Positions 1 to 64,000 of a stretch of 64,000 bases of DNA are shown here, piece by piece; the stretch's first letter is position 1; each line of letters opens with the position of its first letter. The notes beneath the pieces are model-generated. The model was not told the origin of the DNA. It worked only from the letters and a program-made list of their open reading frames with translations, and made no database searches. The position numbers and the translations under genes were made by a program. Location: positions 188,009 to 252,008 of the forward strand of contig JAEZJG010000022.1 of the NCBI GenBank assembly GCA_023415795.1, written 5' to 3'. Origin of the DNA: Bacillota bacterium (GTDB lineage Bacteria > Bacillota > Clostridia > Christensenellales > SZUA-584).

Positions 1-2
1 CG

Positions 3-341
3 GTGATCGTCATACTGCTGCTGGGAAACACTGCTGTTCTGACACTGCATTCCCTTGGTCTGCTGTCGTTTGAGCACATCGTGGGCGCGGCGAACGCTTT
101 GTTCATCGGCAACGCTTTTCTGGGTCTGCTCAGCGGCTTTCGCCTGATGCGCAGCATACCTATCCGCATCGGTATCGGTGTGCTGCTGTTACTGCTGCTG
201 ATCATATTCCTGTTTTCAAGCCTGTATTCCATTGGCTTCTTTGTCCTCGTTACCGCAGCGACACTGATCCTTCGCAAAAAGCCTGACGCAACCGCGTCGG
301 CAAAAACGCTTACCGAAACAGGGGAACAGCAGAGTCTGTGA
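3..341 (+). CDS. hydrophobic membrane protein, C-terminal part (5' end probably cut by the window edge)
   Basis: ORF open to the window start. Translation is almost entirely hydrophobic helices (…GIGVLLLLLLIIFLF…) with a short polar tail. No family recognised. Confidence 0.4.
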   Translation: MIVILLLGNTAVLTLHSLGLLSFEHIVGAANALFIGNAFLGLLSGFRLMRSIPIRIGIGVLLLLLLIIFLFSSLYSIGFFVLVTAATLILRKKPDATASAKTLTETGEQQSL

Positions 342-352
342 CTTGCGCGCGT

Positions 353-1003
353 CTAAATGTACTTGCTGCCCTCGCGGACGCTCAAGGGGTGAAGCTTGTG
401 CGACGCAATAAACGCCCGCACCCATGCCGCGTTTGTCTTGGAATATTCGCGCAGTGCCCAGCCGATGGCCTTGTTGAGAAAAAACTCAGAGGTACTGCTG
501 CTGGACAGTATCGCACGCTCCAGCAATTCCGTATCCGTCTCCGCCTTGTATTTGAGCTGAAACAGTATCGACACGCGCCGTATCCAAAGGCTGTCGTGCG
601 CCATCCAGCGGGTGGCAGCAGCTTCACGCACGTTGGCAAAGCGGCGCAGCACATCCCCCGCGATGGGGGCAAGGGTGTCCACTGTGTCCCACCAGGGGCG
701 CGTGAGCACAAGCTGCTCAAGGAACGGCAGCTCGTGCGGCGTCAGGCGCTTCTTAACGGCATCCAGATACCCCAGTGCGAGATATGAAAACTCTCGCTCG
801 GGCAGCGCGAAGCACCGCTCAATAAAGGCGAAGTCCACATCCGGCTCCGCTTTCTTAGCCTTGAGAAATTCGCGCGCTAACGCTGTCCTTTCCGGCTTTT
901 GCAGCCCAAGATACGGGAACTGGTGCTTCATGTATGCCGCCATGGGAGCCGCCTTGACTGAGTCTGCGGCGGCGTAGAAGCATGAGATGATATCCATAGG
1001 CAT
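353..1003 (-). CDS. DNA alkylation repair protein (AlkD-like HEAT-like repeat family)
   Basis: 216-aa ORF. The length and motifs (…TRPWWDTVDT…, …NKAIGWALREYSKTN…) are what I recognise from the DNA alkylation repair enzyme family. Confidence 0.7.
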   Translation of the reverse strand: MPMDIISCFYAAADSVKAAPMAAYMKHQFPYLGLQKPERTALAREFLKAKKAEPDVDFAFIERCFALPEREFSYLALGYLDAVKKRLTPHELPFLEQLVLTRPWWDTVDTLAPIAGDVLRRFANVREAAATRWMAHDSLWIRRVSILFQLKYKAETDTELLERAILSSSSTSEFFLNKAIGWALREYSKTNAAWVRAFIASHKLHPLSVREGSKYI

Positions 1004-1217
1004 CTGAATGGCTCCTTTTTGTTGATGAAACTATTATAGCATGCGTATGCGGTTGTAAAAAAGCCGTAGGGAGCATAATCATATCACAAAGACCATAAAA
1101 ACATAGCACTTTTTTCTATAAATTTTCACAAAAAAGCGCCGCGTCGCACTGCTGCTCAAACAATCAGTATTTGCCAAACCCACATTCCGGGAAAATGTCG
1201 CAAGGCATTTTTTCAGA

Positions 1218-1270
1218 TGGGATTCTCAAGGGATTCATCCCTTGAGCGGCGGTGCGGAGGCAGAGCCTCC
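1218..1270. repeat. double-hairpin REP-like intergenic element, copy 1
   Basis: Hairpin CTCAAGGGA-TTCA-TCCCTTGAG (1225-1246) is followed by GGAGGC-AGA-GCCTCC (1256-1270). A near-identical inverted copy lies at 23414-23470. Confidence 0.7.
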
Positions 1271-1272
1271 GT

Positions 1273-1314
1273 GCCCTAAGCCCTAAGCCCTAAGCCCTAA
1301 GCCCTAAGCCCTAA
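1273..1314. repeat. heptanucleotide microsatellite (GCCCTAA)x6 with a degenerate tail reaching the adjacent stop codon
   Basis: Six perfect tandem GCCCTAA units at 1273-1314. Degenerate GCCCTT/GCCCTTA/GCCCTA units continue to about 1356, and the last one contains the TAA stop (1354-1356, minus strand) of the hydrolase gene. Confidence 0.95.
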
Positions 1315-1353
1315 GCCCTTCAAAGCCCTTAGCCAGCCAATAGCCCTATGCCC

Positions 1354-2328
1354 TTACCCAGCAACATCCGCACTAACACCCAGCCCGACAACGGCATCCG
1401 CGATCTGCGCGATCCTGTCCGCGTTGTTCAGGTAGATGAAATGCGTGCCGTCCAGTATCTCGCTCTGGGCGTGAGCGCCAATGCGCTCAAGGTGGCGGTT
1501 CTGATAATCCTGCGGCGTCATGCCCGCCTTCTTAAGCTGCGGATTGGGCGCCTCGTAGGTGCGTCGCGAGATCACCTTGAAGTATGGCACGGAAGCGGGG
1601 AAGGGCAAAGCCATCGTCTGCCGGATAAACTCGGCGGATTCCGCCACCTGCCGAAGCATCGTGTCGTTGATGGAGCAGCCTGCAAACACCAGAATGTCGG
1701 CGATCTCCTGCTCAGTATAGCCGTATTCCAGCATCTGCTTCCTGTTGACAGCCAGCGGCGCCATCGCAGCAGTAAGCCCGATGAACTGCTGAAACTTCGC
1801 GACCTTCAGCAGCGGCTTCACGAACCCGGGCACCTTTTCGTAATACGCAGTGGAGGTGCCGTCCAGCGAAACAATCGCTTCCACCTCTTCCGGATACGTT
1901 GCGGCGTAGTGCTCACTGTATACTGTGGAGATGGAGTGCGGCATCAGCACATAGGGCGGCTGGTGCCCCGCAGCCTTGAGCGCAGCGCGTATCTCCTCCA
2001 CGTAAGCCTCGCTGGTGCGCGGTTTATCCGTGCCGCTGCTGAAGCCCACGCCGAAGTACTCTACGCACACAGCGGTGTGTTTTTCAGCAACCCGACGCAT
2101 CAAGGGGCCGAAATCCGCACACGGCAGCGCCACACCCGAACCGGGCAAAAGCACCACTGTGTGCCCGCCGCTGCCGATGGTGTAAACGTGCATTTGTCCG
2201 CCGTCCACGTTCACCAGCGCGCCGTACGGCTGGAGCCGCCCCCGTTTGGCTTTGAAATGCGTGGCGTGCCGCACTGCGCCCGCCGCCATCAGTAACACGA
2301 TAACGCCCGCGATAATTCCGATAACCAT
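1354..2328 (-). CDS. alpha/beta hydrolase with N-terminal membrane anchor
   Basis: 324-aa ORF with an N-terminal TM helix (MVIGIIAGVIVLLMAAG). It has a VVLLPGSG region, a nucleophile-elbow-like MPHSIST and a C-terminal GTHFIY, which fits the alpha/beta-fold layout. Confidence 0.7.
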   Translation of the reverse strand: MVIGIIAGVIVLLMAAGAVRHATHFKAKRGRLQPYGALVNVDGGQMHVYTIGSGGHTVVLLPGSGVALPCADFGPLMRRVAEKHTAVCVEYFGVGFSSGTDKPRTSEAYVEEIRAALKAAGHQPPYVLMPHSISTVYSEHYAATYPEEVEAIVSLDGTSTAYYEKVPGFVKPLLKVAKFQQFIGLTAAMAPLAVNRKQMLEYGYTEQEIADILVFAGCSINDTMLRQVAESAEFIRQTMALPFPASVPYFKVISRRTYEAPNPQLKKAGMTPQDYQNRHLERIGAHAQSEILDGTHFIYLNNADRIAQIADAVVGLGVSADVAG

Positions 2329-2355
2329 AATCTATACCTTCTTTCAAATTGAATG

Positions 2356-2868
2356 CTATTTAGTATCGGCGGGGCAGGAAATCACGGAGATGTCCCGCGC
2401 ACGCCGCCCCTCGCCTGCCTTAAAGCTGTATTTAATTAGTACGTCCCGCAGCTCTGTCAAAAACGCGTCAAATTCGCTGTCATCCAGCATCATCACCGTG
2501 GTGTTCCAGAACACTTTATCCATGCTGCGCTGCTGTTGCGTCGCGCTGAAATAGCGGTGCAGCCGTGCATAGCGGTTGAGAAGAAAACTCAGTGCGTTTT
2601 GCGAGGCGTTTTCCAGCGTGTTATGACGGGTGATTTCGTCCACGTTCAGCGCCAGCGTGCGCTCCAAACTGCCGCGTATCTTGCGCTCAGCGACCACGGA
2701 AACGATGCCGCTGTCTAGCAGGAGCTTAATGTGGCGATACATGGTGGTGCGCGGCACGTCGCTGACGGCGGCGCACAGCTCGGATGCCGTCACGTTCTGC
2801 CCCGGCGCCAGCTCCTGAATGATCCTCATCCGCACCGGATTTAATAACAACTCATTAATATCCTTCAA
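2356..2868 (-). CDS. ArsR-type winged helix-turn-helix transcriptional regulator
   Basis: The N-terminus LLLNPVRMRIIQEL…TASELCAAV…PRTTMYRHIKLLLDSGIV is a typical ArsR/SmtB-like HTH. It sits 27 nt upstream of the hydrolase gene on the same strand. Confidence 0.65.
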   Translation of the reverse strand: MKDINELLLNPVRMRIIQELAPGQNVTASELCAAVSDVPRTTMYRHIKLLLDSGIVSVVAERKIRGSLERTLALNVDEITRHNTLENASQNALSFLLNRYARLHRYFSATQQQRSMDKVFWNTTVMMLDDSEFDAFLTELRDVLIKYSFKAGEGRRARDISVISCPADTK

Positions 2869-3023
2869 TGTTTCCTATCCTCCAAATGATTCCAATAACT
2901 ATAATAATACCAAAAATGGAATAAGTCAATAGAACTGTATCCAATACCGTAAGAAATAATTGCGAATATTAACAGATCGCGATAACATGGCAATAACAAA
3001 CAAACAGATCAAGGAGGGTGAAT

Positions 3024-3494
3024 ATGAGCGGGAAACCAGTGGTGCGCAGAGCGGAAACGGCGGAGGTTATTCACAAGGCGGATCATCCCGGCTATGAGCA
3101 CAGCAAGAAGGTGATTGTGGGAAAGGCGGAATCGTCGAACATGGAGGTATCCATATATGAAGTGCCGCCGGGCAAATCGGCGGTGCCGTATCACTATCAT
3201 CTGCGCAACGAAGAGGTGTTCATGATCATGAGCGGCACGGGACTGTTGAAAACGCCCCAAGGCGAGCGTGTGGTTTCCGCCGGCGATTTTTTGTATTTCT
3301 CTAATAATGAAGAGGGTGCACACAAGATCACCAATACCTCTGAGACAGAACCGCTGGTGTACCTCGACTTCGATCTGCTGCACGACATTGAGGTGGTATT
3401 CTATCCCGATTCAGAAAAGACGGGGATATTTGGCATGGGTCAGCGGATGGTGTTTCCCGTCTCTCGGCAGGTGGGCTATTTCGATGGCGAATAG
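3024..3494 (+). CDS. cupin domain protein
   Basis: Cupin motifs are present (…AVPYHYHLRNEEVFMIMSGTG…, …AGDFLYF…GAHKITN). ATG at 3024 lies 6 nt after a perfect AGGAGG (3012-3017); the track's GTG at 3018 is too close to the RBS. Confidence 0.7.
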   Translation: MSGKPVVRRAETAEVIHKADHPGYEHSKKVIVGKAESSNMEVSIYEVPPGKSAVPYHYHLRNEEVFMIMSGTGLLKTPQGERVVSAGDFLYFSNNEEGAHKITNTSETEPLVYLDFDLLHDIEVVFYPDSEKTGIFGMGQRMVFPVSRQVGYFDGE

Positions 3495-3570
3495 CCGCTG
3501 GAAGCATCCCCTAGTGCTGATCTTGGTGCGGTGAGTGTACGCTTCTTCTTCATAGGGCATGATCTTGAAC

Positions 3571-3795
3571 GGGGGGATTCCTCACTACGTTCGGAATGAC
3601 AGCAGCTTTGTTGTAGGCATCAACGGGATGTTAGGTTGGTGCTGAGCTCCGAAGCATTCCCTCCGCCACGCTGTCATGCAGAGCGAAGCGAAGCATCCTC
3701 CGGGGCGTGGTAGCGGTGGGGCGATGGTTTACCCGTGCATCCTACAGGCATCGTCTTGCACGCGGGATTCCCTACTGGCGTTCGGAATGACTGAT
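3571..3795. repeat. composite interspersed repeat, locus 1 (modules A-B-A)
   Basis: Module A is GGGATTCC(N)…CGTTCGGAATGAC at 3573-3600 and 3764-3791. Module B is CTGTCATGCAGAGCGAAGCGAAGCATCC at 3671-3698. The locus is collinear with the inverted locus at 15425-15648. The track ORF 3676..3870 (MQSEAKHP…) is just its translation. Confidence 0.85.
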
Positions 3796-3844
3796 GCTGT
3801 CATTGTAATTGATTCTAATCGTCTGACGTTCACCATCTTCTGTG

Positions 3845-5239
3845 CTAATGCTCGCGTATACGCCCCTTAGTGAGTGAGGCCGCCATTGCGCCCAACGCCA
3901 CGATTGCAGCCACAACAAATGTGCCGCGCATCGCCAGCACAAATACGTCGGGCGAAGCCTCTGCCAAGGCAGCGGTACCCGTACCGCCCGCGCGCCCCGC
4001 GAATAGCGAGAAAAGCAGCCCCGAAAAAGCGACGCCCAGCACCATACCCATGTTACGCGCCGTCGCCAGCATGCCGGATGCCACCCCGCGGTTTTCCGGT
4101 GGTGCGCTGCCCATGAGCGCGCTGTTGTTGGGTGTCTGAAACAGGCCGGAACCCACACCTGTCAGCGCCATCGACATCACGATATACCATGTAGGCGTGT
4201 CCAGCTGCATGCGGCTGAGCAAAAACATGCCGCATGCCATGATGCCCATACCGGCGGAACTGAGTATGCGCGTGTCATGCTTGTCCGAAAACATCCCCGC
4301 TAAAGGCGCGATCGCCAATGTGGCCAGCGGCAGAGGCATGTACAGCAGCCCCGCTTCGGCAGGGGTAAATAGCCGTACCGTTTGCAGATAGAACGGCGTC
4401 AGAAAAACCATGATATACATCGCCATATAATTGAGCACTGCGGCGGTTAGGCTCGCGGAGAACACGCGGCTTTTGAACAGCGAAAGCGACAGTATCGGAT
4501 GGGGCGCGCGCCGTTGGTAGACAATGAACACGGCGACCAGCGCAAGCCCCAAGCCCAGCAGCAGTGCAAACAGCCATGGAGACAACCCGGCGCTCAACTG
4601 ATTCAACGGCAGCAGCAGCAGGAAAAGCGCGGCGAATATCATCAAGCTGCCCGGGATATCCATGGGCACGGCAGACTGCTTTCTGTCCGCCGGGATGAAC
4701 TTCAGCGCCATCGCGACGCCGATGATGCCCACGGGGATGTTGATGTAGAATATGCTCTGCCAGCCAAGCGCACCGGTGAGTGCGCCGCCCAGCACGGGCC
4801 CGGTGGAGAGTGCCACAGCCACCGCGACGGAGTTGACAGAGAAGGCGCGACCCCGACGCTCAGGCGCAACATTGGCGGTGATGATGGCGGAGCTGGTGGA
4901 AAACATCATGCCCGCACCCAGTGCCTGCGCCACCCGCAGTGCAATCAGCATGCCGATGCTGGAGGACAGCCCGCACAGTGCAGAACCTACGGTAAATGCC
5001 GCAAAGCCGATGATGTAAACGCGCCGTTGACCGTACAGGTCGGACAGTCGACCGAAAAAAAGCAGCACGCTGCTGACCACCAGCAGATAGGCCGTGATTA
5101 CCCACTCCACTGTGGACAACGGCACCCCGAAGTGCGACCGTATTACCGGCGCAGCGATGTTGACCACGCTTGCGTCCAGCGCTGACATAAAAGTGCCCAG
5201 CGCAACGCTCAGCAGCATCAGCGTTTGTTTTCTTTTCAT
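3845..5239 (-). CDS. MFS transporter, DHA2 (EmrB/QacA-like, about 14 TM) drug:H+ antiporter family
   Basis: …ALGTFMSALDASVVNIAAP… and …LFFGRLSDLYGQRRVY… are typical of the family, and there are many TM segments. Start moved to ATG 5239 (MKRKQTL…), preceded by AAGGAGGA. Confidence 0.85.
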   Translation of the reverse strand: MKRKQTLMLLSVALGTFMSALDASVVNIAAPVIRSHFGVPLSTVEWVITAYLLVVSSVLLFFGRLSDLYGQRRVYIIGFAAFTVGSALCGLSSSIGMLIALRVAQALGAGMMFSTSSAIITANVAPERRGRAFSVNSVAVAVALSTGPVLGGALTGALGWQSIFYINIPVGIIGVAMALKFIPADRKQSAVPMDIPGSLMIFAALFLLLLPLNQLSAGLSPWLFALLLGLGLALVAVFIVYQRRAPHPILSLSLFKSRVFSASLTAAVLNYMAMYIMVFLTPFYLQTVRLFTPAEAGLLYMPLPLATLAIAPLAGMFSDKHDTRILSSAGMGIMACGMFLLSRMQLDTPTWYIVMSMALTGVGSGLFQTPNNSALMGSAPPENRGVASGMLATARNMGMVLGVAFSGLLFSLFAGRAGGTGTAALAEASPDVFVLAMRGTFVVAAIVALGAMAASLTKGRIREH

Positions 5240-5433
5240 GTTGTCTTTCCTCCTTGCTGTACGCCCTACAACGATACGCCCGTGCGCGGTTTTTGTCAAC
5301 GAACGGCACGCGCCATAATGTCAGTATCTGCCGAGCCGGAAACGCTATGCACAGTGACTCTGCAAAAAAGAAGCTTCTTCATGAGAAAAAGCTTCTTTGA
5401 TGTTGTGTGTTCAGTTAAGACTTGCGGCAGGCC

Positions 5434-6558
5434 TTACAGCGCGTCGAGCATGGTGAGTGGATCGCGGTATTCCAGCTCCAGACTCTCTGCAACAGCGCAG
5501 CAGGTCACAAAGCCCTTGGCGGTGTTGAGACCCTTGAGCAGCGCGGCATCCTCACGAAGTGCACGCGCCACACCCTTGTTCGCAAGGCTCACCAGATACG
5601 GCAGCGTGGCCGATTCCAGTGCCAATGTGGAGGTGCGCGGCACAGCGCCCGGCATGTTCGCCACGGAGTAATGTATGACGCCGTGGACGTCGTATGTGGG
5701 GTTGTCGTGCGTGGTTGCACGGTCGATGGTTTCCACCGAGCCGCCCTGGTCGATGGCAACGTCCACAATCACCGAACCCTTCTTCATTGTCTTTACCATG
5801 TCTGCCGTCACGATGCGGGGAGCGCTCTTACCCGGCACCAGCACAGCACCGATCAGCAGATCGGCCTCCCGTGCCGCCTGCGCGACGTTATACGCATTGC
5901 ACACCAGCGTCTTAAGACGCCCGCCGAATACGTCGTCCAGATAGCGCAGACGTGGTAAGCTGATGTCCAGTATCGTGACATCCGCGCCGAGACCCACAGC
6001 CATTTTCGCCGCGTTCGCGCCCACGGTGCCGCCGCCCACGATGGCCACCCGCGCGGGGCTGACGCCGCTGACGCCGCCCAGCAATACGCCAAGGCCGCCG
6101 TTGGGCTTTTGCAGCAGGTTGGCGCCGATCTGCACCGACATACGGCCTGCCACCTCGCTCATGGGAGCCAGCAGCGGCAGCGCACCGCCCGGCAGCTCCA
6201 CCGTCTCATAGGCGATGCCTGTCACCTGTCCGTCTGTCAGCGCTTTGGTGAGCTGCGGATTGGGCGCAAGGTGCAGATAGGTGTACAGCGTCTGACCGGG
6301 GCGGAACAGTGCATATTCGCTTTCCAGCGGTTCCTTTACCTTTACGATGATGTCTGCCAGCGCAAAGATAGTCTTGCGGTCAGCTTCAATGCGCGCGCCC
6401 GCCTGCTCATACTCCGCATTGGAGAAGCCGCTGCCCTCGCCGGCACTCGCTTCCACCAGTACCTTGTGCCCGTCCAGCGCCAGCACATGCGCTCCGCCGG
6501 GCGTTAAGCCCACTCTGAATTCGTTGTTCTTGATCTCTTTGATAACGCCGATAATCAT
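5434..6558 (-). CDS. ald: alanine dehydrogenase
   Basis: 374 aa. MIIGVIKEIKNNEFRVGLTP… together with the NAD-binding VAIVGGGTVGANAA gives full-length resemblance to Ald. Confidence 0.9.
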   Translation of the reverse strand: MIIGVIKEIKNNEFRVGLTPGGAHVLALDGHKVLVEASAGEGSGFSNAEYEQAGARIEADRKTIFALADIIVKVKEPLESEYALFRPGQTLYTYLHLAPNPQLTKALTDGQVTGIAYETVELPGGALPLLAPMSEVAGRMSVQIGANLLQKPNGGLGVLLGGVSGVSPARVAIVGGGTVGANAAKMAVGLGADVTILDISLPRLRYLDDVFGGRLKTLVCNAYNVAQAAREADLLIGAVLVPGKSAPRIVTADMVKTMKKGSVIVDVAIDQGGSVETIDRATTHDNPTYDVHGVIHYSVANMPGAVPRTSTLALESATLPYLVSLANKGVARALREDAALLKGLNTAKGFVTCCAVAESLELEYRDPLTMLDAL

Positions 6559-6585
6559 AATGATTGCCTCTTTTAAGAGATGATT

Positions 6586-7032
6586 TTACTCCGGATAGAT
6601 GGATTCGTTGCTTTTACAGGTGGCCAGCACAACATTGGTGTACGTTTTCGTGATGCCCGGCACGCTTTTGATCTTGTTGAGCAGTTTCTCCAGCGTGGAG
6701 GGATTGTTGGTCACGATCTTGAGCACATAGTCGTAGTTGCCCGCAATGTAATGGCATTCCAGTATGTCGTTCTCATTTTGAACAAACTGCAGAAACTTCT
6801 CAATGAAGCTGGGATTCTCCAGGCTGATGAACATGATTGCCGTCAGCTCCTTGTGAAAGTGGTTGCCGTCGAGGATTGCAACATACCGGCTGATCACGCC
6901 GGAAGCCTCCAGCTTTTTGACACGCTCGCCCACCGCAGAAACAGACAAATTGATTTTCTGCCCGATGTCGGACAGCGATGCACGTGCGTTCTTTTGCAGT
7001 TGTCTTAGTATACGAATGTCCAGATCATCCAT
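6586..7032 (-). CDS. Lrp/AsnC family transcriptional regulator (AldR-like position upstream of ald)
   Basis: MDDLDIRILRQLQKNARASLSDIGQKINLSVSAVGERVKKLE… is an AsnC-type HTH followed by a ligand-binding domain. It lies 27 nt upstream of ald on the same strand. Confidence 0.85.
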   Translation of the reverse strand: MDDLDIRILRQLQKNARASLSDIGQKINLSVSAVGERVKKLEASGVISRYVAILDGNHFHKELTAIMFISLENPSFIEKFLQFVQNENDILECHYIAGNYDYVLKIVTNNPSTLEKLLNKIKSVPGITKTYTNVVLATCKSNESIYPE

Positions 7033-7198
7033 AAAACCCTCCGGAATAATTTAATCTATTATATTAATACACGACAAAAAATTCTACATACAAGTATAAT
7101 GTCCGTAAAACATATTGCAATAGTGTAGATATAAAATAATTATTATGAGATGCGATGCTATGAGAGTATTCATACAATAATTATTAAGGCACCGGCGT

Positions 7199-7283
7199 CC
7201 GGATTGACAGAACGTAGGGGGATTTACGGCGAGGCACAACCGCAGTCACGCTGTCATACAAAGCCAAGCGACATCCTCTGGGT
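7199..7283. repeat. degenerate copy of the composite repeat (locus 2)
   Basis: CACGCTGTCATACAAAGCCAAGCGACATCCTCTGGG resembles module B with its flank (CACGCTGTCATGCAGAGCGAAGCGAAGCATCCTCCGGGG). An A-like GACAGAACGTAGGGGGATT sits upstream. Confidence 0.4.
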
Positions 7284-7392
7284 CGTTATTATATACTTAA
7301 GATGTGAAGTGCAATCGGACACCGGCAAAAGATAATGTAACGATGTTAATAAAAATGTATTTGTATCTCACAGACCGCAGGCGGGCAGCATC

Positions 7393-7421
7393 TTGACAAA
7401 AATGTTCACGTCGGCTAAAAT
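7393..7421 (+). promoter_or_regulatory. sigma-70/SigA-type promoter (TTGACA-17 nt-TAAAAT)
   Basis: TTGACA at 7393-7398, an exact 17-nt spacer, then TAAAAT at 7416-7421. It sits about 30 nt upstream of the riboswitch-like element. Confidence 0.55.
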
Positions 7422-7449
7422 TGTAACAATTCTATATGGTAAGAGTAAT

Positions 7450-7540
7450 GATTATGAGCACACGGCAAACACGTTGAAAAGCGTGGACGCAAAGCATTGA
7501 AGTCTAAGGCCCATGTGGCTATGACGGTTCGGCTGCCTCT
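7450..7540 (+). promoter_or_regulatory. c-di-GMP-I (GEMM-I)-like riboswitch aptamer
   Basis: 7461-7495 CACGGCAAACACGTTGAAAAGCGTGGACGCAAAGC matches the conserved GEMM-I core (V. cholerae Vc2: CAGGGCAAACCATTCGAAAGAGTGGGACGCAAAGCC). A second helix can form from GAAGTC…GACGGTTC enclosing GGCC…GGCT. Confidence 0.6.
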
Positions 7541-7562
7541 TTATTAAGCGGGCGGCTTTTTT
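7531..7562 (+). terminator. putative intrinsic terminator / expression platform of the riboswitch
   Basis: GCTGCC (7532-7537) pairs with GGCGGC (7551-7556) with one G-U, followed by TTTTTT (7557-7562). The 5' arm overlaps the 3' end of the aptamer. Confidence 0.45.
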
Positions 7563-7743
7563 CATTCTACGCCTTTTCGGACAAATATATAAACAGGAAG
7601 CGGGGCTGCTTTGGCGGTTCCGCTTTTTGCATGCTGTGTTGTAGTGGATTTATGTCGGTAATTTGTGTATAATACGGACAAACATAGTGCCATTGGCGGC
7701 GTGACATAGGCCACAAAATTTAAGCGAACGGGGGCGGCGGCAT

Positions 7744-9309
7744 ATGAACATAACCTTTCTGGGAGCGGCAAAATGCGTAACGGGTTCGTGTACGATGATC
7801 GAGACTCAAGGGAGAAGGCTGCTGGTGGACTGCGGCATGCGGCAAGGGCGCGACGAGAAGATGTCGCCCGTGGAGGACGGGTTTGCGTTTAACCCGGCGG
7901 AGATCGACGCTGTTTTGCTGACGCACGCACACATCGATCATTCGGGGCTGCTGCCGCTGCTGGTCAAAAAGGGCTACAAGGGGCCTATCATCTGCACGGG
8001 TGCGACGGCAAAGCTGTGCGCCATCATGTTCCCGGATGCGGGGCACATACAGGAGATGGAGGCAGAATGGGAGAACCGCAAGCGTGAGCGTGCAGGTAAG
8101 CCGCGTATAGAGCCGCTCTACACCGTGGAGGACGCTAACAGAGCGTCGCACAGCCTGAAGCCGGTGAACTATGGCGACAGGGTGGCAGTGCTGGACGGCA
8201 TTGAGGCGCGTTATGTGGATGCGGGACATCTGCTGGGCTCTGCGTCCATCGAGCTGTTTATTCAGGACAAGGGGCGCGAAAGAAAGCTGGTTTTTTCGGG
8301 CGATATCGGCAATAAGAACAAACCTATTATCAAAGACCCCAGCTACATCAACGAAGCGGAAATTGTGTTCATGGAGAGCACTTATGGCGATCGGCTGCAC
8401 AAGCAGGCTATCGGCACACGCCAGCGTCTGCGCGAGATACTGAATACGGCGCTTAAGCGGGGCGGCAACATCGTAATCCCTTCCTTTGCGGTGGGGCGTA
8501 CGCAGGAGGTGCTGTACGACCTTAGCGTGCTGCTGGATGAGGGCAGTGTACCGGGGCTGGAGTACGTTCCGGTATATATAGACAGCCCTCTTGGCATCGC
8601 TGCGACGCAGATATTTGAGCAGAGCAGCCATGGTTATTACGATGAGGAAGCCGCCGCTTTTAAGGCGGATGGGGTGGAGTTCTTTTCGTTCAAGACGCTG
8701 CGTGTTGCGCAAACAGCCGATGAATCCAAGGAGATCAACTTCGACAAGCGGCAGAAGATTATCATATCGTCCAGCGGCATGTGCGATGCGGGGCGCATTA
8801 AGCACCACCTCAAGCACAATCTGTGGAGGGCGGATTCTACCGTGGTGTTTGTGGGTTATCAGGCGGTGGGCACGCTGGGGCGCGCGATTGCCGACGGCAA
8901 TAAGAGCGTGCGCATTTTTGGTGAGGAGATACAGGTGAAGGCAACGCTGGAGCATATCGAGGGCTTCTCAGGGCATGCGGATCGCGCGGGGTTGCTGGAA
9001 TGGATCGGTCATTTTCCGACTAGCGTGGAACGGGTATTTGTGATGCACGGCGAGGAATCGGTATCTGCCGTGTTTGCGGAGGAGCTGTCGCACCGGGGCT
9101 ACGCTTCGGTGGTGCCGGGGCTGTTTGAGACGTATGATACGGAGAGCTTCGCGCAGCTGCCCGCGGCTCAGCCGATGCGCAAGGCGGATACCACGCTCTC
9201 TGAACTCATGTTACGCATCAAGACCAAGGCAGACAGCGCACAGGGTGAACAGGCGCAGCTGATGCAGGCTGAGCTGGAGGCGCTGCTCAAACGCTGGGAG
9301 ATGGGCTGA
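7744..9309 (+). CDS. MBL-fold metallo-hydrolase of the beta-CASP (RNA-metabolising, CPSF/RNase J-like) family
   Basis: 521 aa. MNITFLGAAKCVTGSCTMIE…, the LLTHAHIDHSGLLP (HxHxDH) motif and a C-terminal …EGFSGHADRAGLLEWI… are typical of beta-CASP nucleases. Confidence 0.85.
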   Translation: MNITFLGAAKCVTGSCTMIETQGRRLLVDCGMRQGRDEKMSPVEDGFAFNPAEIDAVLLTHAHIDHSGLLPLLVKKGYKGPIICTGATAKLCAIMFPDAGHIQEMEAEWENRKRERAGKPRIEPLYTVEDANRASHSLKPVNYGDRVAVLDGIEARYVDAGHLLGSASIELFIQDKGRERKLVFSGDIGNKNKPIIKDPSYINEAEIVFMESTYGDRLHKQAIGTRQRLREILNTALKRGGNIVIPSFAVGRTQEVLYDLSVLLDEGSVPGLEYVPVYIDSPLGIAATQIFEQSSHGYYDEEAAAFKADGVEFFSFKTLRVAQTADESKEINFDKRQKIIISSSGMCDAGRIKHHLKHNLWRADSTVVFVGYQAVGTLGRAIADGNKSVRIFGEEIQVKATLEHIEGFSGHADRAGLLEWIGHFPTSVERVFVMHGEESVSAVFAEELSHRGYASVVPGLFETYDTESFAQLPAAQPMRKADTTLSELMLRIKTKADSAQGEQAQLMQAELEALLKRWEMG

Positions 9310-9332
9310 TTAACTGAAAAAATTATCGATTA

Positions 9333-9362
9333 GTCGCCGGTGTAAGGCGGCTTTCTTTTTTT
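9333..9362 (+). terminator. intrinsic terminator after the beta-CASP gene
   Basis: GTCGCC-GGTGTAA-GGCGGC hairpin followed by TTTCTTTTTTT. Confidence 0.6.
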
Positions 9363-9407
9363 CAAGCCCTATATCCGCTGACTGCAGCTCCATGACCATG
9401 AGCACTA

Positions 9408-10400
9408 TCAGCAAACGGGAGGCTTGTTTTTTGCCGACCACTCCATGATATACTCGGAGGCTGTGTCGGATGCCGCTTTGATTTCCTCGGAGATGACGAA
9501 CCCGCGGTTGAGCAAAAACTTGACGGCGGATTCGTTGCGCTTGTAAACGCGGATGCTGAGGCAAGAACGGGACTCGCGGACGTGCTCCAGTAGCTGGGTT
9601 CCAATGCCCTTGTTGTGCGCCCCTGGCACGATGCATAAAGCCGATATGACGGCGTCGTCGGTCACCGAGATAAAGCCGCGCAGCTGTCCGTCGTCGTACA
9701 GCAACGTATGGGACGGGGACAACGCGCTACGGACAGAGTCGTACTTCTGATGCCATATGCCCGCGTCGAGGAAGCTGTGCGCAGCAATATTGGATTGCAG
9801 CCACAGCTGCATCACATTGGCGATGTCATCGATGGTATACGGACGTATACAACCGTAATGCGGCACTATCGTTGGAACCTCTGTTTTGCGAAGTTTCACC
9901 AACCGCGACGGATCAAAAAAGCGGTTGACCAGATAGGCCACGAATATGCCGAACACCGTTTCTGCCAGCCGTGTGAGGCCGTATACAATAGGGGAGATAT
10001 CCTTGTAATCAATCAGTATAATGAGGAAGACGACGATGCTGATGGGCACGCTGGCCTGCAGCTTCAGAATGTTGCACAGATAGATGATGACCACCACGCC
10101 AGCAGTCACCAGCAGAACAAAGATCGTGTCGGGAATATAGCTGACAATCAGCAGAAACAAAACACCCATTACCGAGCCGAACACCGTGCCGATTGTGCGG
10201 TCGATGCCCGTGCGCAGCGTGTTGGCCAGTGACGACTTCATGCAGATGGTGGCGGCCAGCGCAGCCTGAATGCCGTTGATGGCCTTGCCCAGCCCAATAA
10301 AGCCACTCCCAAGTCCAATCAGCTGAACGGTCAGCAAGCACAGCCCCACCGCAACAGCTGTCTTGATATTGCGCATTCCGATCTTGTAGCGTGGCTTCAT
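9408..10400 (-). CDS. fusion protein: aromatic-acid-exporter/FUSC-like membrane domain + C-terminal GNAT acetyltransferase domain
   Basis: The N-terminal ~170 aa (MKPRYKIGMRNIKTAVAVGLCL… with multiple TM helices) looks like the ArAE/FUSC-like family. The C-terminal part (…LRGFISVTDDAVISALCIVPGAHNKGIGTQLLEHV…VYKRNESAVKFLLNRGF) has the GNAT acetyl-CoA-binding motif. Confidence 0.6.
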   Translation of the reverse strand: MKPRYKIGMRNIKTAVAVGLCLLTVQLIGLGSGFIGLGKAINGIQAALAATICMKSSLANTLRTGIDRTIGTVFGSVMGVLFLLIVSYIPDTIFVLLVTAGVVVIIYLCNILKLQASVPISIVVFLIILIDYKDISPIVYGLTRLAETVFGIFVAYLVNRFFDPSRLVKLRKTEVPTIVPHYGCIRPYTIDDIANVMQLWLQSNIAAHSFLDAGIWHQKYDSVRSALSPSHTLLYDDGQLRGFISVTDDAVISALCIVPGAHNKGIGTQLLEHVRESRSCLSIRVYKRNESAVKFLLNRGFVISEEIKAASDTASEYIMEWSAKNKPPVC

Positions 10401-10574
10401 GCTTCCTCCCTTTTAAGATATATTCTCATTCTATTCTAACGAAATCCGCGTTCATGTCAACATTTGGGGGGTAACTCCGCCAATCACACCGCGCTTTGTG
10501 AATGCATACCATATAGATATATGCGATTCGTTTCGCCTGCAACTACGGGCGGCTGACATAAGGGGGGCGCATTT

Positions 10575-11618
10575 ATGGCGGTTATCAAAGCGGCTGATTT
10601 AGTCAATTTCATTGTAAAGGCAAAGAACGACGGCTGGGGATACGTGTTCGGCGCACAGGGGCAGCTTTACACGCGGGCGCTTGCAGAGAAATGGGGCAAG
10701 GAGCGGCGCTCGGGGCGCAGCTACAGCTATTTTACTGTGCAGTGCGCCAAGTGGATCGGGCGTTATGTAGCGGACTGCTCCGGTCTCATCATTGAAGCGT
10801 TCCGCAGCCAGATACCCGGCTACGGCGACAAGACGGCTAACACGCTGTACAGCCGGTCGGTACAGAAGGGAAAGCTAAGCTCCATACCCGAGGTTCCCGG
10901 ACTCTGCGTGTGGCGCAACGGGCATATCGGCGTATACATGGGCGACGGCAAGGTGATCGAATCGGGCGGTACCAACAACGGCGTGGTGCTGTCTCGGCTG
11001 AACGCACCGGCCACCAACAAGAAGTGGACGAACTGGGGCAAGATGGCGGATGTGGACTATACGTCGAACACCAACCCAAACGAGCCGGAACCACCGACGC
11101 TGTGGCTGGGCAGGCTGCTGAAGGTGACCGGCCCGTATCTGAACGGCGACGATGTAGCGCAGGTGCAGATTGCGCTGAGACTCAAAGCTTACGACCCCGG
11201 CACCATTGACGGCGTTTACGGCCCGTATACGCAGCGGGCGGTGAAGGAGTTTCAAAAGGCGTCAGGGTTGCTGGCAGACGGCATTGTGGGCGAGATCACG
11301 GCGGCGGCACTGTTTGGCGACTGGGTGACGGACAGCAAGGGCTATCCGGTGTATCCGGTGGCCGATAATCAACTGAGCTCCTTCGAGCTGCGGCGCGATC
11401 TCAAGCTGACCACACCTTATATGGCAGGGGAGGATGTGCGCGACGTGCAGGATGCGCTGGCACTCAACAACTTCTCGCCGGGGGATTCGGACGGCGTGTT
11501 TGGCCCCAAGACGCAGAGCGCCGTGAGTGGCTTTCAAAAGAAAAACAAGCTGGTGGCGGATGGTGTGGTAGGGCAATATACCGCCACGCTGCTGGGCGGA
11601 ATCTGGAAGGGCGTCTGA
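10575..11618 (+). CDS. NlpC/P60 peptidoglycan endopeptidase with two PG_binding_1 domains (endolysin-like; no signal peptide)
   Basis: Catalytic Cys context …YVADCSGLIIEAF… and His context …NGHIGVYMGDGKVIESGG…. Two repeats of …G(D/E)DV…VQ.AL…DG(V)(Y/F)GP.T..AV..FQK…L.ADG.VG match peptidoglycan-binding domain 1. Confidence 0.8.
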   Translation: MAVIKAADLVNFIVKAKNDGWGYVFGAQGQLYTRALAEKWGKERRSGRSYSYFTVQCAKWIGRYVADCSGLIIEAFRSQIPGYGDKTANTLYSRSVQKGKLSSIPEVPGLCVWRNGHIGVYMGDGKVIESGGTNNGVVLSRLNAPATNKKWTNWGKMADVDYTSNTNPNEPEPPTLWLGRLLKVTGPYLNGDDVAQVQIALRLKAYDPGTIDGVYGPYTQRAVKEFQKASGLLADGIVGEITAAALFGDWVTDSKGYPVYPVADNQLSSFELRRDLKLTTPYMAGEDVRDVQDALALNNFSPGDSDGVFGPKTQSAVSGFQKKNKLVADGVVGQYTATLLGGIWKGV

Positions 11619-11672
11619 TAAGCCCAGCGCCTTGCTGCAAGCTGATGTGGCGGCTTTGCCTGTCCTTTGCCG

Positions 11673-12170
11673 TTAGATTTCCGTCGGGTCGTCGATGTGC
11701 AGATGCACCTGCCACTCAGCGGAATCCGGGTCGAAATCGCCGGATATCTGGCTGACGGACATCTTGACGTAACGCGCTTTGGCGGTGACCGCAACCTCGC
11801 CCTCCGGCGTGTATATTTCACCTTCCGCTTCAAACAGCAGGCGAGTGTCCTTCGTGATGCGCCCCAGCGCTTTGAGCTGCTGGCCGTAAGGCAGCGGCTT
11901 TTTATATGCCAGCGACAGCTCTACCGTGACGCCCCATACGTCCGGGTTGCCGATCTGGATGGCTCGCCCCATCGTCTCGTCGAGGATACATGCGGCAATG
12001 CCGCCGTGAACGCGCCCGGGATAGCTTTGGTGCAGCCGGTGCGGTGTGAACAGCGCCGCTATCTCGTTGGTTTCCGTTTCATAGAACGCGGCTTTAAGCC
12101 CCTTGTCATTGTCCAGCCCGCACACGAAGCATTCAGTCGCGTTGGGCTGCTTTGCGGTTATCTTCTTCAT
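11673..12170 (-). CDS. PaaI-family hotdog-fold thioesterase
   Basis: 165 aa. …GRVHGGIAACILDETMG… is a typical PaaI/4HBT motif, with an N-terminal CFVCG. Confidence 0.75.
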   Translation of the reverse strand: MKKITAKQPNATECFVCGLDNDKGLKAAFYETETNEIAALFTPHRLHQSYPGRVHGGIAACILDETMGRAIQIGNPDVWGVTVELSLAYKKPLPYGQQLKALGRITKDTRLLFEAEGEIYTPEGEVAVTAKARYVKMSVSQISGDFDPDSAEWQVHLHIDDPTEI

Positions 12171-12295
12171 ACATACCTCGCAAGTAATACTTTATTGTGT
12201 GCATTATATCACAAATGCTGGGAAGGTGCAGATCACTCATGGCATATGTCCGCATGTTGTGATAATATAAGCCCGTCATAGCTTGGGAGGACATC

Positions 12296-13225
12296 ATGGA
12301 AAAGAAAAGCCTGTTCGAGAAAAAAGGTGTGATGGTGCTGGCTGCGCTGGTATGCTGCCTGCTGTGGGGCAGCGCGTTTCCCGCAATTAAGCTGTCATAC
12401 GCGCAACTGGGGGATTTAAACAGCTGGCAGATGGTTTTGCTGGCGGGGCTGCGGTTTACGCTGTCCGGCGTGCTGGTGCTGGCGTTTGCACGGCTCAAGC
12501 TGAAATCGAAGCTGATGCCGCCGCGCCGTGAATGGCCGCTGCTGCTGACCGTGGCGGTGCTGCAAACCTTCGGTTCGTACGTGCTGTATTACATCGGCAT
12601 GGCACACACCAGCGGCGTAAAGGGCTCCATACTCATTACCCTCAGCGTGTTTCTGGTGGCGCTGGCGGCGCATTTTATGTTCCCGTCGGACAGGCTGAGC
12701 TGGAAAAAGGGCATCGGGCTGCTGCTTGGCTTTGCGGGGGTGATCGCGGCGAATATCACTCTGCTGGGTGAGGAGACGTTTGTATTCTCGGTACAGGGTG
12801 AGGGGTTTATACTGCTGCACTGCGTGCTGGGTGTGGTGTGCACCGTGCTGGTGCGCAAGTACGGCGGCGGCACAGATATCGTGCGGGTGTCGGGCGCACA
12901 GCTGCTGATAGGCGGTTTGATGCTGATCGCTACGGGATACGCGGGCGCGCCGCAAGGGGTGGTCTTCAACGCGGCGGCGCTGCTACTGCTGCTATACATG
13001 GCGGTGCTATCGGCAGTGGCGTTTACTCTGTGGTTCGTGCTGTTGAAATATCATAAAGCCTCGCTGTTGGAGCAGTACAAGTTTGCAATACCGCTGTTCG
13101 GCGCGCTGCTGTCGGTGCTGCTGGTGCCGGGCGAGCATATCGGGCCGGAGATACTGGCGGCGGTGGCGCTTGTGACCGCGGGGACCATCATCGTCAACCG
13201 CGAGGGGAAGAAACGATCGATATAA
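12296..13225 (+). CDS. DMT superfamily (EamA-type) transporter
   Basis: 309 aa with about 10 TM helices arranged as two EamA-like halves (…LLWGSAFPAIK…). Confidence 0.85.
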   Translation: MEKKSLFEKKGVMVLAALVCCLLWGSAFPAIKLSYAQLGDLNSWQMVLLAGLRFTLSGVLVLAFARLKLKSKLMPPRREWPLLLTVAVLQTFGSYVLYYIGMAHTSGVKGSILITLSVFLVALAAHFMFPSDRLSWKKGIGLLLGFAGVIAANITLLGEETFVFSVQGEGFILLHCVLGVVCTVLVRKYGGGTDIVRVSGAQLLIGGLMLIATGYAGAPQGVVFNAAALLLLLYMAVLSAVAFTLWFVLLKYHKASLLEQYKFAIPLFGALLSVLLVPGEHIGPEILAAVALVTAGTIIVNREGKKRSI

Positions 13226-13268
13226 AAAAGCTCCCATAGCGGGAGCGTTCAATTCGGTTTGGGGCATG

Positions 13269-13793
13269 TCAGCGGCGGCGTAGACGGTTTTTCCTGCCGT
13301 GGAGATGCGCGTCAATCAGCTTGCGTATCAGCGTGTATTCGTTGAGGTTCAACACCCGTGTGGGTATCACGAATGCGCGCAGTGTGGACAGGTGGATATA
13401 GATTGCCTTCTTGGATTCCACTGCGAACTTGACCTGCTCCCATTTGGCGCTGGATGAGCCTGCGGGGCCTGTTTCCTTCACGCCGTGCTTGTCGATCACC
13501 AGCTCGAATGCGGATTTAAGCGAGTGGCTGCTGTTGTATTGCTGCTTGGCCTTGTGGTTGAGGGTCAGTATATTGGATGCCGCAATGATACCGGCAAATA
13601 CCACGACCAGCACTGCGACAATCACAATGGTGAGCGGGTTGGATGTGCCCCCGGCGAACACAACGAACAGACATACAGCCAGCATCAGAGCCGAAAACAG
13701 CGAGGGCAGCATAATGATGTGCTTGCGGTGCGAGTAACGGTTATAGCAAAGATAGTCGTCCAGCGACAAGGCATAGCGTTTGCGGAATTCCAT
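13269..13793 (-). CDS. YcxB-like membrane protein
   Basis: Start moved to the internal ATG (MEFRKRYALSLDDYL…), which removes the overlap with the divergent gene. It has two TM helices and then a …WEQVKFAVESKKAIYIHLSTLRAFVIPTRVL… tail typical of YcxB-like proteins. Confidence 0.5.
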   Translation of the reverse strand: MEFRKRYALSLDDYLCYNRYSHRKHIIMLPSLFSALMLAVCLFVVFAGGTSNPLTIVIVAVLVVVFAGIIAASNILTLNHKAKQQYNSSHSLKSAFELVIDKHGVKETGPAGSSSAKWEQVKFAVESKKAIYIHLSTLRAFVIPTRVLNLNEYTLIRKLIDAHLHGRKNRLRRR

Positions 13794-13923
13794 GGTCAGC
13801 CTCACATGTTTTGTTGATTGGTCTATACTAGCATAAGGAAGCTGTGTACGTCCATAACAACTTGTTTTGCCGTGCCTGCCCAAATGTGATATAATGTATA
13901 TTGACAGCAAGAGGGAAAAATAT

Positions 13924-14538
13924 ATGGCTCATACGATAGACAAAAGCAAGATTTTGATAGATGACGACGGTCACAGCGTGATCGCCGGAAACCAGAAGTG
14001 GTTCAAGAAGCTGCATCACAGCATATCCGGCTGCGGGCCCACCACGGCAGCGCTGATACTTGCGTATATGGCGGCGGTATTCCCGGACAAGTGCCGTGAG
14101 GCTTACCCGTATGAACTGCCGCCCAAACGCAGCGACTTCACGCCCTTCATGAGTGCGGTGCGCGAATACGTGAAGCCGGGCATGCAGGGGCTGACGGACG
14201 CCAAATTCTTCGCGTCCAGCACCGTTGAGTTTGCCAAAAGCCTGGGCGTGAGCCTCTCGGCCGTAACGGTATCGCCCGGCTACAGCGCGGGTGTGGCGTT
14301 TGGCTACGTGAAGAAGGCGCTGGAAGAGGGATATCTGCCTGCGCTGCTGATACTGCGTAATCCCGCCCGTGAGCTGGACGATTTTACGTGGCACTGGATG
14401 GCGATAACGGGCTGCGATGAGCAAAGTAAAACGATCAGCATAGCGACCAATGGTGAGGAGCACGAGCTGCCGTTCGAAAAGGTATGGCATCAGCGCCCGC
14501 CCTACCACGCCGCCTGCGTTTATTTTTACCCGGTGTGA
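13924..14538 (+). CDS. hypothetical protein, possible papain-like (C39/BtrH-N-like) cysteine peptidase fold
   Basis: Start at ATG 13924 (MAHTIDKS…) after GAGGGAAAAA. It has a GCGPTTAALILAY Cys motif and a downstream FTWHWMAITG His motif. The family assignment is tentative. Confidence 0.4.
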   Translation: MAHTIDKSKILIDDDGHSVIAGNQKWFKKLHHSISGCGPTTAALILAYMAAVFPDKCREAYPYELPPKRSDFTPFMSAVREYVKPGMQGLTDAKFFASSTVEFAKSLGVSLSAVTVSPGYSAGVAFGYVKKALEEGYLPALLILRNPARELDDFTWHWMAITGCDEQSKTISIATNGEEHELPFEKVWHQRPPYHAACVYFYPV

Positions 14539-14588
14539 AGCCAAAGAGCACGGCGACTAAAACGTCGGCAGTTTTTTTCACAAAACAG

Positions 14589-14617
14589 TTGACGTACGGC
14601 GCAAATTGATATATTAT
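14589..14617 (+). promoter_or_regulatory. promoter of the tRNA pair (TTGACG-17 nt-TATTAT)
   Basis: TTGACG at 14589-14594, a 17-nt spacer, then TATTAT at 14612-14617. It ends about 19 nt before the first tRNA. Confidence 0.5.
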
Positions 14618-14635
14618 ATCTCTTGCACTCATTGA

Positions 14636-14712
14636 CGCGGGGTAGAGCAGTTTGGTAGCTCGTCGGGCTCATAACCCGGAGGCCACAGGTTCAAATCCTG
14701 TCCCCGCAACCA
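14636..14712 (+). tRNA. initiator tRNA-fMet (anticodon CAT), CCA encoded
   Basis: CGCGGGGTAGAGCAGTTTGGTAGCTCGTCGGGCTCATAACCCGGAGG…CCCCGCAACCA. It has the GGG/CCC anticodon stem and close resemblance to Bacillus initiator tRNA. Confidence 0.9.
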
Positions 14713-14759
14713 ATTGAACATAACCCGATTGGATGAATTTTCAGTCGGGTTATGCATGT

Positions 14760-14836
14760 GGCGGCGTGGCTCAGCTGGCTAGAGCATTCGGTTCATACCC
14801 GGAGGGTCACTGGTTCGAATCCAGTCGCCGCTACCA
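14760..14836 (+). tRNA. elongator tRNA-Met (anticodon CAT), CCA encoded
   Basis: GGCGGCGTGGCTCAGCTGGCTAGAGCATTCGGTTCATACCCGGAGGGTCACTGGTTCGAATCCAGTCGCCGCTACCA folds as a cloverleaf. A tRNA-Ile2 (lysidine) identity cannot be fully excluded by eye. Confidence 0.85.
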
Positions 14837-14844
14837 CATCGGAG

Positions 14845-14868
14845 AAGCCCTCGCAGGAGGGCTTTTTT
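14845..14868 (+). terminator. intrinsic terminator after the tRNA pair
   Basis: GCCCTC-GCAG-GAGGGC hairpin followed by TTTTTT. Confidence 0.75.
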
Positions 14869-14939
14869 CGTTGTCTGAGGATTGGTTACAAAACGAGTTT
14901 TTATGCTTGGAATTATACAGTGAAATAGAGGTGCAACCG

Positions 14940-15395
14940 ATGAAGTCAAAGCTAATAAATATATTTGCCATTTTCGGAACAGTATTCTTAAGCATAATAC
15001 TTGCCTTCTTAACAGTATTGCTAATTGTAATATTGATTAGTTTGTTTTATAAGCAAGATACATCATTTTTTATACCATTAATATTATTAGTACTAATGTT
15101 GATAATAGATGTGATACTTTTCAAAACTTTTACATGTAATATCGTAATAGCTATATGGAATCAAGATGGAAATTTAACAATTAAAACTGCGTTACGATAT
15201 GTAAACTTATGCGTAAAGAACGTGAGATTATACGATAAAAGCAACGTATTGATTATTAAGGAATATACCGGTCATCATGTAACAAGAAGATATATCTTAT
15301 ATAAGTTTTATTTTAAACAAGAGGATGTTGAAAAGTTTATTTTAACTATTTTTAAGCAAATCTCAGATATGAACATTAATATTAATCTTAACTAG
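14940..15395 (+). CDS. hypothetical small membrane protein encoded in an AT-rich islet
   Basis: Start at ATG 14940 (MKSKLINIFAIF…) after AGAGGTG; the track's longer ORF runs through the tRNA gene. It has 2-3 TM helices and then a Lys/Asn/Ile-rich domain. Codon and base composition differ strikingly from all neighbours. Confidence 0.5.
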   Translation: MKSKLINIFAIFGTVFLSIILAFLTVLLIVILISLFYKQDTSFFIPLILLVLMLIIDVILFKTFTCNIVIAIWNQDGNLTIKTALRYVNLCVKNVRLYDKSNVLIIKEYTGHHVTRRYILYKFYFKQEDVEKFILTIFKQISDMNININLN

Positions 15396-15424
15396 TAGAC
15401 AGTAGGAAGCACAGGCACTGCTCA

Positions 15425-15648
15425 CCCGTACCGCTATCACGCCATGGGGATGCTTCGCTTCGCTCTGCATGACAGCGCGACGGAGGAAGTGCTTCGCCGT
15501 CTGCACCTCCCTAGCATCCGTCATTCCGAACGCAGTGAGGAATCCCCCAGACAAGCGCATGACCGTAGGATGCAACAGGCTATTGCTTGTCGTACCGCCA
15601 TCACGCGCCGGGGGATGCTTCGCTTTGCTCTGCATGATAGCGCGCTGG
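15425..15648. repeat. composite interspersed repeat, locus 3 (modules B-A-B, inverted relative to locus 1)
   Basis: GGATGCTTCGCTTCGCTCTGCATGACAG at 15448-15475, GTCATTCCGAACGCAGTGAGGAATCCC at 15520-15546, and GGATGCTTCGCTTTGCTCTGCATGATAG at 15613-15640. Track ORFs 15363..15635, 15444..15653 and 15469..15669 are translations of the repeat. Confidence 0.85.
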
Positions 15649-15778
15649 ATTAAGTCTGCACCGTCTTAGCCCTCCGTCTGCCATTTTCAACCGAATTTTT
15701 CAGTGTCAATCGAGTGCCAATAACAAGCAGAATATTTTCGCGCGGACGCGCAAAGCCTATTTTCATGGAGATAAATAT

Positions 15779-16723
15779 ATGGTGATCGGTATACCGAACG
15801 GTCTTCTTTTTTGCATATACGGCGAGTTTGCGCGCGCGTTTTTTACCGGACTGGGTGCACAGGTGATTGTGTCTCCCGCCACGGACAAAAGCATATTGGA
15901 TGCGGGCGTGCGCAGCTGCGAGAGTGAGGCGTGCTTGCCCGTTAAGCTGTTCTGCGGACACACCGCGTGGCTGTCGGGGCGGTGCGACGCCATACTGGCG
16001 CCAAGGCTGATGCGCGTCACCAAACGCCAAAGCGTGTGCCCCATGTTCTGCGGTATCGCTGAGCTGGCGCGGCAGGCAGCTAATGGAACGCCGTTGATCG
16101 ACACACCGCTGTATGACGCGGCGGGCAGCGGGCTGAAGACATGGGCGAGGCAGACGGCGCGCGCGGCGGGCGCAGGCAGCCGTTGGACGCAGGCATACGC
16201 GCAGGCTGTAGCGACGCAGCAGACTCAAGAAGCGGGCATCCGCGATACAGGCTACGCACACACCGTGGCGCTGATCGGACATGCCTACAACATTTACGAT
16301 AATTTTGTCAATATGAACCTGATCCGCAAGCTGCACGCGCTGGGTATAGGCGTGGTGACGCACGAGCGCGTCATCGAGGCGCATATCGACGCGCAAATGA
16401 GCGCTCTCACCAAGCCGCCGTTCTGGTATTACGCGCAGCGGTATTACGGCGCGGCGTTGCATCTGCTGACCAGCGGAATTGCAGAGGGCATCATCTACGT
16501 GTCGGCATTCGGCTGTGGTGTAGATTCAGTGGTTGAGGCGCTGATACGCGACGCGACGCCTGCTTCTGCCATGATGACGCTGAAGCTGGACGAGCATACC
16601 GGCGAGGCGGGCTTCGATACACGGCTGGAGGCGTTTGCGGACATGCTGCAAAGGAGGAAGTGCATTGGTGCTGACCATACCCCGCTTGGGGAATACGCAT
16701 ATAGCCATGCGGGCGCTGTGTGA
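15779..16723 (+). CDS. acyl-CoA dehydratase activase-related protein (DUF2229 'CoA enzyme activase uncharacterised domain'), subunit 1
   Basis: MVIGIPNGLLFCIYGEFARAFFTGLGAQVIVSPATDKSILDAGVRSCESEACLPVKLFCGH… and the C-terminal …LDEHTGEAGFDTRLEAFADML are hallmarks of the family. Confidence 0.7.
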   Translation: MVIGIPNGLLFCIYGEFARAFFTGLGAQVIVSPATDKSILDAGVRSCESEACLPVKLFCGHTAWLSGRCDAILAPRLMRVTKRQSVCPMFCGIAELARQAANGTPLIDTPLYDAAGSGLKTWARQTARAAGAGSRWTQAYAQAVATQQTQEAGIRDTGYAHTVALIGHAYNIYDNFVNMNLIRKLHALGIGVVTHERVIEAHIDAQMSALTKPPFWYYAQRYYGAALHLLTSGIAEGIIYVSAFGCGVDSVVEALIRDATPASAMMTLKLDEHTGEAGFDTRLEAFADMLQRRKCIGADHTPLGEYAYSHAGAV

Positions 16724-17747
16724 CGCGCTGGGCATTGGCTTTGTCGTGCCGGAGAACAACCGGACAATCATGCAGCGCGGCGCGGCGGTTGCGCCAGAGG
16801 ACATGTGTCTGCCCTTCAAGATCATGATGGGCAACTTCATGGACGGTATTGAGCGTGGGGCGGACACTGTGTTGATTACGGGGAGCTGCGGTCCCTGCCG
16901 CTTCGGCGAATACGGTGAGCTGTTCGGCAGGCTGCTCAAAAAAGCAGGTTACCCGGCGGACGTGATTGTAATAGATTCTCCGTCTGAGATCGGCATAAAA
17001 ACGCTGCTGAGCCGATTCGGACAGATCGGAAAGGCCAGCGGTGCTTCCAAGGCAGCCAAGCTGGCGGCACTGCGGCAAACCTACCGCATATTGGAGCAGG
17101 CGGACGCATTGGATGCTGCTGTCTACCGCACAGCCGGGTTCGAGGCGTGCCCCGGCGCGTGCGGGCGTGAGTTGGACGCATGCCGTTGCGACATGCTTGC
17201 GGGGCACGGTACGCACACGGCGCTGCATGCGCTGAAGGAACACCGCCGGAACCTGCGAAGCATCGCGCTGGACCCAGCGAAAACGCCGCTTCGGGTAGCC
17301 ATAGCGGGAGAGGTTTATTCGATGTTTGAGCCGTACGCCAACCTTCATATCGAACAGCGGCTGATGCGCATGGGCGTGTCCACGCAGCGTCTGCTCACGC
17401 CCTCGTGGTGGCTGCGCGATCTTGCTATGAAGCCGCTGCACCTGAACTCGCCCGCGGTGAAGCGTGAATCCGCTCCGTTTCTTCCCGTCAGCGTGGGCGG
17501 ACACGCGCGGGAAACCATCGCCCATGCTGTGAGCGCCAGAAAGGCGGGAATGGATGGCGTGATACAGATATTTCCGATGGGCTGCATGCCGGAGATCGTG
17601 GCCAAGGCGGCATTGCACGCCACGGGGCTGCCGCTGCTGACGCTGGTGGTGGATGAGATGACAGGGGATGCGGGATACGACACGCGCATCGAGGCATTTT
17701 TGGACATGTTGGAGGCACGGCGGAGGCAGGCGGCGTTATGGGCATAG
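16665..17747 (+). CDS. acyl-CoA dehydratase activase-related protein (DUF2229-type), subunit 2
   Basis: …TIPRLGNTHIAMRALCDALGIGFVVPENNRTIMQRGAAVAPEDMCLPFKIMMGN…GSCGPCRFGEY… with C-terminal …VDEMTGDAGYDTRIEAFLDML. The start is uncertain: TTG 16665 or GTG 16668 after AGGAGG (16652-16657). It overlaps the upstream gene by about 55-60 nt. Confidence 0.65.
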   Translation: MVLTIPRLGNTHIAMRALCDALGIGFVVPENNRTIMQRGAAVAPEDMCLPFKIMMGNFMDGIERGADTVLITGSCGPCRFGEYGELFGRLLKKAGYPADVIVIDSPSEIGIKTLLSRFGQIGKASGASKAAKLAALRQTYRILEQADALDAAVYRTAGFEACPGACGRELDACRCDMLAGHGTHTALHALKEHRRNLRSIALDPAKTPLRVAIAGEVYSMFEPYANLHIEQRLMRMGVSTQRLLTPSWWLRDLAMKPLHLNSPAVKRESAPFLPVSVGGHARETIAHAVSARKAGMDGVIQIFPMGCMPEIVAKAALHATGLPLLTLVVDEMTGDAGYDTRIEAFLDMLEARRRQAALWA

Positions 17748-18727
17748 GCAGTAAACTGGCTCTGGGTATCGATGTGGGGTCCGTCAGCACCAACCTTGTG
17801 GTAATGGACGAGAGCGGCAATGTGCTGGCGCGGCTGTATCTGTCCACCAGCGGCAGACCACTCAACGCTTTGCGTGACGGCATGGCACAGCTGGCGGCGC
17901 AGTTTGACGACGCGGACATCGGCTGCTGCGGCGTAACGGGCAGCGGTCGCCAGCTGGCAGCAGCGGTGGTGGGCGCAGACATCGTCAAGAATGAGATCAC
18001 CACGCACGCGGCGGCTGCCTGCCATATGCAGCCGGATGTACGTACGATACTCGAAATTGGCGGACAGGATTCCAAGATCATACATATCCAAGACGGCTGC
18101 GTCACGGATTTTGCAATGAACACGGTATGTGCGGCGGGTACAGGCTCTTTCCTCGACAGACAAGCGCAGCGGTTGGGCATGCCCATCTCCGCGTTCGGCG
18201 AGTGCGCGCTGCGCAGCACATCGCCTGTGCGCATAGCGGGGCGGTGCGCGGTGTTCGCGGAGTCGGACATGATCAGCAAGCAGCAGGCGGGGCACCCCAC
18301 CGAGGACATCGTGGCGGGCTTATGCGAAGCGTTGGTGCGCAACTATCTTAACAACCTTGCCAGCCACAAGAAGCCCGAACATCCTGTCGTTTTTCAAGGC
18401 GGAGTGGCGGCAAACGCCGGGATCGTGGCGGCATTCGAGCACGCGCTGGGTCTTCGCGTCATTGTGCCGCAGCACCATGACGTGATGGGGGCATACGGTG
18501 CGGCATTGATGGCGCGCGAGGCCGACGGTGAGACCCGGTTTATGGGCTTTGGCTGTATGGCGGACGAGCTGCAGACGAAGGGCTTCGAGTGTGCGGGCTG
18601 TGCCAACCGCTGTGAGGTGGTGGCGCTGATGCGCGGCGGTGTACCTGCGGCTTACTGGGGCGACCGCTGCGGTAAGTGGAGCACAAAGAGTTTCGTAGTA
18701 GCAGACACCACATCTGCAGGCGCGTAA
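17738..18727 (+). CDS. BcrAD/BadFG-type ATPase (CoA-substrate-specific enzyme activase, HgdC-like) with C-terminal Cys motif
   Basis: …LGIDVGSVSTNLVVMDE…, …EIGGQDSKII…, …NTVCAAGTGSFLDRQA… and …FAESDMISKQQAG… are typical of archerase-type activases. The tail has CAGCANRCEV…C. It overlaps the upstream gene by 10 nt. Confidence 0.8.
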   Translation: MGIGSKLALGIDVGSVSTNLVVMDESGNVLARLYLSTSGRPLNALRDGMAQLAAQFDDADIGCCGVTGSGRQLAAAVVGADIVKNEITTHAAAACHMQPDVRTILEIGGQDSKIIHIQDGCVTDFAMNTVCAAGTGSFLDRQAQRLGMPISAFGECALRSTSPVRIAGRCAVFAESDMISKQQAGHPTEDIVAGLCEALVRNYLNNLASHKKPEHPVVFQGGVAANAGIVAAFEHALGLRVIVPQHHDVMGAYGAALMAREADGETRFMGFGCMADELQTKGFECAGCANRCEVVALMRGGVPAAYWGDRCGKWSTKSFVVADTTSAGA

Positions 18728-18765
18728 GCTCTGCGCGTCTATTAACAACCCAACTCCTGCCCAGA

Positions 18766-18832
18766 CCATCATTGCGAGCACTAGCGAAAAATATTCCGCT
18801 GCAACATCATGACCGTGGATGCTTAAGCGCCC
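18766..18832. repeat. partial copy of the composite repeat (locus 4), same orientation as locus 3
   Basis: ATCATTGCGAGCACTAGCGAAAAATATTCC…CATGACCGTGGATGC parallels GTCATTCCGAACGCAGTGAGGAATCCC…CATGACCGTAGGATGC of locus 3. Confidence 0.45.
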
Positions 18833-18989
18833 CTCTTTTCATCATCAGAGACCATTGTAGTTTAACAAATATGAACAGAGAATGAAAAATAGCCTGTGTG
18901 CGATTGTGAATTTAAGATACCCATGGTAATATTAATATCGTCTTCAAAAGCGTGTTTTACCGCGCGGTTTGAGACGGTCGGGAGAGGGT

Positions 18990-19856
18990 ATGTTCGGATA
19001 CGTACAGCCTTTGAAGCCGGAGCTGAAGGTGAAGGAGCTGGAAGCCTACAAGGGATATTACTGCGGCTTGTGCAAGGCGATTCGGGATAAATACACACAC
19101 GCAGCGCGTTTTATGCTAAACTACGACTGCGCTGTGCTGTCGATGCTGCTGTCGTCGATGAGCGGCGAAGGTTTGACGGTGGCTCAGGAACGGTGTGCAG
19201 CCAGTCCCGTGAAGAAGAAAACGGTGGTGCATGCACGTGAGGCACAGTACGCTGCCACGGTAAACGTCCTACTGGGTTGCGCCAAGCTTGCGGACAACGC
19301 AACGGATGAGCACAGCGTTTCGAGCGCGGCTCTCTCACTGTTGTATCGGCGGGTGATGCGCCAGGCAGAGAAGGACGAGCCGGCGCTGGCGGCGGAGTTT
19401 CGTGACAGGCTGGCGGTTTTGCGAGCGCAGGAGAAGGGGAAATGTCGAGAAGTGGATGCTGTTGCCGCCGAATTTGGGCGTCTTCTGTCTGCGGTTTTCG
19501 CGTCTGCGCCGTATGATTTTATCGACAACAGTGCAAAGCAGGCTCTGTCGCATTTTGGGTATCATCTGGGACGCTGGATATATATCGCGGATGCGGTTAA
19601 CGATATTGAGAAGGACCACAAAACGGGCAGCTATAACGTGTATCTGCTGCGGTCGCCGGGAGAACCCGCGCAGGTGCGCAGGGTGATAGAAGAGGAAGCA
19701 AGGTTCAACCTGCACATCTCATTGTCTGAGGCGTGCAAGGCCTATGAGCTGCTGGATATTAAAAGAGATAAGCCGCTGCTGGATAACATCATGTATCTGG
19801 GGCTCGCTAAAAAAACGGAGGATGTCTTGAAAGGGGAAAAGAATGGATCCGTATAA
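18990..19856 (+). CDS. DUF5685-like protein (conserved Firmicute protein of unknown function)
   Basis: Start at ATG 18990 (MFGYVQPLKPELKVKELEAYKGYYCGLCKAIRDKY…) after GGGAGAGGG. The N-terminal MFGYV…YCGLC signature is what I recall for DUF5685; this is from memory and unverified. Confidence 0.55.
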   Translation: MFGYVQPLKPELKVKELEAYKGYYCGLCKAIRDKYTHAARFMLNYDCAVLSMLLSSMSGEGLTVAQERCAASPVKKKTVVHAREAQYAATVNVLLGCAKLADNATDEHSVSSAALSLLYRRVMRQAEKDEPALAAEFRDRLAVLRAQEKGKCREVDAVAAEFGRLLSAVFASAPYDFIDNSAKQALSHFGYHLGRWIYIADAVNDIEKDHKTGSYNVYLLRSPGEPAQVRRVIEEEARFNLHISLSEACKAYELLDIKRDKPLLDNIMYLGLAKKTEDVLKGEKNGSV

Positions 19857-20475
19857 GGTGTTGGGGGTCAATACGTCCGCAACGGATGCCGAGATAAAAA
19901 GCGCGTACCGCAATCTGGCAAAGAAGTATCATCCGGACAGGTATCGGGGGCACGATCTTGAGGATTTGGCGGGAGAGCGGCTCAAGGAGATCAACGAAGC
20001 GTACGATATAATCCAGAAGGAGCGCCAAAATAGCGGCTATCGCCAGAGCTACGGCAGCGAGCAGTCGTACAGTGGCTCCTCGTCTTCAAACTCATCGTAC
20101 AGCGGCGGTTCCTCGCAGTTTACCGACGTGCGGCGGGCGCTGCAGGCGGGAGATTTGACCCGTGCCGATGCGATGCTGGACGCCATCACCAACCGTAACG
20201 CGGAGTGGCATTACCTAAAGGGTATGGTGCTGCTGCGCAAGGGCTGGTATGACGGCGCGCGCCAGCATTTTGCCACTGCCAACAGCATGGATCCATCGAA
20301 CGCGGAATACGCACAGGCGTTCCAGTCGATCAACAGGAACGCAACGGGCTATGGTCAGCAGTTTTACGGCAACCAGCAGGCTGGCGGTTCTAATATGTGC
20401 AGTATTTGCAGCGGACTGCTGTGCGCAGACTGTTGCTGCGAATGTGCCGGGGGAGACTGCATACCCTGCTGCTAA
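19843..20475 (+). CDS. J-domain protein with TPR-like middle region and extremely Cys-rich C-terminal tail
   Basis: MDPYKVLGVNTSATDAEIKSAYRNLAKKYHPDRY is a canonical J domain with HPD. The tail MCSICSGLLCADCCCECAGGDCIPCC has 11 Cys in 26 aa. The gene overlaps the upstream one by 14 nt. Confidence 0.8.
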   Translation: MDPYKVLGVNTSATDAEIKSAYRNLAKKYHPDRYRGHDLEDLAGERLKEINEAYDIIQKERQNSGYRQSYGSEQSYSGSSSSNSSYSGGSSQFTDVRRALQAGDLTRADAMLDAITNRNAEWHYLKGMVLLRKGWYDGARQHFATANSMDPSNAEYAQAFQSINRNATGYGQQFYGNQQAGGSNMCSICSGLLCADCCCECAGGDCIPCC

Positions 20476-20497
20476 ATTGAAGACAGGAGGATAGCCT

Positions 20498-21025
20498 ATG
20501 CCAAGATTTAAGCGCACCGCACACCGTGTCAGCCTTACGGCCATGTTTGCCGCCATGTCGTTGCTTTTTCTGTATCTGGCGGCGATACTGCCCACGATGC
20601 GCCTCGCAATGTTCTTTTTAAGCTCCATATTCATTATGGGACTGATAGTCGAGGAGGAACTTGGGCTTGCCTTTCTGATGTATGTCACCGTGTCTGCGCT
20701 GGGTATGCTGTTCCTAATGCCGCACATCGTTTACGTGCTGCCCTATGTGATATTCTTCGGTCACTACGGAATTGGAAAATATTACATAGAAATGCGTATC
20801 AAGGACAAGGTGGTGCGCTACATCGTGAAGCTGCTGTATTATAACGTGGCGCTGGTGCTGATCTATCTGGTGGCGCGGGCTGCGCTGGCCGAGATGCTGG
20901 ACGCACTGCCCATATGGGCGCTGATACTTGTCGCCGAGGCTGCCTTTGTGGTGTTCGACTACGTGTTCACCAAGGTGACGGCCTACTACTTTAACAACAT
21001 CCGCCGATATCTGATGAAGGATTGA
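20498..21025 (+). CDS. hypothetical polytopic membrane protein
   Basis: 175 aa with 4-5 TM helices. ATG is preceded by ACAGGAGGA and lies 22 nt after the J-domain gene. Confidence 0.6.
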   Translation: MPRFKRTAHRVSLTAMFAAMSLLFLYLAAILPTMRLAMFFLSSIFIMGLIVEEELGLAFLMYVTVSALGMLFLMPHIVYVLPYVIFFGHYGIGKYYIEMRIKDKVVRYIVKLLYYNVALVLIYLVARAALAEMLDALPIWALILVAEAAFVVFDYVFTKVTAYYFNNIRRYLMKD

Positions 21026-21031
21026 CTGGCT

Positions 21032-21721
21032 TTAGCCCTTATCATGCGTGGCGGCGGCACTCCCGGAGATGGGGATGACTTCACCCAGATACGTGGGCAG
21101 CGGACGGAACAAATTCACACAAAAGAAATCTTTGACGCGCGCCAGGCTTTCCCGGAACGCGTCTTTTGTTTCGTTGCCGTACAGACGCGGGTTGGAGTTG
21201 ACGCCGCTGGCATCCAGCCCCAGCTGCCGCGCAATATATACGGCGCGTGAGAGGTGAAACTGCTGCGATACGATGATGACGCTTTTCACCCCGAACACAT
21301 CGCGTGCGCGGTACAGGCTTTCGTAGGTGGAGAACCCCGCGTGATCGAGGAAGATGACGTCCTCTGGGACGCCCTGCGCCACCGCATAGTCCTTCATGGA
21401 GTTCACCTCGTCGTAGTCCGTCTGTCCGTGATCGCCGGAAAACAGCAGACGGCTTGTCTTGCCGTCCTCATAGAGCCGTATGGCGTAGTCCACGCGATCC
21501 TGTAAAACGGGGGAGAGCTGATCGTTGCCGTACACCAAAGCACCCGGCACCAGCACGCAGTCCGCAGAGGCCAGCTGTGCCGTGTCGTCAATGCTGCTGA
21601 TGTACGGCGCGGCGGCACCAACAACCACGGCGTTGAGTATTGCGATAACCGCCGCAGCCAGTACCGCCAGACCGCCGAGCGTCAGCAGTGCCCGCTTACG
21701 TGTGATGCGAAGTTTCACCAT
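21032..21721 (-). CDS. SanA/YdcF (DUF218) family protein
   Basis: N-terminal TM anchor, then …ADCVLVPGALVYGN…LQDRVDYAIRLYEDGKTSRLLFSGDHG…DYDEVNSMKDYA…, which is typical of SanA. Confidence 0.75.
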   Translation of the reverse strand: MVKLRITRKRALLTLGGLAVLAAAVIAILNAVVVGAAAPYISSIDDTAQLASADCVLVPGALVYGNDQLSPVLQDRVDYAIRLYEDGKTSRLLFSGDHGQTDYDEVNSMKDYAVAQGVPEDVIFLDHAGFSTYESLYRARDVFGVKSVIIVSQQFHLSRAVYIARQLGLDASGVNSNPRLYGNETKDAFRESLARVKDFFCVNLFRPLPTYLGEVIPISGSAAATHDKG

Positions 21722-21745
21722 ACGATCTCCTTGTTACGGCTATTG

Positions 21746-22921
21746 TTACTCGACGTCCTGCATCTTCTGAATATAGTAGCCACCCTTGCGAACCACATCA
21801 AACTGCTGCGTCAAGGTTTCCATCGCGCCGGTATCGTCCGGGCTGGTAAAGTCGATAGCGGTAAACACCTTGGTGTTTTCAAAATACGTGTAGCTGGTGA
21901 CGGTGGTGGGTGTGAGCGCCTTGTCGGCGATAAAGGCAGTGATCTCGTCTGCGGTACTGCTGCGCCCAATGCCCTGTGTTTTGGCGTCGGCAATAGCATC
22001 GCCCATCAGCAAATATGCGGTTTCGCTGGCTATACGACCATTATCCATCTGCTTAACCGCCACCATAGCTAGCAGCTCCGCTCCGTCGCCCGAGGGTACG
22101 AACGTGGCTTCCACACGCTGCTGCGGCGAGAGGTGTAGCACAATGTAGAATTGCTGTGTGGAACCGTCCGTCGCGGTGTAGTCGAATGGATACTCCGCGC
22201 GGTCCTTTGTGTACGAGATGTCCGATAGGTTGTCCACGCCCTTGGAAATGCTTAGTGTTCCGGCAGCTTCGTCGTATTTGTATGTGCGCACCGGCACGCC
22301 GTTGCGGTCCTCCAGCAAGCCGGGATTGTAAGCGAGACGCTTCAGGCTCACACCATCTCTGGTGACCGTACCGTCTGCCGACTCGGTATAGTGTTCACGG
22401 CGGATAAAGCTGCCGTCGGCACCCGGCTCTCCCGTCAGCCGTGAGGTTGCTTCAAAATAGGTCAGCGTTTTTTCGCCGTCCGCCTGATCCACGATGCCCA
22501 TCACGTGTCCGTCGGCGGTCTGTATCATGTAGGTGCCGTCCTCGGTAATCATGTCCTTGAGCGCCTGCGGTTCGAGCAGGGCAGGTTTTATCAGCGTCAG
22601 CGGCAGCACCACGGCGGCAGCCAGCACCAACGCGAGTGCGCACAGCTTCAGCGCGGTCGCGGTGTTCAGCGTAGCGGTGCGCTTGCGAAACTCCGTTTTT
22701 GCGATACGCTTGCCTTCAGCCTTGTCCAGTTCTGCAACCGCCTCGCAGCTGTCGCAAACTGTCTCGTAGCGGCTGCCCAACGGAATGAGACTGATGAAGA
22801 AGATGACGACAAAGCGCGTGATGCGCACCAGCCTGTAGATATAACCCTCCGTGCATCCTGCACAGCCCTCGCCGTTGAAACGGCCCAACTCCTGACGAAC
22901 TTCCTTGACACCGAATATCAT
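21746..22921 (-). CDS. hypothetical membrane-anchored protein (split CxxC…CxxC zinc-ribbon-like N-terminus, two TM helices, large extracytoplasmic domain)
   Basis: 391-aa ORF with coding-like composition. CAGC…(TM)…CDSC, then a second TM helix and about 270 aa with no recognisable family. Confidence 0.5.
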   Translation of the reverse strand: MIFGVKEVRQELGRFNGEGCAGCTEGYIYRLVRITRFVVIFFISLIPLGSRYETVCDSCEAVAELDKAEGKRIAKTEFRKRTATLNTATALKLCALALVLAAAVVLPLTLIKPALLEPQALKDMITEDGTYMIQTADGHVMGIVDQADGEKTLTYFEATSRLTGEPGADGSFIRREHYTESADGTVTRDGVSLKRLAYNPGLLEDRNGVPVRTYKYDEAAGTLSISKGVDNLSDISYTKDRAEYPFDYTATDGSTQQFYIVLHLSPQQRVEATFVPSGDGAELLAMVAVKQMDNGRIASETAYLLMGDAIADAKTQGIGRSSTADEITAFIADKALTPTTVTSYTYFENTKVFTAIDFTSPDDTGAMETLTQQFDVVRKGGYYIQKMQDVE

Positions 22922-23025
22922 CGCAAACCTCGCTTATCTTTTGTTGGGGATAACACGATTATAACACACATGTTCGCGCATGTCCGTGAATAATATGGTA
23001 CAAATAAACAAAGGGGGGCGGCCAA

Positions 23026-23352
23026 TTGCCATTGTATCCGCTGAAATTTGCTTTTTCTACCGAAAAAGGCGACAGGGTTGAGGCCGTGGTGACCGCGCCG
23101 GTTGAGCGGCGGTGCATATTGCACGGCACGGTGTACGACGCGGGCGGCGGCAAGCTGGCAGACGCGGTGGTGCGTCTGTTCGTCTGCGACGACGATCGTT
23201 TGCTACCGGCGGGGGACACGTTTACGGACGGGGACGGCGAGTTTGTGCTGGGGCCGCTGGATGCAGACAAACGTTTCGTTGCCAAGGTGTACACCGGCGG
23301 CGTGATGCTGCGCGAGGTGACGATACGCCCCGGTCGTAAGAAGCGTGGATAG
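23026..23352 (+). CDS. small carboxypeptidase-regulatory-like (prealbumin-fold) domain protein
   Basis: …LHGTVYDAGGGKLADAVVRLF……TDGDGEFVLGPL…KFVAKV… follows the CarboxypepD_reg-like pattern. TTG start lies 7 nt after AAAGGGGGG. Confidence 0.45.
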   Translation: MPLYPLKFAFSTEKGDRVEAVVTAPVERRCILHGTVYDAGGGKLADAVVRLFVCDDDRLLPAGDTFTDGDGEFVLGPLDADKRFVAKVYTGGVMLREVTIRPGRKKRG

Positions 23353-23413
23353 CAGGAAATTTCAATCGGCATTTTTATTGACTGGCTCAGAAGGCTGACA
23401 CAGGTCTATGAGA

Positions 23414-23470
23414 GTGGAGGCTCTGCCTCCACTCCACCGCTTAAGGGGCATTGCCCCTTAAGAATCCCAC
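23414..23470. repeat. double-hairpin REP-like intergenic element, copy 2 (inverted relative to copy 1)
   Basis: GGAGGC-TCT-GCCTCC, then CTTAAGGGGC-AT-TGCCCCTTAAG, then AATCCCAC. The reverse complement aligns almost base-for-base with 1218-1270. Confidence 0.7.
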
Positions 23471-23471
23471 T

Positions 23472-23499
23472 AAAAATGCCAGATTCATGGCATTTTTTT
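23472..23499. terminator. bidirectional-looking intrinsic terminator
   Basis: AAAAATGCCA-GATTCA-TGGCATTTTTTT: an A-run, a 6-bp stem and a T-run. Confidence 0.6.
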
Positions 23500-23651
23500 A
23501 TTTATATTCTACTTTTTCTTAAAAGAAAAGTGGTCCGGGGGCAGAGTCCCTGGAAATGGGTCGTCACTAAGCTGCGCCTGTTTATTGACAGGCTTTTTTA
23601 TTTCCTATATCGTTGAGGTATCAAAATAGCGGCAGGCTTTGCGGAGGAATC

Positions 23652-24785
23652 ATGAAAGAGATCAGAGTGGGCGTTGTGGGATTTGGCTTTATGGGACGAG
23701 CGCATACGTTTGGGTATAAGACGATACCGCTGTATTACCGCGATCTGCCGTTTAAGATCACGCTGGCGGGGGTGGCCACACCGAGGCTGGAGGTCGCGCA
23801 GCGGGCGGCGGAGGAGCTGGGCTTTCTAAAGGCGACGACGGACGTAGACGAGCTGTTGAGTGACCCAAATATCGATGCTGTCAGCATCTGCACGCCCAAC
23901 ATATTTCATATGGATGGTGTGACAAAGGCGCTGAAGGCAGGCAAGCATGTGTACTGCGATAAGCCGTTGGGCGCGACTTATGCAGAATCTCTGGAGGTGG
24001 CACGGCTGGCGGAGGAGAGCGGTTGCGTGACGCAGATGGCACTGCAATACCGGTTCTACACCGGCACGCTGCGGGCAAAGCAGCTGATGGAAGAGGGGCG
24101 ATTGGGACGCGTACTGTCGTTCCGTGCCGCGTATCTGCACCCCACCGGCGTGAACCCGGACAAGCCGTTGGGCTGGAAGCAGCAGAAGCAGTTCGGTGGC
24201 GGCGGGGTGCTGCTGGATTTGGGCAGCCACATCTTCGACCTGATGTATTGGATGCTGGGCGAGTACGACAGCGTGATGACGAACAACACCATCGTCTACC
24301 CACAGCGCCCCGGACAAAACGGCGGCTTGGTGGATGTGGACGCGGAGGATATGTCTGTATCCATGGTCAGGATGAAGAGCGGCGCACAGGGCACGATTGA
24401 GGCGTCGAAGGTGGCAACGGGCACCAACGACGAGCTGCGTTTTGAGATACATGGCACGAAGGGGGCGCTGTACTATAACTCGACGCGCCCCAACGAGCTG
24501 CGGTTCTATGATGCGACGCAGCCGGACATGCCCTATGGGGGCGAATCGGGCTTTAAGATCATTGAGTGCGTCAGTCGGTATGAGAGCCCCGGCGGCTTCT
24601 TCCCTGGTGCCAAGTTTGCGAGCGGCTTCATGCGCGGGCATGTGCACAGCTTGTTTAACTTCCTGATGCACGTGCATAAAGACAGGCCAAGCGCACCTTC
24701 GTTTGCGGATGGCGCTTATATCAGCCGTGTACTGGAAAAAGCTTATGAGTCGGACGGGGTGCGGCAGTGGGTAAAAATTGTGTAA
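23652..24785 (+). CDS. Gfo/Idh/MocA family NAD(P)-dependent oxidoreductase
   Basis: Start at ATG 23652 (MKEIRVGVVGFGFMGRAH…, a Rossmann GxGxxG) after GGAGGA. …HVYCDKPL… is a family motif. Confidence 0.85.
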   Translation: MKEIRVGVVGFGFMGRAHTFGYKTIPLYYRDLPFKITLAGVATPRLEVAQRAAEELGFLKATTDVDELLSDPNIDAVSICTPNIFHMDGVTKALKAGKHVYCDKPLGATYAESLEVARLAEESGCVTQMALQYRFYTGTLRAKQLMEEGRLGRVLSFRAAYLHPTGVNPDKPLGWKQQKQFGGGGVLLDLGSHIFDLMYWMLGEYDSVMTNNTIVYPQRPGQNGGLVDVDAEDMSVSMVRMKSGAQGTIEASKVATGTNDELRFEIHGTKGALYYNSTRPNELRFYDATQPDMPYGGESGFKIIECVSRYESPGGFFPGAKFASGFMRGHVHSLFNFLMHVHKDRPSAPSFADGAYISRVLEKAYESDGVRQWVKIV

Positions 24786-24875
24786 ATAATACGCTTCGTC
24801 TCAGGTTTTTTTGTTTATGAGTGCAGCGTATACGTGTTGTTTCTTTTTGAGATGTAGACTGTCATACTGGCAATT

Positions 24876-24910
24876 GATAAAAGGAGCGGCATTGAATGAA
24901 CCGCTCCTTT
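24876..24910 (-). terminator. intrinsic terminator of the VOC-family gene
   Basis: 10-bp stem AAAGGAGCGG/CCGCTCCTTT. On the minus strand it is followed by TTTTAT. Confidence 0.6.
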
Positions 24911-24926
24911 GTGTACCAGATGTATT

Positions 24927-25805
24927 CTAACCCTCAAATGCCCGCTCCAGTGTGGCAATATCCAGCTTGTGCATTGGCATAAGAGCCGCTGTTACGCGGC
25001 GCAGCGCTTCGGCAGAACCGCTCATGAACATGTCGTCCATTGATGCAGGTGAAATCTGCCACGATAAACCGTATTTATCCTTGAGCCAGCCGCACTGCTC
25101 CGCTTCGGGGTCTGCGGACAGCGCATCCCATAAACGATCGATCTCCGCCTGATCCGCACAGTTCACCAAAAGGGAGAACGCTTCATTGAAGGTGGAATCT
25201 CCGCCCGAGTGATGATCCATCGCAGAGAAATGCACGCCTTCCATATGAAACGCTGCGTAATTCACGCTGGCCTTGTCCGTTTCCGCTTCACCGGGGGCAT
25301 AGTGGCTGACAAAGTCAACACCTGAATCACCAAACACCTGCGCATAGTAGTTGATGGCTTCCTCCGCTTTACCGCACACGCCGTTTGAAAACAACAGGTT
25401 GGGTGTAATCTTCTGCCGCTGGAGTTCTGGCATCTGAATAAGCTGCCAAGTCAAACCGAAGCGATCCTGAACCCAACCGTATCTCGGGCTAAAGGGGTAT
25501 TCACCCAGCGGCATCATCGCCGTGCCGCCCTCGATAAGAGCATTGTAGAGCTTGTCCACCTCCTGCGCCGTGGCACACGCCACCATCAGCGAAATGGACT
25601 CGTTAAGGCGAAAGTGTGGACCTGCGCTGATGGCGTAGAAAGGCTGTCCCGCAAGCTCAAAACTTAAAAACTCGGCATCGCCTGAGGGGGTGTCCTCAAT
25701 GACCGTGCTGTATACCAGGCGCGATCCATCAAAGAGGCTCATGTAGAATTCTGCGGCCTCTCGTGCATTGTCGTTGTACCAAAGATGGGGAACTATTTTC
25801 ATCAT
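24927..25805 (-). CDS. VOC-superfamily protein, tandem PhnB/3-demethylubiquinone-9 3-methyltransferase-like domains
   Basis: MMKIVPHLWYNDNAREAAEFYMSLF… and a second half …ITPNLLFSNGVCGKAEEAINYYAQVF… show the duplicated domain. Start at ATG 25805 after AAGGAGG. Confidence 0.7.
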   Translation of the reverse strand: MMKIVPHLWYNDNAREAAEFYMSLFDGSRLVYSTVIEDTPSGDAEFLSFELAGQPFYAISAGPHFRLNESISLMVACATAQEVDKLYNALIEGGTAMMPLGEYPFSPRYGWVQDRFGLTWQLIQMPELQRQKITPNLLFSNGVCGKAEEAINYYAQVFGDSGVDFVSHYAPGEAETDKASVNYAAFHMEGVHFSAMDHHSGGDSTFNEAFSLLVNCADQAEIDRLWDALSADPEAEQCGWLKDKYGLSWQISPASMDDMFMSGSAEALRRVTAALMPMHKLDIATLERAFEG

Positions 25806-25898
25806 AGCAGCCTCCTTTTGCATTTAAGCATATCGTTGATATAACTTTATTCTGCCAGAAAATGCGAAGAAGATCAATGCTAATGAGAATCTTTATTA

Positions 25899-26384
25899 TT
25901 AATTTTTAGAGTGACAGCCGCAGCCATTCTCATGCTGATGCTGCTCGCCGCCGCAGGAATGGCGAACCCCATTCTCCAGCTTCACCTTGTTCATGCTGCC
26001 GCACTGAGGGCAGGCAATCTCGTAACCGTGTTTGCCGCCTTCAGTGCAGGGCGGTTCTTCCCAGGTCTTCTTGCAATCCACACATTCAAAAACTCTGTTC
26101 TTCATTATAAAATAGCCTCCTTGTATTGTAATAGCGTGACCCTGAGTAAGAGCCGTTGCTATTTTTTTGCGCGATGCCGCCAGAATGCGTTGAAACGTAG
26201 GGCGGGTAAGCTCCATTTTACGGGCACAGGTTTCCTGATCGTATCCAAGCATATCTTTAAGACGCACCGCTTCCATTTCCTCAACACCCAGAACGGTGAC
26301 GCTTTGTATATCTGTGGTGTCGGGCTTGAAGCTGCGGCATGCAGGAATATCCTCCACGCGGCCGCAGCAGCGTTTTCTTGGCAT
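25899..26384 (-). CDS. DUF134 (UPF0251) DNA-binding-like protein fused to a C-terminal zinc-ribbon and Cys/His-rich tail
   Basis: MPRKRCCGRVEDIPACRSFKP…MEAVRLKDMLGYDQETCARKMELTRPTFQRIL… follows the DUF134 pattern. It is followed by CVDC…CPQC and a HSCGGEQHQHENGCGCH tail. Start at ATG 26384 after TGGAGG. Confidence 0.6.
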   Translation of the reverse strand: MPRKRCCGRVEDIPACRSFKPDTTDIQSVTVLGVEEMEAVRLKDMLGYDQETCARKMELTRPTFQRILAASRKKIATALTQGHAITIQGGYFIMKNRVFECVDCKKTWEEPPCTEGGKHGYEIACPQCGSMNKVKLENGVRHSCGGEQHQHENGCGCHSKN

Positions 26385-26642
26385 CGATACCTCCAATTGA
26401 ACATTTGCTCAATAAAATTATAAACCTGATGCGTCGAAAATACAAGAGCAGCATAGATTTATGGGGATGACATTTGTCTCAAAATTAATTAGTTCAAAAT
26501 AAATATTTTGAGAAACACTAATGTAAAAGTTAAATTGTAACGATTATTGTTATTGAGGAGAAGGTATATAGGAGTGCGTATATAAGCGCTGTTTTTTTTT
26601 CTTTAAGTATCAATCCAAACTATGAAAAATGGGAGATGTTTT

Positions 26643-28925
26643 ATGTTTAAGTTTTATCGTAATACGAAAATCGGCACAAAGGTATCAGTCATTATTGTAC
26701 TGCTCGTTATACTGTCGTTGGGGCTCGTGAGCTTCATATCGTTTTCCGGTGCTTCAGATGCGTTGTTTACCAGTTATCAAAGCAGTATGACGACAATAGC
26801 CATGCAAACCTCCGATGTATTGTCGTTGGAGGTGCAGGCGTATAAGACTAGCATCAATCATGTTGTGGAACATATTGCAGATGGTACAGCCGCGACTGCG
26901 GCTATTGAAGCGGGTATGAACGAGAAGGCGTATGCTTTTATGAGCTACACTGGTGTGGATGGAACCGTTGCAGCCTCCGGTGATATCGATGATGATCTCA
27001 CCACCCTTGACGGCTACCAGCAGGCGCTTGCAGGCAAGCAGGTGATCACCAGGGCAGATGTATTAAAGAGCACTGGTGAGTTATACTTTTTTGCTTTCTC
27101 GCCAGTAACCAAGGGCGGGAAGGTCACGGGGGTTATCAGTGCGCTGATTGACTATAATATATTCAGAGATCTGATAAACACAGTGGATCTTGGAAAATCA
27201 GGTACTGCAATGCTGCTGGATGAAGTGGGTGCTGTCAGTGTTCACCCGATCATCGATAAGGTTGTCGCTCACGAAAACGCCATTGAATCAGCCAAGAAGA
27301 ATGCGAAGCTGGCTCCCATGGCAGCGCTCTTACAGAAGGCTGTCAATAGAGAGCAAGGCTTCGGACAATATGCTTTTGAAGGCGTTGTTAAATATATGGC
27401 TTATTCTCCGGTTGACGGAACGGACTGGAGCATCATGATCAGTATCCCTAAGGCGGAGCTGTTTGCATCTATAGATAAAGTATTGGTCGCTATACTATCA
27501 TCTTCAATTGCGGCATCGATTGTCGTTATGTTGGTGCTTTGGTTGTTTGTACGTATGCAGATTAGTAAGCCATTGAAGGTGACAGGCGACTTTGCAAAGC
27601 AGCTGGCATCGGGTAATTTTGAAACGAAACTGGTCATAAAAAATAACGACGAGATCGGGCAGCTTTCCAGCATCTTGGACAGCGAGGTTCGGCAGGCGTT
27701 TGCTGCGATCGAGAAGAATCGCATTGTTTCAGAAAAGCAGACTTTGTATAGCAACCAGCAGGTAGACAAGCTGATCGTGAACCTTGATCGGCTCTCAAAG
27801 GGTGAGCTTTACTGCGACATGACGGTGGATACACCTGACGAGGATACACAAAGCTTTTATGAGCTGTTCAGCAGGGTCGCGGATAATCTGGGCCTGACAG
27901 TAAACACGCTCAGGACTTATATCGAGGAGATATCAGGGGCGTTGGCGACGATGTCCTCAGGCGACCTTACGGTAAACATCGACAGCGAGTTCCGTGGAGA
28001 CTTTGTCACGCTGAAGGATTCCATCAACAGCATTTCGGAATCGCTTAGTGGTGTAATGTCTGAAATAGAAGCGGCGGCACAGCAGGTGGCCGCGGGTACG
28101 ACCCAGGTATCTGATGGCAGCCAGGAAATATCACAGGGCGCGACAGAGCAGGCCAGTGCGCTGGAGGAGCTGTCTGCGACGGTGACAGAGATAGCGGGAC
28201 AGACAAGGCAAAACGCGATCAGCGCAGGTCAGGCAAACGAGCTCGCGATCAGTGCGAAAAAGAGCGCCGCAGAGGGTAACGACCAGATGAAGGCGATGCA
28301 GAACGCGATGAGCGAGATTAACGATTCGTCTGCCAGCATCAGCAAGATCATCAAAGTGATAGACGACATTGCGTTCCAGACCAACATACTGGCGCTCAAT
28401 GCCGCGGTGGAAGCGGCCAGAGCGGGAGCGCATGGTAAGGGCTTCGCGGTGGTGGCGGAGGAAGTGAGAAACCTTGCGGCCAGAAGCGCAAATGCGGCGA
28501 AGGAAACAACAGCCTTGATCGAAGGCTCAATAACGAAGACGGAAGCGGGTACGCAGATAGCGGACAAAACCGCACAGGCGCTGGCAGGTATAGCGGAGGG
28601 TGTTGACAAAGCAGCTGAGCTGATGGGGCAAATAGCCGCAGCATCCAACGAACAGGCAACCGGCATTGCGCAGGTGAATAACGGTATCGAGCAGCTGTCG
28701 CAGGTGGTGCAGACGAACTCTGCGACGTCGGAAGAGACAGCGGCGACGGCGGAAGAGCTGTCCAGTCAGGCTGAAATGCTCAAAAGCCTCATCGTGCGCT
28801 TTAAGACGCGGGAAGAGCAGCGGGTGCATTCCTTCGACAAGCCCGCAAGAAGCGCCAAGCATCAATATAATGAGGCGGCAAAGCCGTTCATACAGCTTGA
28901 GGACGGCGATTTTGGCAAGTATTGA
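26643..28925 (+). CDS. methyl-accepting chemotaxis protein (dCache-like sensor, HAMP, MCP signalling domain)
   Basis: N-terminal TM, a ~270-aa extracytoplasmic domain, a second TM, HAMP (…DEIGQLS…) and the highly conserved …[41 protein letters not shown]…. Confidence 0.9.
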
Positions 28926-28996
28926 GAGATGCTGCTGTTGACAAGCAGCCGGATATAACAGAGGAATAGCCGGACACCACTTGTCCGGAGACAGAG

Positions 28997-29030
28997 AACC
29001 CCTTGCGCTGTAAATGCACAAGGGGTTTTC
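28997..29030 (+). terminator. intrinsic terminator after the MCP gene
   Basis: AACCCCTTG-N13-CAAGGGGTT followed by TTC. Confidence 0.55.
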
Positions 29031-29055
29031 GTGTTATAGAAATGATTTCGGTTGA

Positions 29056-29544
29056 CTAAAGAGACAGCTCCATAAAACCTACGGTAAACGGCAGATGCGC
29101 GAACAGCCGTGTGCCGGTGTGTACAAAGCCGTGCAATAAATACCAGTCTTTAAGCATCGTATTCTCTTCAATAATGCCAATGGTGATTTTGTTTCCACCT
29201 TTTTTGCGGACTGTATCACATGCCCATTCCAGTAACTGTGATCCATGACCCGCATGGCGGAGTGGGGGCAGCACAGCCAGCTTGCACAGCTCAAACATGT
29301 CCTCGCTCTTTTGCGCCAATTGCGCGAAGCCTGAGGGTTGTCCGTCGGCAAACAGTCCGGCCATCACATCACCCCGGCTATGATCGGACAACAACCGCTC
29401 CGTTTGGATAAACGCGCCATTGGTGGGGCAATTCTGTATCGTTAAGCCAAAATCCGCCGCGACAGTTGCAAAGCTTTGGCGTATTACCTCCGCAAACACA
29501 GCCAGCTCATCTGAGCACACCTCGCGTATCAATACATTCGCCAT
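29056..29544 (-). CDS. GNAT family N-acetyltransferase
   Basis: …LAVLPPLRHAGHGSQLLEWACDTVRKKGG… is GNAT motif A. 162 aa. Confidence 0.8.
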   Translation of the reverse strand: MANVLIREVCSDELAVFAEVIRQSFATVAADFGLTIQNCPTNGAFIQTERLLSDHSRGDVMAGLFADGQPSGFAQLAQKSEDMFELCKLAVLPPLRHAGHGSQLLEWACDTVRKKGGNKITIGIIEENTMLKDWYLLHGFVHTGTRLFAHLPFTVGFMELSL

Positions 29545-29626
29545 GGGTTTCTCCTTTCAGCCCTCTTCTTATATGACAAGAGCGCACATCTAGCGCGCTC
29601 TTGTAGCCTGTTTAGAATCTAAGCTG

Positions 29627-31558
29627 TTAGAATATTGTTTTCTCCGCGATTTCCTTCAGCAGCGTATCAAGGAACTGGGCGCCGTCCATCTCTCCGAGAT
29701 CTCCCAATCCGCGCTTACGGACGGCGAGAGTGCCCTTCTCCGTCTCACTGTCGCCCGCGACTATCATGTACGGGATGCGCTCGTAGCGACCTTCGCGAAT
29801 CTTGTAGCCAATCTTCTCACTGCGGTCGTCCAGCGTCACGCGCACACCGGCGGCGCGCAGCTTGCGCTCCCATTCACGCAGATAGGGGATGGAACGGTCG
29901 GTGATGGACATCAGACGCACCTGCTCCGGTGCGATCCAGAGCGGCAGCGCACCGGCGTATTTCTCGATCAGCATTGCCAATGTGCGTTCATAGCACCCGA
30001 TGGACGAGCGGTGGATGACATAGGGGCGCTGTTTCTCACCGTTCGAATCCACATATGTCATATCGAACCGATCTGCGTTGGAGAAGTCAATCTGCACAGT
30101 GAACAGCGTATCCTCTTTTCCGAATACGTTTTTGAACTGGAGATCCAGCTTGGGACCGTAGAATGCCGCCTCGCCGTCCGCTTCCACATAGTTCAGACCG
30201 ATCTCGTCCAATATCGTCTTCATTAGTCCTTGAGTGGTTTCCCACGCCTGCGGGTCGTTGATGTATTTCTCGGTGTTTTTCGGATCCCATTTGGAGAAAC
30301 GGTATTTGATGTCGTCCTGTATACCGATGCACTTCATCATATACTGAATGAGATCCACCACTGCTTTAAACTCCTCCGCCAGCTGGTCCGGACGGCAGAT
30401 GATGTGCGCGTCTGCCAGTGTGAATTGGCGCACACGGATGAGTCCGTGCATCTCGCCCGAAGCCTCATTGCGGAACAAAGTTGCGTTCTCATTGTAGCGG
30501 ATCGGAAGATCGCGATAGCTGCGCAGCTCAGAGTTGTAGATCATGAACTGGAACGGGCAGTCCATCGGGCGCAGAGCCAGCACCTCGTCACCCTTCTCTT
30601 CATCGCCCAGCACAAACATGCCGTCCTTATAGTGATCCCAATGTCCAGATATCTTGTACAGATCGCTTTTGGCCATCAACGGCGTGCGCACCAGCGTGTA
30701 GCCGCGCGATTCCTCCTCATCCTCGACGAAGCGCGACAGTATCTGAATGACCTTTGCGCCCTTGGGCATCAGCAGCGGCAATCCTTGGCCGACCACATCC
30801 ACCGTGGTGAAATACTTCAGCTCGCGCCCCAGCTTATTGTGGTCACGCTCACGCGCTTCTTTGAGCTGCTGTAAATACGCGTCCAGATCGGCCTGTTTTT
30901 CGAACGCCGTGCCGTATATGCGTGAAAGCATCTTGTTTTTCTCACTGCCGCGCCAGTATGCGCCTGCAATAGTCAGCAGCTTGAAGGCCTTTACCTTGCC
31001 GGTGGAGACTAAGTGCGGACCAGCGCACAGGTCGGTAAAATCGTCCTGACGATAGAAACTTAATATGGTATCTTCGGGCAGATCGTTAATCAGCTCTTGC
31101 TTGTAGGGTTCATCCTTCATCAGTGCGAGAGCCTCGGCGCGTGGCAGCTCAAAGCGCTCTAGTTTCGTATCTGCTTCCACAATGCGTTTCATCTCCGCCT
31201 CGATGCGCACCAAATCCTCGGAATCGAAGGGCTTCTCCACATCGAAGTCGTAATAAAAACCGGTGTCTATCGCGGGGCCAATCGCGACCTTCGCGGTGGG
31301 AAACAGCCGCGTTACCGCCTGTGCCATGATGTGTGACGCGGTGTGCCAAAACGCCTTCTTGCCCGCCTCGTCGTCAAATGTCAGTATTTCCAGACGGCAG
31401 TCGGCGTTGATGACGGTATCAAGGCTGCGAACCGTACCGTCGATACGAGCAGCCAATGCCCGCTTCGCAAGCTTATTTGATATCGCCGATGCGATCTCCT
31501 GCGCACTCATACCATCCTTAAATTCTCTGCTTTCGCCGTTAGCCAGTGTAATATTCAT
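29627..31558 (-). CDS. thrS: threonine--tRNA ligase
   Basis: Start at ATG 31558 (MNITLANGESREFKDGMSAQEIA…, a TGS domain). It has the second additional domain, class II core motifs (…FRNEASGEMHGLIRVRQFT…) and an anticodon-binding domain. Confidence 0.95.
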   Translation of the reverse strand: MNITLANGESREFKDGMSAQEIASAISNKLAKRALAARIDGTVRSLDTVINADCRLEILTFDDEAGKKAFWHTASHIMAQAVTRLFPTAKVAIGPAIDTGFYYDFDVEKPFDSEDLVRIEAEMKRIVEADTKLERFELPRAEALALMKDEPYKQELINDLPEDTILSFYRQDDFTDLCAGPHLVSTGKVKAFKLLTIAGAYWRGSEKNKMLSRIYGTAFEKQADLDAYLQQLKEARERDHNKLGRELKYFTTVDVVGQGLPLLMPKGAKVIQILSRFVEDEEESRGYTLVRTPLMAKSDLYKISGHWDHYKDGMFVLGDEEKGDEVLALRPMDCPFQFMIYNSELRSYRDLPIRYNENATLFRNEASGEMHGLIRVRQFTLADAHIICRPDQLAEEFKAVVDLIQYMMKCIGIQDDIKYRFSKWDPKNTEKYINDPQAWETTQGLMKTILDEIGLNYVEADGEAAFYGPKLDLQFKNVFGKEDTLFTVQIDFSNADRFDMTYVDSNGEKQRPYVIHRSSIGCYERTLAMLIEKYAGALPLWIAPEQVRLMSITDRSIPYLREWERKLRAAGVRVTLDDRSEKIGYKIREGRYERIPYMIVAGDSETEKGTLAVRKRGLGDLGEMDGAQFLDTLLKEIAEKTIF

Positions 31559-31574
31559 TGCTTCATCCTTTCCA

Positions 31575-31800
31575 TACATACAGTAAAATAAAAAAGCCCA
31601 CGCACGAAAAAATTCGCATATGGGACGATTGTTCACCGCGGTTCCACCCATCTTCCATTGATCAATGGCAGCTTACTGTTGCGGATAAGGGCGCAACCCC
31701 GTTCGCTTATGAGCAGGTGGTTTCACTTCATGGATCACGCACGGCACATTTCCAGCCCTCGATGTGCAACGTCTCTTGATGCGCTTTTGACCCGCCGTTA
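31575..31800 (-). promoter_or_regulatory. T-box riboswitch leader (Thr specifier ACC) of thrS
   Basis: On the minus strand: AGAGA-type box (CAAGAGAC, ~31771-31779), specifier loop GAAACCACC with ACC at 31719-31721, T-box sequence TGGGTGGAACCGCGGTGAAC (31631-31650), and a terminator hairpin plus T-run (~31586-31628). Confidence 0.8.
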
Positions 31801-31883
31801 CTTATCCTGCAAACTGTTTTTTATTATATGCTTCGGCACACTTTCTGTCAATTGCCTAATGCACACACTATACCGTTAAAAAC

Positions 31884-32732
31884 TTACTTGGGATGAGAGG
31901 TGCTTGCTGGAACCATGTTGCTTTTTTGCTGGCATGCACTTTCCGGCTCATAAACATTCAGCTCGGTTTTTATAAAAACGATATCGACGCGCCTGTTGAG
32001 CTGTTTGTTATCTTCTGTGTTGTTTGGTGCTACCGGACGATATTCCCCATAGCTGACGGCACAAACACGAGAAGCATCTACGCCTTGATCAATGATGAGC
32101 TTGGCGACATTTATGGCGCGCTGCGATGCTAACTCCCAGTTGGAAGAGTACTTCGTTGAATGGATTGGCACATTATCTGTCGAGCCTTCAATACGGATAT
32201 AATTATTGACTGAATTGACGACAGAAGCCAGTTCGTTCAAGGTGTTTACCGCCTCTTTATAAATGTCGGCGGAGCCTGATTTGAACAGCAACCCCTCCAC
32301 CAGGCTAACCACAATACCGCGCTCTTCGGCATGAACGCTTACATAATCTGAAAGACCATCCTTGTCAATAAGTGCATCTAACTTGCCAAGGAGTTGTTCG
32401 TCATCGAATTTTAACTGGACTGCAGCAGATGGGGAAGGCGTTGCCTCGGACTCCTCTGTGGCGGACGCCGCTGCATACTCCTCAAACGAAAAAGACCCGT
32501 CCGTCTCGCGTGAATCGGAACCAGTGCTGCCTGAAGAAGACGCCTGTGTGCTCGGGTTCATCACAATGCCCAGCTGTTCCGCCAGAGCGTCAAATTTTTG
32601 GACATCAACCTTACTGATGGTATACATCATGATAAACAAAACCAGCAGCAGTGTAATCATATCTGAATAAGTCAGCAGCCATCGTTCACTGTTCTCTTTC
32701 TTGTGCTCTTCATCGTCATGTCTTCTGCTCAT
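31884..32732 (-). CDS. motB: flagellar motor stator protein MotB (OmpA-like C-terminal domain)
   Basis: Start at ATG 32732 (MSRRHDDEEHKKENSERWLLTYSDMITLLLVLF…), overlapping the motA stop by 17 nt. A long Ser/Thr/Glu-rich linker is followed by the OmpA-like …SNWELASQRAINVAKL…NRRVDIVF. Confidence 0.8.
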   Translation of the reverse strand: MSRRHDDEEHKKENSERWLLTYSDMITLLLVLFIMMYTISKVDVQKFDALAEQLGIVMNPSTQASSSGSTGSDSRETDGSFSFEEYAAASATEESEATPSPSAAVQLKFDDEQLLGKLDALIDKDGLSDYVSVHAEERGIVVSLVEGLLFKSGSADIYKEAVNTLNELASVVNSVNNYIRIEGSTDNVPIHSTKYSSNWELASQRAINVAKLIIDQGVDASRVCAVSYGEYRPVAPNNTEDNKQLNRRVDIVFIKTELNVYEPESACQQKSNMVPASTSHPK

Positions 32733-33552
32733 TGACGGAGGAGACCTCCTTTGTTTCGGAATTGTTGTTTTTGTCCTGTTTACGGCCAGACATCTCAAGC
32801 CGCAAATAGGGGGTTAGTCTCTCTCTGATTGCAGTTGGGTTTTCGAAGTCGTTCATTGCCATCAAACCGTCTATTATCAAATCAGTCTCGATTTTTTCAA
32901 CTTTAAGGCGGAGAGATAACTTTGCTGCAATAGGCAGATAGACAAGGTTGGCAAAACATACACCATAGAGTGTTGCGACGAAAGCCACAGCAATGGACTT
33001 GGCCAGCTCCTCGGGTGTGCTCATATTAGCCAGCACTTGAATGAGACCCAAAACCGTACCGATAATCCCTAACGTTGGCGAATAACCGCCGGCTGCTTCA
33101 AAAAGCGCGATTTCCCTTTTTTTGAGCTGTTCATGGATGTATACGTCGTTTTCGAGTATATCCCGAAAAGCGTTTTTGTCCATGCCATCCATTAGCATGG
33201 TAAGTCCCTTAACGAGCAGAGGATCATTTTCTTTAATGAATTCTTCATCGCGGACGATCTGATCGAGCACTAGAAGGCCTTCTTTTTTTATTTTAATGGA
33301 CAGCTCATAAATCTGTTCAATAGTGGCCTGAAGCGACATTTTTGGTGTTGTGGCAGCTGTTTTAATGAGTTTTGGTATATTAATAACATCGTTAACGGAG
33401 AAAGACACCATGAGTGCCCCCGCTGTGCCTCCTAAAACGATAATGGCGGGACTTAACAGGAATAAGGACATGATATCGCCATGTTCAAGTACGAAGCCTG
33501 TAATTAAAGCGCCAAAGCCGACAATTAATCCGATTATTGTACCCTTGCCCAT
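32716..33552 (-). CDS. motA: flagellar motor stator protein MotA (MotA/TolQ/ExbB proton-channel family)
   Basis: 278 aa with 4 TM helices. …YSPTLGIIGTVLGLIQVL… and …VAFVATLYGVCFANLVYLPIA… are typical. Confidence 0.85.
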   Translation of the reverse strand: MGKGTIIGLIVGFGALITGFVLEHGDIMSLFLLSPAIIVLGGTAGALMVSFSVNDVINIPKLIKTAATTPKMSLQATIEQIYELSIKIKKEGLLVLDQIVRDEEFIKENDPLLVKGLTMLMDGMDKNAFRDILENDVYIHEQLKKREIALFEAAGGYSPTLGIIGTVLGLIQVLANMSTPEELAKSIAVAFVATLYGVCFANLVYLPIAAKLSLRLKVEKIETDLIIDGLMAMNDFENPTAIRERLTPYLRLEMSGRKQDKNNNSETKEVSSVNEQKT

Positions 33553-33673
33553 TTTGTACTTCCTTGGATTTGTTCTATGAGATTACTATCGGAGTTTTTA
33601 TCAGAATAATTAGCAAAAAAGTGCCCGAAGACACTTTTTAATTTACACAATCTAATATTTGGTGATGAATCAA

Positions 33674-34276
33674 TTACAATATGCTGCGCCCGCCCGACGT
33701 GTTTTCGGGCTGCCTGTTTTTGAGCAGCACACCCTGACCCGTGCGCAATATCCCAAACACCAGAATGATGATGCCAAGGAATATCACCTGGTTGATGGAT
33801 AGCACCAGCGGGATGATAAGGAACACCAGGCCGATCAGCGTAAGCAGAGCGCCTGCACTGGTCTTTCGCCCTATACCCTCCTTGCGTCCGTGTATAATCC
33901 CGAAGATGCCAAAGACAATCAGCCAGCAAGATAGTATCACACCCATTAAATCCGCTGTGGGAGTAATGATCAGAAGAAGCAAAAACAGCACCAAATCAAC
34001 CAATCCGTGCACCAAATACGCGACAAATAAACTTTGATTGTTTCTGTTTTGTATAGCCTTAAAGATACAGTATATTCCGTAGACCAGCACACCGATGCGA
34101 ATTATAAATATCAACGTTTTCAGTGCAATACTGGCTTCGTCTGGGTGCGCTTTGCTGACTCCGTTGGCAGCCAGAAGGAATATACCTGTTGCGATGATCA
34201 GTGCGCCTGTCACAACAACAAGCCACCATGGTGTTTTTTTCTCAGTTGGGAACATGTCAGGCTCCTCCTCAAACAT
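33674..34276 (-). CDS. HdeD/DUF308-like membrane protein
   Basis: 200 aa with six TM helices that repeat a G(I/L)xx(I/L)xxG-type DUF308-like pattern. Confidence 0.5.
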   Translation of the reverse strand: MFEEEPDMFPTEKKTPWWLVVVTGALIIATGIFLLAANGVSKAHPDEASIALKTLIFIIRIGVLVYGIYCIFKAIQNRNNQSLFVAYLVHGLVDLVLFLLLLIITPTADLMGVILSCWLIVFGIFGIIHGRKEGIGRKTSAGALLTLIGLVFLIIPLVLSINQVIFLGIIILVFGILRTGQGVLLKNRQPENTSGGRSIL

Positions 34277-34340
34277 ACTTCTCTATACTGAAATAATACC
34301 ACCAAAATACGATTATACACAACTATTATCAATGAAAAAA

Positions 34341-35171
34341 TTAATGGGGCGAGAAGCCCTCGCCCAGTACCTCGCTGACATCCGCGACAATAACGAACGC
34401 GCTGGGGTCAATGCTTCGCACCAGCCTTTTGAGTCGCACGCCCTCGGTGCGCCAGGGCAGCACACACAAAAGCACGCTTTTTTCACTGCCGCTGTACATC
34501 CCCTTGGCGTTGAGCAATGTCACGCCGCGCTGCAGCTTTTCCATAATAGCGGCGGCAAGCTCCTTATTCTTTTCGGATATGATGTAGAACGCCTTGGCAG
34601 CGGAAAGCCCGACGGTAATGGCATCGATCAGCTTAGATGTCACAAACAGAGATGCCAGTGCATACAACGCGACCTCCGGCTCAAAAAGCAGACCAGAGGC
34701 GATTATGACGACAAAGTCGATACAAAAAACAAACGTGCCCATACCCACTGATCGGAAGTGCGTGCTGAGCATTTTTGCAGCCATATCTGTACCGCCCGTG
34801 CTGCCGCCCGACCGCACCACAAGACCGATACCGATGCCTACCAGCACACCGCCGTATACGCAGCCTAAAAAGTGATCCTGAGCGGCAGGAACGGGAATGA
34901 CCTCTGCAGCGACAGAATACAACATAAGCGAGTAAGCTGTGCGGATGGCAAAACTTTTACCCACGGCACGAAACCCAAACAGGAACAGAGGCACGTTCAG
35001 TACGACGATTGTAAGCCCCAGCGGAACATTAAATAGGTGATACAGTATTGTAGCGATGCCGCTGATGCCGCCCGCTGCAATGGTATTGGGAACCAAAAAC
35101 AGATTCAACCCTGCCACGGCAATGCCCACACCCACTGTCATCCATATATAATCCTTCACACGCTGGCTCAT
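34341..35171 (-). CDS. YitT family membrane protein (with DUF2179 C-terminal domain)
   Basis: MSQRVKDYIWMTVGVGIAVAGLNLFLVPNTIAAGGISGIATILYHLF… is typical of YitT. Start at ATG 35171 after GGGAGA (the track uses GTG 35189). Confidence 0.8.
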   Translation of the reverse strand: MSQRVKDYIWMTVGVGIAVAGLNLFLVPNTIAAGGISGIATILYHLFNVPLGLTIVVLNVPLFLFGFRAVGKSFAIRTAYSLMLYSVAAEVIPVPAAQDHFLGCVYGGVLVGIGIGLVVRSGGSTGGTDMAAKMLSTHFRSVGMGTFVFCIDFVVIIASGLLFEPEVALYALASLFVTSKLIDAITVGLSAAKAFYIISEKNKELAAAIMEKLQRGVTLLNAKGMYSGSEKSVLLCVLPWRTEGVRLKRLVRSIDPSAFVIVADVSEVLGEGFSPH

Positions 35172-35237
35172 GTGATCTCCCGTCGCCACTAAAATTATGT
35201 GCGCTAATGAAATAAGCGGAAGATGTAATCCTCCGCT

Positions 35238-35597
35238 TTAGTCTTTGTCGTTTTGTTTTGTTTTATCAAACCCCATGCTGATGGATATTGCCTCGTCAAT
35301 ACGCAGCATATCCTTTTCGCTTAGCCGCCCCATTTTTTTAATCAGCCTTGTCTTGTCGATGGTTCTGATCTGTTCGAGCAGCACCACGCTTTTCTCTGTC
35401 AGCACATCGCCGTCTATGATGATGTGCGTGGGCAGACGCGCCTTGCCAAGATTGGACGTTATGGCTGCGACGATAACCGTGGGACTAAATCGGTTCCCGG
35501 TATCGTTTTGTATCACAAGCACCGGGCGTATACCGCCTTGCTCTGATCCTGTGACGGGGTTCAAATCTGCGTAGTATATATCGCCTCGCTCTATCAT
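35238..35597 (-). CDS. mazF: type II toxin MazF/EndoA (PemK family mRNA interferase)
   Basis: [48 protein letters not shown]…LPTHIIID…[13 protein letters not shown] is very close to B. subtilis EndoA/NdoA as I recall it. Confidence 0.9.
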
Positions 35598-35781
35598 ACG
35601 TCACCCCGCGCTATGCTGTTTTGGTTTCCAATATATAATATGAGGGGGAGACTCTATTTGTTAGCAGATTTTGCAGTAGTGGACAACCTGATTCGTCGAA
35701 GTATCTCGCTATAAATGGCGTTAGACGATACTCTTTAGCGCTTATTAGCCCTGTGAGGCGTTTTTGCGGATATAGCCCGCG

Positions 35782-36567
35782 CTACTTGAGAAGCTCCTGA
35801 GCGTTTTTATACATGATGCGATCGATGTCGGCTGCGGGCAGCGGCAGAGAGCTGATTCGCTTGATCTCATCGTCCGCATGCTTCCATGGCGAATCGGTAC
35901 CGAACAGCACATTTTCCGCGCCGTGCTTGCTGATCATGCGCGCCATGCCTTCATCGCCCAGCTTGTAGTGAGAATAACAGGTGTCAAGGTAAAGCGGCAG
36001 ACCCAATAGCACCTCCTCCACGTCACGCCAGAGTGCGTGGCTGCCCATGTGCGCGGCCACCAGCTGGATACCCGGCACATTTTGCAGCACAAGTCGCAGC
36101 ATCAGCGGCGTGCAATGCACGGGGGAAGGATAACCGACATCAACACCTGCGTGAATCACCACGATAAGCCCAACATCGCGTATGGCCTCGTAAAGCGGCA
36201 TCATGCGTCTTTCGTCGGCGAAGAAGTGCTGATAGTCTGGGTGCAGCTTAATACCCTTGAAGCCGTGCTGTTTGACCCATTCAAGGTTATTAACGAAGTT
36301 GGGATCGTCCGGGTGCGCTGCGCCAAAGAAACGAAGCATGTCCTGCTCTTGCTCCAGCGCCCAGGCGTTGATAACGGGTATTTGCGAGGGCTTGGTAGCG
36401 ACAGGCAGAACCACGCTGGCATCCACACCGCACTGCTCCATATGGCTGAGCAGCCCGGATACGGTGCCGTCGTGCGCTGCTGCCATGCGTGCTTTGTTCT
36501 CCAAAGTATCGATGGCGGCCGGTGCAATTCTGTCGTGGAAGCAATGTGTATGAAAGTCTATGACCAT
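35782..36567 (-). CDS. amidohydrolase-family (TIM-barrel metal-dependent hydrolase) protein
   Basis: Start at ATG 36567 (MVIDFHTHCFHDRIAP…, an HxH metal motif). …GFKGIKLHPDYQ… and …VVIHAG… are family-typical. Confidence 0.75.
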   Translation of the reverse strand: MVIDFHTHCFHDRIAPAAIDTLENKARMAAAHDGTVSGLLSHMEQCGVDASVVLPVATKPSQIPVINAWALEQEQDMLRFFGAAHPDDPNFVNNLEWVKQHGFKGIKLHPDYQHFFADERRMMPLYEAIRDVGLIVVIHAGVDVGYPSPVHCTPLMLRLVLQNVPGIQLVAAHMGSHALWRDVEEVLLGLPLYLDTCYSHYKLGDEGMARMISKHGAENVLFGTDSPWKHADDEIKRISSLPLPAADIDRIMYKNAQELLK

Positions 36568-36679
36568 GCGTATATTTCTCCGGTTGCTTTTCTCCAATTC
36601 TACTATACAAGCAGGAATAGGACAAGCCGAGACACTCTGGCGGAAAAAATGTAAGAGTTTTCGCCAGAGTATGCAGAGC

Positions 36680-37513
36680 TTAAAGCATGTCTTCGGAGAA
36701 TTCTACGCGTGTTCCGAACACATCCTTGATTGTCTCGATGATGCGTGCGTCAAAAAAGCGGTCTCGATTGTGCACAACAATCGAGAGCGGTGATATATTA
36801 ACCAGTGCAGACAGCAGGGCGTCGTCCTTTTCGCTGCGCGCGCCTGAGAAGCGGCTTTGCAGCAGACATAAACGGTCGTCCAGCAATACGTATTCGCCAT
36901 CGCCGTCCACACACAAATGAACCTGCCGCACACGCGGTATGCGAATTTTAACGAACAGCCGCAGTATCTCCACAAATTCTGCGTACTCCTTTTTGCGGAT
37001 ATGATCCTCCACACACCAGGAGAGCTCCTTTTCCCACGTCTCCAGATAATCCTTCATTCGAAAGCGCATGAAGCCTTCCAGTATGATGGTGCTCGTTTCA
37101 TTCTGCTGAAGCATTTCCGCAAGGCGCTGTTTAACGTCTACCTTGCACAGCGCCACCTCGTTTTTTTGGCCGGATTTACCGTACCAAAGGCGTTTGAGCG
37201 CACGCACAAGAATGTCGCACTGCTCCTTCTCAGACAGAAAGTTATACTTTTGCCGCAGCAAGCGCACCATATGACGAATCTGGAGGTTTTCCACGATGAT
37301 GTCGGCAAGCAGCGTGCAAAGCATCAGACGCTCCTTGCCGTGGTCGTTTTCGGAGTCCGTTACACAGACGCTGGCGATACGATTGCCGGCGTCGTCAATA
37401 TCATTTATGCTCACAAGGCAGCCCTGCCGCAGCGCATCATGCAGACGGTTTGTTATCAGCGGTGCCAGTTCAAGGCCCTGATCCTCAATACCCAAGATAA
37501 TATTCAAATCCAA
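36680..37513 (-). CDS. putative sporulation protein YtxC-like
   Basis: 277 aa. …TIILEGFMRFRMKDYLETWEKEL…VEDHIRKKEYAEFVEILRLFV… resembles YtxC. The TTG start is uncertain. Confidence 0.5.
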   Translation of the reverse strand: MDLNIILGIEDQGLELAPLITNRLHDALRQGCLVSINDIDDAGNRIASVCVTDSENDHGKERLMLCTLLADIIVENLQIRHMVRLLRQKYNFLSEKEQCDILVRALKRLWYGKSGQKNEVALCKVDVKQRLAEMLQQNETSTIILEGFMRFRMKDYLETWEKELSWCVEDHIRKKEYAEFVEILRLFVKIRIPRVRQVHLCVDGDGEYVLLDDRLCLLQSRFSGARSEKDDALLSALVNISPLSIVVHNRDRFFDARIIETIKDVFGTRVEFSEDML

Positions 37514-37739
37514 ATCACCCTTTTTTAGCCGTTCACTATAATCTATGCCGGGGCAAAATAAACGTTTCTCACATTAATTTTTGCAGACGGGCAAAATACT
37601 CTCGTTGTAAATTTTGTAAACAAGGCAATTGGGAAACATAAACAATACGTTGCGAATGCTATGGATGCCATGCTAATATGAACAAAAAGACGCGAAAATC
37701 AGGCAGGCAGGCTTGTATGCTCGGAAGGGACAATGTGTT

Positions 37740-38348
37740 ATGGAAGAGGAAAGAATTATCCAGGCGGCAAAACAATATGGTGAGCTGGCCGCAATGCTCA
37801 TGGCTTCCGCCGAGGAAGCAAAGCTGGATACCGAGGAGCCGGGCTACATTCGTGACGCGCTGCTGCGCTTATTTTATGTGGTTCGGCTGGACGAAAAGAT
37901 GGAGAAGTGTCAGGAACTGCTGACGGAGGAATCCGACGAGGAGACGGTGGAAGCGGTGATGGACGCGGCACAGGCAGTGCAGGAGGCATCGGACACTGTA
38001 TTTGGGCACGTGGAGGATTACAGTGCCGCTGACAGAGAATTTGAGGAGAAAATAGAGTCGCTGACGCTGGGTTCTCCGGAGGAAGGCTTAGACGATTTGC
38101 TTTGCAAGCTATACAAATGTGAGGGTATCATCCGGCTGGCATACCGCTGTGCAACGCGCTATCCCATGTACGGCGTTCAGGGCAGCATGTTTGGCGGCTC
38201 ACCGGATACGGAGCCGATAACTGATACAGAAAACCTCATTTCGCGAGACATGAAGGTGGATGTGCTGGCATTGCTGGAGGCCCGGGATAAGCTGATAGCT
38301 GCCATAGAGCCTTTAATCTCGGAAGTTGGGCAGGATGCGCCCGCATGA
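37740..38348 (+). CDS. hypothetical acidic cytoplasmic protein
   Basis: ORF with ATG 37740 (MEEERIIQAAKQYGEL…) after GGAAGGGA. It is Glu/Asp-rich, predicted helical, and matches no family I recognise. Confidence 0.45.
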   Translation: MEEERIIQAAKQYGELAAMLMASAEEAKLDTEEPGYIRDALLRLFYVVRLDEKMEKCQELLTEESDEETVEAVMDAAQAVQEASDTVFGHVEDYSAADREFEEKIESLTLGSPEEGLDDLLCKLYKCEGIIRLAYRCATRYPMYGVQGSMFGGSPDTEPITDTENLISRDMKVDVLALLEARDKLIAAIEPLISEVGQDAPA

Positions 38349-38379
38349 ACAGACGTGATAAAACCACAGGAGAGAAGAA

Positions 38380-39051
38380 GTGAAGTTGGCGATATTCGAC
38401 TTTGACGGCACGTTGTTTCCGCAGGATACACTGCCCTTTCTGTTGCGGCAGTGGCATGCGCAGGGGCGTTCATTTAAAAAGCTGGTGAAGGCTTATACTT
38501 CTGTGGGAATGCTGTATGTGCGCTATAAGCTGGGCGCACGCGGGCTCTCGCGCGAGATGATGCGTCGAACGGCGTTGCAACGTGTAACACGCATATTCGA
38601 CGGCATGAAGGAGCCGCAGGTGTCGGAATTCTTTCTGCAAAACGCAAAGCTGATTGTGCCGCTGCTGCGCGAATCGGTACTGATCGAGCTGAAAAAGGCG
38701 CAGTCAGAGGGCTTGCATACGGTGCTGCTGTCGGGCGGCTATCAGACGCTGATGGAGCATGTGGGCGCAATGATTGGCATCGATACCGTGGTGGCCACAA
38801 AGATATACTACAAGGACGGCTTCGCGGACACATGCCGCGGGCTGGATATCGTGTGCGGCGACGGCAAAGCCGACAGCATCATCGCTGCCTTTGAAGGACG
38901 CGAGGTAGACTGGCAGTCCAGCATTGCCTACGCAGACAGTTATTCCGATCTGCCGCTGCTGCGCATGGTGGGACAGCCGGTGGCGGTGTGCCCCGACAGA
39001 GACCTCGCTGCCATGCTGCCGGAGCTGGGCTGGCGCGTGATAGAGAAGTAA
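38380..39051 (+). CDS. HAD-IB family hydrolase (phosphoserine-phosphatase-like)
   Basis: GTG start after GGAGAGAAG. (M)KLAIFDFDGTLF is HAD motif I, and …VLLSGGY… and …YADSYSDLPLL… are motifs II-IV. Confidence 0.8.
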   Translation: MKLAIFDFDGTLFPQDTLPFLLRQWHAQGRSFKKLVKAYTSVGMLYVRYKLGARGLSREMMRRTALQRVTRIFDGMKEPQVSEFFLQNAKLIVPLLRESVLIELKKAQSEGLHTVLLSGGYQTLMEHVGAMIGIDTVVATKIYYKDGFADTCRGLDIVCGDGKADSIIAAFEGREVDWQSSIAYADSYSDLPLLRMVGQPVAVCPDRDLAAMLPELGWRVIEK

Positions 39052-39672
39052 TCAGCGCGGGTTTAGCTGACTGCCCCGCCGTATTGGTTTGCCATGCGCG
39101 GGGCACACCCATGTAAAGGGGTAGGCAGCTATCGCCTCAACGCTCTGAAGCATCATCTTATAATCCCAGTCCCAAGGAGCGGGGTATGGCACCAGCGCTC
39201 TTTTTTTATTTTCCAGCAGGTCACCCGCAAACAGCACGTCCTTGTATAAAAAACAAACGTGTCCCGGTGTATGACCGGGCGTGGGGATAACCTGTATGCC
39301 GTTGATGCTTGCATTGCTGTCAAACGGCTGCAGATTCTGCGGAACGGAGACGCGCATCAGCTTGCCGATATACCGCTTAAAGCTGTGGCGCGGCTGCTCA
39401 CCCGTGATGAACGGGATATCCTCGGCAGAGGCATGTACGGCTGCGCCCGTTTCGGTCTGCCAGCGTGCTGCGTTGCCGATGTGATCCACATCATGATGAG
39501 TCAGCAGAATGTGGCGGATATCCGAAAAGCCCAGCGTATCCAACTCGCGCCACATGTGCTTGCCTGCAAAGCTCATGCCCGTGTCAATCAGCACTGGTTT
39601 GGGTGTCAGCACCAGATACACATGGCTGTGGTGCGACGCGTCCAGCATGTAAACATTATCTGTAATTCTCAT
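39052..39672 (-). CDS. MBL-fold metallo-hydrolase
   Basis: …ILLTHHDVDHIGNA… (HxHxDH variant), …TPGHTPGH… and …CPAHG…. Confidence 0.8.
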   Translation of the reverse strand: MRITDNVYMLDASHHSHVYLVLTPKPVLIDTGMSFAGKHMWRELDTLGFSDIRHILLTHHDVDHIGNAARWQTETGAAVHASAEDIPFITGEQPRHSFKRYIGKLMRVSVPQNLQPFDSNASINGIQVIPTPGHTPGHVCFLYKDVLFAGDLLENKKRALVPYPAPWDWDYKMMLQSVEAIAAYPFTWVCPAHGKPIRRGSQLNPR

Positions 39673-39743
39673 AGCGTCACTATATCATAAATACTGCGGA
39701 ATCAGAAGATACAACGAGTCGATTGTGTCGTGCACGATGAAAG

Positions 39744-39803
39744 CAAAAAGAGGAAACCCACGCACGCCTGTGCGGCGCAAACGTGGGAATCCTCTTTGCC
39801 ATT
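39744..39803 (-). terminator. intrinsic terminator of the GH18/LysM gene
   Basis: Long imperfect hairpin AAAGAGGAAACCCACG…CGTGGGAATCCTCTTT. On the minus strand it is followed by TTTTTGCTTT. Confidence 0.6.
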
Positions 39804-39816
39804 TTTTAAGGAGTGC

Positions 39817-41112
39817 TTACGTTTCAGGAATTACCTTCACAATGCTGTACATGCTGGAGAGAACCTCCCAGTTCTGCGGGAATGATAATCCCAGCAGCCA
39901 ATAACTGATGCCGCGCAGGTCGTATTCGTTGACCAGCAGCAGCTTGGCGCGTACGCTCCGCGCGTCCTCGAACCACACCTCGTGCTGAACGCCGTTGGTA
40001 TCGTAATACTTAAACGTGGGGGCTTGTGTCTGTTCGTTAAACTGTATTGCCGCGCCCTTCTCAGCTGCCAGCCGGATGGCCTGCTGCGGGTCCAACCGCC
40101 GTGCCCAACGCCCGCCCGGCATGTAGGGCAGTGTCCAGTCGTAGCCGTACAGCGGCATACCCATCATGATCTTGCGGCTGGGCATCACAGAGGCGGCGTA
40201 GCGTATCACGCTTTCCACCTGATCGATGGGGGCGACTGCGTACGGCGGCCCGCCCGACCAACCCCACTCGTAGGTCATAATGATGACGAAATCGACGATC
40301 TCTCCATGTGCCTTGTAATCGTGCGCCCCATGCCACGAGCCGGTCTGAAGGTCAGAATCCTTGGGCGCGAGCGCGGTGGATACCACATAATTTTGCTCAT
40401 GCAGCGCGGCGGTGATGCGGCGCAGGAAATCGTTGTAGAGCTGGCGGTTTTCAGGCGATATACGTTCAAAGTCAATATTGATTCCATAGTAACCCTTGGT
40501 ATTCATAATGCTCAGCACATTGGCGATCAGTTTATCCTGAAGCATTGTATCCTTCAATATGCTGTCTACCAATGCTGTGTCGAAGTTGCCGTTGGAGAAG
40601 TTGGTGATGACGAGCAGCGGAGCGATGCGAAATTCGCGCGCGGTACGCAGCATGGTATCATCGTTGATGGGTGTCAGACTTCCATCTGCCTTTACCTGGT
40701 AGCTGAACGGAGACAGGTATGTGAGGTCGTTGCCCACTTCGCGAATGGTCTGTGCCTCCTTGTCGGGTGTGGACGGTTCAATATAGCCGTTTACCTCGAT
40801 GTACCCGTAGTTGCGCGCGCGCACGGGGATTCGCAGCGTTGTGCCTGGTGCTAATGCCTCGGGATTGGTGATGCCGTTTAGTGCGACTATGTCGCTCACC
40901 GTGGTGCCATAGCGCCGCGCAATCGTCCATAGTGTATCTCCGGGCCGAACAGTATGTACCGTCTCGCCGGTGGGTATCACCAGCGCCTGCCCCACAACCA
41001 AATAGGGAATATCCGACAATCCGTTAGCGGCGTATATAGCGTCGGCGCTTGCGCCAAACCTTTGGGCAATGCTGTACAGTGAATCACCCGGCTGCACCAC
41101 ATATATGTCCAA
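39817..41112 (-). CDS. spore peptidoglycan hydrolase, two LysM domains + GH18 domain (SleL/YaaH-like)
   Basis: Two LysM repeats (…YVVQPGDSLYSIAQRFGAS…, …HTVRPGDTLWTIARRYGTT…) and the GH18 catalytic motif YGINIDFE. The start is uncertain (TTG 41112 after AAAGGAAGTGAG). Confidence 0.8.
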   Translation of the reverse strand: MDIYVVQPGDSLYSIAQRFGASADAIYAANGLSDIPYLVVGQALVIPTGETVHTVRPGDTLWTIARRYGTTVSDIVALNGITNPEALAPGTTLRIPVRARNYGYIEVNGYIEPSTPDKEAQTIREVGNDLTYLSPFSYQVKADGSLTPINDDTMLRTAREFRIAPLLVITNFSNGNFDTALVDSILKDTMLQDKLIANVLSIMNTKGYYGINIDFERISPENRQLYNDFLRRITAALHEQNYVVSTALAPKDSDLQTGSWHGAHDYKAHGEIVDFVIIMTYEWGWSGGPPYAVAPIDQVESVIRYAASVMPSRKIMMGMPLYGYDWTLPYMPGGRWARRLDPQQAIRLAAEKGAAIQFNEQTQAPTFKYYDTNGVQHEVWFEDARSVRAKLLLVNEYDLRGISYWLLGLSFPQNWEVLSSMYSIVKVIPET

Positions 41113-41318
41113 AAAACTCACTTCCTTTATTTTTATTTGAGCGGTTAACCGCTTGTATATTATATGGAAAGCAGTAAAGGCTGGTTCGTGCATCTGCACT
41201 TTCGTATAATTTTTGGCATAAAAGCTTTATCACTTTTTGAGGTGGCTCAATATACTATATTATGCCGTGCCGAAAAGCGGCGCTGCCGCCGACAGAATTA
41301 TAAAACGGAGTAGAGTCA

Positions 41319-41762
41319 ATGGAATATTCACCGAGAGAGCTTTTTGCGCGTATGATCAAGTGCGAAGCCGGTGGTGAGGGGTTAAGCGGAATGCAAGCCG
41401 TGGCCTCGACCATTATGAACCGGGTACATGTGTCATACGGAGAATACTTACGGACGGGGCAGGGGGATTTGCGCCGTGTGCTGACCCAACCGGGGCAATT
41501 CACCTGCTATATGTCAACGGTAGGCGGTGAGTTTAATCCGCAAACCGTATGGAGCAGCCCTCCTGAACAGCTGCATTATGACGTGGCAGATTGGGCGCTT
41601 GCCGGAAACGTGCATTCCGGCGCTGTGGAAACGCTATGGTACATGAATCCGTTCAGCACCAATTGCCCACCCTATTTTCCATACAACCGCTCGGGCGTTC
41701 AGTTCAACAGGGTCAATCAGCACTGCTTTTATCAGCCCACGGCCTTGTATGCGCAAACATAA
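41319..41762 (+). CDS. cell wall hydrolase of the SleB/CwlJ catalytic-domain family
   Basis: …LFARMIKCEAGGEGLSGMQAVASTIMNRV… and …QPGQFTCY… are hallmarks of the spore cortex-lytic Hydrolase_2 domain. At 147 aa it is CwlJ-sized. Confidence 0.8.
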   Translation: MEYSPRELFARMIKCEAGGEGLSGMQAVASTIMNRVHVSYGEYLRTGQGDLRRVLTQPGQFTCYMSTVGGEFNPQTVWSSPPEQLHYDVADWALAGNVHSGAVETLWYMNPFSTNCPPYFPYNRSGVQFNRVNQHCFYQPTALYAQT

Positions 41763-41789
41763 AATTTCCTTATGAAAGGGGGATACCAA

Positions 41790-42770
41790 ATGTTAATGAG
41801 CCAACCGTATAATAATACGGCCGGGCAGGCCGGATGGTCACAAAGCGCGGGTGCGCAGAAGATGAACCCGGCAAGAGAGATGAAAATGACGGGGGAGAGC
41901 GTAATGCCTTACTCGCGGTCAACACCGAACATATCGCAGGTTCCCAATATGTCGTCAATGCCCAATGTGACGACATCACCAATGACGGGAGTATCGCCAA
42001 TGTCTAACACAGGCGTGTCGCCAATGTCCAACATGGGCGTGTCACCGATGTCTAACACAGGCGTGTCGCCAATGTCCAACATGGGCGTATCACCGATGTC
42101 TAACACAGGCGTGTCACCCATGTCTAACACAGGCGTGTCACCGATGTCCAACATGGGCGTGTCACCGATGTCCAACATGGGCGTATCACCGATGTCCAAC
42201 ACGGGCGTGTCGCCCATGTCGAAGATGGGCGTATCACCGATGTCCAACACGGGCGTGTCGCCCATGTCGAAGATGGGCGTGTCACCGATGTTTAACACTG
42301 GTGTATCACCGATGACCAAGATGGGTGTATCGCCGATGAACTCGGATGTGTCGCCAATGACCAAGACGGGTGTATCGCCGATGAACACGGATGTATCGCC
42401 GATGACCAAGATGGGTGTATCGCCAATGAACACGGATGTATCGCCCGCCACCAAGAACGGTGGCTCCATGATGGGTGTTGCTGGAGCTGCTTCACCGGGC
42501 TTCGTAGCAAGGAATGGTGCAGTTTCACCGGTGGCAATGGAAACGCCTACGACAGTGGAAAGCCCGTATTATACCGCGGGTTTCTTAAGAAACTTTCTTG
42601 GCAAGAACATGCGCGTCGAATTCCTGATCGGTACGACGGGACCGTTGGTGGATAGAATCGGCGTGCTGGTGGAGGTAGGTGCCAGCTACATCGTACTGAG
42701 ACCCTATCTGACAGATGATCTTCTGATGTGCGATTTATACTCGATTAAGTTTGTCACGATCTATGGTTAA
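41790..42770 (+). CDS. GerQ-like spore coat protein with an expanded N-terminal octapeptide-repeat region
   Basis: The C-terminal ~80 aa (…YYTAGFLRNFLGKNMRVEFLIGT…GVLVEVGASYIVLRP…LLMCDLYSIKFVTIY) follows the GerQ (YwdL) C-terminal pattern. It lies immediately downstream of a CwlJ-like gene, as in cwlJ-gerQ operons of the B. cereus group. ATG 41790 follows AGGGGG. Confidence 0.55.
   Translation: MLMSQPYNNTAGQAGWSQSAGAQKMNPAREMKMTGESVMPYSRSTPNISQVPNMSSMPNVTTSPMTGVSPMSNTGVSPMSNMGVSPMSNTGVSPMSNMGVSPMSNTGVSPMSNTGVSPMSNMGVSPMSNMGVSPMSNTGVSPMSKMGVSPMSNTGVSPMSKMGVSPMFNTGVSPMTKMGVSPMNSDVSPMTKTGVSPMNTDVSPMTKMGVSPMNTDVSPATKNGGSMMGVAGAASPGFVARNGAVSPVAMETPTTVESPYYTAGFLRNFLGKNMRVEFLIGTTGPLVDRIGVLVEVGASYIVLRPYLTDDLLMCDLYSIKFVTIYG
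41985..42455 (+). repeat. in-frame tandem repeat, about 20 units of 24 nt (GVSPMSN[T/M]), degenerating to alternating 21/24-nt units at the 3' end
   Basis: Read directly from the sequence: ACAGGCGTGTCGCCAATGTCCAAC / ATGGGCGTGTCACCGATGTCTAAC and so on, with synonymous third-position variation between units. Confidence 0.95.
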
Positions 42771-42814
42771 GATGTACTGAAAGACTAGTGTTATTACCGA
42801 ACATAATACAACAT

Positions 42815-42849
42815 AGGCACCGGGGAAAAATCCCTGTGCCTTTTGTTTT
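42815..42849 (+). terminator. intrinsic terminator after the gerQ-like gene
   Basis: AGGCACCGGGG-AAAAA-TCCCTGTGCCT hairpin followed by TTTGTTTTG. Confidence 0.6.
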
Positions 42850-42888
42850 GCATGCCGTGATAGTGAAAGTGCCATGCGATTATGAAGA

Positions 42889-45123
42889 TTACAACAGAGA
42901 AACAAGATCCTTGTGCAACTCGGACATTGCATCCTCAACGGACACGTTCTTTTCAAGTATGTGCATCATATGCTTGTAAATCAAGGACTCAATCTGAGTG
43001 ATGGGAACCAGCGATCCGTCCGATTTTTTCAAAGACCTTCGCTGGCGGTTACCGGGAAAGGATTTGAACAGCAAAGGGAGCCACGGATAGTGGTTGGCGA
43101 GCTCATCGTTTGTATAGACGTTCTTTAATGGCGATTGGCCGTCCAATATGGTAAAATATTTACTCATGTCTGAGTCGCACGTCCATTCAATAAATTCAAG
43201 CGCAGCAGATGGATCGGTGCTGGATGCGGGTATCGCAAGCCCCCAGCTTCCTAGAACAGAGTGATTGCCCGGAATGTTGGCGTAACCAACCTTGCCGATA
43301 ACGCTTGACTTGGTGGTGTTGTTGACATCAGCTATAAAAGAGGCAAAGCCGACAAGCATTGCGGTTTTACCCAGATAAAAATCTCTGACAGTATCCTCAA
43401 CGGTGTAAGTCAGCGTCTCGGGCGGAGCATATTTAAATGCTTCTACTAAACTGTTTACCCCTTTCTTAAACGGAGCTGATGTGACAAGCGGATTACCCTC
43501 GTCGTCAAACACTTTGGCGTTATAGGCCCAAACTCGTATAAGAAGCTCCGGCAGAAAAATAGCGTCGTTCCGCGTCGAGAAGGAGGTTCCGTAGTCCACT
43601 GGAGAGGAGGGGTTTATCGAGCGGGTGAAGAAGCTGCTGATGATGTTGAACTCAAACCAGGTTCGGGGGACACGCAGCTTGGTGCCGTATTTCTTCTCAA
43701 ACAGCTCGCAAAGCTTGTCATCCTCAAATAGATCGCGGCGGTAAACCAGCAGCTGAGGACCAAAAAGAAAAGGTGTGCCGTAGTACCTGTTGTTGACCAT
43801 GCCTATTTTCTCTAGAAGACCATCCAAAAAAACGCTCTTGTCGACGGCGTTGGATTCTATATGATGCGTTATATCCATTAGCAGCCGTTCGGAAACGAGC
43901 ATGTCCAGCCACGGATTGTCGTACATAATAACGTCGAAATTGCTGATATAATCTCTGTCGAGCAGCTTCGATAAAAGCGTTCCATGCTCGCAAAGCGTCA
44001 CATCAACGTCTACACCGGTTTTTCGGGTGAAATCGGCGTGTGTTCTGATAATGCCGTGGGCGTTGGGCGAGTCTAAAAAGAGAGCCCGCAGTTTTCTTTC
44101 CACCGGTTTGCGTGTGGTTACCGGAGCCTTGGAGGCTTCGAACAAATTCTTGCCAATGATTTTATCTTTGAGCAGTATCTGCTGCTTTTCAAACATCAGA
44201 GGGCTATCGATATTGCCAAGCAACAGCTTTGCTGCCTTAATACCCATATAATTGGCCGGTCGCATTGTTACAATGATATTGTTGTATTTAAGCACACTGG
44301 AGAGCGTTTCCTCCCCAATTGATACCATTACCATATCATCGTATAAGGAGATGCCCGCAAGGAAGGCCGCCTGCTCCAATCCGTTTGTTACCAGCCGTGA
44401 GGTTGAGATAACCGCCTGTGGCGAATAATCCTGAAATAACGATATACCTGTTCTAAAAGCCTCTTCCTTTGTCATGCTGATGTGATATATTAAATTCTTG
44501 TCGACGTTTATATCACGCGCTTTGAAAAAGTCGTTATAGGCAAGTGTATACTCTGCTTCGCAGGAAAAATGCTCGGGACCCGCTACTAATGCAATTTTCC
44601 TGTAGCCGTGATCGAATAATTGGGATAACAGGTATTGCATAGTCTCGTATTGGTTAAAGGAAACGAAGTTCGCATCCTCGGAAGTCACCTTCCTGTCGAT
44701 AAACAAGATTGGTGTTCCTGATACCCGGTCGTAGAATTCAGTGCCCTTTAAACACGACATGACAATAAGACCGTTTACGTTTTTCTTAAGCATGCTGTTG
44801 ACGACAGCAATTTCATTTTCCGCAACATCCTCTGTTAATGCCAGGTTAAGGTAATAGCCCGCCTTGCGAATCTCCGATTCTATTCCTTCTAAAAGGTAGG
44901 CGTAGTAGTGTTCTGCGGTGTTGGGTAATATGACACCAATTTCGCGATTGCTGTTCGTGCGAAGATTTCGTGCAAACTGATTGGGTTTATAGTTTAATTC
45001 TTCGATTGCGTCTCTGATTCGTTTTGCCGTTTCGGGAAGAACGCTTTTAGCGCCTGTCAAATAATTCGACACTGTTCCGACGGATATACCTGCAAGATTC
45101 GCAACATCCTTGATTGTACTCAT
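42889..45123 (-). CDS. three-module regulator: LacI-type HTH + LacI periplasmic-binding-fold sensor + C-terminal family-1 extracellular-solute-binding-protein-like domain
   Basis: MSTIKDVANLAGISVGTVSNYLTG… (LacI HTH), …IGVILPN… (PBP type I), and residues ~340-744 with SBP_bac_1 hallmarks (…FDVIMYDNPWLDMLV…, …YYGTPFLFGPQLLVYRRDLFED…, …PRTWFEF…, …GSWGLAIPASSTDPSAALEFIEW…). There is no signal peptide. Confidence 0.75.
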   Translation of the reverse strand: MSTIKDVANLAGISVGTVSNYLTGAKSVLPETAKRIRDAIEELNYKPNQFARNLRTNSNREIGVILPNTAEHYYAYLLEGIESEIRKAGYYLNLALTEDVAENEIAVVNSMLKKNVNGLIVMSCLKGTEFYDRVSGTPILFIDRKVTSEDANFVSFNQYETMQYLLSQLFDHGYRKIALVAGPEHFSCEAEYTLAYNDFFKARDINVDKNLIYHISMTKEEAFRTGISLFQDYSPQAVISTSRLVTNGLEQAAFLAGISLYDDMVMVSIGEETLSSVLKYNNIIVTMRPANYMGIKAAKLLLGNIDSPLMFEKQQILLKDKIIGKNLFEASKAPVTTRKPVERKLRALFLDSPNAHGIIRTHADFTRKTGVDVDVTLCEHGTLLSKLLDRDYISNFDVIMYDNPWLDMLVSERLLMDITHHIESNAVDKSVFLDGLLEKIGMVNNRYYGTPFLFGPQLLVYRRDLFEDDKLCELFEKKYGTKLRVPRTWFEFNIISSFFTRSINPSSPVDYGTSFSTRNDAIFLPELLIRVWAYNAKVFDDEGNPLVTSAPFKKGVNSLVEAFKYAPPETLTYTVEDTVRDFYLGKTAMLVGFASFIADVNNTTKSSVIGKVGYANIPGNHSVLGSWGLAIPASSTDPSAALEFIEWTCDSDMSKYFTILDGQSPLKNVYTNDELANHYPWLPLLFKSFPGNRQRRSLKKSDGSLVPITQIESLIYKHMMHILEKNVSVEDAMSELHKDLVSLL

Positions 45124-45187
45124 TCTTTGCCTTCCTTATAAGGATATTTTTATTATAAATTAGTGTTCACAGAAAAGCAATACGAAA

Positions 45188-45201
45188 TTGAAACGATTCA
45201 C
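45188..45201. promoter_or_regulatory. candidate LacI/GalR-family operator 1
   Basis: TTGAAACGATTCAC has a core AAACGATTC like the GalR-type operator GTGTAAACGATTCCAC. It lies in the divergent promoter region between the regulator and the ABC operon. Confidence 0.35.
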
Positions 45202-45286
45202 TAAATTATATTAATAATAAATTATATTAATAATTTAGCGAATAACAACATATAAAAGTATATTCTCGCAAATACATTTTTCGTGG

Positions 45287-45298
45287 TAAAACGATTCA
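45287..45298. promoter_or_regulatory. candidate LacI/GalR-family operator 2
   Basis: TAAAACGATTCA has the same AAACGATTCA core, about 100 bp from site 1. Confidence 0.3.
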
Positions 45299-45444
45299 AT
45301 AAAAGTTTTAATAATTCAATTGACTTTGTCAAAGAAATATTTATAATAGCAATTGAGTTAAACAATTTACATGTCACCATTCCCACTAAAAAATGAACAG
45401 TAAAAACAGACAGATTACGCCTCAATGATGAAAGGAATTATGTT

Positions 45445-46935
45445 GTGTCTGAAGTATTGCTTGAAATGATCGGAATTCAAAAGTACTTCCCCGGTGTACA
45501 CGCTTTGGATAACGCATCACTTTGCGTTAAAAAGGGGGAAGTCCATGCTCTTGTGGGCGAAAATGGAGCGGGCAAATCCACACTGATGAAGATATTAACC
45601 GGAATTCACAAAAAGGATGAAGGTGTTATCCGATTCCGCGGTCAGGAGATCGAGGCCAGTGATCCGCGTCATTCGCAGCAGTTGGGCATCGGAATAATCC
45701 ATCAGGAACTCAACCTTATGCCTCATCTGACGGTTGCGCAAAACATTTTTATCGGCAAAGAGCCTAAACGGGGAGTTTTCATTGATCAGAATTCGGAAAA
45801 CAAACAAGCTTGGGAAATGCTCAAGGCATTGAATCTGGAAATCGATCCAACCCTCCCGGCTGGCTATCTGACAGTTGCAAAGCAGCAGATGGTGGAGATT
45901 GCAAAGGCGTTGTCGTACGACAGCGAGCTTCTTATTATGGATGAGCCGACCGCTGCATTGACCGAAAGCGAGATTCAAGAGCTGTTCAAGGTGATCCGCG
46001 ATCTGCGTGATAAGGGCCATGGCATCGTCTATATCTCTCATCGGCTGGATGAGCTTGCGCAGATAACTGACCGTGTTACAGTCATGCGCGACGGTCAATA
46101 CGTGGGCACGAGGGATACCAAGGACGTTACAAAAGAAGATATCATCAGTATGATGGTGGGGCGCACGATCTATGAGAAGCCCAAGTCTGCCAGCACGGTT
46201 GAGCAAAACGCCCCTGTTGTCCTCAAAGTTGAACACCTTATTGGTCACAACATCAAGGACGTTTCGTTTGAGCTGCGCAAGGGAGAGGTTCTCGGGTTCG
46301 CCGGATTGATGGGCGCGGGGCGTACCGAAACGATGCGCGCTTTGTTTGGCGCAGACCCTGTCGTAAGCGGCAGTGTCTACATTAAAGGGGAGCAGGTGCA
46401 TATCAAATCTCCCAGCGATGCCATCGCTAACGGCTTGTGTTACTTATCTGAAGACAGAAAAGAGTTTGGTCTGGCGGTGGGCTTAAGCGTCAGAGACAAT
46501 TGCGTGATGGCAAGCCTGAAGGATTTCATGAACGGACCATTTACGGATGATAAGAAGATTGATGCGGTTGCGCGCGAATATATAAAGAAGATTGACATTA
46601 AGACGCCGTCGCCCAAACAGCTTGTCAAAAACCTCTCCGGCGGAAACCAACAGAAGATTGTTATTGCAAAATGGCTGGTGAGAAACAGCGATATTCTAAT
46701 ATTTGATGAGCCGACGCGCGGCATAGATGTGGGCGCAAAGCAGGAGATATACAAACTGATGAACGCGCTTGCGGCTGAAGGTAAGTCCATCATCATGATC
46801 TCGTCCGAGATGCCAGAATTGCTGCGTATGAGCGACAGGCTCATCGTTATGTGCGAGGGTGTCATTACCGGCGAACTGGACATTGCTGAAGTGACACAGG
46901 AAAAAATAATGACATTAGCGACAATGAATATGTGA
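45445..46935 (+). CDS. sugar ABC transporter ATP-binding protein (CUT2 family, duplicated ATPase, RbsA/MglA-like)
   Basis: GTG start. Walker A GENGAGKST, signature and Walker B in both halves (…LSGGNQQKIVIAKWL…ILIFDEPTRGID…). Confidence 0.9.
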   Translation: MSEVLLEMIGIQKYFPGVHALDNASLCVKKGEVHALVGENGAGKSTLMKILTGIHKKDEGVIRFRGQEIEASDPRHSQQLGIGIIHQELNLMPHLTVAQNIFIGKEPKRGVFIDQNSENKQAWEMLKALNLEIDPTLPAGYLTVAKQQMVEIAKALSYDSELLIMDEPTAALTESEIQELFKVIRDLRDKGHGIVYISHRLDELAQITDRVTVMRDGQYVGTRDTKDVTKEDIISMMVGRTIYEKPKSASTVEQNAPVVLKVEHLIGHNIKDVSFELRKGEVLGFAGLMGAGRTETMRALFGADPVVSGSVYIKGEQVHIKSPSDAIANGLCYLSEDRKEFGLAVGLSVRDNCVMASLKDFMNGPFTDDKKIDAVAREYIKKIDIKTPSPKQLVKNLSGGNQQKIVIAKWLVRNSDILIFDEPTRGIDVGAKQEIYKLMNALAAEGKSIIMISSEMPELLRMSDRLIVMCEGVITGELDIAEVTQEKIMTLATMNM

Positions 46936-46945
46936 GGTTATTAGA

Positions 46946-47917
46946 ATGCATACGAAAAGGTTTGATTTAACAAAGTTGTTGGCTCCGGCAGTGTTGGTGA
47001 TACTGTACATATTCTTTTCTCTGTTTGGAACAAACTTCTTCTCGCTTGATTATTTAGTCAATATTCTGGACGGCTCGTATTACATCGGCTTCATGGCAAT
47101 CGGTGTCACGTTTGTTATCATCACCGGCGGTATCGATCTGTCTCTAGGAACAACCATGATGTGCGCGGCGCTGCTGGGCGGCGCGGCTTACAACACGCTG
47201 CACTGGCCGATGGGCTTATGCCTGCTGCTGGTGGTGGTTACTGCCACGGCGATGGGTTTCTTGAACGGTATTATGGTCGCGTTCTTCAAGCTGCCTCCCT
47301 TCATCGCCACTTTGGGTATGATGATGATGGGCATGGGCTTCGGTGCGATCGTGACAAAGGTGCAGACCATGCGCTATCCCACATTCGGAACGCCGGAGGG
47401 TTGGTTCAAGAACATATTTTATAAGACTTCTGACGGTTTTCCGCTGGGCGTTCTGTGGTTAGCCGGGTTTATCGTCATCGCATTCTTGCTCCTGAATAAA
47501 ACGAGATTCGGCCGTTATACTTTCGCTATTGGTTCCAACCGTGAAGCGGCCCGCCTCTCCGGCATCAAAATCCGTCCGTGGCTGACTGCTGTATACACGT
47601 TCTGCGGCTTCTGCAGCGGTCTTGCCGGTGTGATGTATGCTGCGGTATACACCTCCATTATCCCTTCCACAGGCAATGGACAAGAGCTTCTGGGAATCGC
47701 GGGCGTTGTTATCGGCGGGACGAGCATGAGCGGCGGCACGGGTACGTTGGTCGGAACCATCATTGGTGTATTCATCATGAGCGTGCTTAAGCAGGGATTG
47801 ATGTCGATGGGGCTGCAAAGCCACTGGCAGACGTTCTTCACCGGCGTTGTTGTCATCGCTGCGGTGCTGATGGATCAGTATCGAATCAGCAGAGGCAATC
47901 AGGTAAGAAAGGCTTAA
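46946..47917 (+). CDS. sugar ABC transporter permease (RbsC/BPD_transp_2 family)
   Basis: 323 aa with about 9-10 TM helices. …GGIDLSLGT… and …FAIGSNREAARLSGI… are typical. Confidence 0.9.
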   Translation: MHTKRFDLTKLLAPAVLVILYIFFSLFGTNFFSLDYLVNILDGSYYIGFMAIGVTFVIITGGIDLSLGTTMMCAALLGGAAYNTLHWPMGLCLLLVVVTATAMGFLNGIMVAFFKLPPFIATLGMMMMGMGFGAIVTKVQTMRYPTFGTPEGWFKNIFYKTSDGFPLGVLWLAGFIVIAFLLLNKTRFGRYTFAIGSNREAARLSGIKIRPWLTAVYTFCGFCSGLAGVMYAAVYTSIIPSTGNGQELLGIAGVVIGGTSMSGGTGTLVGTIIGVFIMSVLKQGLMSMGLQSHWQTFFTGVVVIAAVLMDQYRISRGNQVRKA

Positions 47918-47970
47918 TAAGTAATCCTCGGGAATTTCCCGTTGGAAAATAAAGAGGAGGATACCAAAAC

Positions 47971-49116
47971 ATGAAAAAGGCATTATTAATGCTGCTGGCA
48001 TTGGCAATGGTGTGGGCGTTGGCAGCATGCGGCGCTCCCCAGACTGCTCCTAGCAGCGCTCCGGCTGATACCGAAGAAGTGACCGCGACAGAGGCTCCGG
48101 CAACAGAAGCTCCTGCTGCAGGCAAGCCCTACATCGCTGTTATTTCTAAGGGCTTCCAGCACAAGTTCTGGCAGACCGTTCAGGCTGGCGCACAGGCAGC
48201 TGCTGAAAAGTATGGCGTTGACATGACGTTCGACGGCCCTCCGTCCGAATCTGATATCAGCATTCAGGTTGATATGGTGAACGCGGCTATGGCGAAGAAC
48301 CCTGCGGCTCTGTGCCTCGCGGCTCTCGATACCGAATCCCTCAACGAGCAGCTCACCGCTTGCTTGGACAAGGGTATTCCGGTAGTCGGTTTTGACTCGG
48401 GCGTTCCGAATGCTCCCGAAGGCTCAATCGTTTCCACGGCTTCTACGGACAACACTGCTGCCGGCGCTCTTGCTGCTGAGCAGATGTACGAAAAAGTGAA
48501 GGCTGCTGTTGCGGCGGCAACAAAAGATGCTCCCGTTGTTATCAGCGTTATCAGCCAGGATGCAACCTCTGCTTCCATCACTGGTCGTACGGATGGCTTC
48601 GTAGCGAAGATGTTTGAGCTGTGCGACGCCGCTCAGTCGGGTCTTGTGGCTGTGACCGGCCATGACAAGTGGACCAAAGCTTCCACCTCCGGCGATGTTG
48701 CGGTTGAAATCCTCGTTTCCATCGCGGCTTCCACGAGCGTAACGGACTGCCAGACGGCTGCGCAGGCTGTTCTTCAGAGAGGACCTGTTGGCGTGTTCTG
48801 CACAAACTCCGGTTCTGTTGACGGCATGCTGGCGGCGACCACCGACGGTTCCGATCTTGACCGTGCAAGCGGCAAGTACAAAGACCTTATCGCTGTTGGT
48901 TTTGACTCGGGCGCGACGCTGCTGAATGCCATCAAGAACAAATGGTTTGACGGCGCTGTGACTCAGGATCCGTACATGATCGGTTACTATGCGATCGAAT
49001 TGGCTGTGAAGACCCTGAACGGCGAATCTGTGGATGCCATTGTTGACACTGGCTGCAAGTACTACACGGCTGACAACATGGAAGATCCGGACATCGCGGC
49101 TCTGCTTTACGAATAA
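47971..49116 (+). CDS. sugar ABC transporter substrate-binding lipoprotein (Peripla_BP_4/RbsB-like)
   Basis: Lipobox LALAMVWALAAC, an Ala/Thr/Glu-rich linker, then …YIAVISKGFQHKFWQTV…FDGP… (type I PBP). Confidence 0.85.
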   Translation: MKKALLMLLALAMVWALAACGAPQTAPSSAPADTEEVTATEAPATEAPAAGKPYIAVISKGFQHKFWQTVQAGAQAAAEKYGVDMTFDGPPSESDISIQVDMVNAAMAKNPAALCLAALDTESLNEQLTACLDKGIPVVGFDSGVPNAPEGSIVSTASTDNTAAGALAAEQMYEKVKAAVAAATKDAPVVISVISQDATSASITGRTDGFVAKMFELCDAAQSGLVAVTGHDKWTKASTSGDVAVEILVSIAASTSVTDCQTAAQAVLQRGPVGVFCTNSGSVDGMLAATTDGSDLDRASGKYKDLIAVGFDSGATLLNAIKNKWFDGAVTQDPYMIGYYAIELAVKTLNGESVDAIVDTGCKYYTADNMEDPDIAALLYE

Positions 49117-49213
49117 GCCTATAAGAAACCAATTGATAGAGGGGGCAGTCTTTTAAGGCTGCCCCCAAAAATATAACTGCAATTATATGTTTAAGAAAAT
49201 GGGGTAATGAAAC

Positions 49214-49660
49214 ATGCTGTTGGGAGTACCGAAATTATTGTCGCCGGAGATTATTTCAACACTTTGTGAAATGGGTCATAGCGATGTCATCGTGATCGGG
49301 GATGCAAACTTTCCGGGCAAGCGCTTTGCGGAAGAAGGCAACTGTAAGTTTTTGAGGGCAGACGGTATCTCGGGTACGGCGCTGTTGGAAGCTATACTCT
49401 CCGTTATTCCGTGCGACACATACTGCGAGCATCCCGTCAAACTGATGCAGACCATGGAATGTGATCGGCATCTGGACATACCTATATGGGAAGAGTACAA
49501 AAAGATAGTGGCGAAGCATGATGAACGCGCAGATGCGGCTATCGGTTTTTTAGATAGATTTGACTTCTATGATGAAGCAAAGAAGTCCTACTGCATCATA
49601 CAATCGGGAGAAGAAGCAATTTACGCAAACATCATGATTCAAAAGGGAGTTATCAAATAG
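49214..49660 (+). CDS. fucU: RbsD/FucU family sugar mutarotase (FucU-like)
   Basis: MLLGVPKLLSPEIISTLCEMGHSDVIVIGDANFPG… is typical of L-fucose mutarotase/RbsD-FucU proteins. The substrate is not inferable from sequence. Confidence 0.75.
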   Translation: MLLGVPKLLSPEIISTLCEMGHSDVIVIGDANFPGKRFAEEGNCKFLRADGISGTALLEAILSVIPCDTYCEHPVKLMQTMECDRHLDIPIWEEYKKIVAKHDERADAAIGFLDRFDFYDEAKKSYCIIQSGEEAIYANIMIQKGVIK

Positions 49661-49661
49661 C

Positions 49662-51173
49662 ATGGCAAAGGATTTGCTGCTCGGCATAGATATAGGCACA
49701 AGCGGATGCAAAATAGCGTTGTTCTCGCCGGACGGTACGGTTATCTGTACTGTGGTGGAAGATTATCCGGTATACTACCCAGCTCCGGGCTTTGTGGAGC
49801 AGGAGCCGGACGATTGGTGGCACGCTGTATGTCGAGGTACCAAAAGAATGATTGCGGAGTATGGCGTGGACACTGCCCAAATCGCAGGTATTGGTGTCGA
49901 CGGTCAGAGCTGGGCTGCGATTGCGGTGGATCGGGACGGAAAGGCACTTACACGCAACCCGATTTGGATGGATACCCGGTCTGAAGCAATCTGTAAAGAG
50001 TTGAATGAAACAGTGGGTGAGGACGCAATATTCGAAGTGTCGGGCAACCCGCTGAAAGCACAATATACGACCGGCAAAATCATATGGTATCAGCGCAGCT
50101 TGCCGGAGGTTTACAAAAAGATCGATAAGGTTTTACAATCGAACAGCTTCATCGTATACCGCTTAACAGGTGTGTTGAGTCAGGATATGTCTCAAGGCTA
50201 TGGGCTGCACTGTTTTGACATGAGAAATGGCTGCTGGGATGATGCAATGGCAGCGGCACTGGGGATAAGCCGTCATCTGCTGCCCGACATCGCGCAATGC
50301 CACGAGGTGGTGGGTACGGTGACGACCGCGGCTGCGCAGAGTATGGGGATTTTGGCGGGTACACCGGTGGTGGCGGGCGGTTTGGATGCTGCCTGCGGGA
50401 CACTGGGAGCCGGTGTATTTCTTCCAGGGCAAACGCAGGAGCAGGGCGGTCAAGCTGGAGGCATGAGCATCTGCATGGATCAATACTGTGCGGATCCTAG
50501 ATTGATATTGAGCTATCACGTCGCGCCGAACCGGTGGCTGCTTCAGGGTGGAACAACGGGCGGCGGCGGTGTGCTGCGTTGGTTCCATGAACAGTTTGGT
50601 TATGAAGAGATACAAAGAGCGAAGGCAACGGGAGATTCCTCGTTTACGCTGCTCACAAATCTCGCGCAGACAGTATCGGCCGGCAGCGAGGGGCTGACAT
50701 TCCTGCCGTATATGGCGGGAGAGCGCTCGCCCATTTGGGATGAAAAAGCCAAAGGCGTGTTCTACGGCTTGGATTATTCGAAGACTAAGGCACATATGGT
50801 TCGGGCGGCAATGGAGGGCGCTGTATACGCTCTGCGCCATAACATTGAAGTGGCGGCTGGAGCAGGTGCCGAGGTGGGTACCATGCGCGCGATGGGTGGC
50901 GCGGCGAACTCACACTTCTGGACGCAGATGAAGGCGGACATAACGGGGAAGCCTATTGAAGTTCCCGCATCCGATGTGGCCACGACGCTGGGCGCGGCAC
51001 TGCTGGCTGGTGTCGGCTTGGGAATATACAGCGGTTTTGAGGATGCTGTGAATCAAACGGTGAAGGTAAAGCGTCGGCATGAGCCGAGCACACAGGACAA
51101 GACGGCCTATGATCGCGGTTATGAGACGTATTTGGAGCTCTATGCCGCGTTAAAAATTTTAATGCATAAGTAA
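49662..51173 (+). CDS. FGGY-family carbohydrate kinase (xylulokinase-like)
   Basis: …LLGIDIGTSGCKIALF…, …EQEPDDWW… and …GGGAANSHFWTQMKADITG… are FGGY N- and C-domain motifs. Confidence 0.85.
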   Translation: MAKDLLLGIDIGTSGCKIALFSPDGTVICTVVEDYPVYYPAPGFVEQEPDDWWHAVCRGTKRMIAEYGVDTAQIAGIGVDGQSWAAIAVDRDGKALTRNPIWMDTRSEAICKELNETVGEDAIFEVSGNPLKAQYTTGKIIWYQRSLPEVYKKIDKVLQSNSFIVYRLTGVLSQDMSQGYGLHCFDMRNGCWDDAMAAALGISRHLLPDIAQCHEVVGTVTTAAAQSMGILAGTPVVAGGLDAACGTLGAGVFLPGQTQEQGGQAGGMSICMDQYCADPRLILSYHVAPNRWLLQGGTTGGGGVLRWFHEQFGYEEIQRAKATGDSSFTLLTNLAQTVSAGSEGLTFLPYMAGERSPIWDEKAKGVFYGLDYSKTKAHMVRAAMEGAVYALRHNIEVAAGAGAEVGTMRAMGGAANSHFWTQMKADITGKPIEVPASDVATTLGAALLAGVGLGIYSGFEDAVNQTVKVKRRHEPSTQDKTAYDRGYETYLELYAALKILMHK

Positions 51174-51181
51174 AGGAAAAC

Positions 51182-52231
51182 ATGATGAAGGCAGCAGTTG
51201 TAGTAGCAAACGAAGATGTTCAGTATTTGGAGATCGAAGAGCCTCAGGTTACCGAAGGCACTGTTAAGGTTAAGGTGGCGATGTCGGGCATCTGCGGTTC
51301 GGATGTACCCAGAGTTCTCCATAACGGCGTACACTTCTACCCGATTGTGCTGGGGCATGAGTTCTCGGGCCAAATTGTGGAAGTCGGCGAAAAAGTGACA
51401 AGTGTCAAGGTAGGGGATAGAGTTGCGGGAGTGCCGCTGGTGCCATGTATGGTCTGCAGTGACTGCCAGCAGGGTAACTATGCGCTTTGCAAGCATTACA
51501 GCTTTATCGGCTCAAGACGAAACGGCAGCAACGCAGATTATGTTGTGGTGCCGGAACGCAACGTCGTGAAATTTGATAAGTCTGTCAGCTATGAGCAAGG
51601 CGCTATGTTTGAACCTTCGACAGTGGCTCTGCATGGGGTTCTGCAGAACGACTATCGGGGCGGCGGTACAGTGGCCATACTCGGTGCCGGCACAATCGGC
51701 ATATTCACATTTCAATGGGCGAAGCTGCTGGGCGCAACCAAGGTTATCGTATTTGATATCAGTGATGAGCGTTTGGCACTGGCTGAAAAGCTGGGGGCGG
51801 ACGGCATCATCAATACACTCAAAGAAAACTTTATGGACGAAGCACTGGAGGCAAGCGGCGGCAAGGGTTATGACTATGTATTTGAAACTGCCGGTGCCAC
51901 AGCCACAATGAAGATGGCCTTCAAACTGGCGGGGAGCAAAGCAAACGTCTGCTTTATCGGAACGCCGCATACCGAGCTTTGCTTTACGCCTGCCGAATGG
52001 GAAAACATGAATCGGAAGGAATTTAAGCTGACAGGTTCTTGGATGAGCTATAGCGCGCCGTTTCCGGGCAAGGAATGGACAATGACTGCAGAATACTATG
52101 CTTCGGGCAAACTCAAATTTGACGAAGGGCTGATTGGAGAACGCATATCGATGTCTGAGGCGCAGGAAGCATTCCAAAAGTTTAAGACACCGGGCGCGGT
52201 AAAAGGAAAGATTTTGCTGGTAAACAACTAA
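51182..52231 (+). CDS. zinc-dependent polyol/alcohol dehydrogenase (MDR family; sorbitol / galactitol-1-phosphate dehydrogenase-like)
   Basis: …SGICGSDVPR…, …GHEFSGQIVEVG…, the structural-zinc cysteines C..C..C…C (PCMVCSDCQQGNYALC) and the Rossmann ILGAGTIG. Confidence 0.85.
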   Translation: MMKAAVVVANEDVQYLEIEEPQVTEGTVKVKVAMSGICGSDVPRVLHNGVHFYPIVLGHEFSGQIVEVGEKVTSVKVGDRVAGVPLVPCMVCSDCQQGNYALCKHYSFIGSRRNGSNADYVVVPERNVVKFDKSVSYEQGAMFEPSTVALHGVLQNDYRGGGTVAILGAGTIGIFTFQWAKLLGATKVIVFDISDERLALAEKLGADGIINTLKENFMDEALEASGGKGYDYVFETAGATATMKMAFKLAGSKANVCFIGTPHTELCFTPAEWENMNRKEFKLTGSWMSYSAPFPGKEWTMTAEYYASGKLKFDEGLIGERISMSEAQEAFQKFKTPGAVKGKILLVNN

Positions 52232-52252
52232 TATAAAACGGAGGGAAGCAAA

Positions 52253-53263
52253 ATGGAATTTATTGATCCGACAAGGGTTCCGCAAAGAACGCTGTATGAC
52301 GGAGGCAAAATGCCTTGCATCGGCATGGGCACATTTGGCTCAGATAGATTTACACCGGATCAGGTGTCGGCGGCTGTCGCGGGTGCCATCAAGGTGGGCT
52401 ATCGCATGTTCGACTGCGCCGCCGTATACGGCAACGAAGATATGATCGGCGATGTGTTTCAGGATGCGTTCGATAAAGGCATTGTGAAGCGTGAAGAGCT
52501 GTTTATCACCACCAAGGTGTGGAACAACATGCACGGCAGAGGAGATGTTCTCATCTCCTGCGCGAAAAGCCTGAAGGATCTGCATCTGGACTATATCGAC
52601 GCGTTCTTCATCCACTGGCCGTTTGCAAACTATCATGCGCCGGGCTGCGACGGTGATGCGCGTAACCCGGACTCCAAGCCGTTCTCGGTTGACCGCTTTA
52701 TGGCTACCTGGCGGCAGTGTGAACGTTTGGTAGACATGGGTCTCGTGAAATACATCGGTATGTCGAGCATGACCATCCCCAAACTGGAGGCCGTGCTGCC
52801 GCTGTGCCGCATCAAACCGGCTGCCATTGAGATGGAGCTGCACCCCAGCTTCCAGCAGCCTGAGCTTTACGACTACATCGTCTCAAAAGGCATCGCGCCT
52901 ATCGGCTTTTGTCCGATTGGGTCGCCCACTCGCCCCGACCGCGACAAGACGGAGAACGACGTGGTGGATATTCAGATGCCCGAGGTTGTGGAAATCGCCA
53001 AGGCGCATGGCGTACACCCGGCTGTCATCTGCCTGAAATGGGCGGTGCAGCGCGGACAGACGCCGATACCCTTCTCGGTGTACGAGAACGAATACATAAG
53101 CAACCTGCGCTGCGTGACGGAAGACCCGCTCACGGATGCCGAGATGGAATCTATCAAATCGGCCGATAAGAACTGCCGCCTCATCAAGGGACAGGTGTTC
53201 CTGTGGGAAGGCGCAAAGAGCTGGGAAGATCTCTGGGATTTGGACGGTACAATCACAAAATGA
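52253..53263 (+). CDS. aldo/keto reductase
   Basis: …GMGTFGSD…, …FDCAAVYGNE…, …LFITTKVWN… and …YIDAFFIHWP… are AKR catalytic tetrad contexts. Confidence 0.85.
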   Translation: MEFIDPTRVPQRTLYDGGKMPCIGMGTFGSDRFTPDQVSAAVAGAIKVGYRMFDCAAVYGNEDMIGDVFQDAFDKGIVKREELFITTKVWNNMHGRGDVLISCAKSLKDLHLDYIDAFFIHWPFANYHAPGCDGDARNPDSKPFSVDRFMATWRQCERLVDMGLVKYIGMSSMTIPKLEAVLPLCRIKPAAIEMELHPSFQQPELYDYIVSKGIAPIGFCPIGSPTRPDRDKTENDVVDIQMPEVVEIAKAHGVHPAVICLKWAVQRGQTPIPFSVYENEYISNLRCVTEDPLTDAEMESIKSADKNCRLIKGQVFLWEGAKSWEDLWDLDGTITK

Positions 53264-54531
53264 TGACAGAAAAGTATTTCAACAAGCTTATTAGTGAGCA
53301 AAAGGGTGGCAGCGATAAGGCAATATGCTCCATATGCAGCGCCAACGAATTTGTGTTGGAGGCTGCAATGGAGGACGGTCGTGACAATGGACACATGGTT
53401 CTGATTGAGGCGACTGCTAATCAGGTGAACCAGTTCGGCGGTTATACCGGCATGAAGCCTCAGGATTTTATGGCGTTTGTAAGCCGTGTTGCGGACAAGG
53501 TTGGTTTGAGCAAGGATCAGCTGATACTGGGTGGAGATCACCTAGGACCGCTAACGTGGAAAGGTGAGGACGAATCCTCTGCCATGGAAAAGGCAGAGGA
53601 ACTGATCCGACAGTATGTGAACGCGGGATTCAGCAAGATACACCTTGACACCAGCATGCGTCTTGCGAACGATTCTGTCACGGAACGGCTGTCAGATGAA
53701 ACGATCTCAGGTCGTGCGGCACGGCTGTGTGCTGCTGCGGAAGGTGTCGGCGGAGTTAAGCCGGTCTATGTTATCGGCAGTGAGGTGCCCGTACCGGGCG
53801 GCGCAACGGAGAACGAAGACTCAATAGCGGTAACATCGCCGCAGGACTTGCAAGCAACGCTGGATGCGTTTAAAACTGCGTTTGCGAAAGCCGGTTTATC
53901 GGACGCATGGAAACGTGTGATCGCGGTGGTGGTGCAGCCGGGCGTTGAGTTTGCAGACAACACCATTATCAAGTACGACGCCGAAAAGGCGCAGGAGCTA
54001 ATCGCATACGCACAAAGTTTAGATGGAGTCGTGCTGGAAGGGCATTCCACCGATTATCAGCCCAAGGCCGCCCTTGATATGATGCGGCGCGACGGCATAG
54101 CAATCTTGAAGGTGGGCCCTGCACTGACGCTGGCGTTGAGGGAAGCATTGTTCGCGCTTGAGGATATGGAGCGCATATTGTATCCGTTCTCGCCGAAGGG
54201 CGGATATTCAAATTTCCGCGAAGTGCTTGAATTCAAGCTGATGAGCAATGATAAGTATTGGAAAAGCTACTACCATGGCAGCGATCAGGATATCGCTTAT
54301 GCCAGAAAATTTAGCTTGTCCGACAGGTGCCGTTATTATCTGGAGGATGAAGACATCAAGGCATCAATTGAAAGGCTGAGAGTCAATATCAATGCGGTCA
54401 GTGTGCCGTTTGGGCTGATATCGCAGTACTTCCCTGAGCTGAAGGAGAAGGTGCTTACAACGCAGTCGCCTGTAACAGCTGAGATGATGATTAAAGAACG
54501 TATCAAGTGCGTTCTCATGACTTACAGGTAA
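53260..54531 (+). CDS. GatZ/KbaZ-family protein (class II tagatose-bisphosphate aldolase accessory subunit / tagatose-6-phosphate 4-epimerase-like)
   Basis: Start at ATG 53260, overlapping the AKR stop (ATGA). …ICSICSANEFVLEAAMEDG…VLIEATANQVNQFGGYTGM… is typical of GatZ/KbaZ. No GatY/KbaY-type catalytic subunit is present in the locus. Confidence 0.8.
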   Translation: MMTEKYFNKLISEQKGGSDKAICSICSANEFVLEAAMEDGRDNGHMVLIEATANQVNQFGGYTGMKPQDFMAFVSRVADKVGLSKDQLILGGDHLGPLTWKGEDESSAMEKAEELIRQYVNAGFSKIHLDTSMRLANDSVTERLSDETISGRAARLCAAAEGVGGVKPVYVIGSEVPVPGGATENEDSIAVTSPQDLQATLDAFKTAFAKAGLSDAWKRVIAVVVQPGVEFADNTIIKYDAEKAQELIAYAQSLDGVVLEGHSTDYQPKAALDMMRRDGIAILKVGPALTLALREALFALEDMERILYPFSPKGGYSNFREVLEFKLMSNDKYWKSYYHGSDQDIAYARKFSLSDRCRYYLEDEDIKASIERLRVNINAVSVPFGLISQYFPELKEKVLTTQSPVTAEMMIKERIKCVLMTYR

Positions 54532-54572
54532 ATTAGTCGACAACACAACACTCTTCCTATTTTGATTCGGGG

Positions 54573-54612
54573 CTGGCTTGTTTCACTTTTGAAGCAAGCC
54601 AGTCCTGTTTTG
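54573..54612 (+). terminator. intrinsic terminator closing the sugar operon
   Basis: CTGGCTTG-N14-CAAGCCAG hairpin followed by TCCTGTTTTG. Confidence 0.6.
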
Positions 54613-54678
54613 TATGGCGACATATACGCCTGCGGTTCGGCATACGCTTTAATGAAAAAGCGATACGGAGGACACGAG

Positions 54679-55539
54679 ATGAACGAATCGCAGAGCGGGC
54701 AGTTTTTTCGTCCGCGCAAGCTGGGAGGGCTGTTGTTTGCCCTTGCCTGCTTTGACATTGTATTGGCACTGCTGGTGAATGCGGCGGGCGCGCCTGTTAC
54801 TGTATTCTCAGAAGCGGTGGCGGCACACAGCGCAAATACTGAATACAGCTGGTATACCATGCCCACGAAGGATGGCTCACAGCCCGCGCAACAGCCGGAG
54901 TTCTCCTTCATTGGGCAGTACGGGGGGTATTGGATCGGTGCGCCGGATGAGAAGGTGATCTACATCACATTTGATGCGGGTTACGAGAACGGCAATACAG
55001 CATCAATACTGGATGCCCTCAAGAAGCATAATGCCCCCGCTGCATTTTTTCTTGTGGATCACTACATCAGCAACAACCCCGATTTGGTAAAGCGCATGAC
55101 GGACGAGGGTCATCTGGTGTGCAGCCATTCCACAAGCCATAAGAACATGGCGGCAATGAGCGATTTCGAGACGTTCAAGAGTGAAATGACAGGTGTAGCA
55201 GAGCGGTGTGAAGCCGTCACGGGGCAGCCGATAGCACCCTATTTCCGTCCGCCGGAGGGACGCTTTTCCGAACAGTGCATGAAATACGCACAGCAGATGG
55301 GCTACAAGACGGTTTTCTGGAGCTTTGCGTATAAGGATTGGCTGGTGGACGCGCAACCCTCGGCAGCAGATGCCATCAACACCATCATCACCCGCACGCA
55401 TCCGGGCATGGTGGCATTGCTCCATGCCACATCAGCCACCAATGGCGCAATCATGGAAGATCTGCTGACGAAATGGGAAGAGATGGGTTACACCTTTGGC
55501 TCTTTGGATGATCTGACGCGAGAGGCACCTGGGGGCTGA
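54679..55539 (+). CDS. pdaA: polysaccharide deacetylase, PdaA-like (delta-lactam-biosynthetic de-N-acetylase of spore cortex)
   Basis: Start at ATG 54679 after GGAGGA. TM anchor, then …IYITFDAGYENGNTASILDALKKHNAPAAFFL…, …HSTSH… and …YFRPPEG…, which are NodB-domain motifs with a PdaA-like N-terminal context. Confidence 0.7.
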   Translation: MNESQSGQFFRPRKLGGLLFALACFDIVLALLVNAAGAPVTVFSEAVAAHSANTEYSWYTMPTKDGSQPAQQPEFSFIGQYGGYWIGAPDEKVIYITFDAGYENGNTASILDALKKHNAPAAFFLVDHYISNNPDLVKRMTDEGHLVCSHSTSHKNMAAMSDFETFKSEMTGVAERCEAVTGQPIAPYFRPPEGRFSEQCMKYAQQMGYKTVFWSFAYKDWLVDAQPSAADAINTIITRTHPGMVALLHATSATNGAIMEDLLTKWEEMGYTFGSLDDLTREAPGG

Positions 55540-55581
55540 GAGGCGTGTTCTGGGAATGTAACAAGAGGCTGATATTTATAT

Positions 55582-55608
55582 AAGAGCGGGTGCAATGTGC
55601 CCGCTCTT
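55582..55608 (+). terminator. hairpin after pdaA (possible terminator, poor T-run)
   Basis: AAGAGCGGG-N9-CCCGCTCTT. A TATAAT-like GATATAAT follows for mutY. Confidence 0.4.
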
Positions 55609-55648
55609 GTGATATAATAAGAATCAATAGCAATAAGGGTGGAGAAGC

Positions 55649-56686
55649 ATGGATACAGCAAAGCTGCTGGATTGGTATAGAACAAACAAAAGGGATCTGC
55701 CGTGGCGAAAAACCAGCGACGTATACGCGGTGCTGGTGTCTGAGATGATGCTGCAGCAAACAACGGTGGATACGGTGCTGGGATATTACGATCGTTTCCT
55801 GACGCGCTTTCCGCATGTGCAATCGCTGGCGGCGGCAAACGAGGAGGACGTTCTGGATGCATGGAAGGGGCTGGGCTACTACTCGCGGGCGCGTAACCTG
55901 CATCGGCTGGCAAAACAGGTGGCGGAAGCAGGCGGCGCTTTTCCCGCAACGCTGGAGGGGTGGCGCAAGCTACCCGGCGTGGGGCCTTACATCGCTGGAG
56001 CGGTGACCAGCATTGCGCTGGGGCTGCCGAATGCGGCGGTGGACGGCAACGTGCTACGCGTGTTCGCGCGGGTGGATGGCATAGGGGACGACATCATGCT
56101 GCCGCAGACAAAGAAGCGGGTAGAGGAACGCGTACAGGCGCTGATACCGCATGACGCAACGAGCGATTTTACGCAAGCACTGATGGAACTGGGGGCACTG
56201 GTATGCCGACCCTCCTCGCCGGACTGTGACAGCTGCCCGGTGGCTGCGAACTGTATGGCTCGTGAGAGGGGCTTGGTGGATGTGCTGCCTGTGAAGAAGC
56301 CCAAGGAGAAGCAGCAGGCAGAGGCGATGTGGGTGGCGGTGGTGATGACGCCGGAAGCGGTATTGCTGGAGCACAGGCGAGAGGATACGCTGTTGGCACG
56401 CATGTGGGGCTTGCCCATCGTTGTGCAGCAAGGGGACAGGTCTGCCGAAGAACTGCTGTCAGAGAAGTACGGTGTCATTCTGTCGGACGGTATTCCGGCG
56501 GGGCATGCGACACATGTGTTCACGCATCGGCGTTGGGAAATGGATATCGTACGGTTTGAACCGGAGAAGGAATTCCCGGTAAGCGGTGCATTGGAATGGG
56601 TGAGCTGGGAACAATTTGAGAGAAAGCCGGTACCCACGGCATTTATGAAGGTGCTGCGGGCGGCGCGAAAGGAGGATGGGTTATGA
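55649..56686 (+). CDS. mutY: A/G-specific adenine DNA glycosylase
   Basis: …[22 protein letters not shown]…, HhH-GPD (…[12 protein letters not shown]…), the 4Fe-4S cluster loop C..C..C…C ([17 protein letters not shown]) and a NUDIX-like C-terminal domain. Confidence 0.9.
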
Positions 56687-57618
56687 ACGAGAAGACAGCT
56701 ATTTTTGCGGGCGGGTGTTTTTGGTGCATGGAGCCGCCCTATGCCAAACTGGACGGCGTGATAAAGGTGGAGCCGGGTTACACCGGCGGGAGGCGGGAGA
56801 ACCCGACCTATGAGCAGGTGTGCAGCGGCGCAACGGGTCATTACGAGGCGGTGCGCGTGACATATGATGCGGACGTTGTATTGTATGATCAACTGCTGGA
56901 CGTGTTCTGGCGGCAGATTGACCCCACGGACGCAGGCGGGCAGTTTGCGGACAGGGGCTCGCAGTATAAATCGGCGATATTCTACACGGACGAGGCGCAG
57001 CGCACGGCAGCAGAGGCGTCCAAAAAGCGTGTGGCACGGTTGCTGGGGGCACAGGTGAATACGGAGATTTTACCGGCGGCTCCGTTCTGGACTGCGGAGG
57101 GCTACCACTGTGAGTACTATAAAAAGAACCCGGAGCATTACGGGCGGTATAAGCGCGGCTCAGGACGCGAAGCGTTCATCGGCAGAGTGTGGGGCGACGA
57201 GGCGCTCAAGGCGCGTCTATCGCCGATGCAATATGATGTCACACAGCGCGGTGCGACGGAGCCGCCGTTCAGCAACGAATTTTGGGACAATCACAAGGCG
57301 GGGTTGTATGTGGACATCGTTTCCGGCGAACCGTTGTTTACATCGATGGATAAGTTCGATTCGGGCTGCGGCTGGCCCAGCTTCACAAAGCCAGTGGACG
57401 GACCCCGCGTCACGGAGCATCGGGATGTGAGCCATGGTATGATACGTACAGAGGTGCGAACCAAGGTTTCAAATGCGCACCTGGGGCACGTGTTTGACGA
57501 TGGTCCCAATGGTCAGCCGCGCTATTGCATCAACTCGGCAGCGCTGCGCTTTGTGCCGCTGGAGAAACTGGATGAGGAGGGTTACGGACAGTACAAAGCC
57601 TTGTTTGAAACCAAGTGA
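56683..57618 (+). CDS. msrAB: bifunctional peptide-methionine (S)- and (R)-S-oxide reductase MsrA/MsrB
   Basis: …[15 protein letters not shown]… (MsrA GCFWC) and …GCGWPSF… / …[10 protein letters not shown]…RYCINS (MsrB). The start ATG overlaps the mutY stop (ATGA). Confidence 0.9.
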
Positions 57619-57669
57619 GGGGTTCCCCGCTAAGCGGGGCGCGTGTTATTATAAGCAGGGGGTAGAGCG

Positions 57670-58422
57670 ATGAAGATTGTAACATGGAATGTAAATGGGC
57701 TGCGTGCCTGCTGGGGCAAAGGGTTCGAGGATTTCTTCCGTGAGGCTGATGCGGACATGTTCTGTATACAGGAAACCAAGATGCAGCGCGGCGACTTTGA
57801 GTTCGCGCCACAGGGCTGGCACGGCTATTGGAACGACGCGGTGAAGAAGGGCTATTCGGGTACGGCGGTGTTTACCAAACGTCAGCCGGAGGCGGTAACC
57901 TATGGCATCGGCGTGGCAGAGCACGACAACGAAGGGCGCGTGATAACGCTGGAATATGCGGAACTTTTTCTGGTGAACGTATACGTACCCAATTCGCAGG
58001 ATGAATTGAAGCGGCTGCCATATCGCATGACCTGGGATGAGGCGTTTCGTGATTATCTCAAGAAGCTGGACGAGAAGAAGCCGGTGGTGGTCTGCGGAGA
58101 TTTCAACGTGGCGCATCACGAGATCGATATCAAGAACCCGGCGGCCAACAGGCGCAATGCGGGCTTCACCGACGAGGAACGCGCCGATTTCACGCAGCTG
58201 CTGGATGCCGGGTTTGCGGATGCATTTCGCCGCCTGAACCCGGATGCTAAGGATATGTACACCTACTGGTCGTATCGCTTTGGCGCAAGAAGCCGCAACG
58301 CGGGCTGGCGTATCGACTATTTCTGCGTCTCCGAGCGGCTGATGGGTGATGTAAAGGGTGTGGAAATCAATAGTGACGTGATGGGGTCGGATCACTGTCC
58401 GGTCACACTGTCGCTGTTTTAA
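57670..58422 (+). CDS. xth: exodeoxyribonuclease III
   Basis: MKIVTWNVNGLRA…FCIQETK…, …GDFNVAH… and …GSDHCPV… are ExoIII/APE1 family motifs. Confidence 0.9.
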   Translation: MKIVTWNVNGLRACWGKGFEDFFREADADMFCIQETKMQRGDFEFAPQGWHGYWNDAVKKGYSGTAVFTKRQPEAVTYGIGVAEHDNEGRVITLEYAELFLVNVYVPNSQDELKRLPYRMTWDEAFRDYLKKLDEKKPVVVCGDFNVAHHEIDIKNPAANRRNAGFTDEERADFTQLLDAGFADAFRRLNPDAKDMYTYWSYRFGARSRNAGWRIDYFCVSERLMGDVKGVEINSDVMGSDHCPVTLSLF

Positions 58423-58467
58423 AAGTATTTTGATGCGTAAAGCATCCGAAAATAAGGGGGTATTGAG

Positions 58468-58617
58468 ATGAAGTTTGTATGCACGCTCTGCGGATATGTG
58501 TATTCGGTGGAGAACAATGAAGCGGACTACGATAACGTGATGGACATGCTGCCTGAGGATTTTACTTGCCCGGGCTGCGGCGCGCCAAAAAGCGCGTTTG
58601 AGCCGGTTAAGGAATAA
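58468..58617 (+). CDS. rubredoxin-like small protein (49 aa; below the ORF-track size cut-off)
   Basis: Hand translation: MKFVCTLCGYVYSVENNEADYDNVMDMLPEDFTCPGCGAPKSAFEPVKE. It has the two CxxCG knuckles with rubredoxin spacing. ATG lies 8 nt after AAGGGGG. Confidence 0.6.
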   Translation: MKFVCTLCGYVYSVENNEADYDNVMDMLPEDFTCPGCGAPKSAFEPVKE

Positions 58618-58655
58618 CCGCGCATAATCAATCGCCCGCGCCGGATAATAAAAGT

Positions 58656-59297
58656 ATGACGACAACCGACGCGGGCGGCAACGCCAGAATATTTATTGAA
58701 TTTGAAGCGCACCTGATGGGCGATGAAAAGCCGTCGGAGTATTTCGACAGCCTGCTTGACGCGGAAAAATTTCCGTCCCAATCGCCGTTTGATATATTGA
58801 GCGGTTTGGCAGAGGTGGAGCAGTCTCCTAAGCACCATCCGGAGGGAAATGTGTGGCGGCACACGATGCTGGTGACAAACAACGCCGCGCAACTCAAAAG
58901 CCAAAGCAAACATCCGCGTGCGCTGATGTGGGCGGCACTGCTGCACGATGTGGGCAAGAGGCAGACAACCAAGGTGCGCAACGGGCGCATCACCGCATAC
59001 GATCACGACAAAGCGGGGCGTGCGTTGGCAGAGCGCTTTCTGCGCGAGTGCGGGCAGGATGAGGCCTTCGTGAAAATGGTGGGTTCCTTGGTGCGCTGGC
59101 ACATGCAGGCGCTGTACCATACACGGCATTTGCCGTACTATAACCCCAAAGCGATGCGAGCCGAGACGGACATTGACGAGATAGCGCTGCTGTGCCTGTG
59201 TGACAGACTGGGGCGCGGTCCCGTAACGGCGGCGGATATAGCTCGAGAGCAAGCTCAGATTGCAGCGTTTATTGAGACGAGCCGCCGCATGTATTGA
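58656..59297 (+). CDS. HD-domain phosphohydrolase
   Basis: …SPKHHPEGNVWRHT… and …ALLHDVGK… form the H…HD metal-binding motif. Confidence 0.7.
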   Translation: MTTTDAGGNARIFIEFEAHLMGDEKPSEYFDSLLDAEKFPSQSPFDILSGLAEVEQSPKHHPEGNVWRHTMLVTNNAAQLKSQSKHPRALMWAALLHDVGKRQTTKVRNGRITAYDHDKAGRALAERFLRECGQDEAFVKMVGSLVRWHMQALYHTRHLPYYNPKAMRAETDIDEIALLCLCDRLGRGPVTAADIAREQAQIAAFIETSRRMY

Positions 59298-59412
59298 TGA
59301 AAGTACACAATATCTATTCATATATTTCTGTCGGAATTTGTTGAATCATTCAGTAACGCATGTTAAAATAAGGTAACTAATTTAACTGATATCAATACAG
59401 GGAGGATATTGC

Positions 59413-61086
59413 ATGAAAAACCATCCCTTCAATTCGGTTGAGATCGTCAAAGACTTAAAGGAACTGACCGATTCAAGCACACGCCGCTTCGCTGATAAGG
59501 ATGCCTATCTTATCATGACGGGCAAAAACGAATACAAAGCCGTGACATACCAGCGCTTCGGATTCGAACTGAGCGCATTGGCCAACGCGCTGATTGCGAG
59601 GGGGCTGAATGGCCGCCGCATTGCCATTATCGGGGAGAATTCCTATCAGTGGGTGCTGTCCTATTTCTCAGTGGTCAACACCAATTCGACGGCGGTGCCT
59701 TTAGACAAGGAGCTGCTTGCGGAAGATCTGACAGCGCTGGTTCGGCGGTCGGGCGCATCCGTGCTGTTTTTCTCGCCCACATATGCAGAAGAGGCCGAGC
59801 AGATCAGAGAAGCGTTGCCGGAGCTCATCACCATATCCTTCGGCGAAAAGAGTGTAACATCGCTGTCGCTGGAAGAGCTGATGAACGAGGGGTTCGCGCT
59901 GCTGGAGCGCGGTGAGGATCACTATTCCGGCATTGTGATTGATCGGGAGCGCGTCTGCTCCATACTGTTCACCTCAGGCACCACTGGCTTCTCCAAAGGC
60001 GTGATGCTGTGCCATCGCAATCTTGCGGCGAACACGGTGGCAGCCTGTCAAATGGTGCTGTTCCGCAAGGAAGACACCATGCTCTCGCTGTTGCCAATGA
60101 ACCACGCCTACGAGTGCGTATGTACCATCTATGGTCCCATGCTTTACGGCTCTACCGTGGCTTTCTGCTCCGGCGTCAAGCAACTGCCCGACTGTTTAAA
60201 GCTATTCCGCCCCACTGTGCTGGTGCTGGTGCCGCTGTATGTGGAAACCTTCCATAAGCGCATCTGGGAAAAGGCGCGCAAGGAGGGCAAGGAAAATAAG
60301 CTTAAGATGGGTATCGCTCTGGGCAACATTGCGGCGGCATTGGGCATTCGTATCCGGGAAAAGCTGCTGCATGAGGTGCGTGAGGCCTTTGGCGGTCGGC
60401 TGCGGCTGGTGGTGAGCGGCGGCGCATACATGAGCCCCAGACTGATTAAGGCATACCGTGAGTTTGGCGTTATCATCATGCACGGCTATGGTGCAACCGA
60501 ATGCTCACCGATCATCACGGCCAAGTTCATTGAATGGCGCAGAGATAAATCGGTGGGTGTGCCGCTACCCTGCTGCGAGGTGGGCTTCGATGCGGACGGT
60601 CAGATACTCATACGGGGCGAAAGCGTGATGCTGGGTTATCTGGACGATGAGGAAGCCACAGCTCAGGTGTTCGACGGCGAGTGGTACAAGTCCGGAGATC
60701 TGGGGTATCGCGACAAAGATGGCTTTATCTATGTCACCGGTCGCAGCAAGGATATGATCGTACTGAAGAACGGCAAAAACATCATGCCGATGGAAATCGA
60801 AAGCATGCTGGAACAGAGCCCGCTCATTGCTGAGGTAATGGTCAGGGAAGCGCCGGGTGACGAGAACGGATCGGACAAGCTGATGGCAATCATTTATCCC
60901 GATCCCGCGAAAAAGCAGGAGCTGGGCAATGGTCTGCATCAGGCTCTTCAAGCCTATATCGACGAAGTCAACAAGAAGCTGGCCAGCTTTAAGCAGATAC
61001 ACCTGTTTGCGCTGCGCGATACGGAGTTTCCCAAAACGACGACGCGCAAAATCAAACGCTTTCAGGTTACCTTCGGAAAGAATTAA
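59413..61086 (+). CDS. AMP-binding enzyme (long-chain fatty acyl-AMP/CoA ligase-like)
   Basis: ANL-superfamily core motifs …ILFTSGTTGFSKGVML… (A3), …HGYGATE… (A5), …SGDLGYRDKDGFIYVTGRSKD… (A7/A8) and …TTRKIKR (A10). Confidence 0.85.
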   Translation: MKNHPFNSVEIVKDLKELTDSSTRRFADKDAYLIMTGKNEYKAVTYQRFGFELSALANALIARGLNGRRIAIIGENSYQWVLSYFSVVNTNSTAVPLDKELLAEDLTALVRRSGASVLFFSPTYAEEAEQIREALPELITISFGEKSVTSLSLEELMNEGFALLERGEDHYSGIVIDRERVCSILFTSGTTGFSKGVMLCHRNLAANTVAACQMVLFRKEDTMLSLLPMNHAYECVCTIYGPMLYGSTVAFCSGVKQLPDCLKLFRPTVLVLVPLYVETFHKRIWEKARKEGKENKLKMGIALGNIAAALGIRIREKLLHEVREAFGGRLRLVVSGGAYMSPRLIKAYREFGVIIMHGYGATECSPIITAKFIEWRRDKSVGVPLPCCEVGFDADGQILIRGESVMLGYLDDEEATAQVFDGEWYKSGDLGYRDKDGFIYVTGRSKDMIVLKNGKNIMPMEIESMLEQSPLIAEVMVREAPGDENGSDKLMAIIYPDPAKKQELGNGLHQALQAYIDEVNKKLASFKQIHLFALRDTEFPKTTTRKIKRFQVTFGKN

Positions 61087-61088
61087 TT

Positions 61089-61313
61089 ATGTTTGAACAA
61101 GTAAAGAACATCATCGAGGAGCACATTGACTGTTCCAATATCATCATTTCACCGGATACAGACCTTATCAGCGACCTGTCCGTTAATTCGCTGGATTTGG
61201 TGGAGGTGGTTTGTGCCTTTGAAGTGGCGTTTGATATCGTGGTGCCGGAAAAGGACATTCGCAAACTAACAAAAGTCCGGGATATCGTCGAGTATCTGGA
61301 AGCGGGGGCATGA
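61089..61313 (+). CDS. acyl carrier protein (stand-alone)
   Basis: 74 aa. …LISDLSVNSLDLVEVV… is the phosphopantetheine attachment context (D-x-S-L). The gene starts 2 nt after the ligase stop. Confidence 0.8.
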   Translation: MFEQVKNIIEEHIDCSNIIISPDTDLISDLSVNSLDLVEVVCAFEVAFDIVVPEKDIRKLTKVRDIVEYLEAGA

Positions 61314-61954
61314 GAGTTTTCTTCGCCGAGGCAGTGCCGTTGGAACTAGCACTGCGCTGGGCAGATGGTCTTTGGTCCGAAAAGCGCGCGCGTGTGCTGC
61401 GTATGCGTCACGACAGCGACAAGGCGCTGGCGCTTACGGCGCATCGGCTGCTTTGTTATGCCGTCAAAACCGTGCATGGTCTTGTGCTGCAGCCGGAGAA
61501 TTTTGCGCTGGAGCCGCAAGGTAAGCCGTATCTGTCGGCGTATCCCGATATCCATTTCAGCATCAGCCATTCGGGCAGCATGGCAATGTGCGCGCTGGAC
61601 GACAGCCCCGTGGGTGCGGACATAGAGAAGCTGCGCGATGTGGGCGCGGGCGTTGCCGAGCGCGTGATGACGGCAGACGAGCTGCGCGTTTATGCAAAAA
61701 CCTCCGACAAGCAAAGCTTCTTCTTTCAGGTTTGGACGCTAAAGGAAGCTTATATTAAATACCGCGGTGAAGGGCTGTCTTTGCCGATGCGATCATTCTC
61801 CGCACAACCGTTGGACGGCTGCATCAGCACTGACACAGGCTGTGAGTTTTGGTCGGCTGAGCCTGCCCCCGGCTATCAGGCAGCGGTGTGCGCTCGGCAC
61901 ATCGCACATCCGCAGGCAGCAATGGTGCACGTCCGGCAGCTGGAACGCATGTAA
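61310..61954 (+). CDS. Sfp-type 4'-phosphopantetheinyl transferase
   Basis: …GKPYLSAYPDIHFSISHSG…, …GADIE… and …WTLKEAYIKYRG… are the three PPTase motifs. It overlaps the ACP stop by 4 nt. Confidence 0.8.
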   Translation: MRVFFAEAVPLELALRWADGLWSEKRARVLRMRHDSDKALALTAHRLLCYAVKTVHGLVLQPENFALEPQGKPYLSAYPDIHFSISHSGSMAMCALDDSPVGADIEKLRDVGAGVAERVMTADELRVYAKTSDKQSFFFQVWTLKEAYIKYRGEGLSLPMRSFSAQPLDGCISTDTGCEFWSAEPAPGYQAAVCARHIAHPQAAMVHVRQLERM

Positions 61955-62060
61955 TATGCGTCGGGTTACAAGAACATCACCTCGCAATTTTGCTCTTCAG
62001 AGGGTTAGTGGTTCATGCGGACATCAGGCGAACTTCATCAAGAAAAGGTAGGTACAGTGA

Positions 62061-64000
62061 ATGAATCAACAGGACTCCGGCAGCTGCACTCTGTCCCATC
62101 CTCAGCAACGCATTTGGTATGCGGAAATGCTGCACCCCGGCACCGGTATGTGGAACAACGCCGGGACGCTCAAGATAAAAGGTCTGCTGGATTTTGCGCT
62201 GCTGGAAAAAGCACTCAACATATTGCTGCGTGACAACGAAACGCTGCGCATCCGCATCGGTCAGAAAGACGGAACGCCGTATCAGTATGTGGCAGGCTAT
62301 GTGCCGCAGACTGTGGATGTGCTGGACTTTTCGGAGCGCGGTGTGGAAAAGCTGTATGAATGGGACAGTATCCAGACTCAGACGCCCATGCCGATGATTG
62401 ACAGCAGCCTTTGCTATTTCGCGTTTTTGCGCCTCAGTGAAACGGAGGGCGGCATATACGCAAAGTTCCATCACATCATATCAGACGCGCTTTCTATCGT
62501 CAGCTTTTCCAACCACCTTATGGGCATATACCAGACGCTGCTGACCGGAAGCGAGCCGGAACCGCTCAGCGTCCGCTCCTATATTGATTACCTGACAGAC
62601 GAGCAGTCATATCTTTCATCCAAGCGTTTTCAATACGACAAGGAGTATTGGACGGGGCTATTTGAGCAGCTGCCCGAACCTACCGTATTAAAGCAGAACA
62701 AGACCAACTACTATGGCCTGAAGGCCAAACGCCGCACCCACGTGATACGACCACGCCTGTCCCGCCAGATACGTGATTACTGCGCGCGCACAGGGGTTAC
62801 CGTGTATGCGCTTTTCCTGTCCGCACTGGCGGTATATATCAATCGTGTCACCACCAAAAAGGATTTGGTAATCGGCGCGCCCGTTGCCAACCGCACCACC
62901 GCGCAATCCAAGGATATGTTCGGCATGTTCGTGAGCACGGTTCCTATTCGTATACAGCTGAAGGATGAGATGTCGTTTAACGATTTTGCGCAGGAAGTAT
63001 CGGGCAGCTGGTTCTCCGCGCTGAAGCATCAGAAATATCCATACAACCTGTTGATGCAGGATCTGCGCGGTGCACATAAGGGTCTGGAAGCACTGTACGA
63101 CGTCACACTGTCTTACCAGATCGGCAAGTTTGAGAAAAATGCGGACAACTTTACCTACGAGGGGCGCTGGCATTTCTCCGGCTATCAGGAGCCCTCGCTG
63201 TGCATCCACGTCAACGATCGCGAGGACGAAGGGCGCTTCGTGGTAGACTACGATCATCATACGCCGCTGTTTTCGGACAAGGAGATTGAGTTTATCCACG
63301 CCCACCTCCTTAACATCATTCGGGACGGGCTGGTACGCCCGGATAAGCCGCTGTACATGCTGGATCTGATGTCGGACGATGAATATGAGCGCGTCGTATA
63401 TCAGTTCAACGCCACCGACAGCATGTTCCCGCAGGGGGAAACGCTCATCGATCTGTGGAACAAGCGGATAGCGCTGACCGACGGTGATGCTGTAGCCGTG
63501 ATGTGCCGCGGCGAAGGCATAACCTACAAGCAGCTGGACGAGCGTTCCTCCGCGCTGGCGCAGTATTTGCGCAGCAAGGGTGTGGGGGCGGACGATATCG
63601 TGGGGCTGCTTGTAAAGCGTACGCTGGACTATCCTGTCTGCGTGCTGGCGATACTGAAGGCGGGCGGCGCGTTTCTGCCCATTGATGCGGAGCTGCCTTC
63701 CGAGCGGCTGGCCTATATATTGAAGGATAGCGGCGCGAGTGTGTTGCTGATTTCGCCGGAGCTGAAGGAGCAGTATGCGGACGATGGCAGCTTGCACGTC
63801 ATATCGGCGGATATGTCGCATGCGCCTGCGGCAGCGCCGGAGCCGCTATGTCGGCCAAGTAATCTCGCCTATCTGATCTATACCTCCGGATCAACAGGAA
63901 AGCCCAAGGGTGTGATGATCGAGCATCGGTCCATCGTCCACTTTGTTTATTCTTTGAGCCGCCTGTGGGATTTCTCACCGGGTGCGCGCCTGCTGTGCGC
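62061..64000 (+). CDS. non-ribosomal peptide synthetase, N-terminal part (C domain then A domain; continues beyond the window)
   Basis: Not in the ORF track because there is no stop in the window; hand-translated from ATG 62061. MNQQDSGSCTLSHPQQRIWYAEML…, C3 motif FHHIISDALS (~62466-62495), …MFGMFVSTVPIR…, then A-domain motifs …ITYKQLDERSSALAQYL…, …LAILKAGGAFLPID… and …LAYLIYTSGSTGKPKGVMIEHRS (63864-63932). The track's minus-strand ORF 62688..63821 is an antisense shadow. Confidence 0.85.
   Translation, partial: MNQQDSGSCTLSHPQQRIWYAEMLHPGTGMWNNAGTLKIKGLLDFALLEKALNILLRDNETLRIRIGQKDGTPYQYVAGYVPQTVDVLDFSERGVEKLYEWDSIQTQTPMPMIDSSLCYFAFLRLSETEGGIYAKFHHIISDALSIVSFSNHLMGIYQTLLTGSEPEPLSVRSYIDYLTDEQSYLSSKRFQYDKEYWTGLFEQLPEPTVLKQNKTNYYGLKAKRRTHVIRPRLSRQIRDYCARTGVTVYALFLSALAVYINRVTTKKDLVIGAPVANRTTAQSKDMFGMFVSTVPIRIQLKDEMSFNDFAQEVSGSWFSALKHQKYPYNLLMQDLRGAHKGLEALYDVTLSYQIGKFEKNADNFTYEGRWHFSGYQEPSLCIHVNDREDEGRFVVDYDHHTPLFSDKEIEFIHAHLLNIIRDGLVRPDKPLYMLDLMSDDEYERVVYQFNATDSMFPQGETLIDLWNKRIALTDGDAVAVMCRGEGITYKQLDERSSALAQYLRSKGVGADDIVGLLVKRTLDYPVCVLAILKAGGAFLPIDAELPSERLAYILKDSGASVLLISPELKEQYADDGSLHVISADMSHAPAAAPEPLCRPSNLAYLIYTSGSTGKPKGVMIEHRSIVHFVYSLSRLWDFSPGARLLC

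Follow-up and report, generated by a model that had tools for sequence, protein, structure and literature searches.

The window, by which we mean the whole 64,000-nt stretch of Christensenellales-type clostridial DNA that was analysed, carries on its plus strand a leader with one riboswitch aptamer and two terminators, followed by a ribonuclease-type gene. The features of the locus, in 5′ to 3′ order, are:

7393-7421, plus strand: promoter P1, with TTGACA (7393-7398), a 17-nt spacer and TAAAAT (7416-7421)
7454-7540, plus strand: c-di-GMP-I (GEMM-I) aptamer, Rfam RF01051
7531-7562, plus strand: terminator T1 (-13.9 kcal/mol), the presumed ligand-responsive expression platform
7571-7580, plus strand: invariant box GCCTTTTCGG (also given as GCCUUUUCGG), followed by a conserved ATATAT (7585-7590)
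7593-7628, plus strand: terminator T2 (-27.4 kcal/mol), with a GC core pairing G7599-C7608 with G7613-C7622 and a U-tract at 7623-7627
7645-7673, plus strand: predicted promoter P2 of the downstream gene, with a weak -35-like TGGATT (7645-7650), a 17-nt spacer and TATAAT (7668-7673)
7744-9309, plus strand: gene encoding a TTHA0252-type MBL/beta-CASP/RMMBL ribonuclease-type protein (521 aa, of which about 70 form a C-terminal extension)

The protein encoded at 7744-9309 matched PF00753 (Lactamase_B), PF10996 (Beta-Casp, 2.8e-37) and PF07521 (RMMBL), all above cut-offs, in agreement with the beta-CASP nuclease assigned to this gene in an initial annotation of the same DNA. Its closest solved structure is the Thermus thermophilus RNase TTHA0252 (282 bits; PDB 2DKF, 3IEK), a bacterial CPSF-like beta-CASP RNase whose domains come in the same MBL/beta-CASP/RMMBL order (aligned residues 2-452), beyond which the window protein continues for about 70 C-terminal residues. 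Assignment as RNase J, Cas14 or aCPSF1 was rejected on NCBIfam scores below cut-offs. A motif-level check was consistent with the annotated lack of GGDEF, EAL and PilZ genes in the window: GG[DE]EF was absent from window ORFs of at least 120 aa, and the two EALxR matches in window ORFs fell in DUF2229 and BcrAD_BadFG proteins.

Promoter P1, the aptamer and terminator T1

P1 matched 11 of 12 positions and was the top promoter-like site within 6800-8200 in a promoter scan, in keeping with its earlier description as near-consensus; transcription is predicted to start near 7428. The aptamer was identified by a covariance-model match to RF01051 at 7454-7540 on the plus strand (62.9 bits against a gathering threshold of 35; E 6e-10 across the 64-kb window; model positions 1-87 of 87), which a second, local Rfam search confirmed and which was the sole riboswitch match in the window. 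The full-length match encloses the segment previously proposed as the aptamer core (7461-7495), and the second helix proposed with it (GAAGTC...GACGGTTC) corresponds to the Rfam P2 helix of the aptamer.

By Rfam-aligned positions, the GAAA tetraloop lies at 7476-7479 and the receptor halves at 7503-7508 (UCUAAG) and 7520-7524 (UAUGA), an arrangement from which docking of the tetraloop into its receptor between the two aptamer hairpins is predicted. Ligand contacts mapped through the same alignment are G7464 (G20 equivalent), A7491 (A47 equivalent) and C7536/C7537 (C92 equivalent). A guanine at position 20 marks c-di-GMP sensors, and an adenine marks 3′3′-cGAMP sensors. In the Bc1 riboswitch, discussed below, G11/A38/C81 correspond to Vc2 G20/A47/C92 (PMC11218506).

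Comparisons were made with 18 related Christensenellales-type loci (18 distinct modules). Upstream of the aptamer, TTGACA or TTGACG, a spacer of 17-18 nt and TAxxAT occur in the 10 loci first compared, and P1-like sites are also visible in 7 later riboswitch-positive loci. Both aptamer hairpins stay paired through double changes (five genomes), a compensatory pattern that fits the GEMM-I fold. On these sequence features, 7454-7540 qualifies as a genuine if ordinary class I c-di-GMP riboswitch, predicted to bind its ligand; the original proposal, in which a riboswitch of this class has a promoter of its own and an expression platform of the terminator type, is supported.

T1 is composed of a 5′ arm (7531-7541), a loop (7542-7545), a 3′ arm (7546-7557) and a U-tract (7557-7562); six T come after the hairpin of -13.9 kcal/mol. 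The 5′ arm of T1 reaches into the aptamer pairs A7493-U7534, G7494-C7533 and C7495-G7532, with nucleotides 7532-7534 serving both T1 and the aptamer closing helix and 7532-7537 common to T1 and the aptamer. The hairpin and T-run that had been read as overlapping the aptamer 3′ end are thus present, with shared pairs. The calculated fold energy of the T1 state is -34.4 kcal/mol, versus -30.0 kcal/mol for the aptamer-enforced state. Because T1 shares nucleotides with the last helix of the aptamer, ligand binding should suppress T1, and the switch is predicted to have ON polarity.

T1 could be folded in the 10 loci and was seen by eye in the 7 later riboswitch loci; its pairs show one- and two-sided changes across relatives that fit the T1 fold, and 5-7 uninterrupted U follow it in almost every locus. 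The related metagenomic riboswitches L084 and L090 place the same aptamer-terminator design directly before an RBS and gene, which argues that T1 represents a working expression-platform design. These single-terminator RF01051 loci belong to the same aptamer subfamily (GTCTAAGG...GCTAYGRYGGTTCGGCTG) and have a T1 5′ arm overlapping the aptamer; unlike the window, they carry an RBS and a gene for a signal-peptide protein within about 40 nt of T1, and no box, second terminator or internal promoter. A simple terminator scanner listed neither the T1 nor the T2 hairpin.

The segment between T1 and the downstream genes

The second hairpin with five T had been placed at 7598-7628 and described as weaker. 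The hairpin exists, but it is stronger than T1 (-27.4 versus -13.9 kcal/mol). T2 has no nucleotide in common with the aptamer and is predicted to be a ligand-independent terminator. It follows the T1 region in all 18 related modules, with energies of -18 to -28 kcal/mol in 18/18, and ten aligned stem columns are paired in all 18 independent folds, several of them switching between AU and GC. These pairings were taken from per-sequence folds read through alignment columns; a pair count from the MAFFT alignment was dropped, the 3′ arms being out of register. About half of the lineages have interruptions in the U-tract of T2, a possible leak. Pairing of a freed T1 3′ arm with T2, as an antiterminator, was considered and set aside, as the complementarity seen by eye in the window and L003 was missing from L002 and L004.

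Between the terminators lies the box G[CT]CTTTTCGG (GYCTTTTCGG), identical in 18/18 distinct modules. The spacer from T1 to the box ranges between about 10 and about 95 nt while the box is unchanged, whereas the distance from the box to T2 is nearly constant. An Rfam search at E ≤ 10 returned no family for the box or T2, only noise at 15-16 bits. The invariance of the box suggests that it has an RNA or protein partner which has so far escaped recognition.

Several candidate roles for the box were rejected. Further copies in the window amounted to one exact match at 53981-53989 (minus strand) with no adjacent hairpin or T-run, and at least 2 matches were obtained in 13 of 100 shuffles. A micro-ORF across the box (e.g. 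MPFRTI* in L003) lacks an RBS and, in the window, L002, L004, L006 and L087, a start codon too. When the box region was considered as an anti-Shine-Dalgarno seed acting on the neighbouring mRNA, the best RNAduplex fell on the SD region in most of 10 loci, but own-locus energies were no better than those of cross-locus pairs (-11.6 versus -10.8 kcal/mol), and among the 58 translation-initiation regions of the window that of the beta-CASP gene came only about 12th; L087 alone stands out, at -23.9 kcal/mol. Matches to the CodY, Spo0A, sigma-28, ANTAR and RAT consensus sequences, judged by eye, were poor.

The TATAAT reported at 7668-7673 is present and retained in nearly all related loci: it is invariant across the 10 loci first compared and occurs also in L091, L092, L093, L096, L098, L099 and L100; L095 has TACAAT instead, and L097 lacks a clear site. 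A -35-like hexamer (TTGGAy/TGGwTT) lies 17-18 nt upstream in several lineages (by eye), and a similar TGTATAAT is found in the orthologous loci L005 and L094, which have no riboswitch. Promoter activity of P2 is predicted from these features. On the minus strand, a candidate promoter (TTTATA, 18 nt, TAGAAT; 7593-7564) was rejected for a -10 that is not conserved, and a 38-codon ORF over the aptamer (ATG at the reverse complement of 7563-7565) for an ATG that is not kept in L003.

Conservation and precedents

The order P1, aptamer, T1, variable spacer, box, T2 and P2 is conserved. The riboswitch was found upstream in 11 of the 15 ortholog loci of an unbiased sample (L002-L004, L006, L091, L093, L095-L097, L099 and L100; RF01051 matches of 37-73 bits) and in 0 of 75 more distant homolog loci (L007-L081; proteins 44-56% identical); by sequence comparison, the riboswitch-nuclease association is confined to one narrow clade. 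In every case the module points in the same direction as the downstream gene(s) and lies next to them. The upstream genes differ in every lineage, yet relatives keep the riboswitch with the nuclease gene.

In six distinct loci (L006, L085/L100, L086, L096, L098 and L099) the gene right after the module encodes an uncharacterised 446-485-aa protein, for which no NCBIfam or Pfam match was found. A known defence system formed by this protein and the beta-CASP protein was rejected, PADLOC hits being marginal only. The aptamer is lost or decayed in L005, L092, L094 and L098, whose downstream genes show no visible difference. Perfect P1, box and T2 are retained in L092 beside a decayed aptamer and T1, and L098 has the box and T2 without an aptamer or a dedicated promoter. 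Since the box and T2 outlive the aptamer in these two loci, they would serve something besides the c-di-GMP response.

The closest precedent is Bc1 of the Bacillus cereus group, the dual-terminator riboswitch of Bacillus thuringiensis upstream of mcpE (Liu et al. 2024, PMC11218506). There, c-di-GMP opens T1 but not T2, which masks the response, and the study saw no in vivo response to c-di-GMP (PMC11218506). In both leaders a class I aptamer, equipped with a GAAA tetraloop and its receptor, is followed by two rho-independent terminators, spaced by 28 bp in Bc1 and by about 30 nt here (T1 U-tract to T2 stem base); in both, T1 overlaps the aptamer, T2 is stronger and ligand-independent (by prediction in the window), and a conserved sequence lies between the terminators. 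That sequence is a Fur-family/Zur DNA site in Bc1 and the unrelated GYCTTTTCGG here. Bc1 has a single promoter and an RBS directly after T2, whereas in the window the conserved P2 -10 box lies between T2 and the start codon, so that the leader and gene would not form a single transcription unit of the Bc1 type. The lineage (here Christensenellales-type Clostridia) and the downstream genes also differ. The window leader is Bc1-like in layout and not the same element, and homology of the two expression platforms is unlikely.

Two further systems are instructive. EutX and Rli55 are B12-riboswitch-controlled small RNAs of Enterococcus and Listeria (reviewed in PMC5821096). They are non-coding, have their own promoter, and use the riboswitch terminator to select a short or a long form, with the functional element in the long form only. 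Their ligand is adenosylcobalamin, whose binding favours the short form, opposite to the polarity predicted for the window riboswitch; their long-form element is a known ANTAR-protein binding site, whereas the box is a putative element. The second system, merRNA of Bdellovibrio bacteriovorus, is a highly expressed non-coding RNA with a c-di-GMP riboswitch that regulates no ORF and was proposed as a c-di-GMP store (PMC3627812). It is 445 nt long, lineage-restricted and has no conserved downstream gene, whereas the window unit is tightly linked to specific downstream genes.

Proposed mechanism and alternatives

We propose a transcriptional ON-type class I c-di-GMP riboswitch inside a conserved dual-terminator leader, a reading for which, on the sequence comparisons above, we see about an even chance. 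Strong, constitutive-looking P1 would start the RNA near 7428, after which the aptamer (7454-7540) would fold. With no c-di-GMP, 7531-7541 would pair with 7546-7557 to form T1, and transcription would stop at the U-tract (7557-7562) to give an RNA of ~135 nt. With c-di-GMP bound, 7532-7537 would be held in the aptamer closing helix and ligand pocket, T1 would lose base pairs beside its U-tract, and polymerase would continue through the short spacer with the box GCCUUUUCGG until it meets T2. Since T2 is stronger and has no sequence in common with the aptamer, most read-through RNA would be expected to end near 7628, at ~200 nt. Only the fraction leaking through T2 would add to transcription of the beta-CASP RNase gene, which would otherwise be driven by its own, weaker P2. 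The most direct effect of c-di-GMP would then be the choice between ~135-nt and ~200-nt P1 transcripts.

The initial annotation had suggested that c-di-GMP controls the nuclease gene. The adjacency of riboswitch and gene is kept in relatives, but direct control is weakened by T2, P2, the gene that intervenes in some loci and the narrow clade. Given the strength and conservation of T2, next to no read-through may reach the gene, and because P2 is found in orthologous loci with no riboswitch (L005, L094), P2 alone may explain expression of the gene. By analogy with Bc1, control of the nuclease gene by c-di-GMP would be at most an attenuated add-on. A literature search returned no paper linking c-di-GMP to TTHA0252-type enzymes, and a link from c-di-GMP to RNA turnover, for which adjacency alone is the basis, is unproven, since T2 and a separate promoter lie between the riboswitch and the nuclease gene.

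The dual-terminator ON model assigns no role to the invariant 10-nt box.

The presence of an invariant box between the terminators makes a stand-alone small RNA more attractive, and we regard this alternative as unlikely but worth serious attention. The segment from P1 to T2 would then be a c-di-GMP-gated small RNA with a T1-ended short form and a T2-ended long form, the latter acting in trans. Only the c-di-GMP-induced long form (~200 nt) would carry GCCUUUUCGG, placed in an AU-rich single strand before the terminator hairpin, and by analogy with the B12-controlled EutX/Rli55 it might pair with mRNA or bind or sequester a protein. The box, the sole invariant sequence outside the aptamer, sits exactly in the long-form-specific segment; every locus has a strong, near-consensus P1, T2 is conserved as a bona fide terminator, and the downstream gene has its own predicted promoter. 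The survival of P1, box and T2 in L092 would be expected if the long RNA is the product, and EutX/Rli55 (PMC5821096) and merRNA (PMC3627812) provide precedents. However, the target search described above yielded no specific candidate, the constant co-direction with and adjacency to the same downstream genes fits a cis role, and L098 has a box and T2 with no dedicated promoter to transcribe them.

In a further reading, which we consider improbable, T2 would be conditional; the strict invariance of the box is typical of a protein recognition site. A trans factor (an antiterminator protein or a Zur-like DNA-binding regulator) would recognise the box and stabilise a weak alternative hairpin of the box with the T2 5′ arm, so that P1 transcription would reach the gene only with high c-di-GMP and a second signal. 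In most loci the nascent-RNA box and its flank can form base pairs with the lowest part of the T2 5′ arm, with energies of -2.7 to -6.6 kcal/mol that are too weak alone, as in protein-dependent antiterminators; these energies are, however, within the chance range, and the CGG part of the box is unused in the alternative hairpin. The near-constant spacing of box and T2 beside a variable T1-to-box spacer, and the Fur-family site between the two terminators of Bc1, are consistent with such a factor, but no candidate regulator is conserved beside the module and the box has no match to the known RNA- or DNA-binding consensus sequences compared by eye (CodY, Spo0A, sigma-28, ANTAR, RAT).

A decoupled or orphan riboswitch, whose P1 RNA would be a merRNA-like c-di-GMP buffer or sponge or a relic, with T2 insulating the downstream genes, agrees with a strong P1 before two consecutive terminators, with an autonomous P2, with the loss or decay of the aptamer in four loci beside visibly unchanged downstream genes and with the missing in vivo response of Bc1, but is, in our view, also improbable. 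The aptamer and its T1 overlap are under clear purifying selection in 11/15 ortholog loci, with compensatory changes, and a pure sponge would require no ligand-sensitive terminator and no invariant box beyond it.

The aptamer is a textbook class I element that any Rfam-based annotation would find, and alone it adds little. The dual-terminator layout, experimentally described only for Bc1, recurs here in an unrelated lineage of gut and anaerobe Clostridia, presumably of independent origin, and its recurrence suggests that such leaders may be a recurrent design rather than an oddity. If the long transcript is a c-di-GMP-gated small RNA, second-messenger signalling would extend to trans-acting RNA regulation, and the module would be the first c-di-GMP counterpart of EutX/Rli55, switching the 3′ end of a small RNA instead of a gene; such a gated RNA would be conserved in this Christensenellales clade beside a cassette of the 446-485-aa protein and the beta-CASP RNase.

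Leader architecture and the predicted logic of the first terminator

The whole window was scanned with the covariance models of Rfam 15, which gave three matches above gathering score: a c-di-GMP-I RNA (RF01051) at 7454-7540 on the forward strand (62.9 bits, where gathering requires 35; E 6e-10; aligned over the entire model, 1-87 of 87) and, as the sole others, two tRNA genes (14636-14709 and 14760-14833, +). Aptamer features were placed by projecting the Rfam consensus structure onto the window sequence, and the order of the conserved module was read from alignments and locus-by-locus inspection:

7393-7421, +: near-consensus promoter P1 (TTGACA, 17 nt, TAAAAT; 11 of 12 positions match)
G7464, A7491 and C7536/C7537: predicted equivalents of Vc2 G20, A47 and C92
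7476-7479, +: GAAA tetraloop
A7493-U7534, G7494-C7533 and C7495-G7532: closing pairs of the second aptamer helix
7503-7508 and 7520-7524, +: tetraloop receptor halves UCUAAG and UAUGA
7531-7562: first terminator, T1 (hairpin and T-run), followed by an unconserved spacer (about 10 to about 95 nt among loci)
7571-7580, +: invariant box, G[CT]CTTTTCGG, with A[TC]ATAT 3-5 nt further on, then T2
7593-7628: second terminator, T2 (hairpin and T5)
7668-7673, +: P2 -10 box, TATAAT, conserved across nearly all module loci, frequently preceded at 17-18 nt by a TTGGAy-like -35 hexamer; the 5' UTR between P2 and the downstream gene is roughly 25-100 nt
7744-9309, +: beta-CASP gene; its product, of 521 aa, has the domains Lactamase_B, Beta-Casp and RMMBL

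By its sequence the aptamer is a plain new RF01051 member; a G at position 20 distinguishes c-di-GMP sensors from cGAMP sensors. The correspondence to Vc2 numbering was taken from PMC11218506.

The initial annotation had described a class I c-di-GMP aptamer behind a near-consensus promoter, with its 3' end overlapping the T1 5' arm. The covariance-model search bears out the aptamer, P1 is the top-ranked sigma-70-like site within 6800-8200, and 7532-7534 are common to the aptamer closing pairs and T1. Only the relative strength of the two hairpins has to be reversed, as T2, said to be the weaker, has a folding energy of -27.4 kcal/mol versus -13.9 kcal/mol for T1. Both terminators are present in the minimum-free-energy fold of 7428-7640 (z-score -3.3).

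Nucleotides of the closing pairs also make up the base of the T1 5' arm (7531-7541). For the leader through the T1 U-tract, the fold containing T1 has an energy of -34.4 kcal/mol and the fold with the aptamer enforced one of -30.0 kcal/mol; in the latter fold T1 loses the four pairs adjoining its U-tract, so c-di-GMP binding should, on these models, suppress termination at T1 (ON logic). T2 has no nucleotide in common with the aptamer, and thus no sequence basis for a ligand response. Ten aligned columns of its stem are paired in 18/18 folds computed independently, and several of the positions switch between AU and GC. Nearly all loci have an unbroken run of 5-7 U in T1; the U-tract of T2 is broken in about half of lineages, and T2 may therefore leak.

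Distribution and variants of the module

We used the beta-CASP protein to scan one genome per GTDB species, which gave 80 loci, the closest from MAGs of Christensenellales and other Clostridia. An RF01051 match lies 5' of the ortholog in L002, L003, L004 and L006 (proteins 66-82% identical) and was found neither at L005 (70% identical) nor at any of the 75 loci L007-L081 (44-56% identical). Protein search delimits a separate ortholog clade (64-83% identity), from which ten more members were fetched irrespective of RNA content; seven carry RF01051 upstream. Counting only loci selected via the protein, the riboswitch is present in 11 of 15 ortholog loci.

When metagenomes were searched with a pattern built solely on the aptamer, nine loci came up: five with the extended module of the window and four conventional (aptamer, terminator, RBS, gene). 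Metagenomic riboswitches L084 and L090 share the aptamer-terminator design of the window but are directly followed by an RBS and the gene for a signal-peptide protein. On metagenomic contig L083 (~230-420), two c-di-GMP-I aptamer-terminator units follow one another 5' of a signal-peptide protein gene, apparently as tandem riboswitches.

The box does not vary among the 18 distinct modules of the alignment. A direct repeat, CGGACAAA, stands right after the box (7579-7586) and right after the P2 -10 box (7675-7682); a similar repeat occurs in L003 and none in L002, L004 or L006, and it is probably chance or lineage-specific.

Several related loci keep parts of the module. L092 (1860-2130) retains P2, T2, the box and a perfect P1; mutations have altered its aptamer core (GGCAAAC to CGAAAAC, ACGCAAAGC to GGCCAAAGC), T1 is degraded and no RF01051 match exceeds the Rfam threshold, apparently a decaying riboswitch in an otherwise intact module. 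At L098 (820-900) nothing is left of the P1-aptamer-T1 part, and the breakpoint coincides with the edge of the box: the box, GCCTTTTCGG, begins straight after the TAG stop of a gene for an 1800-aa Flg_new-repeat protein and is followed by T2, P2, an uncharacterised-protein gene and the beta-CASP gene. The invariant box, together with T2, outlasts the aptamer. L005 and L094 hold only a P2-like TGTATAAT. An A at the G20-equivalent position of GEMM-I RNAs is associated with 3'3'-cGAMP sensing. The L097 aptamer (2252-2362; 39.6 bits; long insertion in the second hairpin) has this A in place of the others' G (AATAGCTACC versus ACGGCAAAC), which may mean either a change of specificity or an aptamer in the course of degeneration.

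Neighbouring genes

The gene at 7744 had been called an MBL/beta-CASP nuclease, as its three domains confirm. Among solved structures, Thermus thermophilus RNase TTHA0252 is its closest relative. With the Cas14, aCPSF1 and RNase J models the protein does not reach the respective cut-off, and its last roughly 70 residues have no match. Its top NCBIfam match is the type VII CRISPR Cas14 model (401 bits against a cut-off of 800), ahead of aCPSF1; as there is no CRISPR context, the match is ascribed to shared TTHA0252/CPSF-like ancestry.

Genes 5' of the module are different in each lineage (Lrp in the window; elsewhere FGGY kinase or fucose isomerase, a large surface protein, ArsR plus chorismate-mutase-like, or EPSP-synthase-like), and the 3' side is constant. 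In L006, L085/L100, L086, L096, L098 and L099 the first gene after P2 encodes an uncharacterised 446-485-aa protein (L006:1579-2919; L099:958-2415; L098:993-2435; L096:869-2311; L100:1076-2416), and the beta-CASP gene follows. This conserved yet fast-evolving protein, probably membrane-associated, matches no Pfam, NCBIfam or PADLOC family; its gene is absent from the window lineage. The claim that the window has no GGDEF or EAL gene stands at motif level: ORFs of at least 120 aa contain no GG[DE]EF, and the two EALxR matches are in DUF2229 and BcrAD_BadFG proteins.

Possible readings: attenuated riboswitch or terminated product

P1 would start an RNA whose fate depends on c-di-GMP: a stop at T1 (about 135 nt) or elongation beyond it. 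Polymerases that pass T1 would reach T2 about 30 nt past the T1 U-tract, and the downstream gene would be expressed from its own conserved promoter, P2. Given a ligand-independent T2 and a separate promoter for the gene, the most parsimonious interpretation is an ON-type riboswitch that adds its output, strongly reduced by the constitutive T2, to P2-driven expression. This closely matches Bc1 of Bacillus thuringiensis, whose two terminators are 28 bp apart and in which c-di-GMP unfolds T1 while T2 remains folded and masks the response (PMC11218506). The constant downstream linkage, kept despite upstream rearrangement, favours a cis relation of the module to the downstream genes.

A less likely alternative, by analogy with the riboswitch-gated EutX/Rli55 (PMC5821096), is a c-di-GMP-gated small RNA ending at T2. 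A strong P1, an autonomous P2, the box with its invariant sequence and the state of L092 all suit a product ending there, but pairing of the box with the neighbouring Shine-Dalgarno region, the candidate target, was found without specificity and was set aside. In L087 (3100-3335, -) the box region and AU-rich flank (GGAUGAUAUAUUUAGC) are complementary to the 5' UTR just 5' of the beta-CASP start (UAUAUCAUC...) at -23.9 kcal/mol, far stronger than in any other lineage, which may or may not carry meaning. An RNA ending at T2 could instead serve to sponge up ligand, the role suggested for merRNA (PMC3627812). A weak alternative hairpin of the box with the T2 5' arm leaves room for a protein-dependent antiterminator acting on T2; Bc1 has a regulator site between its two terminators (PMC11218506).

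No paper joining c-di-GMP riboswitches and beta-CASP nucleases was found in the literature. Of the c-di-GMP-nuclease link in the initial annotation, the adjacency stands; it is adjacency across a terminator and a promoter, and in sister lineages the 446-485-aa protein gene is adjacent instead. That gene may be the original riboswitch target. One experimental precedent exists for a c-di-GMP leader with two terminators.

Follow-up and report, generated by a model that had tools for sequence, protein, structure and literature searches.

A cwlJ-linked gene pair of an uncultured Clostridia species encoding a putative GerQ-like protein with a tandem-repeat tail

The two adjacent genes at 41319-42770 are probably the clostridial equivalent of the cwlJ-gerQ operon of Bacillus, that is, a CwlJ-type enzyme followed by a ring-forming CwlJ scaffold with a disordered, length-variable tail, as judged from a modelled structure and from analogy with the Bacillus system. 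The window analysed is a stretch of 64,000 nucleotides from an uncultured, spore-forming member of the Clostridia, and all positions are those of the window. The features discussed are as follows.

39817-41199, minus strand: LysM-LysM-GH18 protein of YaaH/SleL-type architecture (Pfam LysM twice and Glyco_hydro_18), the divergently transcribed neighbour
41226-41259, plus strand: promoter-like element TTTATCACTTTT-N10-CAATATACTATA, 5' of the cwlJ-like gene and conserved across loci
41319-41762, plus strand: cwlJ-like gene for a 147-residue single-domain Hydrolase_2 cell-wall hydrolase (stop codon 41760-41762)
41777-41782, plus strand: ribosome-binding site AGGGGG, 7 nt 5' of the ATG at 41790, from reading of the sequence
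41790-42770, plus strand: GerQ-like gene, 326 residues, coding sequence including the stop, from the ORF list and its translation
41790-41987, plus strand: N-terminal leader of 66 residues with the clade-conserved motif KMTGESVMPYSR, conserved in L001, L004, L006, L007, L008, L011 and L088/L089
41909-42469, minus strand: spurious 186-residue antisense ORF (GDTPVLDIGDTP...) left open by the repeat, in the one antisense frame without a stop across the array
41988-42458, plus strand: tandem array of 20 units (14 of 24 nt, then alternating 21 and 24 nt), GVSPMSN(T/M) passing into GVSPMN(S/T) and DVSPMTK(T/M), by codon-aligned segmentation
42459-42530, plus strand: Gly/Ala/Ser/Pro-rich linker from the array to the folded domain, from the translation, with pLDDT below 50 in both structure models
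42531-42767, plus strand: C-terminal 79 residues, the GerQ-like core, of which residues 7-77 fold in the AF2 model as an Sm-like domain with two short helices and five strands
42815-42849, plus strand: intrinsic-terminator-like hairpin AGGCACCGGGG-loop-CCCTGTGCCT, then TTTTGTTTT, from the scanner and reading of the sequence

The first gene encodes a CwlJ-type enzyme, as had been proposed from the letters of the sequence. Its product matches Hydrolase_2 (PF07486) with an E-value of 7.6e-17 and a score of 62.2 bits, where the cutoff is 27, residues 19-138 covering positions 1-100 of the 100 in the profile, whereas the SleB equivalog TIGR02869 gives 25.8 bits, far under its cutoff of 236.5. It is a single-domain protein of the class of about 140 residues and lacks the peptidoglycan-binding domain that SleB carries at its N-terminus. 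Near full length it is 28% identical to the gerQ-linked CwlJ proteins of two Bacillales contigs, L086 (Paenibacillus) and L087 (E-values 1e-10 and 6e-11), and it has in common with them the motifs AR..EA.GEG..GM, NR, PG.F, LW...P..CP and HCFY.PT. The window enzyme thus agrees with CwlJ, the germination-specific cortex-lytic enzyme of Bacillus, in length class (147 against 140-142 residues), in its single Hydrolase_2 domain and in having a GerQ-type gene as partner, and it differs from Bacillales CwlJ in the low identity and in a 9-residue insertion at about residues 66-75. By size and motifs the enzyme is CwlJ-type, and cortex lysis and a response to Ca-DPA are its putative activities. Searches of PDB sequences by phmmer and by profile gave no solved structure related to it.

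The two genes lie on one strand, and 27 nt separate the stop codon of the first from the ATG at 41790, in agreement with the spacing originally given. A terminator scan found no terminator in these 27 nt, so that co-transcription of both genes is implied. A second in-frame ATG occurs upstream at 41772; because it is missing in the L001 orthologue, whose ORF opens with MLISQPY, the ATG at 41790 is favoured as the start. Upstream of the pair, the promoter-like element (TTTATCAnTTTT, 10-14 nt, CAATATACTAT) stands at a constant distance before the start codon at most of the 36 loci for which upstream regions were extracted, and a sigma-70 scanner also marks TTATCA-18-TATACT at 41227-41256; we infer that the element may be the target of a mother-cell sporulation sigma factor. 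In the terminator-like hairpin downstream, the inner stem detected by the scanner spans 42821-42836 and is followed by a T-rich tail, and the extended stem comes from reading of the sequence. The LysM-LysM-GH18 gene adjoins the cwlJ-like gene in unchanged position in L001, L004 and L005; overall this arrangement recurs in 41 of 87 rows of the locus table. The true start of the gene is probably near 41118, judging from orthologues of 429-433 residues. A gene for an MsrA-MsrB fusion is conserved a few genes downstream of the pair, and in L001, which has the longest array, a glycosyltransferase gene comes after the array gene.

This gene order is not peculiar to the window. In 77 of 88 copies of the C-terminal domain, the GerQ-like gene follows a cwlJ-like gene at a distance of no more than 400 nt, usually with a gap of 20-30 nt, and the pairing is kept across about 130 species of uncultured Clostridia. 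The same order, cwlJ and then its partner, is that of GerQ systems: in the Bacillus cereus group cwlJ-gerQ (cwlJ1-ywdL) is a bicistronic operon with cwlJ first (PMC3161080), and genuine PF09671 gerQ genes stand directly 3' of Hydrolase_2 genes for 140-142 residues in Paenibacillus and in the other Bacillales contig.

At the level of sequence, the relationship of the second protein to GerQ is not demonstrable. The original prediction had read a GerQ pattern in the C-terminus and had staked this assignment on a match to the Spore_GerQ HMM; up to an E-value of 10, neither Spore_GerQ (PF09671) nor any NCBIfam model matched, whether the protein was scanned in full or its C-terminus by itself. The Pfam and NCBIfam scans, which took in two C-terminal fragments and the N-terminal leader besides the full protein, gave nothing relevant, and only one of 41 divergent family members touched PF09671, with an E-value of 0.07. 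In hhalign comparisons with genuine GerQ the P-value was 0.4 over 10 columns for a shallow alignment, 0.054 over 52 columns and 0.041 over 64 columns, with probabilities of 0.15-1.3%, so deeper and more divergent alignments raised the coverage and not the significance. These alignments, although not significant, keep one consistent register over the 52-64 columns, in which LR...GK and G.(I/L)...G...I(I/V)(L/I) of both families are paired. A profile of the family alignment A1 of the C-terminal domain, which has 19 invariant columns, did not retrieve the GerQ structure 8zra from PDB sequences, and phmmer likewise found no related solved structure. In comparison with GerQ/YwdL (PF09671; 8zra), the Bacillus spore-coat protein on which the localisation of CwlJ depends, the window protein shows about 16% identity and comes from uncultured Clostridia, whereas GerQ is from Bacillales.

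It is the predicted fold that points to GerQ. The AF2 model of the C-terminal 79 residues, built with a 42-sequence alignment, has a pLDDT of 86.4 and a pTM of 0.73, with helices at residues 7-10 and 12-22 followed by five strands, and the GerQ core, as published, has its two helices and five strands in the same order. Among 350,542 PDB chains, the best Foldseek match of the model is the GerQ filament 8zra_A (TM 0.76/0.76, rmsd 1.5 A, 68 columns), with a marginal E-value of 1.8e-3; small barrels of the Sm-like kind are also seen repeatedly in unrelated proteins. Other matches, MnxE/F, Hfq, Spindlin and ribosomal-protein barrels, have TM values of 0.5-0.67 and all stand behind GerQ. The proposal that the downstream protein is GerQ-like holds for architecture and for predicted fold. 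MnxE and MnxF of the spore Mn-oxidase of Bacillus sp. PL-12 (9bxa), the second- and third-best structural matches, belong with the Sm/Hfq-like ring formers, small five-stranded barrels preceded by an N-terminal helix; they assemble into rings and serve as scaffold for an enzyme located in the outer layers of the spore. Their similarity and that of the Sm/Hfq proteins to the window domain is below that of GerQ (TM 0.61-0.67), and with them there is neither an RNA-binding context nor a common gene neighbourhood.

The failure of every sequence-level test of GerQ membership, and the fact that Hfq, MnxE/F, Spindlin and ribosomal-protein barrels also fit the model, leave some room for convergence: the C-terminal domain would be an unrelated Sm-like or SH3-like barrel that has come to resemble GerQ in shape, and the protein another partner of CwlJ, such as an inhibitor or chaperone (cf. 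YpeB for SleB), or a product merely co-transcribed with it. We regard this as unlikely, since GerQ is the single best structural match, with a clearly higher TM and a lower rmsd than the others, and since the hhalign register is consistent over the full domain. Convergence is also hard to uphold because the order of cwlJ and then its partner, together with the two-part architecture, is common to the Bacillales and these Clostridia.

That architecture, in GerQ as in the window family, consists of a charge-poor N-terminus of low complexity, rich in Pro, Gln, Gly and Met, and a C-terminal core of about 75-80 residues, and it is the N-terminus that sets the window protein apart, with 258 residues against a median of 43 in GerQ and with a Met/Ser/Pro tandem array in place of the Gln-rich stretch. 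In Tandem Repeats Finder the array shows two periods, one of 24 nt over 41985-42428 (18.8 copies, 78% matches) and one of 48 nt over 41987-42338 (7.3 copies, 87% matches); since the 48-nt period matches better, the better-conserved unit is the 16-residue di-unit GVSPMSNT-GVSPMSNM. The codon-aligned segmentation bears out the reported run of about 20 head-to-tail copies of GVSPMSN(T/M), and the described drift at the 3' end into alternating 7- and 8-residue units with lysines is exactly what the final six units show: after 14 units of 8 residues follow GVSPMNS, DVSPMTKT, GVSPMNT, DVSPMTKM, GVSPMNT and DVSPATKN. The array of 157 residues contains 27 Met, 33 Ser, 20 Ser-Pro dipeptides and 6 of the 10 Lys of the protein. 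In the full-length AF2 model, which was built without an alignment, no secondary structure was predicted for residues 1-260, and because of the way in which the model was built this argues only weakly for disorder. A beta-solenoid of 16-residue di-units was also considered and set aside; the same alignment-free model shows no regular structure in the array.

The units differ mainly at synonymous sites, as had been noted. Among the 14 canonical units the variable sites are distributed 1:2:7 over the three codon positions, third positions being dominant, and pairwise comparison gives a pS of 0.50, a pN of 0.076 and a pN/pS of 0.15 (0.09 without the T/M codon). The array and its third-position variation cannot be due to chance. 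As for the earlier view that the repeat is old and not a product of recent slippage, its first part is supported by a motif that is conserved across species and constrained, while its second part does not stand, for exact 48-nt duplicates (units 9-10 are the same as units 11-12) and an internal repeat of 56 nt without mismatch show that duplication is ongoing.

Arrays of the GVSPMSN type are confined to a narrow clade within the larger family. Across the species of this clade protein length ranges from 245 to 430 residues, and the orthologues in L001, L004, L006-L008 and L088/L089 agree in their N-terminal leader and in their C-terminal domain. Copy number varies among relatives, as had been expected. 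L001 and L003 have 30 and 22 units with 100% identical flanks and gaps of 48 and 144 nt, and L088 and L089 have 6 and 3 units with a 117-nt gap and no mismatch in 1,565 nt; all four are metagenome assemblies, most likely from short reads, and the differences are for this reason possibly artefacts of collapse. For the species of the window itself no second assembly was found: an exact DNA tag had no match in metagenome contigs, and the window protein had no exact counterpart in the protein collection. The nearest genomes, L006 and L007, belong to other species, because their flanking DNA is only about 82% identical to the window.

Two further explanations concern the array itself. An assembly artefact, in the array as such or in its length, would mean that the 20-copy structure is not real in the organism; it is suggested by the difference in copy number between assemblies with identical flanks, by the L002 contig, which breaks off within the array, and by the exact repeats of up to 56 nt. 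Against it, nine or more independent assemblies, made in different projects, have arrays of the GVSPMSN type, and these are in every case in frame and flanked by the same conserved leader and domain, and the aperiodic synonymous variants and the structured 3' drift with an open frame are unlike a collapsed or chimeric assembly. An artefact is thus highly improbable, and only the exact number of units in the window array is uncertain. The other explanation takes the antisense ORF at 41909-42469, with its GDTPVLDIGDTP repeats, as a real gene, as it has been auto-annotated in related contigs: its frame is open across the window array, and gene callers put minus-strand genes for 104-357 residues over the arrays of L001, L003 and L004. 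The ORF, however, stops at the end of the repeat, the variable sites are the third positions of the plus-strand frame, and that frame is unbroken in every relative from the conserved leader, preceded by its ribosome-binding site, to the C-terminal domain. The plus strand is therefore the coding one, as shown by its third-position variation and by a frame that runs on from the array into the conserved parts at either end of the protein, and the antisense gene, with practically no probability left to it, is rejected.

The N-terminus of GerQ is flexible, and its sites of cross-linking by Tgl in B. subtilis are Lys2, Lys4 and Lys5 (PMC11405398), so that the description of a Gln-rich N-terminus as the transglutaminase substrate has to be corrected: it is these lysines and not the Gln-rich stretch as such. 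The window protein begins with MLMSQPYNN and has its first Lys at residue 24; with no Lys at positions 2-5, it is without these cross-link sites. They are also missing from B. cereus YwdL (PMC3161080), and for this reason Lys2/4/5 are no defining trait of the whole GerQ family. Since the lysines are absent and Tgl is rare in Clostridia (PMC3533761), the cross-linking chemistry of Bacillus may not apply.

On the preferred reading, a cwlJ-gerQ equivalent, the pair would be expressed in the mother cell during sporulation, as Bacillus GerQ is taken to indicate (PMC11405398, PMC3161080). The C-terminal Sm-like domains would join into rings by beta-sheet completion, as in the nonamers of Bacillus GerQ, and the N-terminal region would project from the ring as a flexible tail. 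By the same analogy the rings in the coat would hold CwlJ, and Ca-DPA released at germination would trigger cortex lysis; in Bacillus, direct contact between GerQ and CwlJ is itself only predicted (PMC11405398). The tail has probably grown through unequal recombination or slippage of the 24/48-nt unit to about 157 residues of GVSPMSN(T/M) repeats, with purifying selection acting on the peptide motif and unit number changing fast. It would most likely be disordered and work as a spacer or anchor, embedding the ring in the matrix of the coat, and the distal Lys-bearing units are possible points of cross-linking.

BclA-type spore-surface proteins of the exosporium in the Bacillus cereus group have length-variable collagen-like GXX repeats and a C1q-like trimer terminal domain. 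Like them, the window protein would belong to the spore outer layers, with repeat number shifting between close strains and terminal domains constant, and it differs in its 8-residue Met/Ser/Pro unit, in its Sm-like ring-former domain and in having cwlJ as its genomic partner.

A more elaborate proposal, which we consider very unlikely, makes the Met-rich array a functional module. Nine tails per ring, each with about 27 Met (MxxM, Mx4M) and 20 Ser-Pro sites, would form a dense thioether "brush" around docked CwlJ and would act as a sacrificial oxidant sink repaired by the MsrA-MsrB fusion, or as a Cu(I) binder, or would be heavily O-modified. If this were true, array length would tune coat permeability, oxidative resistance or germination rate, and anaerobic spore formers would have in this locus a contingency locus that makes germination heterogeneous.

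The family defined by the C-terminal domain comprises, in Clostridia, 1,226 clusters at 50% identity and more than 3,000 at 90%. An exhaustive profile search was made with the domain and the best 150 matches were examined; none of the database relatives has a precomputed Pfam domain, the family is without a Pfam or NCBIfam model, and the clusters of 10 divergent members carry no informative names. In addition, at the loci of array-bearing relatives gene callers preferred the corresponding antisense ORF and left the real gene truncated to a C-terminal stub, and because genes are split in this way into a stub and a fictitious antisense protein, database lengths and family statistics are wrong for this clade.

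According to work on Bacillus, Clostridia have yielded no identified homologue of GerQ (PMC3161080), and in the library searched no later paper reporting one was found. Many Clostridia encode CwlJ-type enzymes even though GerQ is unreported there, and the large cwlJ-linked family would fill this gap. With GerQ as the best structural match of this family, the positioning of CwlJ in clostridial spores becomes directly testable, and the repeat-bearing clade would be a further case of a protein of the germination apparatus with a fast-changing tail.

The cwlJ-like and GerQ-like genes of the window are co-oriented and tightly spaced, with the coordinates and the 27-nt gap of the original prediction, and their pairing is conserved across species. 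The features of the locus are as follows.

39817-41199, minus strand: LysM-LysM-GH18 gene (YaaH/SleL-type architecture), divergent from the cwlJ-like gene
41226-41259: promoter-like element TTTATCAnTTTT-N(10-14)-CAATATACTAT, upstream of the cwlJ-like gene
41319-41762, plus strand: cwlJ-like ORF, 147 aa
41790-42770, plus strand: GerQ-like ORF, 326 aa
42815-42849: terminator-like hairpin and T-run, downstream of the GerQ-like gene
56683-57618 (L001, 10032-10964; L004, 7853-7965; comparison loci from other assemblies): fused MsrA-MsrB (PMSR+SelR) methionine-sulfoxide reductase gene

The likely start of the GerQ-like gene is 41790, preceded at 7 nt by AGGGGG, because the alternative in-frame ATG at 41772 is missing from the L001 orthologue (ORF start MLISQPY). 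The LysM-LysM-GH18 gene probably starts at a GTG near 41118, since its mechanical ORF is 460 aa long and the orthologues have 429-433 aa, beginning with (M/V)SFLDIYVVQ. Most of the 36 loci from which upstream DNA was taken show the promoter-like element strongly conserved 5' of their cwlJ-like gene; the element, present in many Clostridia MAGs, may be a sporulation sigma-factor promoter. A terminator scan found no coding-strand terminator between the two genes, and the sole other terminator-like match is on the minus strand within the GerQ-like gene. Farther downstream, about 11.7 kb (42889-54561) separates the GerQ-like gene from a polysaccharide deacetylase/MutY/MsrAB block, which lies directly 3' of that gene in L004 and L008; this segment, encoding a 744-aa LacI-HTH + periplasmic-binding + SBP_bac_1 fusion and ORFs resembling a sugar ABC-transporter cluster, looks inserted in comparison with the relatives.

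The 147-aa protein consists of one Hydrolase_2 domain (62 bits, cutoff 27) and falls far short of the SleB equivalog (25.8 bits, cutoff 236.5). For comparison with real CwlJ, neighbourhoods of genuine PF09671 gerQ genes were retrieved from Paenibacillus sp. (L086, CP162129.1) and a second Bacillales contig (L087); in both, the gene immediately 5' of gerQ encodes a Hydrolase_2 protein of 140-142 aa. The window enzyme is 28% identical to both of these CwlJ proteins over residues 7-142 (E 1e-10 and 6e-11) and shares with them the motifs AR..EA.GEG..GM, NR, PG.F, LW...P..CP and HCFY.PT, and on this comparison the predicted label "CwlJ-like" is justified.

Whether the downstream protein is GerQ is answered differently by sequence and by fold. 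Pfam, including the Spore_GerQ model for the C-terminus that had been read as the GerQ domain, and NCBIfam gave no match at E<=10 with the whole protein, its C-terminal 97 aa or its C-terminal 70 aa. All 470 relatives of the C-terminal domain are "hypothetical" and without a Pfam domain, the named ones coming from MAGs of Christensenellales, Clostridia or Bacillota; an exhaustive profile search gave 1,226 clusters at 50% identity (E<=1e-3), and a divergent profile run in a word-indexed search gave 3,122 clusters at 90% identity, all unannotated. PF09671 was touched by just one of 41 divergent family members (E=0.07). In addition, the deposited GerQ sequence of PDB 8zra was used to collect 120 genuine GerQ proteins, and their C-terminal domain alignment (A3) was compared with the family by hhalign, with no significant result from a shallow alignment (P=0.4, 10 columns), from 260 family against 120 GerQ domains (P=0.054, 52 columns) or from 50 divergent domains (P=0.041, 64 columns). 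The register was constant across runs and domain-wide, pairing YxxGxLRxxIGK with SYIENILRLNRGK, G.L..VGASYI with G.IEAAGRDHI and IKFVT with LDYIT. At the level of sequence, the downstream protein is not recognised as GerQ. Genuine GerQ is also filed under Xanthomonas citri, Vibrio vulnificus, Enterobacter cloacae and Micrococcus (P0277, P0291, P0329 and P0348), almost certainly through Bacillus contamination of those assemblies.

Contrary to these tests, predicted fold and gene context point to kinship with GerQ. The last 79 aa were modelled confidently by AlphaFold2 from a 42-sequence alignment (pLDDT 86.4, pTM 0.73) as two short helices and then five strands, and the top Foldseek match among 350,542 PDB chains was 8zra_A, "GerQ filaments from Bacillus amyloliquefaciens" (E 1.8e-3, TM 0.76 both ways, rmsd 1.5 A, 68 columns, 16% identity), followed by MnxE/F (9bxa_E, TM 0.67/0.61) and Hfq (TM about 0.62). 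The GerQ core (residues 91-169) likewise has two helices and five strands and forms nonameric bowls by beta-sheet completion, with the flexible N-terminus outside; docking of CwlJ in the bowl is predicted, not shown (PMC11405398). Species-representative genomes, when scanned, yielded 132 stretches with the domain from about 130 genomes, all uncultured Clostridia MAGs, some genomes having two copies. Among the 88 copies in 85 loci and the window, 77 follow a cwlJ-like gene at a distance of no more than 400 nt, usually 20-30 nt; the exceptions are L002 and L010 (contig edges), L028 (a gap of Ns), L015 (no ATG start found), L033, L054 (distal of a tandem pair) and the second, paralogous copies of L042-L045, L043 and L050. 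The gene order is that of cwlJ-gerQ in Bacillales and of cwlJ-ywdL, a bicistronic operon in B. cereus; the study describing that operon states that in Clostridia no homologue had been identified (PMC3161080). True GerQ N-termini are rich in Pro, Gln, Gly and Met and carry few charged residues (median 43 aa; P 19%, Q 15%, G 11%, M 8%), and the N-termini of the family resemble them (median 80 aa; P 15%, A 9%, Q 9%, G 9%, M 9%). In evolution and in function, the downstream protein is therefore very probably GerQ's counterpart, very probably diverged past the reach of current family models, and on present evidence it is not to be classed as a PF09671 member.

Several copies have unusual settings. 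The second copies of L042-L045, L043 and L050 lie apart from any cwlJ-like gene and differ at the N-terminus, where some have a TGESVMP-like motif, and L054 and L065 carry a tandem domain pair behind a single cwlJ-like gene. L035 and L045 (JBLNCA01, "Burkholderiales bacterium MAG137") have two domain copies with cwlJ-like and GH18 neighbours; this bin is probably mislabelled or contaminated.

Tandem Repeats Finder detected periods of 24 nt (41985-42428, 18.8 copies) and, better conserved, of 48 nt (41987-42338, 7.3 copies, 87% matches), and codon-aligned segmentation divides 41988-42458 into 20 units, in line with the about 20 predicted. Fourteen are of the 8-aa GVSPMSN(T/M) type and the last six show the anticipated drift to Lys-bearing 7/8-aa alternation, GVSPMN(S/T) / DVSPMTK(T/M); no secondary structure is predicted in the array. 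The variable sites of the 14 canonical units are distributed 1:2:7 by codon position, and pairwise pS is 0.50 and pN 0.076; the resulting pN/pS is 0.15, or 0.09 once the T/M codon is left out, so the peptide is constrained, by purifying selection as had been proposed. The further proposal of an old repeat rather than recent slippage stands for the motif but not for the copies: units 9-10 and 11-12 are one identical 48-mer, units 2 and 4 match exactly, as do units 7 and 8, and the longest internal exact repeat is 56 nt, all pointing to recent duplication. The array is old as a motif and young in its copies.

Among the family loci compared, GVSPMSN-type arrays are limited to a narrow clade.

Length of the GerQ-like protein and its repeats in the window and comparison loci
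Window: 326 aa; 20 units
L001: 430 aa; about 30 units, extra 120-nt higher-order period
L003: 366 aa; about 22 units
L007: 335 aa
L008: 367 aa
L004/L009: 303 aa; degenerate repeats
L006: 245 aa
L088: 272 aa; 6 copies of a 13-aa unit, TGVSPMSNAPMTG
L089: 233 aa; 3 copies of the same 13-aa unit

Other clades have short N-termini without repeats (about 30 aa, gut MAGs) or different Met/Pro-rich repeats. GMQxPPMSxGRM repeats (about 11 aa) occur at the N-terminus in L016, L017, L030 and L031, and MPSQG/MPSQQ repeats (database protein P0103) and the 13-aa unit of L088/L089 occupy the same position. Repeat expansion in the tail appears recurrent, different Met/Pro-rich units having been expanded independently across clades. 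Copy number varies among relatives. Two pairs of assemblies with identical flanks differ by whole units only (L001/L003, gaps of 48 and 144 nt; L088/L089, a single 117-nt gap with 0 mismatches over 1,565 aligned nt), which reflects either genuine population-level variation, as had been expected, or repeat collapse in assembly. The L002 contig stops within the array. The species of the window has no further assembly in the collections searched, and the flanking DNA of the nearest MAGs is about 82% identical. Altogether, the original observation is confirmed and its interpretation partly supported: the pair is a CwlJ-like enzyme with an unmodelled GerQ-like partner, plus a lineage-specific repeat expansion.

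By analogy with Bacillus, the pair would be expressed in the mother cell, the C-terminal domain would assemble into rings, and CwlJ would be retained in the coat for Ca-DPA-triggered cortex lysis, while the N-terminal array would point outward as a flexible spacer or anchor. The Lys residues of the distal units could be cross-linking points; Tgl-type cross-linking is doubtful, because Tgl has been found in two clostridial species only (PMC3533761) and the translated window protein lacks the Lys2/4/5 sites of Bacillus. The MsrA-MsrB fusion gene is conserved at a distance of two to three genes 3' of the GerQ-like gene, whose product is very rich in Met; this may be coincidence or a hint of Met-oxidation chemistry. 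A family-2 glycosyltransferase gene separates the GerQ-like gene from the deacetylase gene (L001, 6625-7881; L002, 1118-2374) in no species but the one with the longest array, and the Ser/Thr-rich repeat might be glycosylated.

One antisense frame across the array is free of stops, which gives a 186-aa ORF (41909-42469, minus strand) with GDTP(M/V)(F/L)DI repeats. Corresponding minus-strand ORFs are present in the relatives:

L001, 5007-6080
L003, 34-813
L004, 4932-5246

The 430-aa gene of L001 is annotated as a 118-aa C-terminal stub and a 357-aa antisense "protein", gene callers treat L003 and L004 likewise, and the stubs of the real gene measure 118-160 aa across the clade. Therefore, the database lengths of the closest relatives (77-180 aa) are underestimates, and for the array-bearing clade the public protein databases contain fictitious antisense proteins and wrong lengths.

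Follow-up and report, generated by a model that had tools for sequence, protein, structure and literature searches.

The window (the whole stretch of 64,000 nt analysed here, from an uncultured, anaerobic Christensenellales member of the Bacillota) ends within an NRPS operon that, with a probability of about 0.78, makes an N-acyl dipeptide aldehyde by way of a ligase-loaded acyl carrier protein (ACP), a starter condensation domain (C1), two modules and reductive release. Four genes of this predicted operon of six lie inside the window, the whole set coding for the ligase, the ACP, a 4'-phosphopantetheinyl transferase (PPTase), the NRPS, a histidine kinase and a response regulator. The features identified in the window are collected in Table 1.

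Table 1. Features at the end of the window (window coordinates)
Feature	Position	Strand	Evidence
Promoter-like site TTGAAT-17 nt-TAAAAT with extended-10 TG	59341..59369	+	consensus match only
ANL-superfamily acyl ligase, 557 aa, long-chain acyl-CoA-synthetase-like	59413..61086	+	Pfam AMP-binding 2e-62 and AMP-binding_C_3
Free-standing acyl carrier protein, AcpP-like, 74 aa	61089..61313	+	PP-binding 2e-9
Sfp-type 4'-phosphopantetheinyl transferase, 214 aa	61310..61954	+	ACPS 5e-17 and AASDHPPT_N
PPTase-NRPS spacer, 106 nt	61955..62060	+	spacer alignment
NRPS gene, 5' 1940 nt (646 codons; cut by the window edge)	62061..64000	+	open translation
Starter-type condensation domain C1, aa 8-444	62082..63392	+	Pfam Condensation 1.4e-84
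Catalytic HHxxxD motif HHIISDA, aa 137-143	62469..62489	+	translation
Adenylation domain 1 (A1), N-terminal part, aa 473-645	63477..63995	+	Pfam AMP-binding 7.6e-45, profile positions 7-209 of 384
A3 core motif YTSGSTGKPKG	63879-63911	+	translation

Gene organisation

The sequence-only reading had placed here the left edge of a lipopeptide-type NRPS cluster, with four tightly packed or overlapping genes. The coordinates and spacings it gave are exact to the base, and its four gene assignments hold, as does the lipoinitiation logic. The genes lie on one strand from 59413 to the window end. The ACP gene, with its PP-binding match, starts at ATG 61089, 2 nt past the ligase stop, and the PPTase start codon shares 4 nt (ATGA) with the end of the ACP gene; judging from these spacings, the three genes are predicted to be translationally coupled. 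The NRPS begins 106 nt beyond the PPTase gene and its frame stays open for 646 codons; it is missing from the list of open reading frames because no stop occurs before the window end. Two minus-strand ORFs over the NRPS (62013-62474 and 62688-63821) were rejected as mechanical by-products of the GC-rich coding region. The E-values of the domain matches exclude a chance origin, and no other NRPS-like matches were found within the window.

The upstream neighbours are housekeeping genes (exonuclease III, rubredoxin and an HD protein) and are conserved in close relatives only. The promoter-like site lies within a 115-nt AT-rich gap 5' of the ligase gene, and a ribosome-binding site, GGGAGG, stands ahead of the ligase ATG. 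The positions of both would fit an operon start, the count of promoter-like sites in the region not exceeding the shuffled expectation. In the PPTase-NRPS spacer, the last ~55 nt (roughly 62006-62060) are conserved between the window and three close relatives (L003, L008 and L018), whereas the 5' part cannot be aligned; no terminator-like site was found in this spacer.

The ligase, the ACP and the PPTase

The core motifs of the ligase are intact (FTSGTTGFSKG 59968-60000, YGATE 60487-60501, YKSGDLG 60685-60705 and the A10 lysine region 61042-61059). Its best NCBIfam match is the long-chain-fatty-acid--CoA ligase model PRK06187, at 261 bits under its cut-off of 476, and the top 25 models are all CoA ligases, every one below cut-off; scores were also obtained with the models for MenE, benzoate-CoA ligase and malonyl-CoA synthase. 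The best PDB matches are acyl-CoA synthetases (about 107 bits), with feruloyl-CoA, anthranilate-CoA and oxalyl-CoA ligases among the top ones. The PDB matches at E <= 1e-20, 43 chains in all, comprise acyl-CoA synthetases, MenE, luciferases and enzymes of that kind, and none is named as a FAAL; homologues are annotated by JGI as long-chain acyl-CoA synthetase. Membership of the FAAL clade (FadD32/FadD28/DptE type, enzymes that have a FAAL-specific insertion), judged by similarity, was rejected on these PDB and NCBIfam matches. One FAAL feature is present, in that the gene is paired with that of a dedicated carrier protein. Because it is not FAAL-like by similarity, the enzyme could yield acyl-CoA rather than acyl-ACP; 'ANL acyl ligase, probable loader of the neighbouring ACP' is a safer name than the 'acyl-AMP ligase' of the sequence-only reading.

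The ACP scores 62 bits with the NCBIfam acyl_carrier model TIGR00517, just below the cut-off of 70, and its phosphopantetheine serine lies within NSLDL (61185-61199). The PPTase has the traits of the Sfp type (about 220 aa in two lobes, matches to ACPS and AASDHPPT_N, GxDxE and W/KEA) and carries the motifs FSISHSG, GADIE and WTLKEAYIK.

The NRPS and its condensation domains

The start codon of the NRPS is supported by the orthologues, all of whose N-termini (MNQQ/MxxQ) coincide with it. A C domain with HHIISDA followed by an A domain, as read earlier by hand translation, was recovered by Pfam, and the A3 motif falls inside the interval then proposed for it. Over the 646 codons inside the window, the alignment with the orthologue in L004 is free of gaps (82.5% identity). 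The specificity residues of A1 lie past the window end.

The full NRPS was read in L055, a contig of the same species whose positions 1-14588 differ from window positions 49413-64000 by 151 mismatches (99.0% nucleotide identity). There, the NRPS is a single intact ORF of 2459 aa (12649-20028), so that the truncation named earlier as a possible refutation does not occur in this conspecific. The Pfam order is C-A-T-C-A-T-NAD_binding_4 (the last at 3.9e-36), or C-A-T-C-A-T-R, an architecture seen in a strain with 1% nucleotide divergence, the window itself showing C and a partial A. Both T domains carry GGDSL, the second C domain (C2) carries HHSISDA, and the R domain carries TGATGYLG and YVRSK, matching the NAD(P)H-binding GxxGxxG and the catalytic YxxxK. 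The order (C)-A-T-C-A-T-R in one protein, that of dipeptide-aldehyde-type NRPSs, is found in L055 and in L003-L011. The A-domain codes, DIMCVMFICK (Stachelhaus code of the complete A1 in L055) and DIGQLGGVYK, had no match in the literature searched and, to our knowledge, are none of the standard codes. While the product had been considered unpredictable from the window, its class can be predicted, since the C-A-T-C-A-T-R order of L055 points to an N-acyl dipeptide released reductively. Reductase domains are also capable of four-electron reduction to the alcohol.

C1 forms the N-terminus of the first module, with no carrier domain or NRPS gene 5' of it, and all its nearest database homologues have the domain at the N-terminus. 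The catalytic motif reads HHI(I/M)SD(A/G) in the orthologues shown, with Ala for the usual Gly in most close ones. The sequence-only reading had proposed a starter C domain, and phylogeny agrees. In a neighbour-joining tree (a distance method; 39 sequences, 335 columns, N-terminal ~340 residues, two starter references), C1 groups with the characterised starters RzmA-Cs (7C1H) and CDA-C1 (4JN3) in 200/200 bootstraps (100%) and not among LCL domains: the C1 family, both starters and the nearest N-terminal homologues are split from the C2 family, TycC6, LgrA, Txo1/2 and others. The C1 segment YWTGLFEQLPEP at 62646-62681 resembles YWTGLFTDRPEP of CDA-C1, and the TDRPRP motif of elongation domains is absent from C1. 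These results support C1 as a starter-type (lipoinitiation) condensation domain, for which acyl transfer is predicted. Lipoinitiation by starter C domains with an ACP-bound or CoA-bound donor is established (PMC7804268). C2 of the family matches TycC6 with 333 bits in the PDB search, with no starter-domain structures among its matches within E 1e-10, and is assigned by similarity to the ordinary LCL type.

Distribution of the cassette among relatives

The relatives of the locus come from bioreactor and digester metagenomes. In L003-L011, each NRPS orthologue is one uninterrupted ORF (about 2460-2480 aa) and has this architecture too; in L001 and L002, one frameshift each breaks the NRPS, near aa 771 and aa 741, respectively. 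The ligase and the ACP co-occur in 17/17 loci having either (L001, L003-L008, L010, L012, L018, L028-L031 and L055-L057), 5' of the NRPS with order and strand unchanged, and in all 17 they stand together with the PPTase, again in constant order. Distant relatives have different upstream flanks, yet the cassette remains beside the NRPS. The cassette is limited to this Christensenellales-like subclade. In L009, L011, L032 and a metagenome family (L053), the starter C domain is present with no adjacent ligase or ACP, so the cassette is dispensable for the family as a whole. This metagenome family (L053, L046) is widespread and very abundant, is 31-32% identical to the locus and, as its contig accessions suggest, belongs to the human gut.

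Proposed pathway and alternatives

In the proposed pathway, the Sfp-type PPTase would turn the free-standing ACP and the two NRPS carrier domains into their holo forms. The ligase would activate a carboxylic acid, most likely fatty, with ATP and load it onto the neighbouring ACP, for acylation of the first amino acid at C1. The second module, with its LCL domain, would append the second amino acid, and the terminal NAD(P)H-dependent reductase would release the N-acyl dipeptide aldehyde. Its amine being acylated, the product would not cyclise to a pyrazinone and would remain an electrophilic aldehyde. We infer here that the ligase loads the ACP, and likewise the type of acyl chain, the two amino acids, the release as aldehyde over alcohol and the role of the product (protease inhibition and/or signalling).

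In surfactin and glidobactin, the acyl group comes from the cellular pool. Likewise, the ligase and the ACP might not feed the NRPS, being an ordinary acyl-CoA synthetase or a lipid-metabolism pair, and C1 might draw on the cellular pool of acyl-CoA or fatty-acid-synthase acyl-ACP. The acyl-CoA-ligase-like matches and JGI annotation, with no FAALs, and the four loci retaining the starter C domain without ligase and ACP are in line with this, as is the use of CoA-bound donors by several starter C domains (PMC7804268). We nevertheless regard it as unlikely: the two genes are never single and keep a constant order directly 5' of the PPTase and the NRPS with a 2-nt gap and a 4-nt overlap, an acyl-CoA route would not need a free-standing ACP, and the cassette remains with the NRPS although the upstream flanks differ in distant relatives.

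A pathway fed by the ligase could still start from an acid that is not fatty (e.g. aryl, branched or hydroxy), the product then being an N-capped dipeptide aldehyde or alcohol and no lipopeptide. The ligase is under the cut-off of every NCBIfam model, its matches extend to the aryl, malonyl and oxalyl enzymes listed above, and acetyl is the group naturally transferred by RzmA-Cs (PMC7804268). However, the top-scoring models and the source annotations are those of long-chain fatty-acid ligases, the ACP is AcpP-like, and the acyl chains of characterised relatives of the product class are C8-C12; a non-fatty acid thus appears possible but doubtful. That the NRPS of the source genome is a pseudogene or has a different downstream architecture, so that the predicted product is not made, is very improbable. 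The window does stop at codon 646, and two relatives have a split NRPS, but the ORF of the conspecific L055 is intact, as is that of L056, ten further relatives have an intact NRPS, and the visible codons align without gaps to L004. The frameshifts in L001 and L002 do not coincide in position and may stem from faulty assembly. The N-acyl dipeptide aldehyde pathway is the reading retained below.

A conserved kinase and regulator

In L055, a 7TM histidine kinase gene follows the NRPS after 7 nt, and the same kinase and an HD-GYP response regulator follow the NRPS in every relative, down to 31% identity; in the metagenome family, too, the C-A-T-C-A-T-R protein precedes this pair. Such conservation beside an NRPS was unexpected, and the neighbourhood suggests a signalling link. 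The regulator, which is two genes past the NRPS in the relatives and lies beyond the window, is REC-DUF3369-HD-GYP with intact HD and HHExxDGxGYP motifs. It has no DNA-binding domain and therefore cannot be a conventional cluster-situated transcription factor. Its architecture is exactly that of the RpfY family of response regulators, e.g. Vibrio cholerae VCA0210 (bioRxiv 10.1101/2021.11.05.467447), for which no reported link to an NRPS was found in the literature searched. The NRPS, the kinase and the regulator would thus make up a single conserved functional unit across Clostridia, the metagenome family included. Speculatively, and with little confidence, the N-acyl dipeptide aldehyde might be the ligand of the co-transcribed membrane kinase, in a self-contained autoinducer circuit with c-di-GMP hydrolysis as output. 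Were this true, 'protease inhibitor' would describe only part of the biology of the product class, or a side effect.

Comparison with known systems

No close match to a characterised BGC, which would have changed the earlier view of the locus, was found: identity to the metagenome family is 31-32% and the AusA equivalog cut-off is not reached. Next to its NRPS, this metagenome family encodes neither a ligase nor an ACP nor a PPTase, whereas the locus has all three, and the A-domain codes of the family are for Val or Thr, unlike those of the locus.

Guo et al., in Cell in 2017, reportedly assigned N-octanoyl-Met-Phe-H to MIBiG BGC0001686, and Schneider and Balskus in 2018 are said to have linked ruminopeptin to the rup cluster of Ruminococcus bromii. 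PMC8518294 documents N-acyl dipeptide aldehydes from Clostridia NRPS clusters, namely N-octanoyl-Met-Phe-H (BGC0001686) and ruminopeptin. These gut clusters likewise belong to anaerobic Clostridia and to the N-acylated dipeptide aldehyde class, with a bimodular NRPS, C domain first and reductase last. Compounds of this class have been described from gut bacteria, where they are protease inhibitors.

AusA and AusB of Staphylococcus aureus (aureusimine; phevalin, tyrvalin) are the best NCBIfam matches for A-T-C-A-T-R and the PPTase, and in both systems a two-module NRPS ending in a reductase is accompanied by a neighbouring Sfp-type PPTase. The AusA model NF047350 scores 1747 bits with the L004 orthologue, at model positions 387-2368 only, L004 having an extra N-terminal C domain. 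Assignment as equivalogs was rejected, both for AusA (cut-off 2500 bits) and for AusB (82 bits for the PPTase, cut-off 225). AusA has no N-terminal C domain, no ligase and no ACP. The dipeptide aldehyde that it makes has a free amine and closes to a pyrazinone, a step that N-acylation would block at the locus.

The ligases of CDA, A54145 and daptomycin are FAAL-type, whereas that of the locus is acyl-CoA-synthetase-like, and its NRPS has two modules and a reductase with no cyclising thioesterase. What is shared with CDA, A54145 and daptomycin (DptE/DptF) is the logic leading from the acid through a ligase, a free-standing ACP and a starter C domain to the first amino acid (PMC7804268). Particular to the locus are the dedicated ligase-ACP-PPTase cassette, the acyl-CoA-synthetase-like ligase and the unmatched A-domain codes. 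Its likely product is an N-acyl dipeptide aldehyde, a chemistry known from gut Clostridia and related to that of AusA/AusB.

Gene organization at the end of the window

Four genes, all on one strand, fill the final 4.6 kb of sequence in the window: an ANL ligase, a free-standing ACP, a PPTase and the 5′ part of an NRPS gene. The sequence-only reading had described four packed or overlapping same-strand genes and an NRPS frame composed of a condensation (C) domain followed by an adenylation (A) domain; both points, including the spacings, were borne out by ORF coordinates, Pfam matches and motif positions. Core motifs of the ligase are intact, as are the motifs of the PPTase and the serine of the ACP. 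A promoter-like TTGAAT-17-TAAAAT is located in the AT-rich gap 5′ of the ligase, and a site scan of the region found no terminator-like site between PPTase and NRPS. In the spacer between PPTase and NRPS, the final ~55 nt show conservation in the window and the related loci L003, L008 and L018, and in part in L004 and L005; the 5′ part could not be aligned among close relatives. This conserved end could be a candidate 5′-UTR or internal promoter element. A 49-aa rubredoxin gene is found between the exonuclease III and HD-domain genes; below the 50-aa ORF listing threshold in the window, it appears among the genes called for L055-L057 and matches Pfam Rubredoxin there.

Coordinates of features in the window and in related loci
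Feature	Sequence	Position	Strand	Description
ANL ligase	window	59413-61086	+	557 aa; Pfam AMP-binding (2e-62), AMP-binding_C_3
ACP	window	61089-61313	+	74 aa; PP-binding; start 2 nt past ligase stop
PPTase	window	61310-61954	+	214 aa; ACPS, AASDHPPT_N; ATG overlaps ACP stop
NRPS, 5′ part	window	62061 to window end	+	ATG 106 nt past PPTase; 646 open codons
Condensation domain	NRPS frame	aa 8-444		Pfam 1.4e-84
AMP-binding domain, first half	NRPS frame	aa 473-645		Pfam 7.6e-45
HHIISDA motif	window	62469-62489	+	
YTSGSTGKPKG motif	window	63879-63911	+	
Conserved spacer end	window	62006-62060		
Rubredoxin gene	window	58468-58617	+	
c-di-GMP-I riboswitch	window	7454-7540	+	Rfam RF01051; 62.9 bits, gathering score 35
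RNase J-like ORF	window	7744-9309		521 aa; metallo-beta-lactamase/beta-CASP/RMMBL
tRNA-Met (CAT)	window	14636-14712	+	
tRNA-Met (CAT)	window	14760-14836	+	47 nt between the two genes
LacI-type ORF	window	42889-45123	-	744 aa
NRPS frameshift	L001	about 11199-11201		
NRPS frameshift	L002	about 3641-3648		
Kinase/regulator	L055	20036-21674		
Kinase/regulator	L004	17364-20751		
Kinase/regulator	L053	15426-18441		

The complete NRPS and its predicted product

Genome and metagenome scans with the NRPS fragment gave best relatives at 85% and 81% identity. No database entry was identical to the PPTase of the window. A protein search retrieved P0200, 100% identical to the window ligase, which led to contigs including L055, the 138-kb ENA scaffold ERZ28599070 scaffold_50. 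L055 shows 151 mismatches over the 14,588 nt of window positions 49413-64000 (99.0% identity), and therefore represents a strain of the same species. Its NRPS is a single intact ORF of 2459 aa, with Pfam domains in the order C, A, T (carrier), C, A, T and NAD_binding_4 (terminal reductase, R). Each carrier domain has GGDSL, the second C domain (C2) has HHSISDA, and TGATGYLG and YVRSK are present in the reductase. Truncation or frameshift of the NRPS, a possibility raised by the sequence-only reading, is thus not the case for this conspecific gene. Ten further relatives (L003-L011) carry an unsplit C-A-T-C-A-T-R NRPS, with 50-87% mutual identity.

In two loci, L001 and L002, gene calling divides the NRPS into a pair of overlapping ORFs, owing to one frameshift each inside the first A domain (A1). 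Programmed frameshifting was rejected, since the shift positions differ and ten relatives are unsplit; these frameshifts are probably assembly errors rather than a shared feature. Another locus, L010 (JBLNCA010000025.1), is labelled as a Burkholderiales MAG and has Clostridia-type synteny at 47-78% identity, in the order exonuclease III, HD, ligase, ACP, PPTase, NRPS, kinase, regulator. The label probably results from wrong binning or labelling.

While the product had initially been judged unpredictable, the complete C-A-T-C-A-T-R architecture of L055 predicts its class, an N-acyl dipeptide with reductive release. To obtain Stachelhaus codes, the A domains were aligned to GrsA-PheA, with a reference sequence checked by its reproduction of DAWTIAAICK. 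In L055, A1 has the code DIMCVMFICK, an entirely hydrophobic pocket. The code of the second A domain (A2), DIGQLGGVYK, equals at 5 of 10 positions what we take to be the glycine code, a weak lead only. No paper containing any of the six orthologue codes was found in the literature searched. The dipeptide may be new, because the A-domain codes match no assignment.

The first C domain groups with starter domains

In a search against solved structures, the first C domain (C1) scored nearly equally with elongation domains (Txo2 and Txo1, 113 and 109 bits, respectively), starter domains (RzmA-Cs, 104 bits; CDA-C1, 102 bits) and the LCL domain TycC6 (96 bits). The C2 of the family matched TycC6 at 333 bits and the LgrA C domain at 251 bits, and starter-domain structures were not among its matches within E 1e-10. 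The nearest database homologues of C1 are all N-terminal domains. We built a neighbour-joining tree (39 sequences, 335 columns, 200 bootstraps) on BLOSUM62 score distances, since Kimura distances break down beyond about 85% divergence. The C1 family, its nearest N-terminal homologues (Brevibacillus, Paenibacillus) and the two characterised starter domains were separated from all elongation domains in 200/200 bootstraps. C1 also has a YWTGLF..PEP segment in common with CDA-C1, and the TDRPRP motif found in the elongation domains is missing from it. With a small reference set and a simple method, these tests point one way and support the assignment of C1 as a putative starter-type C domain. The initial proposal of a lipoinitiation role for the N-terminal domain is strengthened by this grouping and by C2 behaving as an LCL domain.

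An accessory cassette for probable acyl loading

Starter C domains take their acyl donor as an ACP or CoA thioester (PMC7804268). The ligase and ACP genes form a pair of constant order and strand, directly 5′ of PPTase and NRPS, in 17 loci (L001, L003-L008, L010, L012, L018, L028-L031, L055-L057); neither was ever seen without the other among the loci compared. This cassette is limited to the subclade with NRPS identity of at least about 48%. L009, L011 and L032, like every more distant relative, keep the starter C domain but have no such cassette; the cassette is therefore accessory. Presumably, it fixes the acyl donor.

In NCBIfam, the ligase scores best with models for acyl-CoA ligases, long-chain and other, none of which reaches its cut-off; its homologues are annotated by JGI as long-chain acyl-CoA synthetase, and no FAAL structure occurs among its 43 PDB matches at E <= 1e-20. 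Since it is not FAAL-like by similarity, we call it an ANL acyl ligase. The earlier designation ‘acyl-AMP ligase’ thus holds for the ANL family and fails for FAAL likeness, the NCBIfam and PDB matches being of acyl-CoA-ligase type. The ligase probably acylates the ACP.

Identities between L003-L008 and the window are 71-81% for the ligase, 62-67% for the PPTase, 74-85% for NRPS C1-A1 and 84-92% for exonuclease III. The greater divergence of ligase and PPTase compared to the NRPS part and exonuclease III suggests that the accessory cassette may be under weaker constraint.

Linkage to a histidine kinase and an HD-GYP regulator

In L055, a histidine kinase gene starts 7 nt past the NRPS stop. This kinase carries a HisKA_7TM N-terminal region and PAS and HATPase domains. 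The direct succession of NRPS, the same HisKA_7TM kinase and an HD-GYP response regulator was observed in every locus with downstream DNA and at least 31% NRPS identity, about 30 in all, from Christensenellales, Peptococcaceae, Sporobacter and metagenomes. The kinase-regulator pair is absent in more distant NRPS relatives, and the genes flanking the block vary among lineages. Identity tracks that of the NRPS for both kinase (Spearman 0.86) and regulator (0.96; 23 loci). NRPS, kinase and regulator look like one inherited functional unit.

The kinase has seven hydrophobic segments. The regulator is of REC-DUF3369-HD-GYP type (RpfY family); its HD and HHExxDGxGYP motifs are intact, and it lacks a DNA-binding domain. 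A protein that breaks down c-di-GMP, as predicted here, could not act as a pathway-specific transcription factor of the usual kind. Sensing of the lipophilic aldehyde by the kinase is a speculation that we consider unlikely. In the literature searched, no description of this link between the NRPS clade, the kinase-regulator pair and c-di-GMP signalling was found, nor anything relevant on dipeptide aldehydes together with histidine kinases. Elsewhere in the window, a c-di-GMP-I riboswitch is located about 200 nt 5′ of an RNase J-like ORF; the organism therefore uses c-di-GMP-dependent control.

Other features of the window

The window also includes two tandem tRNA-Met genes and an ORF combining a LacI HTH, a periplasmic-binding fold and a C-terminal extracellular solute-binding domain (SBP_bac_1), an unusual fusion or, possibly, two genes taken as one.

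Significance and comparison with known systems

Potent inhibition of cathepsins and the proteasome is known for the N-acyl dipeptide aldehydes of gut Clostridia. The present locus extends this class to an uncultured Christensenellales-like lineage of anaerobic bioreactors. With an acyl-activating enzyme and a carrier protein of its own, the locus should have a fixed acyl chain and allow cleaner heterologous production than clusters borrowing host acyl donors. The NRPS clade is strictly and deeply linked with a 7TM kinase and with an HD-GYP phosphodiesterase, which raises the testable possibility that the aldehydes may act in c-di-GMP signalling. The core finding is routine for natural-product genome mining, to which the signalling link adds somewhat.

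A sister clade (L014, L019, L025, L033, L036, L037, L048; about 37% identity, Peptococcaceae/Sporobacter) keeps the kinase-regulator pair and carries, in place of the reductase, a C-terminal hydrolase-like tail of ~240 aa with GHC(A/V)GS, a cysteine occupying the position where thioesterases carry serine. In most members, though not in L019 and L025, the A codes are read as those for Ser (DVWHFSLV[DE]K) and for Thr (DFWNIGMVHK). It is conceivable that this clade would make N-acyl-Ser-Thr with another electrophilic release, possibly a beta-lactone.

Among curated models, AusA was the best for A-T-C-A-T-R (1747 bits, under the cut-off of 2500) and AusB for the PPTase. A protein of the same C-A-T-C-A-T-R architecture is found in a very abundant metagenome family (L053/L046), whose contig accessions suggest human gut; a search with the L046 NRPS listed 2756 proteins at E <= 1e-50, among which there were clusters exceeding 1000 member sequences. 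This family shows only 31-32% identity to the present NRPS and has no adjoining ligase, ACP or PPTase. The product class is already known, and the locus, as predicted from its genes, belongs to the N-acyl dipeptide aldehyde NRPS class. Such clusters in Clostridia, mentioned in the sequence-only reading, are documented: N-octanoyl-Met-Phe-H is the product of the Clostridium NRPS cluster BGC0001686, and Ruminococcus makes ruminopeptin, also an N-acylated dipeptide aldehyde (PMC8518294; PMC12327764).
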